From Psilocybe cubensis (taxonomy: Eukaryota), in NCBI GenBank assembly GCA_017499595.2, contig CM038999.1:434001-498000 (forward strand): DNA of 64,000 nucleotides, in the 5' to 3' direction. Both the position numbers and the translations under genes were made by a program. Under the pieces are notes generated by a model. It searched no databases, was not told the origin of the DNA, and saw only the letters and a list, made by a program, of their open reading frames with translations. Each line of letters starts with the position of its first letter. Position 1 is the first letter of the stretch. Positions 1 through 64,000 of the stretch are shown here, piece by piece.

Positions 1-881
1 TGTGAAAGCGTTTCATCAATATGAAGGGCGAATATCGGAGAAGCGTAAAGCTCGACGCTGGAGGCCTCCTCTTCATTCTAACTAATTAGCGTTGGATCTG
101 ATCATGGGAAAGGCTTGCGTGCATTATTCTGTAGCCACATATTGTAAACCTTTTTTCTGTAGTAAGTGAGAATTAGTAGTCAGTTGGACTGCAAGCATAG
201 TACACCATGAGCCGTGATCCACGGCAAAAATGACAGTTCCAAGGCCATCATATAATATAAGTCATACGGCCTAACCTTTACTCCTTCATTTCAAATTGGA
301 ACCGAAACGTCTGAACCGTCTGATGCCATGTGCACCTTTCGAGCCGAGCATCCTCACTCCGGTAGAACATTATCTGCGTAAGTTACAGAAGGTTACAGAC
401 TGTTACAGACTTCAAGGATGAGCAAAACCAGTCGCTCTCTTACAGAGGGTCAATTCACTTACTTGTTTGCCCATGAAGACACAGGTCGTGTCCCGCAAGG
501 GCCCATGCAGTATCGAATTGATGTGCCTGGAAGGTTATCCGATTATCGTCCAGATGCACTGCCCGTTGCTGCAGGTTGGCCGCCACAAGGACCTGGAACA
601 TCATGACGTCGTCGATATGTTGAGCCTCCCCTGCGTTTCAATATTTATATGTATAAGGAAATTTTCTGCTGCCGGTGAGTGAACACACAGGAGAAGAGTG
701 GGATACACACTCGTATTTTGATATATACCCAGGTCGCTCATATTCCATTAGACAAGGATATCAGAAGAGCAAGAAAAAATACAAATGTTTGACATTCGAA
801 TCTTTACATGGCATGCACGTCGACAAAGCAAAGATCAAGGCTATAAATATTAGATGATAAAGATTTTATCTTTAGATATCT

Positions 882-3406
882 TTAGACCTTGGTTGTCTGA
901 AGCTCATAGCGAGATGTAAGAAGCCCTTCTTCAATGGCTTTGATTTCTTCAAAAAAAAAAAAACTATCAAAAATACTGTCAATTCGGATAATGTCAGGTT
1001 ACTCACGAAGTGCTAGATGACTCGAATGGAAGCGACACAAAGCAAGGTTGCCTATAGGGCAATTTCAGAGGCAAAGATGATAGGGTGTTCCGTTTCGACG
1101 ACGTACCCATCATGTACCATAAATTTACGACACCCAGATTTCTCCAAGCACCGTTTATTTCTCCTTCGTCGTTGAGACCCCAGATAGGTCTACACTTGTT
1201 GGCAACTTCTTCGCCACATACTTGACGGATATGGTCGATGGGAGTCCCAACTCTTCATGACACAATCAGGTGACGGTTTATGGATCGAGAAGACCAGGAG
1301 GAAATCATACTTACCCAGTGGAGAATACAACAACGTCAGCAGGGAGCTCAGAGCCGTTTTCGAATTTAATACTTGTTTCGGTAAAGCTCGAGATCGTGCT
1401 ATCTGTCTTCAACTTGATTTTACCTTCTGCAATAAGCTTGCTGGCCCCAGTATCTGTTAAGGTGATAGGGATTAAGAAATGGCAATGTCGATATAAAAAG
1501 GATGTACACACCGAGATAATATCCGCCGGCTTTGCTCCATGCCAGAAGGCCAAACCCAGTGTCTTTTATTCCTAAATTGGTACGGAAGCCAACTTTGTGG
1601 AGAGAGTCTAGTAGATCCCTATATATGTAGAGTTTTAGTATTACAGAGCCAACATCACAAGGTACCATCAGCGCACTTATCAAGTTCAGCGATACGTTTT
1701 GTTTGCCTTTGATTCAAGACTGTGGACATATGATGGGGGAAAGATGCATTGACGCGATCAACAATGTCAGCAGGAGGTCCCCCCTCCCAGTAACCCCCTA
1801 ATATTTTCATTAGCAAATAAACGCGCCTGACCAGGTCGACTGAATTACCTTTCATAATGACCTCCCAGCCGTTTTTAGTTGACATGATGTAAGTCGAACC
1901 GCGTTGGAACATGGTGACGTCTAGTAGCATCGAATAGCGTCGAAGAAGGAAAATGAATGGAGAGTCTAATGCATCAATTTTAGACTTCCTTACCAACGCC
2001 ATGCTGTTGGTAATCTTGAGATATGTCATGGGCTGAAATAAACGTCAGTGTTCTGAAGTTCTACATGACGAATAATCGAGGGTTCGACGTACCTGAAGTG
2101 CAAGCGCCCACCACCACGACTTTCTTCCCTTTGTGATCCAACGCGCGCTTATGCTGGCTTGAATGAAGGATCTGGCCTTTAAATTTATCCTTGCGGTTCC
2201 TTTTATTTTAATACAGCAAAGATATTGTAACCACAGCACGCTCACCATGTCAGGGTATTTGGGAATATTGCCCACACCACTACCAAGACCCGTACTGAAC
2301 ACGACGTGGTTCACCTCAAATTTCCTGTCGGTTCCATCACCGCGCTTGACGCTGACGTGCCATTTCAGTGTCGCAGGATCTTGCCGCACATCAGAAATTG
2401 TAGACGAAGTCCAAACGTTTAATTCCAGGGACTCTGCGTAAGACTCGAGCCAATTTGCCAGCTATGAAAGGGTCAGAAGATTTATAACCAGGGAGAAGAT
2501 ATCGACGGACCTTCTGTGCTGGCGTATACACAGGCCACGTCGATGGGAATCTGAGTCGTCCCAAGTTGATTAACGACAGGTAGAAAAGATATTACAACGA
2601 GTACTGACGGGATATATGGCATATGATCGTACCCTGTTAAGTGAACAATATCATTAGCATGAACAATGTAGACTATATCCGAGATACTCACAGATAGGAT
2701 CATGTAAGCAAAGTGCTTCATATCTGTTCCTCCAATTATCACCTATCCTAGGGTTCCTTTCGACGACCAACGAAGGAATATCCAGATATTTAAGTCTAGC
2801 AGCAATTTCGAGCCCACTTTGTCCACCGCCAATGACCAACACAACCGGGTCCTGGTCTGTGAAATCAATTTCGCGTTGGCGCTGAGCTTGCCACTTTCCA
2901 TGGTTGGGCTCCATGTTCCTCAGCGGTCCAGTCTTCTCAGGGAAATCAGTCAAGCTTTCGAGGTTGGTAAACACAACGTGCGCCTTCCATTCTCCGGCTG
3001 CTGAAGGAACTAGGCGTGCAATACCTGAGGCTTGGCCGACGTCAGTAGCGAAATCGAACATGAGACTGATCCAAGCTAAATCCGGGTAGGGTTGCTGTAA
3101 AGCCACAAATTGCTCTCGAAGTTTAATGTCGTGGATCTTGGAAAGGCTTAGACGGTCCTTGAGAAATTGGGCGATCCTCTCCTTTCCAGAGAAAGTTCGC
3201 ATATCCCAAGTCAGCGCCAGCATATCGCGCCAAAAAGCATCGGGAAGCAGAAGAGAAACAACGGCGTCGACATTGCCTGCGATAGCTGCTTGCAAGAAGG
3301 AAGAAAGCCAGTCTTGAGCAACCTTCTTCGCGTCTAGATTAGCAGGAAGTGAGGATACGCCCAGCCGCTCAAGAGTCGGGAGTGGTGTCTCGGGAACGTT
3401 AGCCAT
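882..3406 (-). CDS. Flavin-containing monooxygenase (FMO/YUCCA-like), multi-exon
   Basis: FAD-binding motif VLVIGGGQSG followed by ERNPRIGDNWRNRY..LHDP; second dinucleotide motif VVVGACTS; DVVVFSTG; last exon IKAIEEGLLTSRYELQTTKV* ends at 882; many short GT-AG introns. Confidence 0.88.
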
Positions 3407-4520
3407 GGCGATTTAGATATCAAGTTGGGGTAGAACAGAAGTGAGGAGAATGACAACAAGTAGGAGCATTATATGACGATATTAAAATGAGACCGGTACG
3501 GCTTCTTGCAGTAAACGACTAAACGCATTCTTCATGTTATGCAAAGGTCGAAGACAAGAATGGAAAGTCTCTCCAGGGGTTCTATTTTAAGGTCACATGT
3601 TTTCCGCCATCATGACCCATGACGTTTTACCAGTGATGGAAAACTTGAAAACAGTGATAACCTCGTAGAAAGGGACAAATTGTGACGCTTAAGCCCTATC
3701 GAATGACCTTGAAGGATGATAAATGGGACACTTACCACATCTCGGCACCTTCGAATTTCATTATGCCCCAAATATTTCGTGCAAGGATGAGGGAATTTGC
3801 TTTTAGGCGATGCCTTGTGATCATTCAAGGGTGCAGAGTCGTCGCTGTTATACGAAGGAAAAGAAAGCAATGCGATGTCTGGATCGTCTGCATTTACCGG
3901 ACGCAACACGAGAAATAAACACGTCAAGAAACAAATGCAGAATGAAATGATTGAGGTGGTACAGAAGTGGTCGTTACAAATGCGTGAACGTGAAAAATCA
4001 TTAAAAAATACATCCAGATAAAAAGTTATATGCGCACAGCAAAGCAGCGGTACCATATCATATGGTATGCCGGCTGATCAGAAAGTAACATGTACAAAAA
4101 AGTTGAAAAGGGGCAACTTTCTAAAAGATACATAAAATGAGATCAAAACGCAAGTCACCAACAGATTGAAATTGTTCAAGTTCAAGCAGAGAGGCCGAAA
4201 AGTTGAAGGAGTAATGCATAGAGTTGAATGGCATAGACCTGAAGAAATGCGTTGGCACCGAGAGTAGAGGCGAGAGGAAACTGAGAGGATGATGAAGTTA
4301 GGACGACCTGGGTGACAGAACGAACAGTGGCGACCTGCTCATCGGGTGCAATTGGAGAAGAGGAAGATGAAATGCTATGGAGTGTTTCAGCAGTTGAAGG
4401 TGTCGAATTTATATTCATTGAGTCTGGTGGCGGATGTAGGGACGAAGGGGGAATGGAATTGTCAGAGGGGGGTGTTAAAGTAGAGTGTAGGCTTTGATTT
4501 TGGTTTCCGCCGCCATTTAG

Positions 4521-7500
4521 TCATGACCCGTCACTCCACAACGGAGGCGATTCCGGTCTCCAGGGCGCTTCCGTGACCCAGCCTGGGGGTGGTGGGAACG
4601 ACCAGCTGGCCTGCTGGGGAGGGTGCAAGGGCATAGGAGGGAGGGGGGGCATATTTTCTCCTTCGTCATCGGTATAAGGAAGAGGTGGCTGATTTTTGCA
4701 AGCACTTTTCGAGGACTTCGACGATTTGGATGAAGACGACGAGGAATCAGAATCGGAGGAGCCAGAGCCCGACTCAGAATCGCTGTCATCGCTTTCAGAT
4801 TCTACTTTCTTCTTCGACTTCTTCGTTGTGGACTTATTCTTTTCTTTCTCCTTCTCCTTCTCCTTTTCCTTGCCTTCTGACACAGCCTCTTCCTTGACTG
4901 CATCCTTCGTGTCGTCTACCTTTTTCTCACCTTGGAGTGTTTTTTTCGACGATTTTTTATTCTGCTTCGCTTCGGATTTTTCCTTGGGGGCAGCTTTGTC
5001 GTTGTCCGATTGATCCTTAATCTCCTCCTCTGCATCGGATGCGTCCTTGTCGTCGTCTTCCTTATCTTTCGACTTGGACTTCTTTTTGGCGTCTTTCTTC
5101 TTCTTCCTCTTAGCGGCCTCTTTGTCCTTGAGCTGCTGACGCATCTTCTCCAATTCTTCCTCTTTCTCTTTCTCCGCGATAAGCTTCTTGATTTTCTCAA
5201 GTTCCTGGTCTTTCTTATCTTGAGCCTTCTTTTGCTTTTCCTTTTCCTGGGCTTCTTTACGCCGCTTCTCGCGCTGCAAGTTGATAAGTGTAAATAATGA
5301 GAGATGAATGAGGTATGGAAGAAAAACGTCAACTAACCAGGGCTTTCTCCTTGATCTCTCGTGCCTCTTTCTCGCGTTTAAGCCTCTCCCGCATCTCACG
5401 CTCATTCTTTACCCACTCCTCGACACCGTTCGCAGCAGCCTCGGGCTGGGCCTTGTGCTTCAACAAATCTGTCAATAAAAACCATCAGTAAATTGATACA
5501 TTTCATTTGTAATTGTTATTGAAAACACCCACATCCTTGTAGTCCAGCAACACTGAACTCGTCTTCCGGAAGACCGTCGGCGAATTTCTTTGCAAGAGCA
5601 GCGAGAGTTTTCCTGTCCAGGGGCTTCACCTTGTTAAGTGACGGATCAGGAGGAGGAGGGAGATAAGCTGTGTTCGAAGCCCCAAATTGGTCTTTATCCA
5701 TTGCGATGTGGTTGGAACCAGGCGAATCAGGTATGGGAGAGCCAGAGAAGGTACGCGGTAGAGGGGGAGACATAGTTTCTGAAGGGGAACTCAGCATTGG
5801 GGAAGTACTTCCCGATGCCATCAATGAGGCCGACGACGGGAGAGAACCGGAAATAAGAGAGGATGCAGACGATGCGAAGCTGGTCGACAGGGACCATAAC
5901 GGCTTGCGCTCATCGCTGCGTTTCCCGTTGGCGGCAGCATTCACACGCTGTTCGTTAGGCACAAATGTGCGCACATTGCCGTCCTTGTCTTGCACCTGTA
6001 CATCAATGTCAAGGCCTTCAAGCTCCGGGTCAGTTTCCTGAACAATTTCTTCTTCTTCACAGGGGAAAAAGTTGCGGAACAACGCCTCAGCTTGCCATTT
6101 CGATGCATTCTTGAATTCCACCCATACGTCCATTCTTCCTGGGCGCGACAGCGCGGGATCTAGCCGCTCCAAGTGATTGGTTGTTCTGAATGATGTATCA
6201 GCAACCATGTCACTGTAAGCGCTTATAGATGTGATGCCTGACTCACGCAAACAATAGACGGCCTTCAGACGCAGCCACGCCATCGAGGGCATTCAGCAGG
6301 CCACTCAAACTGAGTGTGTTCATATCCGACAGACCAGGCCGTCCATATCGCCTTCTTGAGCCACCAAAGCCACCCCCTAGGCCACCACCATAGCCTGGAA
6401 AGGCATGAAGATCAACACCAGAGCCTCCTTGTTGATTGTCGCCGGATCCTAGATCGTCGAGGTTGTCGTCATCACGGTTTGTGCTTCTCACAAAAGCTGC
6501 ATCCAGATCTTCAAGAAGAAGTACACAACGAGCAGGCACACGCCCCATCAGGTTCGTGAGCGTATTATCAGAGATCCATGATGCCGATAGCGAAACGACA
6601 TAGATGTCTAGCTGGAGCTGACCGGCTAAAGCATGGATCAAAGAGGATTTGCCGGATCCAGGTACTCCGTGTAGGAGGTAGCCGCGTCGAAATGGAATAC
6701 CGCGGTCAGCATACCACTGGATGAAGAAAAATAGTCAGAATTCGTTCTTTGGTTCTACGAGAATCGAAACAACAGAGAACTGACGAAAAAGAGAACCGCA
6801 CCTTTTCGCTTTTCAGGAAGTCACGTGCATCATCAACCAGCATTTCCTTGACCCCTGGATTGAGCACAATGCTTGATAGTGGGCGCTTGTGCCGTGAATC
6901 GGTCCACCTCCACGACCCATGCGCGTCGGCAAAGTAGATTTGGATGCGGTGCACTGCTTCGGCTTCATACTCCTTCTTCGCTTGCAGCACCAACTGCTTC
7001 AAGATGGCGTTGGAGCGTGCCACCACGCTGGCGGAAATCACAATTGGTCAGCTTATGTTTAGGGGTGTAATGCGGGCGGCTAACCTAATAGACAGCATCT
7101 CCGTGCCCGTATCTTGCTTCTTCCCCCGCCGAACGCGGAGCCAATGCCCACGATAGAAGATAGTGTGCGTAGTGTCATACGTCGGTTGGAACACCACCCT
7201 GGTTTTGGGGCGACTCTCGCTGTCAGGGTCCCAGCCATTTGAGTTGTTCGACTCTGCGACTTCCCATTGATCCCAATCAGCGTCCTCGGCGGAGTAGTGA
7301 GATGAAGAAGACCCTCCAGGACCGGCGGTGCGCGTCGTAGTCTCGAACTCGCGTGAGCGTTGCCACTCTGGACGACGCGAAAGCCACAACATGAGCCAGT
7401 CATACGGAAAGTCCTCTTCGCTGAAGTGGGCAGTGAGGAAGAACGCTATTAAATGGAGGTCAATAACACGCTACAAATTGAACAGAGCACTAATACGATG

Positions 7501-7757
7501 CAGAATGACACTGTGTGTACAAATGAAAGGCGAAATTGTAATTGCCACTCACAGTTCACGAAATGCGACCTTCGTGAAGAATGGCAGTGTGAGTTTTAAT
7601 GCGTTTAACAGGACAAACGAACGCACCAAGCAGAGCTAGACACCCGACGAGCCGTTTCGACTGTGCCACCTAGAACGACAAGCTTCATGCCGTCGATGAC
7701 AGAGGAGCCTCCGTGCCCTCCTACGAGGGGCTGAATTAGAGACTTGAAAGCATCCAT
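4521..7757 (-). CDS. BCS1-like AAA+ ATPase with long charged/acidic C-terminal extension
   Basis: GIPFRRGYLLHGVPGSGKSS (Walker A), LLLEDLD (Walker B), LSGLLNALDGVAASEGR, TTNHLERLDPALSRPGRMD; start MDAFKSLIQP at 7757; 17-nt exon at about 7552-7568. Confidence 0.88.
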
Positions 7758-10001
7758 GGGTGGCGGATGTAACTTGAGATGGTGGTGGTGGTAGTTAGAG
7801 AAAGAGCCGAAGCATAAGTCAAAGGTGAGTTAAGTCCTTGGAAACCCTGAGAACACGTTATGTGAACAATTACACTGTGTGACTAGGATTTGGTACAGTA
7901 TTTTGGGGATGACTAGGGACACGGCCCCGGGCCCGACACTTAAGTTGTCGAAAAGGGGTAATCTGAATCGGCAAAGTATAATGTGGGCTATATGCAGGCC
8001 CACTTATCATTATCTTATAAAAGACTGTGCGTTCAGTTATGAACAGGTTGTGAATGCAAGACGGTGCATCAGCACCGCCTCCGCATATCTCTAGGTCCCC
8101 TACCCTTTTAGCAGCGCCTCGAGGCATCAGGAACGCCTTAACACAGTGCAGTAATAGCGCCGCGTGCTGCGGTCCGCTCCCATTAAAGTCACGCCACCAA
8201 TGTGATCGCTGGAGCACCCTCGTCTGACCTTGCTAACCATTCATTAAGTTCAAAGCTCACATCTACCCTTCGAAACTTGGTAGAGACCCTCGATGATAAT
8301 CGACATCCGTTCTCAAGGAAAACTTTAAATTACTGGCCTATCTCCTTGTGTATATACGGAAATGGAAGAATTCAGAACACCCGGAGAGTCTTATTTTCGT
8401 TGTCTGAAATCTCATGGAGTTGTGTCATTTCAATCCCGAACATCAAAATGGATATCGCTAAGTAGGCCAGCTTTGAAAACAAATGCGGTTTGAGAACCAT
8501 CTACCCCGTTCTTCTCATCGATATCAATGATGCTTTGAAAGTCGATTATGATTAGTGTCCCTTCGGGAAAAGCAGATAATAATAAGGAGAATGACTAGCT
8601 TCGTCGATATCCCTGACTGTCAAAAATTACAGAGATATGTAGGCGTTCTGTTGTCAACCATCTGACTGTCACACAATACCTGGCAGCTATTGGGATCTTC
8701 CAATTACATGGTACATAAGCCTGTTGTAAGAATGTGTGGTAACATGAAGTAGAAATATATCTTGAATCCCTTGTAGTGCCTACTCAATATCCAGTTCATT
8801 TATTTTATTTTCAGAGCGGCCAGGTCCCTGGCCCCGGGACGGTTTAAGGCTGTAAGGTCACTCGGGGTTGGAAACCTTTTAACTTGGCATGCGTGGCTTT
8901 CTATTTTTATTCTGTACCCCGAGGTTGCACTTGATGAGGCGGTCCACGACTCCTCACCTGTGCGCATGAATCGATGTCGTAAAACCTGAATGGACATGCC
9001 AGTCGTATCCTCCCGGATTTGAAGGGGTGAGTCTTAGTGTTGCTATTTCAAGCACAATGCAACAAATTGTGTAGTCCAATTTTACCAAATTGAAATCGTA
9101 CAACTAGGTGGTTACATTAGTTACTCGAGCCTGTACGGAATGTGTATGAAAGAATATGTGCTAGTGCATCGCAAATTTTTCGACCGGGACCAGGAAGTTA
9201 AGGATTTTTCTACGCTACCGGCATACCACAGAATTCAGAGCAGCATTCTTAAAATCTATCCAGATTTTATTTTGAAGCTATTCCCAGATGATTCTTAACC
9301 GCAAGGCCCTGCTTCTACAGCGGTGTACTACGTAATTTAATGAACCTATAGATTTCTAGTATTTTAAAATGGTAGAGCCTGGAAACATTAAGAAACTACT
9401 CCTTATCTTTCATCAATATCATTAAATTTAGCGTCAACTTTGATTAAATGTGGATAGGCATCAAGGATGAAGGTGTTAAATGTCAATATCAACGTATGGT
9501 ATGAAATATGGATGCATCGATGCGGTAGTGGAGTTAGTATACTTATAATTGAGAAAGATTATCACGATTGGATTATAGAAATCTATCATGAAATCCATAA
9601 CGTATAACGCATATAAGTGTAAGAGTATCCGTACCCGCCTTGTGCACCCTGATATTCTCTCTGATCTCCTACTATTAGGCCCGCCAAAGGCATACCATTA
9701 GGCATGCTATTAGGCGCCCCAAAGACAAAACTTAAGGCGGGTAGGCGCTTGCGCTTAGTTGTTGCTGAAAGACACGAACACCAGAAGTCGGTTAGAACAC
9801 ATTACTATAACCTTTCAATATACTACTGTTTTATAAATATGGCACAAAATAATAAAGCACCAATATCTTGTGTGCACATGTCCCAAAATCCTTAGATATA
9901 GATAAAATTACACCCCTGTTTTGTGTCGACCAGGCGTGCCGTCCAGCGTTCCGTTATTCCATAATCTTGACCGGCTAATGAATATCCAGACTTGCACCGG
10001 T

Positions 10002-10952
10002 ATGCCATCATCGCATGATCCCACAAATCCCCCTCGTCCTTCTAGATCTCTAGAAGGCAGAGTTGCAATAGTTACGGGGTCTGGCTCCAGAGCAAAAGGA
10101 ATAGGAAACGGAAGAGCAGCAGCCATCCTTCTCGTTGAAGCTGGCGCGCGCGTTGTATGCTTGGATGCCAACCTGGAATGGGCTGAAGTCACCATCTCAA
10201 TGATCGAGGAGGAGTTTGGCAAGGATAAAGCGTTCGCTTTGCAGGTAGATGTCACTGTTGAGGCGCAATGCAAACTAGCAGTCGACACGGCCTTGGAACG
10301 GTACGGACGATTAGACATCCTCGTGAACAACGTCGGCGTAGGAGGCCCTGCTGGAACGGCCATCGATGTCGACCCTAAGGAGTGGGCGAGAGGCCTCGAA
10401 ATCAATGTTACTAGTATGATGCTCATGACAAAATACGCGGTTCCTGCTATGGAGAAGAATGAGAGACATCCGATTTCGGGGCGTGGCAGCATCGTCAATA
10501 TAGCCAGTGTTGCGGGACTTCGCGGTGGTACACCAATTTTACTGTATCCCACGAGCAAAGGGGCTGTTGTGAATATGACCAGAGCTATGGCTGCGCATCA
10601 CGCTCCAAGTGGAATCAGAGTTAATTGCGTTTGTCCAGGTGGGCAATGCTTTGACCTTTTATTGAACTTTGCTGACATTGTCTGATTTTTAGGGATGCTT
10701 TACACCCCGATGCTCTACGGTTCTGGAATGTCTGAAGAAGTTAGAGAGGCTCGTCGCTCACGTAGTCTTCTGAAGACAGAGGGAAATGGCTGGGACACCG
10801 GATGCGCTGTCAGATTTCTTGCCAGCGACGAGGCTAGGTGGATGACCGGTGTTATTTTACCTGTGGATGCAGGGTCTACAGCTGCCACGACCGGAATGAG
10901 CGAAGGAATGTCATCTACTCTCGCAGGAGGAACACAAGATGCTGCCCAATAG
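10002..10952 (+). CDS. Short-chain dehydrogenase/reductase (classical SDR)
   Basis: TGSGSRAKGIG cofactor motif, NNVG, catalytic YPTSK, IRVNCVCPG, one intron at about 10640-10692; start could alternatively be the ATG at 9978. Confidence 0.9.
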
Positions 10953-11555
10953 TAAATTTCAAAGAAATATCTTTGCATTTGAAGATTCTTTTTCGCTCGC
11001 AATACATTTGAATCACCAAAATATAACAATGAGGAAAACTCATATATTCCCTTCCCTCTGAAATAATTAACTTCCATTTTCATACCTATTACCCAAGGAA
11101 AACATTTGAGGCAGTCTTAATGACAATGGTACTACACAACCAGAACCCAACCTTTCTCTGAAGGCTGTCCTAGTTCCCCCAGGATAAGCGCCCTGTGCTT
11201 CCACTGGTCAAATAGGGGTTTCTTCAACGTTCAAGACGGCGGGCCGGTATGATCGATCGATCATTTTCCAGGCACAGGGCACGGTTAAGATCGAAATAAT
11301 AGAGAGCTGCTGAAACGTTGTTGAACAGGCGACAAGGAATTTTCTCCTCTATAAGCTAACCTCAGTCTTGTCTTTCACTCCTCCCATAGACGTTCTCCTT
11401 CCCTCCATCATATGTTGTAAAATGTTTTCCAGCCCTGGAATACGTCTAGAAATGGAGAGTCCTTCATATTAAATGACACCAGATCGCGTCATCTCACACA
11501 ATCGAAGTCTTTTATAAGCGTGAGCCGTTCGTTCATAGTTCTTTCTAAACAAAAC

Positions 11556-12994
11556 ATGACCTCGAATTCTGCTCCCAACGACTTCTCCTCCATCCCCATA
11601 CTTGATTATTCCCTATTAAATACGATTGATGGCAAATCAAAGTTCTTGGATCAGCTTCGCCATGCGCTTATCAACGTTGGATTTCTCTACCTGTCCAACC
11701 ATTCGGTGTCACAAGCAGACATTAACTCGTTGATCGAATATATCCCGAAACTATTCGACCTACCCCAGGAGGCAAAGGATGACATCAAGATGGCAAATTC
11801 TGAACATTTTTTGGGTTATTCGCGCTTGGGAGCAGAGTTGACAAAAGGGGCGGTCGACCAGAGGGAGCAGTTTGACTTTGCGACGAAGCATGTTTCGAGG
11901 TGGAAGAAGGAAAGCGATCCGGATTATTTCCGACTATGGGGTCCTTGCCAGGTGCGCTATTCATTATTGTATTTGTAGTCCTTCAATTAATCTTTGATTT
12001 TTGCTCAGTGGCCAGATGAGAAACTCATTCCCGGTTTTAGAGATACAATGGAGCGTTATTTAGACCAAGTTCAAGCCCTCAGCTACAAATTTGCCTCCCT
12101 CATAGCCGAAGCATTTGGTCTTGGGCCTGATGGGCTCTCTGAATTCTACGACTCGCCAGAATTGATGCAGCACCGCTCTAAGATCGTGAAGTATCCTGTT
12201 GTCGAGGGTTCGAGCGACCAGGGTGTTGGTCCTCACTACGATGCTGGTTTCCTAACATTCGTGAGTATCGGTATGAAACTCGACATTCTGGACAATTTAA
12301 CATGGGTATCACACAGCTTTTACAAGCATCGGATCATCGAGGATTGCAAGTACAGAATCTATCCGGGCAGTGGATCGACGCCCCACCTGTACCCGGCACG
12401 TTTGTTATTAACTTTGGAAAAGGTATCTCAAGCCGTAAAACACAACGACATTCCTGGTTTTCAACGTAATTTTTTCACAGCTTTGGAATTTGTTACCGGT
12501 GGACTTGCGAGAGCAACGTCTCATAGGGTTCTTTCTCCCAAGGGTTCCACCCCACGATATTCAGTGCCATTCTTCCAGAACATTGGACTGGACGTGAAGC
12601 TTACCGATCATGTCCTCAAATGTGAGCATCTAGTTCATATTCAGTTGAGTATCATACTCACATGGTTTCCACAGTCCCTCCCGAAATATTGGCTTTGAAG
12701 AGGACAAGAGGAAACGTTGCCGCTACTGACTGTAAGCGTGCTTCGCTACGGGTCCAATGTTCCTGTTGCTGATAAACTGCATAGCTGTCAACTTCACCGA
12801 ATTCGATCGCGAACCGTCAGGGAAAGTCAATTTGATAGGCAGAGTAAAGTAAGACAAACTTCCCGTCCGATTTCTTAAGAACATGTACTTATCATTACAC
12901 CAGGAGCCACCCCGATGTTGCGGAGCGTCATTATCCAGAACTTTTCAAGAAAGTGTTCCCTAACGGATATTCTGGCAAGGGAAGTGCCTACTGA
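11556..12994 (+). CDS. 2-oxoglutarate/Fe(II) dioxygenase (isopenicillin N synthase-like fold)
   Basis: DIOX_N-like IPILD...GFLYLSNH; HYD...H iron triad (GPHYDAG, ATSHRV); RYS 2OG-binding motif; multi-exon. Confidence 0.9.
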
Positions 12995-14143
12995 TTTTTA
13001 CACTTCGTCAATTATATTTTGTACAATTAAGTGTACAATAAGGCAATGGTACAGTAAAAATGTAATAATGTGTATTTGTTCTATCTTCAAGGTTCATATT
13101 CTGGTTGACAACCAGCAACAGAGTTCATGAGTTGTATACTGGGGTACATTGAATAAAGCACACTGCCAACACCAATGCAACTTACATCTTACATATCCAA
13201 ATTGCTAACCGAACTCAATGAGCCTGATCATTCGAGCAAACTAACAGTCGGAGCTCTAGAGACTTGCAGAGGAGCTACGGAGCCTGGATGATTTCACCCG
13301 TCGCTCGACGCACTGCCAGAAGACGGCCTTCGCATCATTTCCCAAGGTGCAGACTTCATCAACGTTTCCCTGTCTCTGTGCGTTTCAAAACGCCTTTGTC
13401 CCAAGGTGCTGAATTACAATGGCCAATCTTCTAATGTTTTAAGAGGTATCCGGCTTTCCGAATCAATAGGAAATCTTATGTTTGTAATGGTACACGTAAC
13501 GAGTTGGTCGTGATGCTGATGATGCCACCTCCGAGAGCCTGTGCTACGTCCGTTCCTGACTCAAATTCGTGGGATGCCATCCACCCAAAGTTTTTCATTA
13601 GAAAGTGTAGCTCACCCAATATTTTTTTTGAAATTGCATTATCATCCAAACTTTTGTATCTAATATTATCGTTAATAAGCGCTCGTTCGGAAGCGTTTCT
13701 CATCATTCAGCGTCGAACGGAAACATACCCGTTCTGTTTGAAACGTTCGCCAAGCCATTCGGCGTTCCCGGATCACTGGAATAGCGCCCGTAACGGTTTG
13801 AGCAACAGGGCTGACGTATTTGAAGGCAAAGGTGATTACTCACATTGGTCAAGGATCTCCTTGTTAAACCCCTATCATAGGCACATCAAAGATTGCGGTG
13901 TGTGAATCCCGGCAATCATTGGTCTCCACGAGCACTGTGCATCGCAGTCATCGTAATTATGTGTGGAATACCGAGGTGTTTTCATCCCACCAAGATGTCC
14001 ATAAGCCACAGAACCTGTCGCAGAAGATTGGCGTATTACCTTTGTCGTTCTTCCTTTACTTTCCTTATTCCTGCCATTAGTGAACGCCCCTTGCCTCTCG
14101 CCTCGCGATAACTGCCTTCCATCTTCAAGCAACCCAGTACACA

Positions 14144-15246
14144 ATGAGCGTTCATCTCATTAGGCTAGATGATCGTGATCCTTCTATTATATATTCCAAT
14201 GCTACCTGGGCTTCAGCAGGAAACGGCTACGAGTATATGCGTACCACCTCCAGAAGTAACCGAGTCGGAGCGTATATGAGAATTCCTTTCAATGGTGGGT
14301 GTTCTACATTAGTTCATCCAAAGTTATTCAGACGCGTAATCTCAAGTTTATCGTACCGCTAAGGCACCAAAATCGCGATCTATGGAACCATTGACTCTTC
14401 CACCATCGGCACGCTCCCCCAGTCCCTCATCACCATCGATGATGCTCGGGGATTTATATTTCTAGCCGACCAAACTGCGGAGGTTCAGTACCAGCAAAAG
14501 TTCTGGGAGTCGGGCAATTTACCTCCTGGTCCCCACCTTCTCACCGTTAACATTATATCCGGCTCTTCCATGAAAGCTGCGTTCACCTTCGACTACGTCG
14601 AATATTATCCAGTTGACTTAAACTCGAACTTGACATCCGCTTCTACCTCGTCATCGACCTCTACATCTACCCCCTCTAGTGTCTCATCAACGTCGAACGC
14701 ATCCGGCTCAGGTCATAAAAAATCCTCAACACCTGTGATAGTGGGTGCAATAGTTGGCGTTGTTGCTTTACTTTCTATAGTAATTGGAGTGATGTTTTGG
14801 GTAAGAAGGAGACGTATGAGGGGTATGAATACTATTCCAAGTGGTAGGTGTTCATCTTCACCAAAATGAATCCGTTGTAATTGAAATACTGATTTTTAGC
14901 TTTTGGACGACGATCGCCGTCACATAACGAAAGAAGCATTACACCTTTCATTACGCACAGCCGGAATCCCTCAAATGCCTTCACGTCCTCCAACCACGAT
15001 CTTAATAATTCTAGCTCGATGTCAGAGTACCTCTCTTCTAGAGCTGCTGCCCAAACGCCTTCAATACGAAATGGCGTCTCATCCAGTCAAAAATCTTCCT
15101 CTGGTGGTGCTTCCAGCAGTCAACAAACTACCGGCCAGGTAAACAATACTCCTCTGAGCCCTGGAGAGGAACGACGTAACCCGCCTCCTCGCTACGAGTC
15201 GTACAGATTCCCTAGAGCTCCGCCGGCCCAAACAACGAACTCATAA
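14144..15246 (+). CDS. Single-pass membrane protein: beta-rich ectodomain, Ser/Thr stalk, TM helix, PPxY tail
   Basis: LDDRDPSIIY N-terminus, FDYVEY, S/T-rich linker, IVGAIVGVVALLSIVIGVMFWV followed by RRRR, C-terminal PPRY; two introns. Confidence 0.75.
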
Positions 15247-16306
15247 AATATTGCCTTTCAAAATCCCCATACTAGCAATGGATAACAGGGGACTATTACG
15301 GACGGATTTCAAAATCTTTGGTGTGATACGCCTTCAATGTACGGCATACATATATAGGTCCGGTTATATATTCATTACCTAAATTCATTCGATATAATAT
15401 CTTATTTAAGCGCCCAAATGCTTGATGTAATACATCAGTACTTGAATGGCATACCAACTCAAACTAGCATTTGTGAATGTTCTACAGACCCACCAAGGCT
15501 AGAAAAAATAAGTAGTAGTAGGAGAATGGCTGCGAATATACATCTCTTTCAAAAAGTCAATCTCAACTGTTATTGCCGGCGTCTAAAATTAGAACCCGCT
15601 ATCGAATGCACATCTGGATTCTGTGCAAGAAAATTGTCTCAAATTGCTCAGTGTGCTTCTGTACTGCCATCAAGGTTGTTGACATCGATAGAGTCATGCT
15701 ATTTCATCCTTAGAACCAAGTTAAATGAGTACGTCCCGATCCCGGGTACTCAATTCCATCAATGCACCTGCAAAAAAGAATTTGCATGCAGCGAGGCGTA
15801 GAGAAAATCGAGTCAACATGCACTCTTGAATAGCCGGTCTAACTCATGGTGTGGCCATTGGAACGCCGATGTCAATGGATGTGTATTCACTGCAATTAGA
15901 CTCCCACAGCATGACATGGACAGCCTGGCATTGCCAAATTGCAGTAAATCTGTCTAGACTTTTATTACATCGCAACAAGCAAAAGATATGCCTACGATTT
16001 ATGAGTCATTGTTTGTCGTGGACTCACCCCTTGGTCTCTTACAGTTTTGCTTGTTTAAATGTGTGATGAGTTGCCGCTTGTGCCACTGAGATGCCGGAGC
16101 ATGCCGAGCGCCGACCACGGACATTTGATCTGTCGGAGAATGAAGATATGAGACCACTGCGGAGCACAAGGCTGCTTACCCTTTTCCACGACATAGCTTA
16201 ACAACAACAACACTAGTTTCTTATAACCCTTCGTGAGCCCACATCTCAATCCCGAAAGCCTTTATACTCAGTTCTGCTTTAGAACACCAGAACCTTCAAG
16301 TTTCCA

Positions 16307-17189
16307 ATGCGATTTTCCACCCTTGCAGCATTTGTGGCTGCTGCTGGAGTAGGTGTGTGTCACTAATGAGCAATACTAATTACAAAGGAAACTGACACTT
16401 TCTCTTATGTAGCCCAGGTTGCTGCTGTCCCTATTCGAGTTGTTATAATATCGAAAACCACTGAAGCGAACCTCGATGCGCCTCATGCCTTCCCACATCC
16501 CGTCCCAATCCCTCCTAATGTAGCTACCATGGTCGCCAGGCCCGGAATGCGCCATGGTTGTGGTGGAGGACGAATGGGTCGCTTCCGCCAGAAGGGCATC
16601 GAGATCTCAAATGCCTTCAGACAAGCCCTAGGAATGCCTCTCATTGAGATGTCTACCCCCCCTCATCACCCTCAAATCAAGCCAGGGGACTCACCAACCT
16701 CTGTCGGCATGCTTCAAGTGCTGCCGAACCCTATTCTCGGATCCTCTGAGGTTCCTGCTCCCCATAGATACCACCACCCTCATCACCACGTCCATGGGCA
16801 GATGAGGATTCACGGATCCTCTTTCTCCGACCGTCTTGTCCACTCTTTGATGAACCTTGGCCGCTGGGAGGGCCGAGCCGTAGCATTCGTTCTTGGTGAG
16901 TGATATCTAACCTTTTGTGGCGTTGATGTTGGGATCCTAAGTGTCTACCCCAGGTTGCGGCATCGGTGTTCTCCTTAGGATGTTCTGGGTTCTCGCCGTC
17001 GTTCTGTACCGTTCCGTCAAAGGTTCCAATGATGACGAACACGAGTACTCGCATATCACTGTCATCGAGGAGTTCGACGAGGATGCCATCATGAGATCTG
17101 CCCCTCCCACTTACACCTACCCCGTCGATGAGAAGATTGCCATAGAGAACGATGCACCCAAAGTTGCTAGTGTCGACGAATCGAAGTAA
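16307..17189 (+). CDS. Signal-peptide, single-TM protein of unknown function
   Basis: MRFSTLAAFVAAAGV signal peptide, His-rich linker, WEGRAVAFVLGCGIGVLLRMFWVLAVV hydrophobic segment, PPTY tail; two GT-AG introns. Confidence 0.75.
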
Positions 17190-18032
17190 ACCCATTGCCC
17201 GCCCCCATTTTGCCACCATTATCACCACGGACTTTCTGATATAAACTGTCGCTCATTATTTTATTGAAAATCTAAGAAAACCCAAACCAGCCGGTGTAGT
17301 TTCAGTTTGCTTGTAAATAATAGGATTAGGCTAATCTGATTAGTTCAATCCGAGCCATCTGCCGCACGATTGCTGGCGTTTCGACGTGAGGTGTCTAAGA
17401 ATAGGTTTTCAGACATTTGGTCTGACTCCTTTGCTTGTAAGTCGTTATAGCGTTGCGCATCCCGTCTTAGCACGACTTCTACTTGATTCAGGATTCCTTT
17501 TATGCCAGCTTAATCTCCATTTGAATCTTTGTCACCATCAATGTCATCCAACAACCCCATCTCAGATCTTTAAACAATGTTTACGGAGAAAAGTCTTTCC
17601 CTGTTAGTTGAATCCTAATAAACCTGGATGTCACATCAACCAGGTCATGCCATTGTGGGCGCCACACTACCAATGTACCAGTCGAATGCTCAAACGACTG
17701 TGCCACTTGTGGTCCCCCCATCACGATTACGTCATCAATATGACGAATAAACCGCTTGAGGCAAAGGCGCTCTCCTACACGCAGCAATTAATTGGTTGAC
17801 CACAATGTGTGTATAAAGGTATGCTTTGCAATGAAGATATATTGTTCATTGTGAAATGACAGTGCTACTAGACCGTTTGAAAGTACATCATAATCTTACA
17901 ACAACCTTCCGGTTCCATTGCACAAATTAAACATTGCTTGTTGTCTCTTTGGCGAAAATATGGCAATTGATACATAAACCTGACCTGTTTCTGGTTCATG
18001 CGGTCCAAACTATCTTCAACTAGTCACGTCTG

Positions 18033-18569
18033 TCAGTGCTGATCTCCAGGCGGGCCCTTATAATAGTATCCCGCCGAGCTGGGGTGGTAGTTCCCTTGAC
18101 CGTATTGCGGCGGATAACCGTTTGGATCATACGGATTTGGTTGGGGATGATGGTATTCTGGAGAATGTTGTGATGGTTGAGGTGGATAGCGTTGTGGTGG
18201 ATCATGCTGGGGTGGATAGTGTTGTGGCGGGTAACCGTTTGAACTCCCGTACTGACTTGGTTGAGGATGATAGTAATTTGGATGAGTAATTGGCTGTCCG
18301 TTGACATACTGTCTCCCCGGCGGGTGAGTGTAGACGTTGCACGGCTGTCCGGGAGGGTGAGCCTGTCCTGGTAGTATTTTGCATGTGTTTTGTCCCATGG
18401 CGGGTAGTCTAGGTGGATATTGGGGATATACTGCGGGAGGTATGGCACCTCCGGACTGAGTCTGTGGGATTTTAAATCAATTAACAAGAACTGAGTTAAT
18501 TTTTGAATAGCGTACAGGGCCTGCGGGAGGCGGTTTTCGATCGTTGTCGGTCGGTGTAGTGGCAGACAT
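18033..18569 (-). CDS. Small Pro/Gln/Tyr-rich low-complexity protein
   Basis: ATG at 18569 (MSATTPTDNDRKPPPAGP) splices in frame through one GT-AG intron into ORF 18033..18398; PPQ repeats. Confidence 0.55.
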
Positions 18570-19559
18570 GCTAGGAAAGAGTATGGATTTTGGTCGACTG
18601 GATCTGTGCATTCATATACCTACGTGATGGTCCTGCGGAATGGCAGTGCATACTGTGATCTATTCGGAATATGCCACCCCTTTCAAGATCCTCATAGCCC
18701 ACAAATCCAGTTGACTGGTCCCGTACACAAGTTTAATTCATTGTCATGTCATCCGTAGATCAATGGGTAAGGTTAACGGTGGGCATGAACCTAGGAGGGA
18801 AACATTGTTGACAGTATAGTTTCCAAGTATGATTGCCTGACGAATGATATAAAGCCAATAGCCCATGAGTAATCCGAAATGCACAGGATTATTCCAGGGT
18901 AGTGGCAGTACTTTTGGACTCAATGGCTCTGCAATGCTAGGATCCCGCTCTAGTTAGTCTACAAATATATCCAAAAATTAGACTCAAAGCAGATTTACTG
19001 AGAAGCAGTTTAAAGTATTCGAAAAAATTGACACAGAGGCGATTTTCCAACAAGATCTTTGAGGATTCGAGCAGGCCTTGATACCAAAATCTGAGAAGTT
19101 CCCTGAGCGATTACGATTAGCCCTAGCATCCTAGCTCAAAGTTGATTCAGAGGTGTCAGATTAAGCTGACTTCGGATAACGAGAGAGACAGAAGGATATA
19201 AAGACGCAGAACGCTGAAGCAACATTTCAGAACTTTGATGCGTATATAGACGGGATCTGGTGAATCAAGAGTGAATGCAGAATGTAGGCCTTTCAAAACC
19301 TCAAAGTTGAAGCAGCAAAAAAAACTCACACGCTGACCCTTATAAGCCATACATGGCAGTTATATCCATTTTGGGACTCTGTGAACTTTCAAATCTAATA
19401 TGCGTCAATAAACGGAGGTCCATCGTTCAAAGCCCAAGTTTTGTTCAAACTCATAGTCCAAGTTCAAGCTTCCGATTGACATAGAGCACTGTTGAGCTCG
19501 ACGCTCCATTCCCTTTATTAATTGTTACCATCTTCGCTGATTTGTAACGATATTCGACG

Positions 19560-22500
19560 ATGCATTTGTACAATTTGACCCTACAACCGCCAACAGCGAC
19601 TACGTGCGCAATTGTTGGTAATTTCTCTGGAGCGCGACAACAGGAGATTATAGTTTCGCATGGGACTCGACTGGCACTTCTTCGACCTGATGCGCAGACA
19701 GGAAAAGCTTCACTCGTCATCGCGACAGACGTGTTTGGGTCCATTCGTTCTTTGGCCGCATTTCGTTTGACTGGAGGGACTAAGGGTGAGCTTTTGTACG
19801 TATTTTATTCCTTTCATTGCACTCATGGATGCACTGTTCCTTAGACTACGCAATAGTTGGATCAGACTCTGGTCGTATCGTCATTCTTGACTACGACCCT
19901 AAAACGAGCAGCTTTGTCAAGCTACACCAAGAAACATACGGCAAATCGGGTGCTAGACGCATCGTACCTGGTCAATACCTCGCGACAGATCCAAAAGGAC
20001 GAAGCGTCATGATTGCTGCTATGGAGAAAGCCAAACTTGTATACATTCTCAACAGAGACGCGGCTGCCAACCTCACTATTTCGTCGCCACTCGAAGCCCA
20101 CAAAAACTCCGCCATCATTCACCATATTGTTGGCCTCGATGTTGGATTTGAGAACCCGATGTTTGCAGCTCTGGAGGTGGACTACACTGAGTCAGACCAG
20201 GATCCAACTGGAGAGGCTTTCAATAACGCGGAAAAGGTGCGTCTGTATTTAGTCATTCGCGTCCCCAGACTCATATGGCCCCGTCTCCCAGATGCTTACC
20301 TATTATGAGCTTGATCTTGGCCTGAATCACGTCGTTCGAAAGTGGAGTGAACCCACAGATCCTCGCGCCAACCTGCTTGTGCAGGTTCCCGGTGGTCAGC
20401 TCGCGTCTTCTGACAGATTCGACGGTCCCTCCGGCGTGCTTGTGTGCTGTGAAGACCACATTATATACCGTCATTCCGATGTTCCTCAGCATCGAGTCCC
20501 CATTCCACGACGCCGGAATCCTTTAGAGGACCCAAATAGAGGCCTTATTATTGTAGCTGCTGTCATGCATAAGATGAAGGTATGTGTACGTCATTTTTTC
20601 CAAGGAATTAACTGATAAGGATTTCAGGGTGCATTCTTTTTCTTGCTGCAAAGTGAGGACGGCGATCTGTACAAGGTTACCATCGAACACGAGGAAGAGG
20701 AAGTGAAAGCTTTAAAAATCAAGTATTTTGATACTGTGCCTGTTGCATCAAGTTTGTGTATTCTCAAGTCCGGTTTTCTTTTTGTTGCGAGTGAATTTGG
20801 AAACCAGTGAGTCTCCGACGCGAATCTTACCATATATCTTGAACTGAGCATTGCGTTTAGCTTCTTGTACCAATTCCAAAAGTTAGGCGACGATGACAAT
20901 GAACCTGAATTTAGTTCTACTTCTTATCCATCTTTTGGTATGGCTGACTCAAGCACTCCCTTGCCTCAGGCATTCTTCCGCCCGCGACACTTAGAGAACT
21001 TGGCCATTGCTGACGAGATCGAATCTCTGGACCCAATAATCGATTCCAAAGTCCTGAACCTCCTTCCTAATTCTGATACCCCTCAAATTTTCGCCGCATG
21101 CGGCCGCGGTCCTAAAAGTACATTCCGGACGCTCCGACACGGTCTTGAAGTGGAGGAGTCTGTGAGCTCAGATCTTCCTGGTATCCCTAATGCCGTCTGG
21201 ACAACAAAAAAGACAGAAGATGGTACGCGTTTCATTACTCTTGTCCTTTTGTTATCATGATATTGAGATAAACTCTAATGTAGACCCATATGACTCCTAT
21301 ATTATTCTTTCTTTTGTCAATGGTACCCTTGTACTCTCAATCGGAGAGACCATCGAAGAAGTGCAAGACACTGGATTCCTCTCGGCCGCCCCAACGCTCG
21401 CCGTGCAGCAGATCGGAGCAGATGCGCTTCTCCAGGTACACCCACACGGTATACGACACGTCCTTTCCGACCGGCGCGTCAACGAATGGCGAGTACCACA
21501 GGGCAAGACCATTGTCTGTGCCACAACCAATAAGCGACAAGTCGTGGTTGCACTGAGCTCGGCCGAGCTGGTCTACTTTGAACTGGACCTTGACGGACAG
21601 TTGAACGAGTACCAGGATCGGAAGGCTATGGGTAGTACCGTTCTTGCTCTCAGCATAGGAGATGTCCCGGAAGGGCGACAGCGGACGCCCTACCTCGTGC
21701 GTTTTCTTTTGACCTATCAAGCTCGTTATTGAGTCTGATTGTTCGTGTTTTTAGGCAGTGGGATGTGAAGATCAGACCGTCCGTATTATATCGTTGGACC
21801 CTGAGACAACGTTGGAAACTATCAGTTTGCAAGCGTTGACCGCTCCACCCTCCGCTATTTGCATTGCAGACATGCTGGATGCTAGTATCAACAAAGCACA
21901 ACCAACCATGTTCGTGAACATTGGTTTGCAAAATGGCGTTCTTTTGCGAACTGTTTTGGATCCTATCAACGGCCAGCTTACAGATACACGGACTCGGTGC
22001 GTCAAATACGTGACTATACACATTTTCAAGGAAAACAAACTTACATGCATGCCATTCTCTTAGATTCTTGGGCACGCGCCCTGTAAAACTCGTCCGTGTA
22101 CAGATACACAAAAACCCTGCCATCCTTGCTCTTTCATCACGTTCGTGGTTGAACTACACACATCAGAATTTGATGCACTTTACCCCTCTTATTTATGATA
22201 ACCTCGATTATGCCTGGAGTTTCTCGGCTGAGTTAAGCCCTGAAGGTCTTATTGGCATTGCTGGGAGCGTTCTTCGGTGGGTTTTATTTGTCTTAGGTTC
22301 AAATTATGATTAATTCTATTCGTACATTCCACCAGCATCTTCCAAGTACCGAAACTTGGCATGAAACTGAAACAAGATTCCATTCCTCTCTCCTACACCC
22401 CGCGCAAATTCATCACCCATCCCGAAAACAGTTACTTCTATATGATTGAGGGCGACCACCGCGTTCTGAGTGAAGATGCAACGCAAAAGAAGTTACAAGA

Positions 22501-23836
22501 ACTGGTAAATTAAAATCACTATTTTGTGATGTCTTCAATGTATAACTTTATTCTCTCCAGCGCCAGCAAGGCAAGCGGATCGACGAGGAAGTCGTCAACC
22601 TCCCTCCAGATCTTTTCGGGCGTCCCAAAGCGCCGGCAGGGACATGGGGCTCATGCATCCGTATCATTGACCCCGTCGAGGGCAAGACAGTCAATGTTAT
22701 CAATTTGGAAGATAACGAAGCGGCGTTTTCGCTGGCGATAGTACCGTTCGCGGCGAGGGGTGGTGAATTACACTTGGTCGTCGGCACGGCCGCTGATACC
22801 CTTATTGCTCCGAGGTCGTGTTCGAGTGGATACCTGCGGACTTATAAGTTTACAGATAATGGCACAGGTTTAGAGTTGCAGCATAAAGTGCGTTTACAAT
22901 GTTTGAGAGATTCAGTGGATTTGAAGCTGACGCCCGGTTACAGACTGAAGTTGACGACGTTCCTTTAGCATTACTGGCTTTCCAAGGTCGGCTAGCTGCT
23001 GGTGTTGGAAAGGCTCTAAGAATTTACGATATTGGTAAAAAGAAACTTCTCCGGAAGGTTGAAAATAAGGTATTCTTTTTTACTAAGAAATCTCCTCTGG
23101 TAATTTATTAATCACGACCGTGCAGACTTTTACTACCGCCATCGTGTCCCTCGCCACACAAGGATCTCGCATTATTGTTGGCGATATGCAAGAATCCATT
23201 CAGTTTGCGGTGTACAAGGCCCCGGAAAACCGCCTGCTCACTTTCGCAGACGACACCCAACCACGATGGGTATCCGCCATGACCATGGTCGACTACAACA
23301 CTGTCGTTGCCGGTGACCGCTTTGGCAATGTCTTCGTCAACCGCCTCGATCCCAAAGTCTCTGATCAAGTTGATGACGACCCCACAGGCGCGGGCATCCT
23401 CCACGAAAAGGGCATTCTCATGGGTGCACCCCACAAGACGAAGATGCTGGCCCATTTCCATGTCGGCGACCTCATCACGTCGATCCACAAAGTGTCGCTG
23501 GTGGCTGGAGGACGCGAAGTGCTGCTGTACACGGGTCTTCATGGTACGATAGGTATACTCGTGCCGTTCGTGTCGAAAGAAGATGTCGACTTTATTTCAA
23601 CGCTGGAGCAGCATATGCGGACTGAGCAGGGTCAGGCGAGCTTGGTGGGTCGTGACCAGCTTAGCTGGAGAGGATACTACGTTCCTGTGAAGGCTGTAGT
23701 CGACGGCGACCTTTGCGAGACATACGCCCGACTTCCTGGCACAAAACAACAGGCCATTGCTGGAGAGTTGGATAGGACTGTAGGAGAAGTGCTGAAAAAG
23801 CTAGAGCAGCTGAGAGTGACAGCGAGCGGATTTTAA
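19560..23836 (+). CDS. RSE1: Pre-mRNA splicing factor Rse1/SF3B3
   Basis: [13 protein letters not shown]-terminus, [39 protein letters not shown]-terminal [11 protein letters not shown]...[14 protein letters not shown]. Confidence 0.96.
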
Positions 23837-24108
23837 AATTTTGTTTAATGTTGTATCAGTATGCTATAGTAGCTTTTCCTTTCTTGCTTTGTCGTTTTTT
23901 TTTTCATGGATCTGTGTTCTCTTTTTACCTCCGAACTGGTATGTAACGCCGCCTGCTTAACTTTTTCTGCTCATCTGGGTCATGGCGAGATGATATGTCA
24001 ATTAGTCGATACAAAAGGACAATGAGTATAGTGCTTGGAAATCCTGATGTGAGTAAGTGAGCGATGTTGTTGATACAAATCCAAATTGAAAACAATAGAA
24101 GAAATAAA

Positions 24109-27100
24109 TTAATAATCGTCAGCCGCCGCAAAAGCAGATTTCTTTTTGCTTCCTCCTCGTCCTCTTCTGCCTCTAGTCGAAGAACCACCACGACCACGTT
24201 TAGAACCTCGCTTAGATCCGCTGGAGCTACCACCAGAGGGACAATCTTCACCATTTGTCAGCGATAGCACTGTATATTTTTGCATAGAATCAACGTACGT
24301 GTACTCCAATGACCAGCGCTACCACATTTATAACACTCGTTTCCGGATGAATCCTGTCCACTAAACTGAGCTTTAGACCCACCGCCGATGGACCCATCAT
24401 TCGGACAAGCTGCGGATAGAGCACAAATATTTGATCAAGATACTGCGACTCAGAAGGCTTTTGCACTTACATGTGCTGTAATGGCCTGGCTTCTGACACT
24501 TGAAGCATGTCGCGCTGGAAGATTTGTTGTAGGAGCTGTTGCCGAAGCTCTTTGACCGCGAGTTGCTTGAACTGTCGCTGTTTGGACAGGCTGGTGTAAC
24601 GAGTAATAAGGATTATTAGATTGGACGATTCTGAAATGGGAAAGACACTGACAAGTTGCCCAGTGGCCGGTTTGGTTGCACTTAAAGGTGATGTGGTAAG
24701 TTCAGGCATAAACCAAACCAAAAAATGAACGTGCCCACCTTGAAACAGATGTCCCCAAAACCTGCAAGGTTTTTGTCGTTTGAATTAGACCCAATGTGTC
24801 TGGCTCGTTTGCTATCGGATCCGTCTACATTGGGACATACTTTAAGATTGAATGATCAGAAAACAATACAAATATCTGCGTTAGATAAGTACGAACAATT
24901 AGCCCAATGACCCGTTAGATTACACTGAGAACCACTACAGTTAGAAAGTTCAAATTCACATAAGCAAGAATAGGGCGAACCTTATAACACACATCCGTTG
25001 TACTTGCTTTACTCGTGTTCAAAGACGACGTTCTCGAGGGCATAGTCCCACCATTCGAACCAAATGTCCCAACTTTCGGTGGTTTGTCGTCCCACTCAAA
25101 ATAATCGCATGGTGCTTCTTTCCTCTGACATTTCCAAAACTTGCGGCCTTTGTTTTCATTTTCCTTTTGTACCGTTAGAATGATCGCATCCTCTCCACAC
25201 GCACACTGACGCGGCAGGCCTTCACTGGTCGACGCGTCTCTCGTCTACACATTACCAGTGAATTGTAGTCAATGTCGGAATTATTAATTACTGACCTTGG
25301 AATATGTTCGCTTTTGAGGTATACCCGAACTGCTGCTACTGCTGCCACTAGCTCCAGGGACATCGTCTGCCCACTGGAAAAATCCACATCCATTCTGAGA
25401 GCAGGTCCAATATTGCCTTCCTTTGGAAGCGGTTTCACGGACTACGGTCTTCTGGACAGCTGGTATATTGCATTCGCACTGGGGTCCGTCGCCGGCTGAT
25501 GACCTCGAGATTGGTTGTACAGCAGGAGCAGGGGTGATAGTGGTTGCGGACCACGAAGATGTTATGTGAAGTGGAGCGCTCTGCCGAGAACTCGACGCAA
25601 CGGCGGTAGAAGAACTAGGTGCAGCTTGCGCTTTTGTTGACCTGGGTTTTGGCACAGCTCTAGATGGGGCAGATCCGAAACCGTCGTCTGTTTGTCGTGT
25701 AACAAAATTTCAGCATAAGCTAAAAAGTGTATACCGTGGTACAAATTGCAAACACGCACCGTCATCGTCAGTGTCGTCAATGCAAATCATATTGCCAGAG
25801 TTTGGCGCCCCGCCTCTTCCGCGGCCCCGTCCTGCGCCATTGCTTCCGCGTGCAGCGCGAGTTGAAGGTTGACCCCTGCCACTACCACGCGCAGCCCCGT
25901 TGCCACCTCTACCACCTCTGCCACTTCCGCCACCACCACCACCACCGCCGCCGCCACCACCACCACCCCCTCGACCGCCACCTCCGTCACCCCCATGCCC
26001 GCCAGGACCATTTCTTCCACCTTCCCCATTCTCAGCCCCACCTTGACCAGCAAGATACTGCAATACACTCTAATATAGAAAAATAATCCAAAGAAGAACC
26101 GCGTCAAAAGCGTGCATTTGAAGGAAAAAAGAAGACTAACATCAGACACTTTAGCAAACTCTCTCCGCACGATGATGAACATTTCCTTGTACTGGTCGAG
26201 GCTGTGTGTTAGCATGTCATTTTTGGTAGTCGTTCCTTCGCAGACTTGAACCATCCTACGTTCAGTCTGGGAGATGGAAATGAAAAGCCCATTGTGTAAG
26301 CATAAAAAGAATCTGAAAGAAGTTTGATGTTGTGCTGACCTCACGACGCATTTGTGGTTTGCTGACGCTCTTTGTCAGGCCGATTAAATTGTAGCCTTCC
26401 ACTAGCCCTATTCCGAGTGTCGAGGGAACGAGATACTTAACTGCGCCCTCAAACCGTTCAATGACGTAGTTTCGTTTGACAATGGTTTCGATGTGTTGAG
26501 CAATTGTCGCGTCCGTGCCTCATAAATTAGAAGGTAAGCACGGAGCCGGACAGCGGGCAGGAGATGAATGAAAACTAACCGATGCCATTCTTATCCATGA
26601 GCGTAACCAAATCTGCTTCCGTCAAATAATTCGGCCTTGTCGTTTCCCCCTGCCTGATCTCACATACTGTAGGCTGGAATTCTTCTCCCTCCCTAAAATC
26701 AGGCACATGGTGTCCAGTCCACTTATCATATACATAGACTTCCAGATAGTTTCGCTCTTTTACGACCAGGCCCGTGGCAGAGAAGTCCTCCCCACCACAA
26801 GTGACCTCCACTGTTGTTTGCCATCCCTCGGCATCCTTGGAGCAGCAAGCAAGGTATCGTCTGGTTATGTACTCATAAACGCGTTTTTCGTCCCCGGTTA
26901 GGTTGGCGGCATGCGCAGTAGGGTGAATTGGAGGGTGTGCTTTGTCGTTGTTCTTCCCTCGCCGTGGCGAGCTATATCCGCCTTGAGTCAGTCTTTGGTA
27001 ATGCTATCAGAAAAGTGCAGCCATTGATAAGAGAGAAATTTTATACGCTGTGGCAAATTGTCCCCATGTAGGGTCCACTGTTTGCTTGTTAATCAACGAC

Positions 27101-28286
27101 ATATGGTCGAACTGTGGATCGAATTCGTCTGTCTCTGTTCTTGGATACGACACGAAACCAGAGGTGTACAGAGCCTCGGCGACATCCAACACCTTCTTTG
27201 GAGCCAGGCGAAGCAGTCGGGAGCCGGCTTTCTGCAGCTCAACAGTGGTGAGAGGAAGAGGTTTCCATTTCTTCGTCGTCTTGTTCGTCACTTTGGTAAC
27301 AACGGCGGGCGAGTTGCCCATCATCGCGAAAAGCGCTGCGACAACAGCCTCTTCGAAAAGGTGGTTCCGCTTCCACGTGAATTTAGTTTCTTCTTCACTC
27401 CCTGGTCGTGAAAGGGACAGGTATATGTACCAGAACATTTCGGGGCGAAAGTTCTTGACGAGTTGGTATCGTTGTACCACGAATCCGAGAGTAGGGAATT
27501 GGCAAGGTCCTAAATATAGTTTGGCAAACAGAACACGAGCAAAGTGGGTATGTAGCACCCACCATATGAGACTACGCTCTTTTCTGCCTCAATCTGAGGA
27601 ACGCGTCCTTGCAAGATTAATGTCTGTAGTCTGGTAAACGCCGCTCCAACCTTCAAATCCAGCATTATTCGAGCCTCCACTGCATCCGCTTGACGTCTAT
27701 CCAACTCGACTGGGTTTTGTGCAGCATTGTGTATCTGTCTGATTTTAAAACGGTTAAAAGTCTTGCACATATCTATAGGGTGACTTACTGTGCAATGATA
27801 GCACTGAATCTTGCCCGCTTTACGCGAATTCCAGGCTTTACTTGTCGACAAACACGGGCAATCTCCATGCCAATATGCTCTCCTTCTCGATCGCAATCCG
27901 TCCATATCATGAGTACGTCTGACCGTCGTGCTTCAGATTGAAGATTACGCTCTATGTCCTTCTTATCTGACGCGACCTGAGTTTCTACTGGCGCGTCGAA
28001 TAGTTCGAACGGATCACACGAATGCCATTGCCGGTGAGTGGCGGGGAAGTCGTTGGATGTTAAGTGACCTATCACTGCTGTAACAGTAAAAAATGCTCTT
28101 GCAGGCTGGTAGTCAAAGTCATAATTCTTGATAAATCTAGAATTCGTATTCCTCTTTCCAAAACTCGTCAACTGGTGTCGAATTAAAACTTGATGTGATA
28201 CTCACAGTCTCGTATTGGCCGCCGGACAATATTTGAGTGATCGCCTTCGAAATTGAGGGTTTTTCGGCGACGCATAGTACCCTCAT
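24109..28286 (-). CDS. TOP3: DNA topoisomerase III (type IA) with Gly-rich linker, GRF-type Zn fingers and CCHC knuckles
   Basis: MRVLCVAEKPS, WTDCDREGE (TOPRIM), GPCQFPTLGF, SYPRTET active-site Tyr, LMDKNGIGTDAT, C-terminal CxC...GRQYWTC...CGFFQW. Confidence 0.95.
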
Positions 28287-28441
28287 GCTATTAAATTTGT
28301 AACTGAGTGTTAAAATGTAGCAAAAGCATAGAAATTAGCACTTTAGAATGTTAAAGGAATAAAAGGCCAATCAACGAATCATTAACGCGTTTTGAGTCAT
28401 GTGATCAGTCACGAGACCGAGACTCGCGATTTCGAAATTTA

Positions 28442-28984
28442 CACGGCGGGCAAAAGTGCTGACTAGTCAGCCTGGGAGTTGGTCTGACCAGTCACCTGAC
28501 CACATCGTGACGCGTTCCGTGATGAATCAACTGACCAGTCAGGAGAGGTCACACAAATGTTGTCACGCTGGTTAGTATTGGTAAATGAGTTCAGTAACAT
28601 AAGATTAAATGGGAATAAACCATTGTCTTCCGAAGCACTGTCACTGAGGAAAAGTAATGAATGACTTGGAATTGGATATTTCTTGTGTTTGGTTGAAATT
28701 CGGTCATTATTCAAACAAATGGATAACTAATCACGCTTTCAGAGTACTTGTGCACGGTCACCCGATGTTGTTTAGAAGGTACACGACGCCCGCCCTGTGT
28801 AAGTCTGGGGCATAGAAAAGAAATCCTCTGTTCTACAATCAATGAGCGGAATTACAGAAACTTAGCAGCGTGACAATAAATGCGTGACAGCTACATGACT
28901 AGTCAGGTGACTAGTCAGCACACTGGTCAGGTGACTGGTCAGACCAACTCCCAGGCTGACTAGTCAGCACTTTTGCCCGCCGTG
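28442..28984. mobile_element. MITE, 543 bp, 61-bp TIRs, TTA target-site duplication
   Basis: 28442-28502 is the reverse complement of 28924-28984 (CACGGCGGGCAAAAGTGCTGACTAGTCAG...); TTA at 28439-28441 and 28985-28987; no coding capacity. Confidence 0.9.
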
Positions 28985-29054
28985 TTATGAAAACCTACAT
29001 TTGCCCCGAATACTCAACTCAAATATCTTCCAGTTTATTTTCCAATCCATTCTG

Positions 29055-31475
29055 ATGACCGACAATACAGTAACAACAAAACTTCTCACTCTTCTTAATG
29101 TATCTGCCACGAAGATTGGAAAAAGAAAGCGCTTCGAAGACGAATTTGTACCAGCCGAAAAACTAAATAAACGCAAGGCGTCTATATCTTTCGCTCAGCC
29201 CAAGGCAATGGAAAAGGTGGTTGAGGCGGCCAAAGAAATTGTCGAGGCTTCCAAAGATGTAGAGATGCAGGAGACTGTAGAAGAGGCCGATGACAACACG
29301 GTAGATGGTGCGCTCAACTGTTGACTTGCTTTTGGATTTTATTGAGCAAGCTCTAAAGATGGTTACGAGAAGCATTTTGGTCTTGCCCCGTCATGTTTAT
29401 CCGAGTCGTCAAGATCTGCGGTGGAAAACCAGGCATGGTCAACTTTGAGAGAGAAAAATGGCAAATTAGGCTCGGCAATAGTGTCAATACCTGCTCATTC
29501 AGAAGCAAGTACTTCAAGTTGCACTTCTGAAATTGATGTGAGATTACTATTTCCACATTCTCGTATCTCTGTTCTTACGTGTTTTAGATTTTGGAGAGTC
29601 TGAAAGCTCCTTTCTTGACTAGACAAGCGAAACAAGCAAAGAGTAAGTCCTACCGTTATACCACAAAGTATCCGTTTCATTGTCATATAGATCAAGGGGA
29701 ATTGCAGCATGACATCCTATCTACATTATCTACCCGGAAGGATTTATATATCACCGCTACTCCACTTGAAACCAAGCGGTGCACAAGAGAAGCCATCGCC
29801 CTACATGCGTTAAACCATGTATCAAAGTGAGTAAAAATTTTCTATCCCAATTTTATTCTTAACGCTTGCGACAACCCTAGAAAGCGTCGACGTGTCCTCA
29901 AGAACAACGAACGTCTAACACGCGCAGCAAAAGCCAACCCAGACGCCCCACCCCTCGAAGACGTCCAAGACCAAGGATTTACCCGCCCTAGCGTGCTCAT
30001 CCTTCTCCCCTTCCGCTCCTCCGCCCTCGACTGGTTCCGAGCCATCACATCGCATACTCCACCCCCTACGTTCCAAGTTGAAAACCAGTCTCGCTTCCTG
30101 TCTGAATACGGCCTCCCAGAGGGCGCTATCGACAAGCTCGTCACTGCTGAGCCCGGTACATATCCTCCTGACCACGTCGACACGTTCAAGGGCAACGTCG
30201 ATGATAACTTCCGTGTTGGTATTAAATTGACGAGGAAAACGATCAAGATGTTTGCAGATTTCTATGGCTGCGATATCATAATTGCTAGCCCTCTTGGCCT
30301 CCGCCGTTCGATTGAGAAAGAACAGTATGTGTCAATAGGTTAACAGCATTGTTTTCTGACTTGCATCCATAGCAATGCGGACTATCTGACGTCTATCGAG
30401 GTCCTTGTGATCGACCAGATGGATGCTCTTACGATGCAAAATTGGGAACACGTTAAAGTAAGTTCTTTGTTCTGCCCTTTGTGAACTAGTTATTGACTCC
30501 ATTGTTCTAGTTCGTCATGAACCACATAAACAAACTTCCCAAAGAATCGCATGATACTGATTTTTCACGCATCAAGCCATGGTACCTCGACGGTTTGTAA
30601 GTAACTAGAGGTGATGTCGATATCTTTAGTCTGACGTCCATAAATTAGTGCACCTTACCTCCGCCAGTCAATTCTACTGTCGGCTTATGAAACGGCAGAA
30701 ACCAGATCATTGTACAATAACACTCTCAAAAATGTCGAAGGCAAGATTAGGACAGAGAAGCATTGGCCACCCATTGAAGTGCCAGCCGGTATCGACCAGG
30801 TGTGTAAAAAGTTAACAATATAGCCACCGTTGATGATTGACATTGTTTTCGGCAGAACTTTGTGCATTTCGATTGTGTTAGCCCAGTAGATGAGCCTGAA
30901 AAACGATTCCAATATTTCACGACACAGGTACTATTACACCGCATCTCTATTCAGCAGCGAATTCTAACTCATTTATAGCTGCTATCGTCTGTACTCAAAT
31001 CCGCTGTACAAAGCACGAACACCATCGTCTTCATACCTTCCTCATTCGATTTCATCCGCGTCCAAAACTACTTCAGAAAACACTCTGGCGTGTCATTCAC
31101 CGTCCTGTCCGAGTAAGTTGCCTCCTCTTCTTCCCGCGGGGATATAACCAATTAAATTCCTCCAGATACTCGACAAACCAAGACATCTCCCGTGCTCGCC
31201 AAGCCTTCTTCTCTGGCGACAAGTCCTTCCTGCTCATGAGTGAGAGGTTCCACTTCTACAAGCGCTACAAGATTCGCGGCAGCCGTAACATCCTTTTCTA
31301 CGGGCCACCCGACCACCCACAGTATTTCACCGAGCTGCTTTCGTTCCCCTTCCTTGACGATGGTGTGGAGCCATCAGATGTGACATGTCGTGTGCTGTTC
31401 TCGAAGTATGACAGGTTTAGGCTGGAGAGAATTGTCGGCACAGAGGCAGCGATTGAGCTTATTAAGTCGTCATAG
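29055..31475 (+). CDS. UTP25: U3 snoRNA-associated protein 25 (UTP25/DEF)
   Basis: [80 protein letters not shown]. Confidence 0.93.
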
Positions 31476-31658
31476 TGAAGTAAAATTTTAACGCTGGTTG
31501 AGGGAATTGTATGCAATGCATATTTTGCTGTCTTCGTTTCGTTTGTTTGAACTTTTATGAGTTCTCCGTCACCTTTTTCAATCAGACATGTTGAATTTTT
31601 TTGCTTGATCTCTCCCTCTCCTGTCGATATGTCGCCACTGTGTCTCTGTCTACCAACT

Positions 31659-31732
31659 GGTTCGATGGCGTAGTTGGTTATCGCATCTGTCTAACACACA
31701 GAAGGTCCTCAGTTCGAGCCTGGGTCGAATCA
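31659..31732 (+). tRNA. tRNA-Val(AAC), intronless
   Basis: GGTTCGA/TCGAATC acceptor stem, anticodon arm TCTGT-CTAACAC-ACAGA, GTTCGAG T-loop, downstream T-run. Confidence 0.95.
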
Positions 31733-31977
31733 CTGTTTTTGATTTTGTTTGGCATCATAATCATAGCCGTCAGTCACTTTGTCCACGTAGTGACTTTTAA
31801 TCTTTTGGTTTATATCGATTTCTAATGTTTTATTTTTACTACTTACTGGTGCAAGCACCGCATATTGGCACCTGTCGTTTATCTTTGTTAATGCAGTATA
31901 ATAACTGTATGTTGACGGCTTTCAAGTGGCCAAAAGTATTATCTCTTTCCATCGAGGCCATCACTATACTTGCCACC

Positions 31978-33135
31978 TATGGCTGCCCAAGTGGGGAAAT
32001 ATTCCCCGTAAATATAATTTGCTTATTTTTGAGAAGTCCGTCAAGAATAAAAAAAAAGTTGTGCGCGGAAACATTTGTTTGGTGCGCAGATTGCTTTCTG
32101 GGGTAGTTTGAAGATTCCATGAACACAATTTGCTCCGCGGAAACATATTTGAGACATAATTTACAAGCCCGAGTACATTATTTCTGCCCCAAATATACTT
32201 CATGTGTAAATTACCTGCGCGTAAATACATTTTGTGCGCTGAACAAACCTTGTAATGCGCGGAAAACATTGTTAATTCTCGCCCAAAGTGGCCAGCCGCA
32301 ATTGCCGTGATTATGTAAATTGATCCATTATGGCACTTCGGCACACTCTCATGGAGTTAAAGCTCCGACTGTCCTGCGCAACAAGTGTCTTGCTATTACC
32401 ATTCTGTAGGGTAAGGTACCAACAAGTTTTGGGTTAAGTGTTATATGATGACACCCATCTGGTGCTCTTACAAGCTCCCCATTGGTGATGCAGCTTGTGC
32501 ACCATCTCCGACAGCCCTGGGACTGTATGAAAACTGCATATATTGTGGGAAAAAGATCAATCGGACATCTTTGCCTGTATATTGCACGTCTGTGAAGCTA
32601 AGCATGTATAAATAAGATTATAAAGTCATGATAAGACAATGATTAATGAATAAAAGTGTAATTAGTGACCAATAGTACTTCATAAATGGCTGTACAGGAA
32701 AACGACCCTTGTATTGAAATTCCAACTCTAAGTTATGCCTTCAGTCGGAGCTTTAACTCCTTGAGAAAGTGCCGAAGTGCCATAATGGATCAATTTACAT
32801 AATCACGGCAATTGCGGCTGGCCACTTTGGGCGAGAATTAACAATGTTTTCCGCGCATTACAAGGTTTGTTCAGCGCACAAAATGTATTTACGCGTAGGT
32901 AATTTACACATGAAGTATAATTTGGGGCAGAAATAATGTACTCGGGCTTGTAATATATGTCTGAAATATGTTTCCGCGCAGCAAATTGTGTTCACGGAAT
33001 CTTCAAACTACCCCAGAAAGCAATCTGCGCACCAAAAAAATGTTTCCGCGCACAACTTTTTTTTATTCTTGACGGACTTCTCAAAAATAAGCAAATTATA
33101 TTTACGGGGAATATTTCCCCACTTGGGCAGCCATA
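31978..33135. mobile_element. Non-autonomous foldback-type TIR element (about 394-bp TIRs, 6-bp TSD GCCACC)
   Basis: 31978-32371 and 32742-33135 are near-perfect inverted repeats; GCCACC at 31972-31977 and 33136-33141; AT-rich 370-bp core. Confidence 0.9.
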
Positions 33136-33765
33136 GCCACCAAGGTCCTCCACGGAAACAATCTTAGGAAAACCTGAGAGGCTAGCATATTGGAAATAGA
33201 ATCTTTGGATGTTGAATGTGGTCAATTGGATCCTTAAAGTAGAAGACAGCGATGAGTATTAAATGGATCATAGTCCAGTGCATTCTGGGCAAGCAAATGC
33301 CCACCATAACAGATGAACCACTACAAAAGCAATAAACTGAATAAATTTATTTAATAATTGAAATAATAGAGAGAAGCATACATACATTGGACAAGGACGT
33401 CGGGGGTGTGGACGAATATTCAACTTTTTTAGTGTGACTATGATCATATTCCCACGCATCACCGCGTTAAGCGCCCACACTTGCCAAACTGAATGTTAAT
33501 CTCTGCCTGTTGATCGAAGGCAAATTTTGTGTCTCATGGTGAGATACCATTCTTCTGACAAATTTTATTGTAAGTACTCATTATATCCAATATCAAGTCC
33601 ACTTCCTCCTTCATTCAACCACTGGAGAAATATTACAAGAACAAATTTTATTCTCAATATCATCAGGCATAATTTGAAGCAAGATATGTACGTAGTACAT
33701 GGATATATGTTTGGTCTACATTAATGGGTAACAAAGAATCCTTCTCATTTCTGCGTTGTTTCAAA

Positions 33766-35412
33766 TCACTCTTCATTGTCCTTAGAGTCACTCCTGTATT
33801 TTCTTCCAGCGTGCACAAGAAAATCTTCTCCGTCTCTTCCAATAAGCTGAAGTTCAACGCCGGATCTTTGAATATTCAAGAGCTGCAAAAATTGATCTTG
33901 CTTCATTAAATCTCCGTCGTGTACTAGAGGCCGAAGAACTTCATCTTTGTTAACCAGCTTGAGAGCAACCTTAGAAAGCGACCTTCGCATAGGCTTTACG
34001 AGGTACGAATGAGGAGACTTCTCTGTGCCATGGTACGCGATACTCGGCGGAAACATGTCAATGAAGCTATTCCAACGATCGGGCTTCATAAAATAGATTA
34101 ATTGAATCTCCAGGATCTGTAAGCTAGGGAAGAGGACAGAATCATCCTCCGCGCCATATCTGAGTTCACGTAGAGTGTCGTCGAATGTTTTAGGGCTGAC
34201 TTTAAAAGAGTCTACGTTGATCCTCAAATGAGTCAGAGGGGGGTATCGAGAGTGCCATATAGAAGATCCTCTAACTGACCAAGGTCCAAGACCTTCATGA
34301 CCTAACAGAGTCATACCGTTACAGGCTTGCAACTCAAGCATCACGTTTTGAATTGGCATTATTGCATGCGATCGCTCGAAAAATTCCACAATCTCTGTCT
34401 CCTCGCTGTAAAAAGAATCCTCCCATGCCCCTTTCGGATCTAACCGGCATACCAAAGTTTTCAACGATGGAAAGCACAGATATTGAAGCGCATCTTTGAC
34501 GCCCAGTAAAGACATTTCCAGATGTGTCACGGAGCTATTGTGAATGCTCTTCCTTTCGTTGGGAAGTGTTATGACATTTCCGTGGATATGATAGCGAAAG
34601 GTGTTTAACCTAATCGACTTTATTACGATTGTTTCAAGATTGACAGCGTGGTTGACGATATGCAGAACTAGTTCAGCATCGATGTCGTCCACTATGAGAT
34701 GCCGCAAGTTGTCCCATTGGAGAAAGTTTAAATCATGAAAGTGAACGAGCGCTCCGGAGATGGTCTGTGCCTCAAATTTATGAGGTCGGAGAGGCTGAAA
34801 CATGGGAACTTCCTTCCAGAGTGATCCGTACACAATACGTAAATCTTCGATCCTTGTGGTGTCCTTGAGATTTTTAAAAATTTCATAAAGTACATCGCAG
34901 TCGACCTTGTAGAGAAAGACTCGATTCCATCGCGCGGAACACGTTCTAATGAGATCCAGGAGAGGTTGTATATCTTCTAACGTAACGCCGCCTGAGCCTC
35001 TTCGATGTCGTACAACAAGTGATATAGGAAGGCCTCCCGAGCGAAAAATCCGTTTTTGAATAAGATTTGTGAACTTGAAATCCATGCTCGGGTTGACGAT
35101 GAGAGTAGTCCACAACTTGGGGGTCCCTAAAATGACATCTCTCCAGTTCTTGCATACTTCGCCTAGAATGACTAGAGGAGACCACCGGTGGTTGCGATTG
35201 CCTTCTGAAGCCTCGGAATATCCTTCCTCGTACCCACTTGCCATCGCCAAAATTTCTGAAAGTAACTCAACCGCTAGAGCAGAAATCGGGGAGGCTACAA
35301 TCGAACGACCGTAGCTACCAACGGATGCATCCTGACGATTTCCAGGACGCATGTCTTCAGAAGTAGTACTGATTATCGACGGCGCTGTGGTTGGAAGCAG
35401 CTGCTGTGCCAT
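33766..35412 (-). CDS. Intronless F-box-like protein with LRR-like C-terminal region
   Basis: SPISALAVELLSEIL...LGEVCKNWRDVILGTPKLWT F-box signature; ARW, FPSLKTL, FPSLQILEI repeats; uninterrupted ORF. Confidence 0.82.
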   Translation of the reverse strand: MAQQLLPTTAPSIISTTSEDMRPGNRQDASVGSYGRSIVASPISALAVELLSEILAMASGYEEGYSEASEGNRNHRWSPLVILGEVCKNWRDVILGTPKLWTTLIVNPSMDFKFTNLIQKRIFRSGGLPISLVVRHRRGSGGVTLEDIQPLLDLIRTCSARWNRVFLYKVDCDVLYEIFKNLKDTTRIEDLRIVYGSLWKEVPMFQPLRPHKFEAQTISGALVHFHDLNFLQWDNLRHLIVDDIDAELVLHIVNHAVNLETIVIKSIRLNTFRYHIHGNVITLPNERKSIHNSSVTHLEMSLLGVKDALQYLCFPSLKTLVCRLDPKGAWEDSFYSEETEIVEFFERSHAIMPIQNVMLELQACNGMTLLGHEGLGPWSVRGSSIWHSRYPPLTHLRINVDSFKVSPKTFDDTLRELRYGAEDDSVLFPSLQILEIQLIYFMKPDRWNSFIDMFPPSIAYHGTEKSPHSYLVKPMRRSLSKVALKLVNKDEVLRPLVHDGDLMKQDQFLQLLNIQRSGVELQLIGRDGEDFLVHAGRKYRSDSKDNEE

Positions 35413-35617
35413 CTTGTAGGCACAACCGTGGAAATGCCAGTGGTGAATCACAACGAATGCAATGGGTGGTCAACCAAGAAACAGAGTCCAACTTTATATA
35501 CAATTCAAGATACCGATTCAGGCCACTCTTCAATAAAATGCCAATGGTGGCCTCAATATTTCCGGAGGCCCACAGAGGCCACAGGTCGATGGAAATAATC
35601 TTGATTGATTAAAAAAG

Positions 35618-35691
35618 TGATTCGACCCAGGCTCGAACTGAGGACCTTCTGTGTGTTAGACAGATGCGATAACCAACTACGCCATCGAACC
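35618..35691 (-). tRNA. tRNA-Val(AAC), identical to the copy at 31659-31732
   Basis: Exact reverse complement of the 74-nt tRNA at 31659; followed by T6 on the minus strand. Confidence 0.95.
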
Positions 35692-36165
35692 CTATGCTTA
35701 ATTTGGCTAATTTTTTGCTTCGATAAAAAAGGTGTGTTCAGCGACCCGTGAGCGCTTACTATGTGCCACCGTTCATGATCATTTGGCCCTCAGAGTGGAA
35801 TTAGAATAAGCAGGAAACCTTGAGGAAACTCCCAACTGAAAACTTGAGATGAACGTTTCCAAATAGATTTATTGTACAGCGTTTATCTCCATCTTCTCGC
35901 CATTACATATGTACATACTTCGACATAAACCACACATTACTATTTCGCAAGTTCCAGGGGACATCGAGGGGTATTCTCAACTACAGCACTGTATGCCGAC
36001 GCTGACACCATCACCATAAATCTCCAACGGCAATTCGAGCCTAAGAACGAGCGAGTTTAAATACTCTAGTTCCCGACGCTGGTATCTCGTCTCGTTCTCG
36101 GGCCAAGTAGAATCACTGATGTATGTTCGCAAGAAATCGACCGGGTTTGAAGCATCATTCCCATT

Positions 36166-37774
36166 TTAGAAAGACGTCGTCGAGTCGACCTCGATTGTCG
36201 GCACGATGCTTGCAATAAACTTGAGGAATACAACGAGATAAAAGTCCACCCTCATGCCCTCCACCTCCTCTTCTTCGCCGGTGGCACTGGAGGGCGCATC
36301 CTTTCCGCTCCCGCTCGCCTTCCTGCTGAAAAGCCACTTTTTCTTGCCGTCTTTTTCCTTCCCCGAGGGCGATGTTGGCCCAGTGGAGGAGCCGGCAGGA
36401 GCTTTGCGCGCGAGCTGCTCAGCGACGACGCTGTTGTTCATACGCTCGATGACCTTCTTCATCACGCTCGAGTGCTTGCACGGGTGCACGGAGGCAGCTT
36501 GCAGAGAAGTTGAGTGGATGAAAGGTTCAATTGTCACAGTTTTGTGGGCGTGGTCAGCCGAAATGTCTTGGAAGATTTGTGGAGGCGTCAGGGGTGTGCC
36601 ATTCTATGTATCGATGGACAATGTTAGGGGCAATGAAAGAATTGGAGTAGGAAGCTACGCACCTCGTCATAGCCGATCAGCCAGACTCTTGGGGTTTGGT
36701 AGTACTTGTCGTATGTGATCATCACATCATAAGTTCGCACTTGCAGAAGATTGTTCTTTGACGCCTCAACTGGACTAAAGGAAAAAAGCACAGTAGATCA
36801 TCTCAGAACCCTGCAAATTAACAATGACGACCATACGATACTCACTTTGGATCGACCAGCCCGGATGGATAGGTTTTCGCTGGAGCAGGTTTCGTCGCAG
36901 CAGTCGCCTCATCCTCGTCCTCCAGATCTTCCTCCATGTCCGGGATCTCATCCAAATCCAAAATTTCAGGCTCGCCACCAGCCGCACCCCCGCCTGCACC
37001 GAGCGACAACGCGCCCATTCCTGACGCGAGCCCATCGAGCCCCTCGCCGTCCCCAGGAATCTCCAAGTCAGGAATCTCCGCGATCTCGCCTCCACCCTCC
37101 TTGGCCGACTTGCGCCCCGCGTGTGTCTCGACCCACTCGTCGCCCTCCGCACTCGGCATCGACGAATCCGCGAAGGAGAGCAGCCGCTCGGCGTCCGCGT
37201 CGTCGTCCGTGTACGCGAGCGACGTCGCGCGCCGCAGGCAGGGCACCCCGCGCGTGACGAGGTATTGCTTATCAACAGGCAGGAAATCGCGGGTCTTGGT
37301 AGCGTCTCCTTTCTCCCTACAGCACAGACACAGCAGCAACAGCAGCAACAACGGCGCAACCAGTCGCGATCAGCCACCAGCCCAGATCGACATTGAGGTT
37401 GGAAAAACACACACCATGTCCATACGGGGAACTTGTATACCAAAAAGTCACCCGCTGCGACGAACTCCTCTGTATGCGGTATGATCGAGATAAGAAAATG
37501 CACGGGCGGTTGCGAGAGCGAGCCCGTTGGGGTTTAACGTACCTGGCGTGATGCGACCGTGCTCTTTGAACTTGCTCTCTTTCAGGACCTAGCGAGCTGA
37601 TCGGTAAGTTGATCCCATCCGGCTGTGAAAGCCAGAAGCAGAGGCGTCTCTGGTGCGCTTACGGGGCTAATGTACTCGCGAACCGCGAAGAAATGGGACT
37701 GTATCAGAGTTACAAGATTTAGATTTTTGTTAATAAGAAGATAGGAGGTGAATACCAACCTGAAGTGTCTGCAT
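36166..37774 (-). CDS. ATG3: Autophagy E2-like conjugating enzyme Atg3
   Basis: [52 protein letters not shown], catalytic [22 protein letters not shown]. Confidence 0.95.
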
Positions 37775-38209
37775 TACTGATTAGCTGGTGGATTTGTAGG
37801 GTGATAGTAGTAGTAGTAGTTGGTTGTAGTAGTAGACAAGTGTAAAGGGGTGAGGATGGGTCATTAAATCGATTCCAACCTGACTGTAGCCACGTGCCCT
37901 CCCTATCTAAATTGGCTTTTCATCTTTTTTGTCTTTTGACATATCTTTCTGTAGTCCATGTACATGTCATCCTCAAATCAAGAATCGCGCCGGACATCAT
38001 CGGCACCTCATCGTGTGCATATTAAACTCGAGAATTGCAAAAGAAAACTAGAAGTACAGTCAACGATCTAGATATAAGAAAGCAGGTGTAAATCCAAATG
38101 GGCAAACAGCGATCGAAAGATAGATAAGTAGGAAGTAAACAAATCTGAAAACTGAAATGAGAATAGTGAAAAACGGAGATGGACAAAGATAGTAAACGCA
38201 CAGAAGCTA

Positions 38210-39759
38210 TCATGAAACAGTGACAACAGCAGGCAACGCCTTCAATGATTTATCCTTTTTCTGTTTTTTCTCCTTCTTTTTCTCCGAAACCTCTATCACT
38301 GGCGGGCAATCCACATCCATCGAGTCAGAGGAAGCCTTTTCCTTCTTCTCCTTTTTACTTTTCTTTTTCTTCTCCTTCTCTTCGGTGGCCTCAGTGGCAG
38401 GAGTCGCATCAACATCCATAGCGGGTTCCGAGGGCGATTTAGATTTGTCTTTTTTCTCCTTCTTGCTGCTCTTCCCCTTAGCCTTCTTTTCTGATTGTTC
38501 CTCCTTCGACTCCACAACAGTAGAAGCTGCCGTGTCTACGTCCATGGAGGGTTCCGTAGGCGATTTTGATTTGTTCTTTTTCTCCTTCTTGCTGCTCTTC
38601 TCCTTTTCCTTCTTTTCCGATTTTTCTTCCTTGCTGGACTCTGCAGGAGGAGAAGATTCGTCTGATTTGCGTTTCTCCTTCTTCTCCTTCTTATCTTTCT
38701 TCTCTTTCACTTCCTCCTTCTCCTTCTCCGCTTCTACAGTTACGACAGCTTCTGACGCATCCTTGTTCTTTTTGTCCTTCTTGGATTTTTTCTCTTTCTT
38801 GGAATCCTCTTTCGAAGACCCAGCGTCGGGCTCTGAAGGCTTGTCCTCCTTCTTTGCTTTTTTGGTAGATACAGCGGGCTATAATATGAATATGAGTGAG
38901 CATACGTTCGTCGACGCTTGGTTGATGCAGACAAGAATGAATGAATGAATGAAAAAAAGCACGCACAGTATCCTCAGAATCCATCGACTTCCTCTTTTTA
39001 TCCTTCTTCGCCTCAGTGGTTTCCTCAGTGGAAGCAGCAGTGGGGGCAGGCGGGGGAGTAGGCATGTTCCGCGAATTGGCACCAAGAGGCGTATCATTCG
39101 CACCTGATGCATTCGTCCTCGGCCCCCACGAATTATACCCTCCCCCACGTCCCCCACGTCCTCCATACCCTCCCCGTCCACCACCACGACCTCCACCGTT
39201 GTAGCCATTGGAGTTAGAGGAGGCGCCGCCGGGAGGATGGAACCACTGCGCGTTGGACGCGCGTGCGTTTTTCTCTTCTTCCTTTGGTTGTGCGGAGGCC
39301 TCTTGAGACTTTTGAACAGCCTTCGCCGGCTGAGAAGAGGCAGCAGCACCCTATACAAAATATTATAAGGTAAGGTTACGTCCAAACAACCAACAAAAAC
39401 AAAAAGCAGAGTAGGATGGTACATACAGTCTTCGGTCCTTTATACACGCTCTTTTGGTATTTCTCGGCCTCGCTGATGCACGAAGTATGAGACTTGTACT
39501 CGGCAGGAGTGTTGAATGTTTTTGAACAGTCAATGCAATCGAAAGCAGCACCGCATCGCGCGCGGTGTTGGTCAAGCTTGGGCTTTTTCACGACATCTGT
39601 GCAGGCTGTTTGTGGTAATTATATTACGACTAATTTAGCCAGGTATCTTTGACACCATTAAGTTCCGTATATGACTGACCATTGCATCTGTATCCCAGGG
39701 ACATTAAATTAGTAGAGATTCGAATGATAGATTTGAGAAACGCACTGGAAAGAAACCAT
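38210..39759 (-). CDS. LYAR-type C2HC zinc-finger nucleolar protein with Lys/Glu-rich tail
   Basis: Spliced MVSFQCNACTDVVKKPKLDQH...CIDCSKTF...HTSCISEAEKYQ; RGG segment; KKEK repeats. Confidence 0.85.
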
Positions 39760-40427
39760 TTTTAATCGTTATCGTTTCTTCTTTTTCAAGTAGGTCCGTC
39801 GACTTGTAACGACTGAAGGATAATAAAAAGGAAGCTTAGAGAGAGATATCCTCTACCAGATACAGAAGAGAAAATAATGGAAAGGAAAAGAAAAAAATGA
39901 TGCTGATTCAAGTGCACCGTAGGCGTTCAGTGGGACGTATCTGCGAAAAAAAGGTGGCACGTGCTGATAGTTCTGGGACCCGCGCCGTCAGTGCCGTAAA
40001 GGCGTGGGAATGTTGACTAATGGTGCCATTGCCTCCATGCACCTCCGGCGAGATCACTTGTTAATCAATGTCAACGCTCATCCTTCAAAACGCCTTTTAG
40101 TTTCATTTTTGACACAATAGCAAGCCATTACGTGCAGGGAAAGGATACTTAAGCCAATACTTCCAGAGGGCCAAGTTGGATTGCGTGTTCTTTAAAGTGT
40201 CGTGTTTCTGTTTTTTTTTGTGGTGGTGAGCCGTGCTCTTAAGTCTCCCTGCACTGCTCAGAAGTAACCACAGCCTCCTCTGGGAAAAATATTATTGTGG
40301 TACCCGGTAGCTCATGACACAGCGTGATATCAATGTAGTCATGTAGTGGTTGATATTTCTGCTCACCACTACTCGCTCTTGAGTTATAACTGGACTTTCT
40401 ATTGCGTCTCGACCTCCGCCATCTGCT

Positions 40428-40745
40428 CACATAAGACAGTTTATTTATAACGTACATTACCTAAGATTTAATAATAAGGATATTACGTGACATACGGTGG
40501 ATTTACTCCCGCTACCTAATTAGGAGATTAGCGTGATGTACGTGTGATTTAGCCTGGCAAATCATAGCGTACATGACGTGCCATTTAGCGCTAAATGGAG
40601 CCGCCGGGTGGCCTGCGGGATCCGCGCGTCTACCTACACGGAAGAAACACGGGCCGGAAATGAGCCGGACGGGTCCATTTGCATCCCGTGTATTGCAAGC
40701 AGACGGATCCGCTTGACCCGTGTTGTGCTGTCAGACGGACCCATT
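40428..40745 (+). repeat. Left terminal inverted repeat (318 bp)
   Basis: Reverse complement of 55841-56158 with no mismatch found by eye. Confidence 0.95.
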
Positions 40746-40870
40746 CATCCATCCGCTTCTGTATTCCGACAAATATCCGCCTTGAATCGTACATTGGATG
40801 ACCGTTAATATATGTAATAAGGTGTATAGATTATACTGGCAGCAAATTCCTTTCCACATACCCTGATAGT

Positions 40871-42150
40871 ATGGATTATGCCTTTGAGCTAACCCAATCC
40901 CTCTCAAACTACATGAAGGCAAAGATAGCTAGTCGTCTTTGGCATGCAGAACTGCCTAATCAAATCCGGGAAAACTTCAGTGCTGAGACCATGTTTGAGT
41001 GCAATCTAGCTGTGGAGGTGATTTTGCAGGCATTTGAAAATCAAGGTATGCAATCAATAAGCTTTGAAAATTGAGATTAAATAATGTGTGAATGGCAGAA
41101 TATACGACGTGGGATGCAGAAGAATATTTGACCCATCTCAGCGCACGTTGCACGGGTCAGAATTCTGCCGTTGAGGCTCGCCTGAAAGACCAGTTTCCTC
41201 CGGTGCATTCCACGTTACAGTACCAAACCCTGCCCGGAACTGTAATTGATAGTGCAGGCAACATATTGGTGTGGTACCTGCCAGGTATTTTGTCAGAGAC
41301 AAGGGTGGTGAGTTTTAGAAACGGACCGATTAATTCCTATATTATGCGTTCTAAAGAGTAACAGGAGAGTGTGTGGAATTCATTACGGGATATTGAAACA
41401 ATGATTCACAAGGCGGCACCTTTGGCCACAAGCTGGAGGGTCAATGACAGTTACTTTCGACATGAGCCAGGTTGGCTTCAACCTGGAAATCTTAACTTTT
41501 CCCCGGCATGGTTTCAGCAAGGCCATGAGGTGAGAAACTTGTTTGCTAAGTATTATACTGCCTCATATTTTCCTCAGACGTCCAACCCGCTTGAGGTCTC
41601 CTTGGACTTGTGTAATCCTATTGGACAGGAGTTTATACGAGACATGATGACATCTTCGGCTTTGCTGGGAGCCATCTTGAGCATTATACACCCCGAGCAG
41701 TACCGGGCGGGAATAAAATTTCTTCAACGGCTTGCTGCGGAACCGGAGTTCGTCCATAAGGCCGAAATATTGAAGCAAATTCTCACAATATGGAGTTCGC
41801 CCTTTGGAGTCATGACCGCCATCAGCAACCGAGATACACCGTACCATCGGGATAATGGGTCATGCTACTCATGGTACGATTTTTTGATGCCACTTGGGAA
41901 GGGTGAACACGGACGGCTTGAGCTTCCTGGCCTTGGACTTCGGTACAAGTATGATCCCATGACCCTTGTTGCAATTACCGGCAGGTTGCTTCAACACGGC
42001 GCGGTGTGCGAGGGAGATAGGGCAGTCATAGTCTATTACATGCGTAGGAATGTATTTAAAGAGCTGGGAGTCCAAGAGGCGGGATGGTCTACTACGTACG
42101 ATCTTTTTGCAAATTTACCGGCCACCAACACTTTTGATTTTGAAATATGA
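40871..42150 (+). CDS. TET/JBP-family 2OG-Fe(II) DNA base dioxygenase (transposon-borne)
   Basis: ILVWYLPG, NFSPAWFQQGH, NRDTPYHRD (HxD), LLQHG (distal His), GDRAVIVYYMR (2OG Arg); three GT-AG introns give an open frame. Confidence 0.85.
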
Positions 42151-42377
42151 TCAGTTTTTGACTTGGAAGTTGGGTTTGGGGAAGATTTTTTTATATTTCC
42201 AAAACAAAACGGTACGAAAGCTACAGAACAACCAGAATTCTCTGTCCCAGGGTGTTTCCGACGCGCCCGCGCTGAGCTCTTCCAAGGTTACCGGAATCAT
42301 CGGACTCCGCCGTCGTATTACCGGCGGAAAAGGCATCATCCGCCTCCTCTTCGATGTCCTGTGCGAGAGGTGGGCAA

Positions 42378-44002
42378 CTAAGATTCCTCATCCCAGGGTG
42401 TTTCCGACACGTCCTCGCTAAGCTCTTCCGAGTTACCGGAAGCATCTGACTCCTCCGTCGTATCACCGGCGGAAGACTCCTCATCCGCCTCCTCTTCAAA
42501 GTCCTGTGCGAGATGCTCTAAAAACGTAGCTGGTGTAGAGGATTCAGTGGTATCGGACGTACTATCAATATCATCCTCTTCTCCCGGGAAAACAGGTCTT
42601 GACCTTGCGTTAAAAAGGAAGGCATTGCTGGTGTGTGCATTTGACGGAGGGCTGACGGAACCGGGAGTAGGCAGAGTATCTGTTGGGAGATGAATATTTG
42701 CAGTGTTGGAGGGTGGCGAATGATACCAGAGTGGATGAAAAGGTAGTTCCTTGACGGCAATAAAAGAATAAAAAATGTCGTTGATGTAAAATGAAGCGAC
42801 TTTGAGCTTTGAGACCTCGAAGGACCGGGCTTGAGCCGTTATAGCGCCCCAACTGTCAGGAGAAGGGTGAACGGGATGCTGAAATTTGTATTTGGCTGAA
42901 AGCCCCTTGCCGTTAGAGAACGGGTGCTCCTTAGAGTCAATCCACATCTTCTCCAATACAGAATATCTGCCCAAGGCGGCCGAAGAAGTAGTCACTGCTT
43001 TATGGGCATTTTTCATTTTGTCCGCCACATTCCGGCGCAGGTGAGCCAACTCCCTCATTACGCCCGTTAGGATAGGCTGACCGCAGCGGGGACAGTAGGG
43101 CGGTCTGTGGTCAGAAATTGCAATTGGGGATGTTTCATCCCGCGTGTTTGCAACACGGGTCGGCGGATTGGGTTTCCCCGTGGGCGGTGAAAACGCGGAG
43201 CCATGCTTTCCCGTCAACGCGGATCCGTGCTTCCCCGAGATGGGGACGGATGTCCGTTCAGCCGCCTTTCCCTTGCCCTTGGGATTGTTTTCCTGATTTC
43301 TTGGAGGCCCAGAGGTAGATGAACTTGCGCCCTCCTTAGCTTCTTTCCTCTGATTATTTAGCCGGAGTACCTCTTGTTGGTATTCAGGCAGAACCACCTG
43401 GTGGGAAGGACGCAAATCAGATATAATCCACAGCAATAAAAAAACATACCTTGTTCCAAAATTCTCTTGCTTGCGATTCAACGGTAACAAAGGCAACTTG
43501 CCACTCATCGCCTTCAGCAAATCCGTCCCTCCACCAATATCCCCAGCTCTTGGTCTGATTTAAAATTTCATCATCTTCCCATGCTGACCAGCTTTGATTT
43601 AGAGATTCAAATAGAACAGCTCGATGGTGGGGAGTTCGGTTCAAAACGGCATGTACGCTCTGATTGAGAATTTCTGATATAAAAAATGGAATATCGACTT
43701 GGAATCCATTGACATAGCAGTATCCGAGTACTCTCAGCAGTATAGCCTGACGACCAGTTCTCAATACAAGATATAATCGTTCAAAATTACTGTCTTACCA
43801 CCTCCAGGTCAAGCAAATACATCCATTTTTGGCGACGCACGGAGGAAACAGAGTCTCCGTTTGCAATGAACAAACGGTATCCGGCACGGATCCGTGCACC
43901 ACAAATATGGACATGAACTTTGGCCAGAGCACGTCGCTCATCATAGGTAAGGAGATGATGTTCGTCCTCGACAGGAGGTTTAAAAAGCCGCGGTAAGTGC
44001 AT
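42378..44002 (-). CDS. Transposon cargo protein of unknown function (3 exons, CPRC motif, acidic tail)
   Basis: ORFs 43787-44071, 43417-43764 and 42378-43520 join in frame through two GT-AG introns; start MHLPRLF is inferred. Confidence 0.65.
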
Positions 44003-44046
44003 GAATTCAACGAGATGGGATACAACAAGAATGTTCAAAGAACTGG

Positions 44047-47000
44047 TTAATCTGTAATTATAAATCTCCACACGGACGGATACTCCGGGTTAATTTGACG
44101 GAAGACCTTATCCGCGGCCCGCCCCAGATCATTCCACATGGCAATCTGCTTTTGAGCATTTGCCCTGTGACCAACTAACCTGTCAGGAACAAAATCATGC
44201 CGTGCACGCCATGTCTTTGCCATATACACATAAAATCTGACAGTCCATTCCATTTCCTTTTTTGTCAAGGCCAGCTCCTCTTGCCATCTATTCCTCTGAG
44301 CTCGCGCGCGGAGCCAGTTTAGCCTAAAGACTAAGAAGCCCTTGAGAAAAAAATTAGAAATACAAATAGCAGTACTCACACTCATTAACGTATAATTGAT
44401 TATCATTGTCCAGGCCCTGACGGGATCTCCAAATCCAACTTAGACGGTCCGAGCTTCCTCCGCGAATGTTCGGATCCGACACGGCATTACTATGCTTGCA
44501 ATCATGGACTTGCAGAATGGGATATTGTTTCCGAATATTATCCTCGTCTCGCACGCCAGCAGATAAATAGATCATCTTCTGACGGTTTGTGTTGTAGAGT
44601 CGCCGGTGCAATTTCCAGGAAGCATTCAAAAGCTTGACGCCATCCCAAGCACGAGTCCCCATATAGACGGAGTCGGCGGTCCGAACCTGATATTTATACT
44701 GCCAAGAAAGCTGGATCAAGGCTGACCGGACCGCTTCCAGACAGTCCTCTGCGTGGCCATGTCTTATTTGAAGTTCAAGTTTGCGAAGCCCTTTTAAAAT
44801 GAGGTTTGTTCCCGCGTCAAGGCCGTCAAAGAAATCTTGTTTGACGGCGGAGGGAAACGGAAGCGGCTGTCGTTCCGGATCCGCGCGGGTAATGTTGACA
44901 TTTCCAAGATCAGGATCGTCGTTGTCACTGACTTCATAGTCAAGTATGGGAGCGATGTCCCCTTGAATATCCTCCAAGACATCTTTGCCCATGAAGGTCA
45001 TAGCGGATCGACAGAAGGCTTCAACGCGGGTCCGCATGGAGCGACGTTTATTGACCAAGTCAAGTTTCTGCGCGGTGGAAGGATGCTTTCCGAGCTTTCT
45101 GACATGGTCCCTGAGCTCCAATCTAAAAGCATGTTAAATTCTGTAGGATGCAATTGAAATAATCGTACTGCGCTTGCTCCAGTTTTAAGCCGGATGATAT
45201 CCATGCTGCCTTTCCAGTAGCACCATTAGATGTAAGTTCCATATTTGAAAGATGCAATTCAATTTCTTGGCGTCCAGCAGCCGTTTTCACTTTGCTTGCC
45301 ATTACCTTGCCAACAGCGTCGGCCACACCTTGTTCTCGGTCCGCTTCTGCTTTTGAAATTTCATCTTCCCAAGTGTTGATGAGCCCGGAATCTTGTTGAT
45401 CCGTGATACCCCTATAAAATCGGTCTGTGATTCCGGACTGTTCCCGTGCCCGTTTGAACTTTGCAGCAATTGTTGCAGCCATATTAATGGTCTTCTTCCA
45501 GTTGGAATCCCCCATGTGGTCGTCCAAAACCTCTGCTCGATGGGCAGTGGTAGCGGAACGTGTACTCCGGGATGTGTCATTTAACACGGACCACAACGGC
45601 TCCAGGATTTCTCCGTCAATGATTCCCACACCCGGGACATAGGTGGATGCGTAGTTGTAAAGACATTCCGTCTTGTGCCCGTGGACGTGAAATAAACCAA
45701 TTGCAAAAATCATTTTAACAGAAGGTGGCCAATGCATTTTTGTGGACTCTGAGAGACGCCTTGCCAAGTTAATGCAATATTGACAGTTTATATCGTAGAT
45801 TTCCAAATGTTTTGTGATTCCCTGTGTGTTGGTAGTTTCCCTGGCCTGAGTCAAAGACCAATCCATGTGCATCTGCTTTTCGCCTTTGTCAAAATCGACA
45901 ACGCTGGATGGACAGAAGCATCCGTGCCTAGCGCAAGCGTGTGCCCCAATTCCACGTACTCTCTTACCCGGGCTGACTCTGTTTTCAGCTTTCTGGGCGT
46001 GGTAGTTATGACATGTTTGTTCCTGATATTTTTTTACACGGAGGATAAGCCATCCGCCGTGGAAGATTTTTTTGACACGGAAGGGAAGCATCCGCCGTGG
46101 AAGATTGTGACACGGAACGTAAGCATCCGCCGTGAAAGATAAATCATGGTAGATAACGCACCCGTTTATAACGTGGAGCAAGAGAAATTGCTTCCTTGAT
46201 GTGCTCCTTGTATGGGCCCGGAGCAGTCATGTATCCTTCTCCAACGCTCAACCAAACATCGTCTCCCTCGTTTTTCTGATTGAGGTGATCTGCTTTGAAA
46301 TTACCATCTGCAACATAACTACGTATGTACAGATTGCTATTTGCTGTTAATTGCAGTCACCCTTGAAGAATAACTAAAACTTGCCTGTCAGCATCATCAA
46401 TCCAGGTATCAGGTAGGTTTATTCCAGGCTGTGGACAGGCGGGGCAGAATAAGGCCAACTTCCCTCTCCTATCTTCAACTTTGGGATGATCCTCGGTCCG
46501 CGTCATTTGTGGTGCAGGCGGACCATCTAATCCGCCGTGTCCCAGAGACGGGTCCGTTGACATTCCGACTTCTTGAGACGGACTATCAGATCCGCCATCA
46601 ATTGGATCAGATACATTAATACCCATCCTCTCTGGTGATGAATCATGGCAATGATGATAGTAAGGGACCACCGCTTCTCTTGTATGCCCTTCTCCGTATT
46701 GTCGTCTCAGGACAAGGTCCCTGTATTCTCTACTAAGCCTTCTCAATTCACGATAGCGGTTCAGCACCTTTTTTGGAAACGCTGGCGAAGTCAGTCTTCG
46801 CAACTTTTGGTAATACTGATAAGCCGACGTTTTGCACTCGAGGTTGTCCATCCGAAAGTCCTCAAGGACCTCAACTGTGAACACAGTTTGAACGTTTTCA
46901 AAGCTGGCTGCAAATAATCCCATCTCCAGATACTGTAAATCGATAGACGGAAGGCGGACGGACCGGCATGTGCATGTTCGCACGGGCAGATAATGGACTC

Positions 47001-47969
47001 CGGAGGTGTGCACAATTGCCTTGAAAGGAATTCCATTGTTGTCTGCTGCCTTTGGACGAGGTTGGTCCAGATAGGTTGTATCGACTTCCTCGAATAGATC
47101 ATCATTTTCATCGTCTCCATCGTCCAGCTCAACCAAATGGGGTACCTCCGGGTCCGCCAGAAGCTGAGCCGTAAAGGATTCTTGGTCATTGCTCGCAGGA
47201 AGCGGATCCAGGTCCAATCCGTGTTCATCCTCAAAGATGGGCGAATTGTTTCCGCCGTGCCCATGACTCCCGGATGAATTGTTTCCGCCGTCGCATCCTA
47301 GATGGCTCGGATCCGTGGGATAAGGACACCGCTTCCCATTATGACCCAAATACAACTTGACACCCACTTCCCACAGAGCTCCCGGACGGAAATATAGACC
47401 CGTCCACTTCTCAACGCGGTGGAAAGGTGTAAATTGATGGTTTCTTCGCAGGCATTCAGAACACAAAATTCTAGAGCCAAAGCATTGGCAACATCTCCAC
47501 ACTCCAGACATTCCTTGACATTGCTGACACCGTCCATTCAGATCCGGATCCGGGGCTTCTCCTCCAATCATTGTTCCAAGATACACCTCTCGTTTCGGGA
47601 GCCATTCCCTCAGGTAATCATTTTGAGACTGGATAGGTAAAGTCATCCTGATCATTCTACTGAAAACATGTTAAAACATACCTTTCCTCCCGTTCTGTCG
47701 TCATCTAGCTGTCTCAGGTTATCAAGTACCTGCTGATCAGTTAGATCTCCCGGATAATGAGGTATTTCTTCTTCCAGAATGTTGTGTTCATGGTTTTGGA
47801 AAGAGTAAGTCGTTGTTTGAGGGAGGTTTGTTGATGATGATTCTGCAGGAAGTTTGTGGATCCTCGGCCGCCCTCTCTTTCGTTTCTTGGCCCCACTAGA
47901 CCAGGAGGCCTCCCGAACATTGGGAAACTCCTCATCCGATCCCCTATCAGGTACTTTCTTGAAGCCCAT
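44047..47969 (-). CDS. KDZ (Kyakuja-Dileera-Zisupton) transposase with CxC2 cysteine cluster
   Basis: CxxC..CxxC..CxxC..H..PFHRVEKWTG, VHTSGVH...CTC, CPACPQPGINLP, DGNFKADH, CARHGC, DFDKGE, YDINCQY, FHVHGH..C, DGEILEPLWS, WLRARAQRNRWQEE; five introns, one of them GC-AG, give a continuous frame. Confidence 0.92.
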
Positions 47970-48848
47970 GGATGTTGGAAACAAAGAGTCTGACAGCCTG
48001 TGAGCGCAGATCTAAATGTAGTATAACATGTTTATTTCTGTAGATAAATTTCCCTCAATTATGCCGTTTTAAAGAGGAGAAAAATAGCTTTCATATGATC
48101 TATCTTGCAGCATATTTGGATGAGTGAGTGAAATGTTATGAACAAAACTTAATCCAGAGATGCACAAAATGGACGTGATCCCATCATAAATGTACAATAT
48201 GATGCAGAACGACCCTTTCAGAACCACACTTTGGAGTGTTTTTGAAATATCTTTTCACTGGCTGGCCCCTCATTCCTCCGGCGTATATCATATGAAAGAT
48301 ATTTTTAATAGCTACCGAATGACATTTTTTGTAGAATGTGAATCCTCGTATTTAAGGAGATATTCTCAATATACTAGAAAATGTGTCAAAATGAGCTCAC
48401 TGGGATCATTATATTTTTTGAAAAAAATTATGCATTTGAATACCTCTCATGGTCTCTGAGATGACTGCCGTTTTGGGTTTCACAAGTTTTGGGTGAGAAG
48501 ACGTGAATTTGAATTTTGTGTTTCTGTATCTTTACAGCCATCTAACAAGAATTTAAAACCTTGTAAGATTATCTTTATATAAAGCGCTAAATGTTTACAA
48601 AATTTCATGTTTATTGATTGAGTGCAGAGGGAACTATTGCAAAATCATGAGGTCAATGTATGTGACAGCGACCAGCATGCTTTGATCATCGTGGCCGACG
48701 ATGAAGCGGGATTACCTGATTGGGAAAAATATGACATCACATCATTCATTTAGTATGATCGGAAGCTTATTTTATCTCCGTATGACGTGAGATTTGACTA
48801 GATCACACAGATACTCATCGATAAGCTACTTGTTACATCGCTGCAATT

Positions 48849-51159
48849 ATGCCCACCATTGCATCCCCCGACGCGGATCCGCTTCCTTCCACCGCAAATG
48901 CCACAACCCACAACGGACCCAGAAGCGGACAGACGGCGGAGGGTGACTTTCCGCCGGAAGAATCAAATATATGGACCACAAAGGAAATGCGCGTGTTGAA
49001 AAAGCATGTACAGCCCTACAAAGATACATCAAAGTCATCCAAAGCAGACTACATACAGAACACTGTCATACCTGAGCTGCAAGCTACATGGGATCACAGA
49101 TACTCTAGACGTGCTAGGAAGGAAGATAAGCAACTACACAAAGAATGGAAGGTGAAGAAGCATGTGAGCTCGTTGTTTCTTTGAAAATTTTGTTACACAC
49201 ATAAACCATCACAATAGCGAATTTTTAATTGGTTTAGAAACCATGCGTCAAATCGAATTGGTGTAAAATTGGAAGGATTGAACTCCCGTATAACCTTTCA
49301 GACGGTATTCCGTGAGGAGAAGTCGGCAGAGATTGACTCCGAGGTTGCGCTTCTATCAGGGAATGCTGCTCGTGGAAGTAAAGATTGGATGAAGTTTTAT
49401 CAACAAGGACGTAAGCAGGTTGAGGCCAGATTGACTCAGGAGGAGCGGGACAGGTTCATGGAGATCCTTGAGGAATGGAATAAGAAAGGTGTTTCAAAAT
49501 CAATGAAGGCAAAGTGAGTCGGTGGAACTTGTTTCCGCCGTCAATCTGACATCTGCAGGACTGCTGCCAGGCAAGGCAGAAAAATACTTCGACAAATGGA
49601 GAAACTTAAGTGGCAGAGAATGGGTATGAGGTCCATTACCTTTGAGGGGCATTATGATATTGAGGGTAAAATCGAATACTCAATGTAAGTGTTAAACACG
49701 GCATGAACAAGTTCCGCCGTGAATGCTTACGGCGGAAACTTTATCCGCCGTAAACACCCTACGGCGGATAAAGTTTCCGCCGTAAGCATTCACGGCGGAA
49801 TAATTTGGCCCGTATTAATGTTGACTGATGGGCATTGAAGGACCCAGACAAGCGATCTAGCACTCGACGATGTCAGAATTCCTTCCTTTGGGCAACTCTT
49901 TCCATCCGAGTTGGCCGCTTTTCGCAGAGCGTTTGTTCAATACCTCGTCCACATTTCAGAAATAGAGAAGGGTGTGGCCAATCCAGCACTGCCAGATGCA
50001 TCGTTTCATGAAAAATCCCTCAAGTTTAGCAGCAATGGATTTCCAATAGTACCTAGTCCTATCTATGGCTCAACTGGGAGAGAAGTCGCTTATGCGCAAA
50101 AGTCAATTATTAGAATTTACATGAACAAGGTTTATGGTGTGTAATTTGTCTATGTCCTCAACAAACTTGCTAACTATGTATACAGCTTTAGCCAAGGATA
50201 GGCCTGGTTCAAGTGTTCCTTGGGATGCTCTTGAAAGGCGTTCTGCAGAAATGATTGATCCAGAGTATTGGCCAAGTTCAATCCCCGTGACGGATCCGAG
50301 CCGGCTCCGCCTGGAGTCAACTTCTGCAATTCTCAAGCTATGGAGGGACCGTCAAGCGCAAGGAGACATCCCCTTTAAATTCTCAAAGGTTTTTGGAAAT
50401 GGCTATGACATTATGGAACCTCTCTATCCGTCCAACTTGTTTGACGGCCTAGAAGCCCACCCGATACCTCCACCTCCTGCAGCCATAACCAAACGTCGGC
50501 TGAGGCAAAAAGCTATACGACTTCAAACCCAATCTTCAAGCGACTCTGAATCATCCAATCTGTCAGAGTTTGATAATGGACGGGGTAGTCCGGCATCCGC
50601 GATGCCACGCACTACTGCCAGATTTGAAGTCACGCCAGAGACGGATGAGACTCCTACCGACGCACCTTCAAGATCTAGCGAGCCACCCTCTCTACCAAGT
50701 AGATCCAGCCCAACAATTGTCAATCCATCATCCAGCCCAACTCCAGAGGTTGAGGAGGCGCCTCCCAAGCCAGCTAGAAAGATTATGCCAAGAAAAAGAA
50801 CAAAGCCATATGTCGGAACGGCGGAAATGGACGGACCCGATGAAGAGAGTTCTGTACCCCCCCCAGTTAAGCCAAAACCAACTAGAAGGATTCAACCTAG
50901 GAAAAGAACAAAGCCCTACTCAGATCCACTTAACACAGTGGAAGAAGATGGAGTCCAAACAGGAACAACCCAAGACACGGATAATACACGGGCCGGCAGG
51001 GACGTGACTTGTGATGCCTTTGTGGAGACAGTAACAAGTCCAGATACGGATGAAACACGGGCCCGCAGGAATGTGACTTCGGATGCCTTAGCACTTCAGG
51101 AAGCAAGTCTGCTTGCTGTAGCAGGTAAAAGACAAAGAAAAAAAACTTTGAAAGCCTAG
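48849..51159 (+). CDS. Transposon-associated putative DNA-binding protein (homeodomain-like plus HMG-box-like), multi-exon
   Basis: RIFNWFRNH helix motif, YQQGRKQVEARLTQEERDRFMEILEEWN HMG-like segment, basic repeated tail; GT-AG introns join the ORF pieces. Confidence 0.6.
49712..49800. repeat. Perfect 41-bp-arm palindrome with 7-nt loop, inside an intron
   Basis: 49712-49752 is the reverse complement of 49760-49800; contains six TCCGCCGT/ACGGCGGA copies. Confidence 0.93.
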
Positions 51160-51437
51160 CTGTTGAAGTAGATTCATGATACCTATTGAATGTGATGCTT
51201 TTTATTCTTATCTTGATGTTTCTCAAACATGTTTTCACACAAAATCAAAACAGAAAGCGGGGTTCATTAAAAATCATCAAGTGCTACTTTTTGGGAGAGG
51301 TATAAAACAGATGAGCACATGAGAGTAAAAACTATATACAGTCCAAATGATGAAAAAATTGTATAGGGATGTGAGCAATGTAATATATGACAGGCAAAAA
51401 AGGAGACCAAAAAAAAGTTACAAAGAATTGAAATACA

Positions 51438-53990
51438 CTACTTTTTTTGGGCCTTGGATTTTTTGGGCGAGCGCGATGCTTCAGCCAGAGTCGTTTCCGC
51501 CTTTCGCTTTCGTCCAGCCCTTGTCTTTGTGGCTATGTTCGACGCGGGCAGCGTGGACGCCACGATCTCAACATCCTCCTCCTCCACAATTTCAACCTCG
51601 TCGCTGTCCGAGGGATCAGACAACTCCGAAGAGTGTCCATTCCCGGATGGCCCAGCCTTGGAGGATGGCTTAGCCTTTGACAATGGCTTAGCCTTTGAGG
51701 ATGGGCCGGCCTTTGACGATGGTGCACCCTTTGACAACGGTGCGGCCTTTGACGTCGAACTTCGAGGACGTGGAGCTGGGAGAGGGGGTGGTGGAGACAG
51801 GGAAAGGATGGGCGGTACCGGTGGGAGCGAGGGTCGGCCAGCTGGGGGGGGCGAAGGCGCTTCCGGAGTCGAACCGGGCAAGAATAGCGCTGTTGGTGGC
51901 GCAGACACGGCAGGGAGGACGGGTGCGGGTGGAGGTGGGGGAGGGGAAGGGAGGACAGGTGCTGGCGGTGGTGGAGGAGGGGAAGGGAGAATGGGTGCTG
52001 CTGGAGGTGGAGGTGGGGAAGGGAGGGGTGCTGGCGGTGGTGGTGCGCTTGGGGATTGTGGCACAGAGGTGGGTTCACGGGTCCGCGACGGACCCGATTC
52101 TTGTTCGACCTCCGTCTTGGAGGGTCCTGCTGCCTGTTTGGGGGCGGGATTCCTTTGTTCATCCTGCTCCAGCAAATCGTCGACCACATCTCGGACGTGG
52201 TTGATCCTCTTGGTGATGTCGTTGAACATCGTGACGGAAAGCGAGGTGCTTCCTGCCACTTGTTCTTTGGCCATGGTCCATTCGGCCTTCACCTCTTGGA
52301 TGCCGTCCTCGATGCTCTTCATCCTGTTCTCCACCGCCAAGTTCGTCTCGGCAAACGTCGCAATCCGTGCATTAATCGCCGTCATGGACGCGGATAACCC
52401 GTCCAGCCGTTCCATGATTCTGCCTTGGCGCTCAAAGAGCTGCACAAGCAGTTCTCCCACATCCTCGGGGAACGACCCTTCCCCGGCCTTCCCCTTCGCC
52501 GGAACATCTTCTCCCTCCTCCAACTTCAACGCCTCCCCATAGCTTCCCAGTGGCGTCGTCAAAAATTGACCCACGAAGGTGTTGCGCCCCGGGTAGAAGC
52601 TGCAGTGGATCTTGCGAGACTTGCAAGACTCGCAAGATTGGTGCTTCACGGGGACGAGAGGCTCAGTGCCTGTCTCCCCCTTGACATAGCATGGCACCTT
52701 GAATTTGATGCATGCCGTGCACCTTTCCACCATGTCCACCATCCCCTCTGGCACCTGGCGCACTTTCTGGGATCTCGACCGCGCCTTCCTGATGGGGGGG
52801 ACATCGTCCTCGGTGTCCTTCTTTACGGAACGCGTGCGCATCTTCCGGGTGGGGGTGGCAGTGGGGGTGGTAGGCGGTGCCCCTTTGTTATCGCCTTCGT
52901 CGTCCTCGTCGACGTCCGCGTCCGCGTCTTCGTCCGTGTGGCTTCCTATGATCGCCTTGCTCCTGAATTTCCCCTGCTTGGACTTCGCCAATCTTTCCAG
53001 CTTCTCCCTGTACGCTGGGTGACCGGGCATGTTGGAGGCGGTAATGTGGGGAATAATTTCCCCCTTCTTTGTCCGTGGGCCCCTGTAATCCGCTGGAGCC
53101 AACTGAATGGACTCCACGGGGTCCGCCGCTTTCCGTTTGCCCTTGTCTTTGTGGGCGTCTGTCACGGGTCCGTCTTCCACCGGGGGTTCGACTGCCTTGC
53201 CCTTGCCCTTCTCGGCCCGTCTCTTCTCCGTCTCCTCCTTGTTCCTCTCCTCGTCTGTCTCCTGCTCCTGCTCCTGCTCCTGCTCCCTCTTCCTCCTCTC
53301 CTCCGCCTTCTGCCTCTCCTGCTCCCTGGTCCTCCTCTCCTGCTCCCTCTTCCTCCTCTCATCCTTTCTCCTCTCCTCCACCTTCTGCTTCTCTTCCTCC
53401 CTCTTCCTCCTCTCCTCCTCCCTCTGCCTCTCCTCCTCCTCCTCCCTCTGCCTCTCCTCTTCCTCCTCCCTCTTCTTCTTCTCCTCCCTCTTCCTCCTCA
53501 CCTCCCTCTTCCTCCTCTCCTCCACCCTCTGCCTCTCCTCCTCCTCTTGCTCCTCCTTCTCCCTCCTCTTCTCTTGCTCCTCCTCCTCCCTCCTCTTCCT
53601 CTGTGCCTCCTGGCCTTCCTGGTAGGCCTTGAAGTTGGCGACTTGATGTTTGAGCGTCGCCCAGTCGACCTCAAACCTGTAGATGTTCTCGCCGTCCTTG
53701 CCCTGGATGACTTTGTACGAGTAGACAACGGGGCTCGCAACATAGTCAATGAGCCGGAAGCGTGCGGCGTCCCTGACATGCTCCTGACACAATGGAACCT
53801 ATTGGAATTTTTTTTTTTTTGTTGAGCAAGTCATGATCTTATAAAATTGAGAACTTACCAAGTCCCTGTAAAGCTGCTCCAACTCAGCGTTGAACGCGCT
53901 TTCACCGTTGCGGTAGCACTCGGTAAACTTTTTTTCCCAGTCAGCGAGGCGTTGGGCGAAGGTGGCGGTGGTGGAAGATGAAGCGGCCAT
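51438..53990 (-). CDS. Transposon cargo protein with Zn2Cys6-like cluster, Glu/Arg-rich helix, coiled coil and Pro-rich tail
   Basis: C-x2-C-x6-C-x18-C-x2-C-x6-C (CTACIKFKVPC...CESCKSRKIHC); first exon MAASSSTT splices to VPLCQEHVRD; C-terminal RKRK/PKKSKAQKK NLS-like motifs. Confidence 0.72.
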
Positions 53991-54296
53991 TGAAAAAAGC
54001 GTGTTTTTATGGGGGAAGACGCGTTAAAGTGGTGAGGCACGGTAGAACGTGAGGGTGGTGATCGTGGTTGGAGTTAGTCTAAAAAAAGTCTAAAAAAAAG
54101 CGGTCCCGCAAAACAAAACCATACACAAACATGTACAATCTGAGTCATGTGATTTCTTCACCAGATCCAGTTTGTGCAAAAGTTGCTAAGTTCGATACAC
54201 GGGTGAATCTATTTCCGTGTCATGGAGAATCCTTGGATAGTATTGTATTCCGTGAGATATATAAACAAGCCCACCCAGTTGCACTTTCTGGACTGT

Positions 54297-55762
54297 ATGT
54301 CCTCCTACAACTTTATTCCCACCTCTAGCAAAAATTCCCCCATTGACTACACCAGTCTCAACAATCTTACCAGGCTTCTTGAAAAACTGAAGGAACCTCC
54401 TCCCGTAAAACCTATAAAATGTAAGACTAATGGCATTAATTCAAGTAAATTTTAATTGATTTCTGAGCATCAGCAATGTCTTCAAATATTAGCAACTCTA
54501 AGGAAAGCAAACGCACAGCAAGGACGGATGACCTGGCTCCGCCGCCAATGCCAGTCATTCCAGATAACCTGGCTCCACCCCCTATGCCTGTTATTCCAGA
54601 TAACCTGGCTCCTCCCCCTATGCCAGTCATTTCATCTAACCTGGCTCCGCCCCCTATGCCAGTCATCCGGAAAGACCTGGCTCCGCCGCCAATGCCAGTA
54701 ATTCCAGCTAACCTGGCTCCACCCCCTATGCCTGTTATTCCAGCTAACCTGGCTCCGCCCCCTATGCCAGTCATCCGGAAAGACCTGGCTCCGCCGCCAA
54801 TGCCAGTAATTCCAGCTAGCCTGGCTCCACCCCCTATGCCAGTCATTCCAGCTAACCTGGCTCCGCCCCCTATGCCAGTCATCCGGAAAGACCTGGCTCC
54901 GCCGCCAATGCCAGTAATTCCAGCTAGCCTGGCTCCACCCCCTATGCCAGTCATTCCAGCTAACCTGGCTCCGCCGCCAATGCCAGTCATCCGGAATGAC
55001 ACGGCTCCGCCGCCAATGCCTGTCATCCGGAACGACACGGCTCCGCCGCCAATGCCTGTCATCCGGAACGACACGGCTCCGCCGCCAATGCCAATCATTC
55101 CAGATAACCTAGCTCCTCCCCCTATGCCTGTCATTCCACCTACCCTGGCTCCTCCCCCTATGCCTGTTATTCCAGATACCCTGGATCCTCCACCTATGCC
55201 TGTCATCCGGGATGATGTGGCTCCGCCGTTGATGGCAGCACATGTTTCATACACGTCTGTCGTCGACAAAATCATTATGGACTCTCGTCCAGCTATTTCC
55301 TCTGAGAGGAAGCAAGGTCGCTATTCTCCACCCCCTGAAGCATGCCACCTGCTCCTTCAAAACCCTTATTTTCGAACCTACGGCAGGTTTGATCCCATGG
55401 GCGGCTACCCCGGTTCGCCTCCCACCCAGTCTGACATTGAGTTCGAGGATGTGACAGATCAGACGGCATATTTTAACCCTCCTTTTCTATATGTATGCAC
55501 TCAGATATTACCAAGCACTAGATACTGACAACTATTTTAGAATTATACCGAGCAGCAGCTACGGGCAACATACGACCAAATAATCGACAGTTCCGTCGGC
55601 GACAATAGTTATGACAGCAAGGTCACAACGTTTAAGAACCTCCGCCTGCATCAGCTGCAGTCAGAAATTCTGACTTATAATGCGCTGGAGGAAATTGACG
55701 CTGGGCTGGCAGGGATTGAATCGAGTTTGGAAAAGCATTTGTATACCGGTAGAGATGAATAA
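54297..55762 (+). CDS. Transposon cargo protein with about 20 proline-rich 12-aa repeats and a helical C-terminus
   Basis: xxLAPPPMPVIx repeats; GT-AG introns at about 54421-54473 and 55492-55540 keep the frame to TAA at 55762; start could alternatively be 54222 or 54476. Confidence 0.62.
54527..55234 (+). repeat. Coding minisatellite, 36-bp unit, about 19.7 copies
   Basis: Repeated ACCTGGCTCCnCCnCCnATGCCnGTnAT; partial 108-bp higher-order periodicity. Confidence 0.95.
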
Positions 55763-55840
55763 ATTATTTTTGGAGCCCTTGTGCTCATTGATTCGCAATA
55801 CCTCTCAAATATCCCTCCCTCTCTGGGAAGATACGGGTCA

Positions 55841-56158
55841 AATGGGTCCGTCTGACAGCACAACACGGGTCAAGCGGATCCGTCTGCTTGCAATACACGG
55901 GATGCAAATGGACCCGTCCGGCTCATTTCCGGCCCGTGTTTCTTCCGTGTAGGTAGACGCGCGGATCCCGCAGGCCACCCGGCGGCTCCATTTAGCGCTA
56001 AATGGCACGTCATGTACGCTATGATTTGCCAGGCTAAATCACACGTACATCACGCTAATCTCCTAATTAGGTAGCGGGAGTAAATCCACCGTATGTCACG
56101 TAATATCCTTATTATTAAATCTTAGGTAATGTACGTTATAAATAAACTGTCTTATGTG
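55841..56158 (-). repeat. Right terminal inverted repeat (318 bp)
   Basis: Reverse complement of 40428-40745. Confidence 0.95.
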
Positions 56159-56233
56159 ATCTGCTCTATTTTGTATACGTCGGTTAATCCTCTATTAGCC
56201 TTTTTTCCGAATTCTTCAACGCAATCCACCCAT

Positions 56234-58415
56234 ATGTCACTTTTGCGGACGGTACAACATCTCCTGACCTACAAACGAGCTCCCTCGAATAAAAGGCAGA
56301 ATTGTGTGGCCGGAGGCCCTTCAACTCAAACCGCCAACGTCAAAATCCAAAACCATACAAGGTCTTTACTGGAGCAGGCACCAAAATCGCTCCCCAAATC
56401 ACCAATCCACACCCTACCGATTGAAGTTCTGAGTTTGATTTTCTCTATGTGCCTCCCGGATTTGACAACCGAACCTTACGAACGACATTCGTGGACCTCA
56501 ATCCCATCTTTCAATATCTCATGGGTGTGCAGTGATTGGAGGACAATGGCTCTTGGAACCCCTCTTTTATGGACCGTCTTGGCGGACATCGACCTCACAA
56601 GATCGAGTTATGCTTCTTTACGCTCATACCTTCGATTCATAGGGGAACTACTTCACCGCTCAGGGAACATGGACCTCACTATATTCATCTATGCCCCAGG
56701 AGTATACGAAAGCGAGGCAATCAAACATCCTATTATCAATTTTCTTCTTGAGAGCAGGGAGAGGTGGGGCACACTGATGTTTCACAGCGGAATACCTGTC
56801 ATCAATTTGTTTTGCAACGACGGCCATGAATACATATTCCCTCGATTGCGCAAACTCGGGCTCAACATGTGCATTCGACCGCCCCATATGAAGATTCTTG
56901 GCTTTGCCAACGCACCATTGTTGGAGGACGTATCTGTCTCAGGCCTTTTCCCAGATCAGTTGCTATTGCCCTATGAACATTTAAAATCATACAGAGAAGG
57001 AGGCCTCTCCCATTCTGTCGATCCCGTTCCAGCGTTCCTAAAAAATGTCCTCATGCACGGCAAGAGGCTGGAGAGGCTGGAAATACTAGGTATAAACTAT
57101 TTCATCCCAATGATTCCAAACCCACCACGTAACCTCAAGGTTCTACATCTAAGATTGGACAGCATGCGTAGCCCTGACTTTCTGGGCGGTACTTTTTTAG
57201 ATGCCCTCAACCTTCCCTTTCTCGAAGAGCTGAAATTTAGGGGGATGTACATCAAAGACAATGCAATTGTCGAAGATCTTCTATGTCGCTCTATCATGTC
57301 GAATCAACAACTACCACTTCGTATATTACATCTTCGATCGGCTTTTCCTACTTCAACCGCCGGCAACCTCTGGAGATTCTTACAGATGACACCGTTTCTT
57401 CAGGAGCTCAGTATAGACATGCCACATATCAACGATATGATCCAGCTCATTCAGAACATGGCTCCATCAGGCTGTCTATCCCGGTTACAAAGAATGGCCA
57501 TCCATCTAGAGCAAAAAAATATCAAGGACCGATGGCGTAGTACTCTAGACGATCTGACAGCAAAGTTTTGCGAACCTCTCTCAAGCGAAGCGACTGGCGA
57601 TCAGTGCCGCGAATTGCAGCTGATATTTCCTAGCCGTTTTGAAGCGCGTTACGTCCAAGATATGTTAAATTTGTGGAACACTGTACAATGTTAGTGCCCA
57701 GTCACTAAGTTGATCAATGCTAACATAGCACTATAGTGGATCCCATACATACTGCAGACTTAGAAAAGCTCGAAGGATGGCGATCAAAACTCCACGATAT
57801 ATTGCCAAATGCGAATGATGAGTGGACGCCACCTTGCTGGAAATCAACAAAGGGATTACTTACTCCGGGCCGGGGACGCCTACATGACATGGGCTTTGTC
57901 TCTCACCTAGAACGCCTTTTCGGGGAGATTGCAAACTTTGAGCTGACCACCATCAAGTGTCCTTGCCTATATGTATGTAACTCTCCGTCACGCTAATTGT
58001 CTGCTTTCCCCAGCCGGGTGTTAATAATTGTTTGGACCCAGTTCTCCAGATTACTTTATTCTTTGCACTGTCTGAGCGAGTTAAAAGTTACAGCCTGGAG
58101 TCCGCTCACATCCCGCGAAAAGCAACACAAGTTACTCCGACAATCGAAGCAGCTTCTGGAAAAATGGAAACCAATTTTGTTACATGACCTGGTGAAGGAA
58201 CAAAAGGACAGATGGGTCTCTAAAGGTATTCGTTCCCTTGTCCTTATCCCAAAGAATCACGGTAAGCTACGATTGACAACAAATCTGCCATATACTTATC
58301 ATCCACTTTTACTTCTTTTCCAGCATTACATCAGTCACCCCGGGCGGTAGAATTAATCTACGGTCTGCATGAAGACATAGAAGATCGCAATTTGTTGTGG
58401 CCAGCTAGTTGTTGA
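56234..58415 (+). CDS. F-box-like protein (multi-exon; 3' end uncertain)
   Basis: SPIHTLPIEVLSLIF...SWVCSDWRTMALGTPLLWT; ERW; FPRLRKL, APLLEDV and LPFLEEL repeats; downstream exons linked by GT-AG introns; stop at 58350 or 58415. Confidence 0.75.
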
Positions 58416-58512
58416 GCGAGTGCTTATCATTCATACAAACTTGTCTTTGGTTCTGTAATCTTGAAAACACATTGATTCGGTACGGTATGAATATCATACT
58501 CTTCCAATGCCT

Positions 58513-59040
58513 TTAACGTCTATCATTCGTTATACATGGACAACCATGTTGACTCCAATGACATAGTATTGGCAAATTATCATAGCAAAGATATTCAGAA
58601 AGACTTACATATTCGTCAGTGTGGTCCTTGCACCATATATCGGTTTCCCTCTTCTGACCATTGCTTGCCCTCATCGGCAAGAATGATATTGGCATGTTAA
58701 TTGTTATATGATAGGTTAGTTTCACTTTGGTGTTGATCGCAATGTCCTTATCCTTAGCATACTGGCGAATGCACTGGTGGATATTCTGCGTCATCTCGTT
58801 GTGGAATGTGACATTCACTTCTCTAAGTAAAGCCGTTGGTGTAGAAGGTGACGGGTCCATCCGGCTGGTAATAAATTGTAGGAGCTTTGCGTCTGACAGC
58901 GCGTTGATCTTCACCATTGGTAAAATCTCTAGTGTCTCCAAGTGTGGTAGCAATGGGACCCCTGATGTGATGGAGGTACCCTGTGTATTATTTCCATTAG
59001 TAAGAAACACGCCATCAAAGTCCCAGCGTGTGGTGGTGTA
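58513..59040 (-). pseudogene. Orphan paralogous copy of the F-box protein C-terminal region
   Basis: WDFDGVF...ITSGVPLLPHLETLEI...LLQFITSRMDPSP aligns with WNFRDVF...ITSGAEPLLPNLETLEI...LLEFIINRMDPSP of the neighbouring gene; no F-box N-terminus seen. Confidence 0.62.
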
Positions 59041-59261
59041 ACTTTGGCCCGGGGCTAGTCCTGTCCGTCTAGTAATAACCGGTACCGTCCAACCTGGTGC
59101 CTTACTATACTACCGTTTCTGGGATATATATACTGTCCGTGATTAAGAAAATCGGTTCTTTTACGTGAGTGTCAGACAGCAGCGTTACAACATATGATAC
59201 ACAGAATCAAGATTGTGGCATTTTCTATTCTTCAATTGTTTGCCAAAGCCAAACTTGTTGA

Positions 59262-62233
59262 CTAAGAAATGCGCATATGAGCGAATAAAGTCATCATGGA
59301 AGATATTGAAGAACTAACCTCTTCATCGGCACGATCAGAACTCCACGCAGTAAACTGGAAATTCTTTCTGGTCATTAAGATTGTTTCGGCGATGGCTAAT
59401 TGCGGTGATTTGCTGGGCAACGAGTAGTCCAATTCGAGTTTGATGTTACTTGGAATACCAGCTTCTCTAGCATGCTTGAGAACGACTTCTTCAATGCTCA
59501 TCTTGCTCTTCCGATAGAAAGCTACCTTTACATGTTTTAGGAGCTTATACGAGCTGAGGGGTGAGGGGTCCATTCTGTTGATAATGAACTCAAGCAAGCT
59601 TACGTCTTTCAGAGCAGCGACCTTGGCCGAAATTTCCAGTGTCTCCAAATTCGGAAGAAGGGGCTCCGCCCCAGAGGTGATGACCATACAGTTGAACCCC
59701 TCTTAACCCATACCTCTCAAAACCCATAACCCCTGGTAACCCATAGCATCAGCTGTCCACCAACTTGGTTCGCAGGGAATTGCACACCATAACCCATAAG
59801 TCCGCAATAACCCATAACCCATACCCCTTCGCTCTCAAAACCCATAGGTTTTACCTACCATATATAGGCTGGGACCTTTACTTTTGTGTCAAAATTTAGT
59901 ACGCCGGTGGCTTATTTGGGTAATGTACCACTGAAACCTCCTCGTAGCTACAAAAAATGAAAAAATTTCGCCGGAGACACACTGGCTTGGAAACTTCGGC
60001 AATCATTCGGCAAAGAATTTTTCAACCCCGCTCCGTTCTTACCAAATACATCAGCGACATGGACAATCCTACTGCCCGTACAATTGAAACACTTTTGGAC
60101 TCATTAAATAGAAAACTGCACCTTGAAGAGCCAGAACAATGAAAGATACTGTAGTAACTGATTATTTTAGATCATAGCTAGTAGTACCTTAAATGTATCT
60201 AATTGGTATCCGTCTTGTCATCGAGGAATTTTTTGTGTATTTTTAACGATTTTTTCGCGAATTTTCAGGCCTGTTTTTAGCATACCTCCTGAAACCCATA
60301 ACCCCTGATAACCCATACCCTGAGCCGTCCACCGAGAGGTATGGGTTAAGAGGGGTTCAACTGTATCAATAAACACATCCCTAAAATTCCACTTGGTGTC
60401 AGATAAGTCGTCATCATAATATGTATACAATAATGGTAATCGTCTGCCCCACTGGTTGGTAGTCGGGGGTGTTGAGATTCCATAGACCAGATGTTTCACA
60501 GAACTTGCCGTACAAAGAATTTCAGAGACCTCTGCATTGGTAAAGAATTGGGTACTGAGCGATAACTTCCACAATTTATCGGCCTTTGAGATAAGCCTGC
60601 AAATGGGGGGTGTTCGGTGGTTATTGACAAAGGGAGCGTGAGTGAGAGTAACAGGCGGATTAACCTGAGGAACATGGGTTGGTATATTGACACCTAGAGG
60701 GTTAGCTTGGTTGGCCTGACCCGGCGGATTAGCAGGAGCATGCATAGGTGGATTAAGAGATGGATGGTTCGCAGCATGGGCCGGAGCATGGACCTGCGGA
60801 TTAGCAGAAACATGACCCGCTAAATTAACATGTGCTTGGAAGGTTGGTCCGGAAACAAGCTGAGTTAGATTATGGATGGCCTGTAGATGATGACCCAGCC
60901 CACCCGCAACCGAGTTCACATTGTGTGGGGTGGAGGAGGAGGAGGATTTTGAATGATATGACAGAACTTCAAGTTGAGGGACAACGAAACTGTCGTAGAA
61001 ACTACAGAGAATATTTGAGGCTTGATCCGAAACATACAATGCCCGCAGTTCAGGAAGATGCAAAGGTGGATACAAAACATCATTACCGTTCCACTCTGCT
61101 ACGGTTGGAACTAAAATCATCTTCAAGTGAACAAGGCGAAAACATTGGGCAAGTGTTTTTGAAGCTTCCAAAGTAGATATGTACGAATGCAGCGATAAAT
61201 GAGTGAGCGTTGCCCAAGGAGAAGCCACCTTTGTTATGAAGTCAGGAGGCACATGGAGCGAATACCTTTTCAAGTCAGGAGTGACAAGTTCAGAGTTAGG
61301 GATATCCCGTGGGTGGATTAGATAGTTATCCCATTCCCCTTGATTATGATGAGATACTCGTAAAGTAGCGAGATTTCCCAGTGGCATTCGACCGATAGCA
61401 GCAGCTAATGTGGCATATTTTTGTACCGGCATCGTCAATTCAACATTCTGCCATCGGTGTGCTTCGACAACCAGGTCCATTAGTAACCTTCGCGAGAGAT
61501 GTGAACTCTTGGAATCATCCTGTGTGCTGGTAGGTTGGTTATCTGAGTAGAGGAGTGAAAAGGATAAAAGGCAGGCCCTCGACCGCCGAAGCCATTCTTC
61601 TACCATTTCACATTGGATATGAAGTCTTTTTATCAGTTTGGCCGTACGAGATTCAACTTTGGAACTGTCCATCAAGTCGTCTGAGGATGAAAGTGCGTCG
61701 TCGTATTTCGGACGCGTGCAGTTGAAAGTAATGTGCATCCTGGCCCACAAAAGGGGTGATGACAGTGCGATGGACCTCCAGAAGCTGCATACATGAGTGA
61801 GGAGCATTGGTGCCCTAGTCGTAGATAAGTCATGATCACAGTCGTTGTCGACGCAGTGAAAGAATATTTCACGAAAGATGTCCGCAGGAATTCGGCGAAT
61901 TGGCGACATGACGTTATTGTAGCAAGATATGGTTTTGTCAACCTTCCTTCGTTTATCCCTTAGACCCTTTAGCTGCATTTCGAGGGTCAGTATCTGCGAG
62001 TCAAGAATCTCTTTCTCCTGCATTGGCTTTCCCAAGAGTCGCTGTACTTCAATAACAGCGGGTTGCTTTTTGTATTTTGTTTTCTTCGTGTTGGTTGCTC
62101 TGACAGTGACAGTAATATGCATGATTTTGACAAGGCTAGAAGCGTGAAATCGAGCATGCAGATTGCCTTTTATTCTAATTCTCGATGTGCATTGTGCAAC
62201 AAGTTGTGGATTACCGCTCCTCAGGATCTGCAT
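59262..62233 (-). pseudogene. F-box-like gene interrupted by a MITE
   Basis: Coiled coil then SPIRRIPADIFREIF...LTHVCSFWRSIALSSPLLW; removing 59689-60363 plus one TA restores VFID-MVITSGAEPLLP in frame; start codon and 3' end uncertain. Confidence 0.78.
59689..60363. mobile_element. Tc1/mariner(pogo)-type MITE, 675 bp, 30-bp TIRs, TA TSD
   Basis: CAGTTGAACCCCTCTTAACCCATACCTCTC at 59689-59718 and its reverse complement at 60334-60363; TA at 59687-59688 and 60364-60365. Confidence 0.92.
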
Positions 62234-64000
62234 GTCCCTCTTTAGCTTCCTATATGTAGATGGAGATACGGGAGATTACGTCCAAGTAAGCCACCGGGAT
62301 TACTGCCCGCAAGCGCTGCATTTAATTCGCTTGTCTCCTCCGGCGTCCCGAGGTGACGTTATCCCAAGCAATGAAAGAAAGGACTCTACGTACCGCCAGG
62401 CGTTTGAGGAATCCTGTGAGAGCTGTTGCGTTAGAAACGCCGGATAGCTGCCGAGGCTCGAGGCAAGGGATTGAATATTGAATATTATTCCGCCGATGTA
62501 GCTTCGGTAATGCGAATACAGGACTTGCTTAGGTTTGCAGGCTTCAGGCCCGAGGTAAGTATAGCTCTGCATCCATGAAATCCTCGGAAGCATTGAAAGC
62601 ATTTCTTGTGATTAGGCGATACTGTAAATGGAGAGAACTCGTTTGAGCGGTAAATTTATATGAGAAATAGAATCCTGAGCCGAAGGCTTGCGTGTTAGAT
62701 ATGAAATCTGGCCCAAGGTCCAACATGCAAACCTGGAAAGCGGGCCACGCTGCGTGGTTTGGACATAGTGACCTGAGAAACTTCGCCGAGGTGTCGAGGT
62801 TATTAAAACAGTCTGTGGAAGTTGGCGAAGCGCTTGCCATCCTCGCAGTGTGCATGCTCCTGGAATGCCAGGCATCAGGCCAGCAGCATGCATAGATTAT
62901 TGCCTGGAAGCTCTGGGCGCAGAGAGAGGCCTACCATGGCCCCAACCTTCCATGGACCTAATTCTAGGCGTAAACTTGGTTACTGTGAAACACGCCAGAG
63001 GCCGCCGCCTCCCGCCTCCTCACAATACTTCTGTCGGAGACCGCACACTTCATCTGGAAAACCAGATGCCAGTGATGTATAACAGATAGTGCGGATCCCG
63101 CGCAAGCATCAGCCCTGAACCGACGACTGCGTCTGGAAACCCTGGCGACCAACCGAGCCAGATATGGTCACTTCAGCCTTAAGAGAGAGCTAGTAGAGGT
63201 GACATGATGGGTGGGGAGTCCTTGCAGACAGAGATGGACTGCAAGAAGAACTGGGTCCGGCAAACCGGGGTTTTAGTGGGTGTGGGTTGATTTCTTTGGA
63301 AGTGGCACCCTAGTCCTCCACACTGCCTAGTAATAGGTGTGCTAAGACATTATGGTGACAGACCGGACGGAGTGCAAGTCTCCCTTTCAACGAGCTCCCC
63401 GGCGGGCGAGCTGCTTCAAAAAAAGAAGAAGAAGAAACGGTCGTAGCATGGTGTCACGTCAAAGACCTAGTAGAACCCAAAAAAGAGAACACCACCAGTC
63501 AAGTAAACATAGGCGCCGCCGTCCGTCATGGAGCACTTCTATTACCGATCAAAAATGGAGTCTTTCGAGGAGCCCAGGAAGCAGACCTTTCGGCTCCAGG
63601 AGAGATCGCAACGTCAAGGTTTCTTGGGATTTGAATAGCTGGGAACAGCCTCTACTTGGACCATGGTCATTGGTTCATCATAGGATGATCTGCATCATAC
63701 ATGCAGAATATTCGTGTGACATGCAAGAAACGTCAAGAAAACAAAAGGTTTGTTTTATTGTACGTACCTAGACAACGGTTGGCTTTAAGAGGCAAAAAGT
63801 AAACGAGAATCTGGACATGAACTCGCCAAAGTCAAATTGGATCCATACCAGTGGAGCGATATTCCCCGACTCGGTAGGATCCCTCTAGAGCAGCAGCGCA
63901 CAGCAACGCACAATAGACCTATTAGATAGACAAAAGATCGATGGGGCGCATAGACTCTAACGTTGCAACCAGAACAAGTTCAACAAAAACAAGTGTTGTT

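Follow-up and report, generated by a model that had tools for sequence, protein, structure and literature searches.

A structurally intact 15.7-kb DNA transposon with KDZ transposase and TET/JBP genes, most likely of the Kyakuja lineage, in Psilocybe cubensis

Introduction

The closest described relatives of the locus analysed here are the TET-bearing Kyakuja elements (TET+ Kyakuja) reported by Kojima in 2025. According to the main text of that paper (PMC12730594), these elements generate 7-bp target site duplications (TSDs), end in 5'-CA..TG-3' and form families in five Agaricomycotina orders; they include Kyakuja-1_LB and Kyakuja-2_LB of Laccaria bicolor, two families without terminal inverted repeats (TIRs). 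The main text describes no accessory genes for Kyakuja and does not mention Psilocybe, and its Table S1 and Data S1 may list related families. Elsewhere in the KDZ superfamily, some Zisupton families also carry AG-type TET genes (main text of PMC12730594), and the accounts available give 8-bp TSDs for Zisupton, for Zisupton-1_PGr of the Dileera lineage and for Cryptococcus KDZ1, assigned by its authors to the Dileera clade. As described in the available text of PMC11343200, the KDZ elements of Cryptococcus are 9.2-10.9 kb in size and their mobility was demonstrated experimentally; KDZ1 has a TIR of 236 bp, the Dileera-clade elements have a CxC1 domain, no TET gene accompanies KDZ1, KDZ2 or KDZ3, and a Zisupton-type element of Cryptococcus combines CxC4 with SWIM. 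A transposon-encoded function thought to undo host epigenetic silencing is exemplified by the anti-silencing factors of plant VANDAL elements (MuDR; as cited in PMC12730594), whose proteins and superfamily are unrelated to those of the element described here, and the analogy is one of strategy alone.

We have analysed a 64,000-nucleotide stretch of the P. cubensis genome (the window; assembly GCA_017499595.2, contig CM038999.1, positions 434,001-498,000), and all coordinates below are positions within it. We consider it highly probable that 40428-56158 is one recent, structurally intact cut-and-paste KDZ copy, most likely of the Kyakuja lineage.

The element and its ends

Positions 40428-56158 hold a structurally intact 15.7-kb DNA transposon between inverted repeats. 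A repeat search of the window returned two arms of 319 nt each, 40427-40745 and 55841-56159, that are 100% complementary. The TSD accounts for one base of either arm, which leaves TIRs of 318 nt (left, 40428-40745, + strand; right, 55841-56158, - strand). The left TIR starts with CACATAAG, and the termini of the element read CACATAAG...CTTATGTG, i.e. 5'-CA..TG-3'. The 7-bp sequence ATCTGCT, read directly, lies at 40421-40427 and again, identically, at 56159-56165. The 34-nt tip of the TIR occurs twice in the window and in none of 100 shuffles. A first-pass annotation of this stretch, made from the letters alone, had described mismatch-free 318-bp TIRs, this 7-bp TSD and a complete KDZ transposon with its own TET/JBP gene, and our analysis bears out each of these points through the arms, the duplication and the Pfam matches to KDZ, CxC2 and Tet_JBP reported below. 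Its further suggestion, that the true boundaries and the TSD length can be settled from this copy, has been overtaken: since the TSD, ends and TET match those of TET+ Kyakuja, the boundaries and TSD length of the class are already in print in the main text of PMC12730594.

Raw reads of another strain (X15) stop matching the element at the same points. In total 362 reads break at 40428, 40427 or 40426 (231, 82 and 49, respectively) with a mixed consensus beyond, and 325 break at 56158 or 56159 (220 and 105) into mixed flanks. The mixed flanks at 40428 therefore indicate that the exact left end is common to many other insertion sites.

Sibling copies, empty allele and age

Read depth in X15 rises from 24-29x in the flank bins (~26x) to a mean of ~512x on the element, a ratio of ~19, the latter figure being taken from 17 bins between 40453 and 51519 that each sum to 433-604x. 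In a third strain (X9), the flanks have a word depth of 23 and the element one of 260-376. The family comprises roughly 13-19 copies per genome at an identity of at least 95%, and these depth-based counts lean high because haplotype divergence may lower the flank depth used. The sibling copies predicted by the first-pass annotation are thus present, and the opposite possibility that it had named, of cargo genes that are single-copy genes of the host, fails because all cargo genes lie at multi-copy depth.

An 8508-nt X9 contig joins 40425 to 56179 with the element absent, and three X15 reads carry the same joint. This empty allele lacks 15 nt (40426-40427 and 56166-56178), and its flank haplotype is ~2% diverged; measured against the pre-insertion site that was predicted, it falls short by those 15 nt and so does not match letter for letter. 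An ordinary indel on this diverged haplotype could account for the shortfall, as could a footprint of repair. The forecast of an empty site reading CTCCGCC-ATCTGCT-CTATTTTG was therefore right as to the existence of an empty allele and wrong as to its exact letters. Because depth jumps, reads break exactly into mixed flanks and the site is empty elsewhere, we regard the insertion as a recent, polymorphic member of a multi-copy family, and the perfect TIRs, the near-identical siblings and the empty allele in other strains support the earlier description of a very recent copy. Not all copies are alike, since part of the family is ~10% different in gene 5 (83 of 830 residues vs the P0004 type).

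The P. cubensis copy is possibly active at present. A different reading is that this young family has already fallen silent: its near-identical members would be left over from a burst now finished, and the polymorphism of the site would be no more than ancestral variation that still segregates. We think this unlikely, though it deserves serious weight, for some siblings are visibly damaged: X15 reads reveal 1-nt deletions, among them one at 47673 (110 of 534 reads) and one at 51259 (179 of 552), as well as losses of 994 and 6894 nt inside the element; of the 431 variant places, 210 are C>T or G>A and 107 are A>G or T>C, as would be expected if the copies were methylated and decaying. The window copy, however, has arms of 318 nt that pair without a single mismatch, each of its genes can be read as an open frame, and 32,410 of the 50,761 X15 reads placed on the window (64%) are at least 99% like it. 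Depletion of CpG is likewise absent (observed/expected 0.81 in the element vs 0.78-0.98 in host DNA), and insertion sites differ between strains, which also argues against a silent family.

The four additional genes

All six proposed genes are readable as open frames with GT..AG introns, in agreement with the first-pass annotation, the sixth being a candidate coding frame. Four of the six are neither transposase nor TET, and in this the element differs from TET+ Kyakuja as presented in the main text of PMC12730594. The close protein matches of the element all come from P. cubensis.

Gene X (42378-44002, - strand) has three exons (44002-43841, 43746-43450 and 43397-42378) and encodes a protein of 492 aa whose tail is acidic; the modelled product is the same, residue for residue, as P0173, a protein annotated in P. 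cubensis. A search of 5.8 billion proteins left one match among 2299 candidates, from P. cubensis, and neither a Pfam family nor an Atlas match was found. The gene 6 candidate (54476-55528, + strand) is an open frame of ~20 tandem 12-residue proline-rich units, with a 36-nt repeat at 54527-55227 (19.5 copies by TRF) whose number differs among siblings (joints of 36, 72, 144 and 288 nt in X15 reads). It has no Pfam family, and it is treated as a candidate only because the opposite strand over 54476-55528 is open too and the exact translation is absent from the protein collection searched.

Gene 4 (48849-51159, + strand; five exons, 668 aa) is identical in our model to an annotated P. cubensis protein (P0158). 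In its product a homeodomain-like helix motif is accompanied by an HMG-box-like domain at ~122-200, a GTF2I-like domain at ~296-428 and a disordered basic tail, and AlphaFold models most of residues 40-430 with a pLDDT above 90. The family is widespread, with 280 representatives at E<=1e-3 (HMMER). For the label "HMG-like" given to it at first, the structural signal is weak. The model of the HMG-box-like domain is weakly similar in fold to HMG boxes: the six best VIA rows are HMG-box domains, led by 7cyu (Z 5.4, which is low; rmsd 3.0 over 60 of 62 residues), and 19 of the 50 best rows are titled HMG or high-mobility-group. A match to an HMG box by sequence profile was not obtained, since gene 4 (P0006) has no Pfam HMG match at E<=5 and none of 18 short relatives of the domain matches an HMG profile at E<=1; one of 41 gene 4 relatives matches HMG_box_2 (E 4.3e-4, somewhere along its length). 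The best 50 Foldseek matches of the domain model include no HMG box. For the GTF2I-like domain the signals are weak as well: the best VIA match is 2d99 (Z 7.3, rmsd 3.6, 89 of 90 residues), the family profile reaches E values of 0.046-0.65 against GTF2I repeat chains, and a relative on metagenome contig L001 scores 18.4 bits against Pfam GTF2I (E 0.0028), below the cut-off of 27. These three signals are partly independent. Intron 3 of gene 4 contains a palindrome with perfect 41-nt arms (49712-49800, repeat search), from which many siblings lack 63 nt; the joints 49711>49775 and 49728>49792 occur in 135 and 115 X15 reads, respectively, and the deletion is also seen in an X9 contig (depth 327).

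Gene 5 (51438-53990, - strand; two exons, 830 aa) is likewise identical in our model to an annotated P. cubensis protein (P0174). A charged coiled-coil region comes first in its product, then the motif CX2CX6C-X18-CX2CX6C, then another coiled coil and finally a tail rich in proline. The earlier label "Zn2Cys6-like" does not survive comparison with Pfam Zn_clus, which gene 5 matches at E 0.35 and 11.5 bits vs a cut-off of 21 and over profile positions 1-14 only; a relative on L001 gives E 0.73. Zn(2)-Cys(6) proteins have the cysteine spacing CX2CX6C-loop-CX2CX6-8C, with a canonical central loop of 5-12 residues. The loop between the cysteine triplets has 18 residues in the element vs 14 on L001.

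We take genes 4 and 5 to be a pair of element-encoded accessory factors that probably bind DNA or chromatin. An alternative is that the four genes that are neither transposase nor TET are captured passengers without a role in the life cycle of the element, and this, too, we find a doubtful but respectable explanation. Pfam assigns no family to any of the four, the detectable relatives of gene X and of the gene 5 N-terminus are confined to P. cubensis (for the first 100 residues of gene 5, all 3 matches among 497 candidates), and ORFs of unknown function are likewise present in the KDZ elements of Cryptococcus, as the available text of PMC11343200 describes. Against it, a weak gene 5 homologue that keeps all six cysteines adjoins a gene 4 relative on the metagenome contigs L001 and L002, where the two are convergent neighbours even though gene 4 is only 26-38% identical. 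Within the annotated P. cubensis genome the two genes adjoin in six consecutive locus-tag pairs. Clustering of gene 4 at 90% identity gathers 22 members, and the 15 that are listed have 16 locus tags between them, spread over contigs of 8 sizes; the 668-aa frame is intact in 11 of these 15, and the 11 copies aligned to the window's model differ from it by 0-10 residues, which also speaks against passengers.

A more specific proposal is that genes 4 and 5 form a conserved, undescribed accessory module of TET+ Kyakuja that would attach to the element's own DNA or chromatin and bring the transposase or TET there, in a P. cubensis family that may still be transposing. We offer this as a speculation that we would not lean on. 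It pictures gene 4 as a combination of homeodomain-, HMG-box- and GTF2I-like folds and gene 5 as a six-cysteine coiled-coil protein.

Transposase, TET and lineage

The Pfam comparison that had been proposed for KDZ, CxC2 and TET/JBP found all three within the element. The KDZ transposase gene (44047-47969, - strand; ~6 exons, ~1200 aa in an open spliced model) matches Pfam KDZ (PF18758) on 45123-46226 (-) with E 6.4e-38 and 131 bits vs a cut-off of 26.6, and has an N-terminal cluster that matches CxC2 (PF18803) on 46357-47670 (-) with E 1.4e-21 and 77 bits vs a cut-off of 27. The N-terminal 48 positions of the KDZ profile fall in the preceding exon, which bears a DGNF motif; this we take to be a mark of KDZ transposases. 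The intron at 46161-46023 contains a variable 35-39-nt repeat. The KDZ gene and gene 4 are divergent and are separated by an AT-rich spacer (47970-48848; GC 0.358 vs 0.488 for the whole element) that is presumably a promoter region shared by the two.

The TET/JBP dioxygenase gene (40871-42150, + strand) is defined by Pfam Tet_JBP (E 3.1e-19 on 41362-42150, +), by similarity to CcTet of Coprinopsis cinerea and by splice models. The short model (41092-41307 plus 41365-42150) encodes 334 aa, and a candidate additional 5' exon (40871-41045) extends it to 390 aa; the predicted protein of ~334-390 aa compares with 430 aa in the solved CcTet chain. CcTet (PDB 7vpn, 7w5p) is the closest solved relative (E 7.8e-27 against 7vpn), with H-R-D, the second His and the Arg all aligned. 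The equivalents of CcTet His326, Asp328 and Asp337 are conserved, whereas that of Gly331 is Ser.

With both a KDZ catalytic domain and a CxC cysteine cluster, the element by its sequence is a member of the KDZ superfamily, and its TSD, termini, CxC2 domain and TET type make Kyakuja the most likely lineage. We regard it as a further member of the TET+ Kyakuja-type class described in 2025. It shares with the elements in the main text of PMC12730594 the combination of a KDZ transposase with an AG-type, CcTet-like TET/JBP gene, a 7-bp TSD (in this copy), CA..TG termini and an Agaricales host, and differs in its long perfect repeats, in contrast to the two Laccaria families, and in its four additional genes. 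It also resembles KDZ1, KDZ2 and KDZ3 of Cryptococcus neoformans (available text of PMC11343200) in being large, with long TIRs, TSDs and ORFs of unknown function. In contrast to that experimentally established mobility, mobility here would follow from copy number and site polymorphism.

Membership of the Zisupton or Dileera lineage instead of Kyakuja seems to us quite improbable. It could draw on the AG-type TET genes of some Zisupton families (main text of PMC12730594) and on the TIRs of Zisupton and of Dileera-clade KDZ1 where the two Laccaria Kyakuja families have none, but the 7-bp TSD and CA..TG ends are those of Kyakuja, as opposed to 8 bp in Zisupton, Zisupton-1_PGr and Cryptococcus KDZ1 in the accounts available. 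The cysteine cluster here is CxC2, unlike the CxC1 of the Dileera-clade and the CxC4 plus SWIM of the Zisupton-type element of Cryptococcus (available text of PMC11343200), and a Pfam search of the element found neither CxC4 nor a SWIM domain. An assembly artefact, which the first-pass annotation had raised as a possibility for the inverted repeat, or a segmental duplication is scarcely credible as the origin of the repeat and the boundaries, since we found no point in favour of either, independent X15 raw reads stop matching exactly at 40428 and 56158 where depth jumps ~19-fold, and the site is crossed by an independent contig that lacks the element.

Proposed life cycle and significance

By analogy with KDZ/DDE transposases, the ~1200-aa protein, with its CxC2 zinc-cluster region and KDZ catalytic domain, would bind the 318-nt TIRs and cut at the CA..TG ends, and a 7-bp staggered cut on integration would leave ATCTGCT on both sides. 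The CcTet-like Fe(II)/2-oxoglutarate TET dioxygenase, in which the catalytic residues are present, would oxidise 5-methylcytosine (possibly also 6mA), and this oxidation may counteract methylation-based silencing of the element, a role proposed in the literature. Gene 4, as a protein with several small DNA-binding-like folds, and gene 5, as a six-cysteine, coiled-coil protein, would act as a linked accessory pair.

That TET protects transposons from silencing by DNA methylation is still a hypothesis, and the P. cubensis family offers material with which to test it: a structurally intact copy, many near-identical siblings and presence/absence differences between strains. P. cubensis is easily grown and widely sequenced, and methylation profiling, expression analysis and transposition assays are feasible. 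If the family were indeed still transposing, it would provide a cultivable natural system for a direct test of the TET anti-silencing idea. The conserved linkage of genes 4 and 5 points to parts of the KDZ machinery beyond those in the published KDZ descriptions, as far as the texts cited here present them.

The neighbouring host gene

The insertion lies upstream of a host gene (56231-57694, + strand; a translated ORF) whose ATG is ~65 nt from the element, and such elements may therefore contribute to differences between strains. The host gene matches no Pfam family. Judged by eye alone, it resembles the window's two F-box-like ORFs, at 33766-35469 and 60218-62275, which themselves have weak F-box-like matches (E 0.008-0.009, below cut-off).

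Results

The TET-carrying KDZ transposon at 40428-56158 (15,731 bp) is genuine and intact. It is a very young example of a class described only recently, and it is ordinary in kind. A repeat search of the window returned inverted arms at 40427-40745 and 55841-56159 that are 319 nt long and 100% complementary; since the outermost base pair of this match is part of the direct repeat alongside, each terminal inverted repeat (TIR) measures 318 nt and not 319. Direct reading of the ends gave the termini as CACATAAG...CTTATGTG and placed the target site duplication (TSD) ATCTGCT at 40421-40427, repeated at 56159-56165. The element coordinates, TIR length and TSD proposed by the first-pass annotation from sequence alone were thus all correct. 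Searching for the 34-nt tip of the TIR gave exactly two occurrences in the window and none in 100 shuffles. The window copy does not display CpG depletion (0.81 vs 0.78-0.98 in host DNA), and Rfam returned no matches across 40000-56600.

The element is present in many copies that share exact ends. Sixteen public sequencing runs were listed, 14 of them containing part of the stretch and nine half or more of it, from five studies, and four runs were aligned to window 38500-58000. In run X15, used as raw reads, summed depth is 24-29x in the four flank bins and 433-604x (mean about 512) in the 17 element bins across 40453-51519, which translates into some 19 locus-equivalents at 95% identity or higher; of the 50,761 aligned reads, 32,410 resemble the window at 99% or more. 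Word depth in run X9, used as contigs, is 23 over the flanks and 260-376 over the element, or 11-16 equivalents. X15 reads diverge exactly at the left end (231 at 40428, 82 at 40427 and 49 at 40426) and at the right end (220 at 56158 and 105 at 56159), and the low agreement of the loose-end consensus, 0.36-0.59, is what is expected from many different insertion sites. Run X10, which carries another organism label, holds short element pieces with 0-7 differences, at low depth and without flank. At 90% identity, gene 4 falls in a protein cluster of 22 members; the 15 that are listed have 16 locus tags between them, on contigs of eight different lengths. Genes 4 and 5 have consecutive locus tags at six or more places in annotated P. 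cubensis and lie two tags apart in a seventh. The cargo genes therefore belong to a repeated unit, and the alternative that they are single-copy host genes, which the first-pass annotation had named as fatal to its reading, is dismissed by the gene-4 cluster and the repeated tag pairs.

The insertion site is polymorphic. An X9 contig of 8508 nt passes from 38500-40425 directly into 56179-58000 and the same joint is found in three X15 reads; other strains thus lack the element at this position. An element-free allele had been predicted and was found, however not to the letter: 15 nt are absent at the joint, two from the end of the heptamer and 13 from the sequence to its right. The haplotype carrying the empty allele differs from the window at 41 places, with 12 gaps, in 1.9 kb of left flank and at 33 places in the right flank, and given this divergence an ordinary indel is the simplest reading of the 15-nt gap. 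A repair footprint is a possible alternative explanation for the same missing bases.

KDZ, CxC2 and Tet_JBP, the profiles by which the first-pass annotation had proposed to check its claim, were all matched by Pfam in the element: Tet_JBP at 41362-42150 on the plus strand (E 3.1e-19), and KDZ at 45123-46226 (E 6.4e-38) and CxC2 at 46357-47670 (E 1.4e-21), both on the minus strand. The TET exon matches the solved Coprinopsis CcTet (7vpn) with an E of 7.8e-27, and its H-R-D motif, distal His and Arg all line up. The equivalent of CcTet Asp337 is conserved and that of Gly331 is Ser, the residue roles in CcTet being those described in PMC12730594. The spliced TET model is 334 aa long, or 390 aa with a possible additional 5′ exon, and the spliced transposase model has about six exons that encode about 1200 aa, with an ambiguous last intron. 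Models of genes X, 4 and 5, built with GT..AG introns, are identical to the annotated P. cubensis proteins P0173 (492 aa), P0158 (668 aa) and P0174 (830 aa), respectively, and every close protein match to the element proteins is named Psilocybe cubensis. Another annotated P. cubensis protein, P0172 (1559 aa), merges the transposase and gene X of a different copy and skips the catalytic core, which may mean that the copy is defective or that the annotation is at fault; within the window, just 44 nt separate the transposase stop codon (44047-44049) from the gene X ATG (44002).

A search with gene X yielded 2299 candidates, of which one, from P. cubensis, is a relative; gene X has no Pfam family and no usable match in the Atlas. 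The 3′ end of gene X, encoding an acidic tail, is duplicated once just downstream of the stop, at 42238-42513, with a period of 145 nt and 87-88% identity. The gene 6 ORF at 54476-55528 is an open frame of about 20 proline-rich units of 12 residues that matches no Pfam family. Because its exact product is absent from the protein collection and the strand opposite is likewise open, we keep this ORF only as a candidate gene.

The first-pass annotation had pointed to a described linkage of an HMG-domain gene with TET/JBP and KDZ genes in mushrooms such as Coprinopsis and Laccaria, and it had labelled gene 4 HMG-like. The gene 4 family is large: HMMER finds 280 representatives at E<=1e-3, of which 46 reach E<=1e-10, and the Atlas clusters closest to it consist solely of hypothetical proteins from basidiomycetes. 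A whole-protein structure model built from 41 sequences is confident across residues 40-430. Neither this model nor one of the exon-2 domain had a Foldseek match at E<=0.001, and the best 50 Foldseek rows for the domain model include no HMG box. In an alignment-independent structure search, the whole model matched first the GTF2I domain 2d99 over residues 296-428 (Z 7.3, rmsd 3.6, 89 of 90 residues), and nine HMG-box entries were also matched over residues 118-212. With the exon-2 domain alone, the best six rows were HMG-box domains (top Z 5.4), and HMG stood in the title of 19 of the 50 best rows. The family profile matches NK-2 homeodomains weakly across a WFxNH motif (E 0.045) and GTF2I repeats equally weakly (E 0.046), while a distant relative matches Pfam GTF2I at E 0.0028, under the cut-off. 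The Pfam HMG profiles matched 1 of 41 and 0 of 18 gene-4 relatives. We read gene 4 as a protein that contains several small DNA-binding-like folds. HMG-like is a fair name for one fold, but does not amount to established membership of the HMG family.

Gene 5 encodes two coiled coils, the first of them highly charged, with a CX2CX6C-X18-CX2CX6C motif between them, and ends in a proline-rich tail; it matches no Pfam family. The first-pass annotation had described gene 5 as Zn2Cys6-like; its motif has six cysteines, but the Pfam Zn_clus profile reaches just E 0.35. A scan of metagenome contigs with the gene-4 alignment gave 28 pattern matches that reduce to three loci, and at two of these (contigs L001 and L002) a weak gene-5 relative lies directly downstream of the gene-4 relative, convergent as in the window. 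This relative keeps all six cysteines with a loop of 14 residues, and pairwise BLASTP gave E 7e-5. As the two contigs seem to be copies from one organism, they provide one independent confirmation of the linkage of genes 4 and 5, or at most two. No relative of KDZ, TET or X turned up at any of the three loci, but their contigs, at 3.2-6.0 kb, are too short for this absence to be meaningful.

Sibling copies vary in length at several places. A 63-nt difference at a palindrome in gene-4 intron 3 is supported by 135 and 115 reads at its joints and by an X9 contig crossing the palindrome (depth 327), a transposase intron varies by one 39-nt repeat unit, and the proline repeat changes in number by 36, 72, 144 or 288 nt. 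Internal deletions of 994 nt (40771-41764), which takes out the 5′ half of TET, and of 6894 nt are carried by 27 and 10 reads, respectively, and single-base deletions are present in subsets of reads. X15 depth drops to 165-329x across gene 5 (51520-54123), consistent with there being two types of this gene: the window type has two cluster members and differs at 83 of 830 residues from the annotated type that is commoner, with 10 members. Gene-4 copies differ at just 0-10 of 668 residues, and the siblings are far more variable in gene 5 than elsewhere, suggesting the presence of two subfamilies or else a fast-evolving gene 5. About half of the 431 variant places in X15 relative to the window are C>T (105) or G>A (105), 210 together, with A>G at 55 and T>C at 52; the X9 contigs have no such bias. 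The excess in X15 may reflect methylation-linked decay of individual copies.

Discussion

Complete TET-carrying transposons have been characterised by Kojima 2025 (PMC12730594), whose main text describes Kyakuja families with 7-bp TSDs and 5′-CA..TG-3′ ends, two Laccaria Kyakuja families without TIRs, and 8-bp TSDs in Zisupton and in Zisupton-1_PGr, assigned to the Dileera lineage; CcTet is placed there beside the AG-type TETs of Kyakuja and Zisupton. Of the five listed defining features of TET+ Kyakuja, the P. cubensis element shows four, the fifth being phylogenetic clade placement; membership of this lineage is most likely. It differs from the Kyakuja published in that text in its long perfect TIRs and six-gene content. 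The Cryptococcus elements KDZ1-3 are reported to be 9-11 kb long, with a CxC1 domain and extra ORFs of unknown function, and their transposition has been observed; KDZ1 has 236-bp TIRs and 8-bp TSDs (PMC11343200). Psilocybe is absent from the main text of PMC12730594, to which the supplementary tables may add, and our literature search found no paper joining Psilocybe to Kyakuja or KDZ, nor one joining KDZ, HMG and TET/JBP.

Transposition would probably proceed by DDE-type cut-and-paste with the target cut staggered by 7 bp, the CxC2/KDZ protein recognising the TIRs. The TET enzyme could oxidise 5mC, and perhaps 6mA too, and so relieve silencing, and genes 4 and 5 may have an accessory role in binding DNA or chromatin. 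The element should be useful as a possibly active model, and the conserved accessory gene pair merits follow-up.

The insertion sits in the spacer between two host genes. The left gene is on the minus strand, and run X13, guessed to be RNA and used as contigs, has its 76-nt intron spliced at 39350-39425; these contigs cover just the flanking gene (38500-39594) and nothing of the element. The right host ORF (56231-57694, plus strand, no Pfam family) has its ATG about 65 nt from the element; a putative promoter effect on this gene is plausible.

Other features of the window lie outside the element. A 545-bp MITE-like unit at 28441-28985 has perfect 62-nt inverted ends, with no clear target duplication in 15 nt on either side. 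Within 30 kb around the insertion, the ORFs at 33766-35469 (minus), 56231-57694 (plus) and 60218-62275 (minus) look alike by eye and may form a local host gene family; the first and third have weak F-box-like Pfam matches (E 0.008-0.009) under the cut-off. Two inverted tRNA-Val(AAC) genes that are 99% alike, at 31659-31733 (plus) and 35617-35691 (minus), bracket about 3.9 kb holding the F-box-like ORF at 33766-35469 (minus) and a 1.16-kb foldback at 31977-33136. The foldback is built of three adjoining inverted-repeat pairs of 80-185 nt, 96-100% complementary, with combined arms of about 395 nt, a centre of 370 nt and CCAC at both sides, and may be a small non-autonomous element.

Follow-up and report, generated by a model that had tools for sequence, protein, structure and literature searches.

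A Kyakuja-type KDZ transposon of Psilocybe cubensis carries a set of short CpG-containing words, which are real, family-specific cis words and most likely binding sites for a factor encoded by the element. The 64-kb window (the whole stretch of DNA analyzed) contains 19 exact copies of TCCGCCGT/ACGGCGGA, compared to a mean of 1.03 in dinucleotide shuffles (n = 100, maximum 5 copies, 0/100 reaching 19). Eighteen copies lie inside the element and one outside, and TCCGCCGT is the top-enriched 8-mer in the element versus its flanks.

The transposon is complete (40428 to 56158, 15,731 bp), as seen from its inverted repeat, from directly read ends and from Pfam matches to KDZ, CxC2 and Tet_JBP. Its termini read 5'-CA..TG-3', and the 7-bp target site duplication ATCTGCT, also read directly, is found at 40421 to 40427 and 56159 to 56165, in agreement with the length given for Kyakuja in section 3.2.1 of PMC12730594. 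The left terminal inverted repeat (TIR; 40428 to 40745, + strand, 318 nt) is 100% complementary to the right TIR (55841 to 56158, − strand), which was located by inverted-repeat search and reading of the ends. Five genes are present: TET, transposase, X, Y and Z. The mapped part of the TET/JBP dioxygenase is its last, catalytic exon (41362 to 42150, + strand; Pfam PF12851, E = 3.1e-19; CcTet 7vpn, E = 7.8e-27); the reading frame is intact, related to the active CcTet and contains HRD...H in translation, which bears out the proposal of the sequence-only reading that the element encodes a TET. The transposase gene (42378 to 47969, − strand) has at least 7 exons, mapped by tblastn with the annotated, 98%-identical paralogue P0004, and matches KDZ (6.4e-38) and CxC2 (1.4e-21) in Pfam. 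Divergent to it lies the accessory gene X (48849 to 51159, + strand; 5 exons, about 668 aa, modeled from P0128), which is conserved, a homologue being present in no fewer than 17 of the 80 related loci. The main open reading frame of gene Y (51438 to 53798, − strand; first exon upstream) encodes, in this order, a charged E/R/K region, CX2CX6C-x19-CX2CX6C, a long helix and a Pro-rich tail. Gene Z (open reading frame 54467 to 55528, + strand) includes a 36-nt repeat that is present 19.5 times and encodes LAPPPMPVIP, and holds TCCGCCGC eight times in addition to the exact motif copy 55222.

Clustering at 90% identity yielded 39 transposase, 22 X and 10 Y sequences; all listed members (15 transposase, 15 X and 10 Y) are named P. 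cubensis, and their locus tags give the gene order T-X-Y. The element belongs to a young, many-copy family. Its older copies decay at CpGs: a low-depth TIR variant in the contigs of run X2 differs by seven changes, six of which are CpG transitions. Therefore, methylation probably acts on this family.

The sequence-only reading had counted at least 15 motif copies within the element and one outside, at 30300. We found all of them, six falling at 49713 to 49799, together with three it had overlooked (44844, 50818 and 55222). The outside copy falls within the UTP25 coding sequence and is the only one in 48 kb of host DNA. According to gene models built from annotated paralogues and from reading of the sequence, 10 of the 18 element copies are located in three introns, one in a duplicated 3' flank and seven in exons, three of these in low-complexity linkers, so that the earlier placement of most copies in introns and linkers holds. 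The transposase exons contain copies at 44844 to 44851 (− strand, codons Ser-Ala-Val), at 46531 to 46538 in a linker (+ strand, His-Gly-Gly) and twice at 47251 to 47291 (+ strand), in a 33-nt duplicated linker encoding HGGNNS/DGGNNS. Two further copies, both read as Thr-Ala-Glu, are found in exon 1 (48933 to 48940, − strand) and exon 5 (50818 to 50825, − strand) of gene X. A neighbor of the linker copy, at 46591, has one mismatch here, but the majority contigs of run X2 show the exact motif (46597 A>G). Both orientations relative to transcription and all three reading frames are represented among the copies, which argues against a cause at the RNA or protein level. No copy of TCCGCCGT lies in the TIRs, anywhere in the first 1.9 kb or the last 0.9 kb of the element, or in the divergent promoter region (47970 to 48848).

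Intronic words have expanded into arrays, both tandem and palindromic. A three-unit array (46028 to 46140, + strand), located in a transposase intron of 136 nt at about 46026 to 46161, is built from units of 35 to 38 nt, each ACACGGA-N9-ATCCGCCGTG, and carries the copies 46053, 46091 and 46126; its unit number varies among run X2 contigs, as seen at joints. A perfect palindrome of 89 nt (49712 to 49800; 41-nt arms, 7-nt center) lies in intron 3 of gene X, placed by P0128, and comprises three WTCCGCCGT-N8/9-ACGGCGGAW units with six motif copies. One X2 contig, at depth 632, omits 63 nt of it. A single copy (49534 to 49541, + strand) lies in intron 2 of this gene, which is 44 nt long. Additional duplications involve 33 nt at 47251/47284 and 145 nt at 42245 to 42513. 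The latter is a tandem duplication of the transposase 3' end, whose non-coding second unit contains the motif (42306 to 42313, + strand), while the coding unit reads TCCTCCGT at this place. Tandem and inverted duplication had been anticipated as the source of several copies, and these four cases confirm it.

The excess is independent of duplication, composition and codon usage. With each duplication collapsed to one unit, nine copies remained in 14,690 nt, whereas Markov models trained on the element predict 0.28 to 1.15 at orders 0 to 3 (P ≤ 3.5e-6) and 2.17 at order 4 (P = 4e-4). The enrichment thus persists after collapse and correction for composition. Synonymous-codon shuffles of the exons (9,360 nt in frame) gave 0.43 expected TCCGCCGT copies against 6 observed, and 1.44 expected CGGRYCCG copies against 15 observed, with 0/1000 shuffles reaching either count; the exonic excess therefore arises at the DNA and not at the protein level. 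The 48 kb of host flank served as the real-DNA control, and all other controls were simulated.

TCCGCCGT belongs to a small set of CGG-triplet words, with CGGRYCCG and ACACGGR, in roughly 10- to 40-fold excess in the element. Counts inside and outside the element are 18 and 2 for CGGRYCCG and 10 and 1 for CGGATCCG; both words have the inverted CGG-N2-CCG layout that a dimeric reader would predict. The left TIR is dense in ACGG[GA] words over its inner 110 nt and contains CGGATCCG once and exact TCCGCCGT not at all. CpG density is equal inside and outside the element (48 per kb), but 47 to 70% of CpGs are in CGG/CCG context inside compared to 24 to 48% outside; CGG/CCG contexts are raised across the element, TCG/CGA contexts are depleted, and the switch coincides exactly with the element ends.

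Related elements carry words of the same type. In 41 KDZ sequences of at least 5 kb (40 metagenome loci, several being duplicates of one family, and the P. cubensis element), the top 8-mer scored log10P ≤ −8 in 17 and between −6 and −8 in nine more. All 26 of these top words contain CGG/CCG, and hence CpG, compared to just 26 of 163 top words in composition-matched simulations, whose best score was −6.3; four host-flank chunks of the window scored −4.2 to −6.2. Several strongly enriched words are palindromic and many lie within coding sequence. Conservation does not extend into their flanks, which identifies them as dispersed words rather than hidden repeats. In the transposase open reading frame of one locus (L014), 16 words were counted versus 1.01 in synonymous shuffles (0/500 reaching 16). 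For 15 further loci, 0/300 shuffles reached the count in seven and 1/300 in three; the word was absent from the transposase frames of L002, L007 and L066 and did not exceed synonymous shuffles in those of L045 and L049. Words turn over among relatives: sister lineages in the transposase tree have different ones (CGGCGCCG, GCCGCGGCA, CCGASTCGG, CCGGCGCC and TCCGGCAT), and the word of L042, TCCGCCGA, is one letter off the TCCGCCGT-type word of the P. cubensis element. That related KDZ families would carry different motifs had been suggested beforehand and was seen in these metagenome loci. Since distant relatives have different words of the same type, the words look like family-specific self-recognition tags.

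We tentatively favor the reading, though its probability falls a little short of even, that the words are recognition sites for an element-encoded DNA-binding protein whose output is most likely control of the element's own chromatin, that is, anti-silencing. The predicted reader would be sequence-specific and probably dimeric, and its sites would label the entire element body as a member of the family. Protein binding to the words, the identity of the protein and the effect of binding are inferred. Among the candidates we rank the transposase first, by way of its cysteine-rich N-terminal region, since no other candidate is present in all word-carrying families. Gene Y, with a Zn2Cys6-like cluster and a coiled coil, would come second and is private to the P. 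cubensis family; the conserved, weakly HMG-like gene X would come third. Both X and Y are candidate readers, and neither reaches the threshold of its family. Gene Y scored 19 bits against Pfam Zn_clus (cut-off 21 bits), has five relatives among 1.84 billion representatives, one of which (P0125) is without the first Cys triad, and was found in none of the 80 related loci; the predicted fold of its cysteine region has a pLDDT of 54 to 70. The Zn2Cys6-like reader suggested earlier thus retains its CX2CX6C-x19-CX2CX6C arrangement and the long helix behind it, but neither the family score nor a presence in the 80 related loci. Likewise, the suggested HMG-like reader corresponds to a conserved protein with an exon-2 domain, but the likeness of this domain peaks at Z ≤ 5.2 (VIA Z 5.2 to SSRP1 HMG in structure comparison), below the stated chance range of the tool, and Foldseek returned nothing at E ≤ 0.001. 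Binding would most likely affect the chromatin, methylation or transcription state of the element, with the element's TET as one possible effector.

Recruitment of the TET by a word-bound reader is a plausible hypothesis. As a full account, in which 5mC is oxidized across the element and the family is kept unmethylated, we regard it as unlikely. The intact TET, kin of the active CcTet, the CpG in all 26 top words and the CpG-transition decay of older copies agree with it, as does the extra exact copy at 46591 in the family consensus, lost here by a CpG-to-CpA change. The discussion of Kojima 2025 (PMC12730594) proposes that transposon TETs counteract methylation, but also speculates that AG-type TETs are not target-specific, because oxi-mC is also present on retrotransposons. 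TET matches were obtained in just 21 of 80 related loci; the strongest-word clade, with 13 rows, gave none, and nor did nine open reading frames of L014. Although the contigs of this clade are partial, TET thus cannot be the general effector. The original idea of self-targeted anti-silencing therefore stands in part: family-specific element words are present, but the strongest-word clade is without a TET match and the TIRs are without the word. In its general form, family-specific cis words with a reader among the element's own factors, it stands as our interpretation, with the TET as a candidate effector.

Ac and En/Spm have subterminal repeats, which are the model for a role of the words in transposition, as transposase sites for end recognition, 15-kb synapsis or cis preference with no part in silencing. 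Such a role has a similarly low probability in our judgment. Both TIRs carry CGGATCCG and ACGG[GA] words in their inner part, a 22-nt TIR-internal word is repeated at 50975 and 51044, in every unit of the intron array the motif is accompanied by the TIR word ACACGGAAG, and words occur in KDZ lineages both with and without TET. Further, L. bicolor Kyakuja families have no TIRs (PMC12730594), so internal words could define their ends. However, TCCGCCGT is missing from the TIRs and the adjoining terminal regions, and in several relatives the words are evenly spread over the whole contig including coding sequence, with no bias to the ends. We find it distinctly improbable that the words are functionless by-products of the CGG-rich CpG context, of mutation or repair biased by sequence context, and of minisatellites or palindromes expanding in introns. 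The element-wide skew to CGG/CCG, the array lengths differing among contigs, the 10 of 18 copies accounted for by three local amplifications and the 2.2 of nine collapsed copies predicted at order 4 would fit this; the enrichment nevertheless persists under order 0 to 3 models and synonymous shuffling, palindromic 8-mers in relatives reach 20- to 100-fold excess with unrelated flanks, and different words in sister families are not expected from a shared host mutation bias. Least of all do we expect sites of a host zinc-cluster transcription factor, with the intron arrays acting as enhancers tied to a host program. Fungal Zn2Cys6 factors classically target pairs of CGG triplets, and the two divergently transcribed genes have the arrays in early introns, but host DNA holds only the UTP25 copy and the divergent promoter region none. 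Moreover, every KDZ family carries a word of its own, which a co-evolving element-encoded reader fits better.

Gal4-type Zn2Cys6 factors of fungi read CGG triplet pairs in direct, inverted or everted arrangement, and the enriched words include direct (ACGGCGGA), inverted (CGG-N2-CCG) and everted (CCGCGG, CCG-N3-CGG) pairs. The six Cys of gene Y form two CX2CX6C triads, and the long helix behind them may dimerize. In contrast to the Zn2Cys6 family, its inter-triad linker has 17 to 19 residues instead of 5 to 12, it does not reach the Pfam cut-off, the first triad is missing in one relative and other word-carrying KDZ families are without Y. TnpA of En/Spm (CACTA) is an accessory protein that reads many 12-bp CpG-containing subterminal motifs in both orientations and couples transposition to release from methylation. 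Gene X resembles it as a conserved accessory gene beside the transposase, but belongs to another transposon superfamily and has no TnpA similarity detectable by Pfam scan; TnpA sites are subterminal only, whereas the P. cubensis word is absent from the TIRs and distributed across the element body. TnpA has been described as a transposon-encoded transcriptional regulator derived from transposase (Sasaki et al. 2026, bioRxiv 10.64898/2026.08.24.746577).

The element shares with the Agaricomycete TET-Kyakuja elements of Kojima 2025 (PMC12730594) a KDZ transposase with CxC2 cluster, an AG-type TET akin to CcTet, the 7-bp duplication and CA..TG termini. It differs by its 318-nt perfect TIRs, which the two L. 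bicolor families described there lack; no DNA words are named in the passages searched there, and the discussion speculates that TET lacks target specificity. In Arabidopsis, VANDAL21 and its VANC21 provide sequence-specific anti-silencing, with binding and hypomethylation by VANC demonstrated (Hosaka et al. 2017, PMC5735166). As described there, VANC words are AT-rich, non-coding and in one orientation, whereas the P. cubensis words are CpG/CGG-based, in both orientations, often palindromic and also exonic, and the P. cubensis element, known here from sequence alone, has a TET and no VANC homologue. Nevertheless, like YAGTATTAY, the VANC21 word (PMC5735166), the P. cubensis word is short and concentrated in one transposon family, with few copies elsewhere, and in both systems density counts rather than a single site, targets expand via tandem repeats and related families have different words.

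The 8-nt motif TCCGCCGT, counted together with its reverse complement ACGGCGGA, occurs 19 times in the 64-kb window (dinucleotide shuffles: mean 1.03, maximum 5). Eighteen copies lie inside the KDZ transposon at 40428-56158 and one outside, and the motif is the top-ranked 8-mer when all 6- to 10-mers are compared between the element and its flanks. All positions listed in an earlier, sequence-only reading were recovered, including the outside copy at 30300, which falls within UTP25-homologue coding sequence, and three extra copies were found at 44844, 50818 and 55222. The observation on which that reading was built is confirmed and extended.

Exons were placed using the annotated paralogues of the transposase (P0004, 98% identical) and of gene X (P0128), together with the GT..AG borders seen in the sequence; splicing is therefore predicted. 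The earlier statement that copies sit mainly in introns and linkers holds, with 10 of the 18 being intronic, in three introns: three copies in a 136-nt transposase intron, where they form part of an array with units of 35-38 nt, a single copy in gene X intron 2 (44 nt), and six within a perfect palindrome of 89 nt in gene X intron 3. An origin of this palindrome as a MITE or nested element was rejected, because no TSD flanks it and the length of the array differs between contigs. One further copy occupies the non-coding downstream unit of a 145-nt tandem duplication at the transposase 3' end (42245-42513). This duplication spans the last transposase codons, and its coding unit reads TCCTCCGT instead of the exact motif. 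The seven exonic copies are read in three different frames, as Ser-Ala-Val, His/Asp-Gly-Gly, Thr-Ala-Glu or Ala-Pro-Pro-Leu, and point both along and against the direction of transcription.

When local duplications were cut to one unit each, 9 motif copies remained in 14,690 nt, compared to an expectation of 0.28-1.15 under element-trained Markov models of order 0 to 3 (P <= 3.5e-6) and of 2.17 under order 4, which includes the motif's own 5-mers (P = 4e-4). Additionally, synonymous codons were permuted over 9,360 nt of in-frame exon, preserving protein and codon usage. Exonic TCCGCCGT was observed 6 times, where the shuffles average 0.43 (maximum 3; 0/1000 reach 6), and the degenerate palindrome CGGRYCCG 15 times, where they average 1.44 (maximum 6; 0/1000). 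The excess thus survives duplication collapse, Markov models and codon shuffles, so that the loss of enrichment which the sequence-only reading had named as speaking against itself was not observed. Causes acting on the RNA or the protein were rejected for the exonic copies in view of their orientation, their reading frame and the synonymous shuffles.

The motif belongs to a wider CGG signature of the element. Inside the element, CGGATCCG occurs 10 times (1 outside), CGGRYCCG 18 times (2 outside), including once in each TIR, and ACACGGR 22 times (7 outside). CpG density is equal, at 48.1 per kb inside and 48.2 outside, while CGG reaches 32.7 per kb inside vs 20.3 outside, CGGA 13.7 vs 5.9, and TCGA 2.2 vs 5.2 (0.42 of the outside density). 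In 2-kb bins, the fraction of CpGs in CGG/CCG context ranges from 0.47 to 0.70 in the element (bins covering 40001-56000) and from 0.24 to 0.48 outside, and this shift coincides with the element ends.

Other repeat structures were observed in the flanks. The bin 32001-34000, belonging to another inverted-repeat element, leans to CGG/CCG context too (0.48). This structure (31659-35691) has outer arms of 81 nt with 99% identity, 3.9 kb apart, and contains nested 80-185-nt inverted repeats at 31977-33136. Within it lies an ORF of 567 aa, whose F-box-like match stays below threshold. At 59686-60366, a MITE-like unit of 681 nt ends in perfect inverted repeats of 33 nt and contains repeats of the AACCCATA type.

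The KDZ transposon itself (15,731 bp) is bounded by perfect inverted repeats, namely TIRs of 318 nt at 40428-40745 and 55841-56158 that are 100% complementary (inverted-repeat span 319 nt: 40427-40745/55841-56159), and is flanked by the 7-bp TSD ATCTGCT at 40421-40427 and 56159-56165. Its termini are 5'-CA..TG-3', with the end sequences CACATAAG...CTTATGTG in direct reading. TSD and termini agree with the Kyakuja hallmarks in section 3.2.1 of Kojima 2025 (PMC12730594), a 7-bp TSD and 5'-CA..TG-3' termini, and the element was therefore matched to Kyakuja. From its TSD, termini and AG-type TET, we class it as a presumptive TET-positive Kyakuja rather than a Dileera or Zisupton. The 318-nt identical TIRs set the P. 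cubensis element apart from the two Laccaria Kyakuja families, for which the section of Kojima 2025 (PMC12730594) concerned reports TIRs to be absent.

The last exon of the TET/JBP gene lies at 41362-42150 on the + strand (PF12851, E 3.1e-19; CcTet 7vpn, E 7.8e-27), and its translation contains the HxD...H iron triad as HRD plus a downstream H, with H162, D164 and H212 invariant in an alignment of 8 sequences. The transposase, delimited by domains and paralogue mapping, runs from 47969 to 42378 on the - strand and combines a KDZ DDE domain (Pfam PF18758, E 6.4e-38, 131 bits vs a cut-off of 26.6) with a CxC2 cysteine cluster (Pfam PF18803, E 1.4e-21). Gene X (48849-51159, +) was mapped by its paralogue P0128, and gene Y is an ORF at 51438-53798 (-). 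The 22-nt inner-TIR word ACACGGAAGAAACACGGGCCGG (40636-40657, 55929-55950) recurs with 86% identity at 50975-50996 and 51044-51065, within a 69-nt repeat that is part of the coding sequence at the gene X 3' end. The divergent promoter region between transposase and X (48080-48306) is AT-rich, harbors a 23-nt imperfect inverted repeat, and contains none of the CGG words. Most of gene Z (+) is made up of a repeat at 54527-55227, in which a 36-nt unit encoding LAPPPMPVIP recurs 19.5 times; 326 nt of this repeat are skipped in one contig of read run X2, and no gene Z homologue was found among 80 related loci.

The element belongs to a many-copy family, with 39 transposase, 22 X and 10 Y sequences in clusters at 90% identity; the cluster members listed (15 transposase, 15 X, 10 Y) are all named P. 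cubensis, and the gene order T-X-Y recurs in consecutive locus tags of family copies. P. cubensis also has a second KDZ family, represented by P0005 (53% identity). In contigs of run X2, joints delete units of both arrays (46028>46068, 46071>46115 and 49728>49792, depth 632), which may be collapse artefacts, the data being assembled contigs. The majority base at 46597 in these contigs is G, which makes 46591 a further exact motif copy in the family, lost in the window's copy through a CpG-to-CpA change. Further, 6 of the 7 changes in a low-depth TIR variant are CpG transitions. Runs X10-X12 gave short, near-identical contigs only and are uninformative on deep conservation.

A search with a 14-sequence transposase alignment yielded 80 loci on metagenome contigs, several of them duplicates of one family and only two with known element boundaries. 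After masking of tandem repeats, 8-mers were scored against an order-2 model in 41 sequences of at least 5 kb (40 loci and the P. cubensis element). The top word reached log10P <= -8 in 17 of these 41 sequences and lay between -6 and -8 in 9 more, and all 26 top words at log10P <= -6 contain CGG or CCG, compared to 26 of 163 simulated top words. The best score in 123 same-composition simulations was -6.3, and four host-flank chunks of the window, the 48 kb of host flank that form the only real-DNA control, gave -4.2 to -6.2. Among the top words are CGGCGCCG in locus L014 (29 observed, 0.30 expected), CCGCGGCA in L004 (24, 0.44) and ATGCCGGA in L061 and L064 (23-24, 1.1-1.4). Loci L016 and L023 share the consensus CCGASTCGG, CCGGCGCC occurs in L028 (7, 0.18) and L049 (9, 0.44), and the word of L042, TCCGCCGA, is one letter off the P. 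cubensis motif (10, 0.52). The sequence flanking the words is not conserved, and in several loci the words are evenly distributed over the contig. In L066, a KDZ relative with 35% identity, 32 copies of GCGGCGGT were seen within a longer unit, ACAATGCGGCGGCGGTGA, as opposite-orientation blocks that all lie to the same side of the transposase gene (11782-13689, 15134-15927).

In a quick maximum-likelihood tree (IQ-TREE) of 68 transposase cores, from which 13 of 81 sequences were left out for having fewer than 300 residues, the strongest word cases fall in a well-supported 13-row clade, and sister lineages carry different words. The expectation that related KDZ families would carry different motifs is thereby borne out in the metagenome loci. 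Coding sequence is affected here as well: in the transposase ORFs of L014 the word occurs 16 times vs 1.01 in synonymous shuffles (0/500). Among 15 further loci, 0/300 shuffles reached the observed count in 7 and 1/300 in 3; the word was not significant over synonymous shuffles in the transposase ORFs of L045 and L049, and absent from those of L002, L007 and L066.

Which element protein could recognize the words was assessed for genes Y and X and the transposase. Gene Y encodes a candidate Zn2Cys6-like reader with a six-cysteine pattern, CX2CX6C-x19-CX2CX6C with a 19-residue linker, followed by one long helix predicted at residues 112-177 (AF2, pLDDT >90). The match to Zn_clus PF00172 is, however, sub-threshold (19 bits, E 0.0016, cut-off 21) and covers profile positions 1-14 only, matched twice; the signature CX2CX6CX5-12CX2CX6-8C was not found above threshold, and the predicted structure of the cluster region is too uncertain for a fold search. 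Gene Y is absent from all 80 related loci and has only 5 relatives among 1.84 billion representatives, of which one, P0125, is without the first Cys triad. Gene X is conserved, with matches in at least 17 of the 80 loci, each time upstream of the transposase and pointing away from it. In a VIA wide search with its exon-2 domain (model mean pLDDT 72.7), HMG boxes made up most of the best alignments, with Z no higher than 5.2 (6l34_A: rmsd 3.0 over 61 aligned residues), a value that falls below the range expected by chance for this tool, and gene X has no Pfam match and no Foldseek match at E <= 0.001. In the Protein Atlas, both genes fall in unnamed Basidiomycota clusters only. The transposase N-terminus carries a six-Cys, two-His cluster that is nearly invariant among 14 KDZ transposases, C-x2-C-x8-C-x2-C-x6-C-x2-C-x4-H-x5-H (P0004 residues 130-166, window about 47530-47420, - strand), upstream of CxC2, and presumably resembling a ZZ-type zinc finger. 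It is the sole candidate reader common to all word-bearing families.

We propose that the words may be cis-acting sites selected at the DNA level. Their reader would be a protein encoded by the element, sequence-specific in its binding and probably dimeric, and the most likely outcome would be anti-silencing. We hold this reading tentatively and give it somewhat less than half of our confidence. Fungal zinc-cluster factors recognize paired CGG triplets, whether direct, inverted or everted, and the words are likewise CGG-triplet pairs in these arrangements. Sites of this kind might also act as enhancers bound by host factors, which we think very unlikely for words that change between sister lineages. 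The words may, on another account, be a non-functional by-product, for instance of mutation; given an excess over codon-shuffle expectation in exons, we find this quite unlikely, and even so they would remain a compositional signature useful in delimiting KDZ families. We also doubt a purely transpositional role. The sites of Spm TnpA, one of two analogues considered here, are defined by subterminal placement. Such clustering is not seen in the P. cubensis element, where exact TCCGCCGT is missing from the outermost 1.9 kb on the left and 0.9 kb on the right; CGGATCCG is present once per TIR.

In the sequence-only reading, the motif was a self-targeting tag by which an element-encoded reader recruits the element's TET for anti-silencing, an interpretation that is partly supported. 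On contigs that are partial, so that TET genes may have been missed, TET was found in 21 of the 80 related loci, whereas the 13 rows of the strongest-word clade yielded none; Tet_JBP did not match any of nine ORFs from L014. Lineages bearing a TET are clearly not the only ones with such words. Co-folding of gene X (residues 100-440) and the TET exon, without a custom alignment, scored 0.09 (mark 0.34), values that decide nothing either way. The discussion in Kojima 2025 (PMC12730594) speculates that transposon TET acts without target specificity. We regard a specific TET-recruitment step as unlikely. In a broader and equally improbable version of anti-silencing, KDZ transposons would write a family-specific palindromic CGG/CpG barcode through their whole body, coding sequence too, and a co-evolving element-encoded zinc-cluster-type reader would license anti-silencing of its own family alone, by TET oxidation of 5mC where TET is carried and by methylation protection where it is not. 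If true, this would be an independently arisen fungal counterpart of VANC and would offer natural orthogonal word/reader pairs for targeted demethylation.

For the question of how TET-carrying transposons direct TET, a family-specific word that exceeds codon-shuffle expectation and changes between sister families provides a concrete handle. Probes, candidate readers and CpGs for scrutiny in methylomes are now defined. The literature searched here yielded no account of such words in KDZ elements. Should element proteins read the words, this would be, within that literature, the first sequence-specific self-recognition system for fungal DNA transposons, and it would supply short, mutually orthogonal modules for targeting.

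By mode of action, the closest analogue is VANC/VANDAL21 (Hosaka et al. 2017, PMC5735166), for which the passages drawn on here describe a family-private word, a density-dependent effect, targets grown in tandem and words turned over between families. A word enriched in one family and rare elsewhere is likewise found in our window (18 vs 1), and related families differ. Unlike the VANC/VANDAL21 words as described in those passages (PMC5735166), the words of the P. cubensis element are CpG/CGG-based, palindromic, and exonic too.
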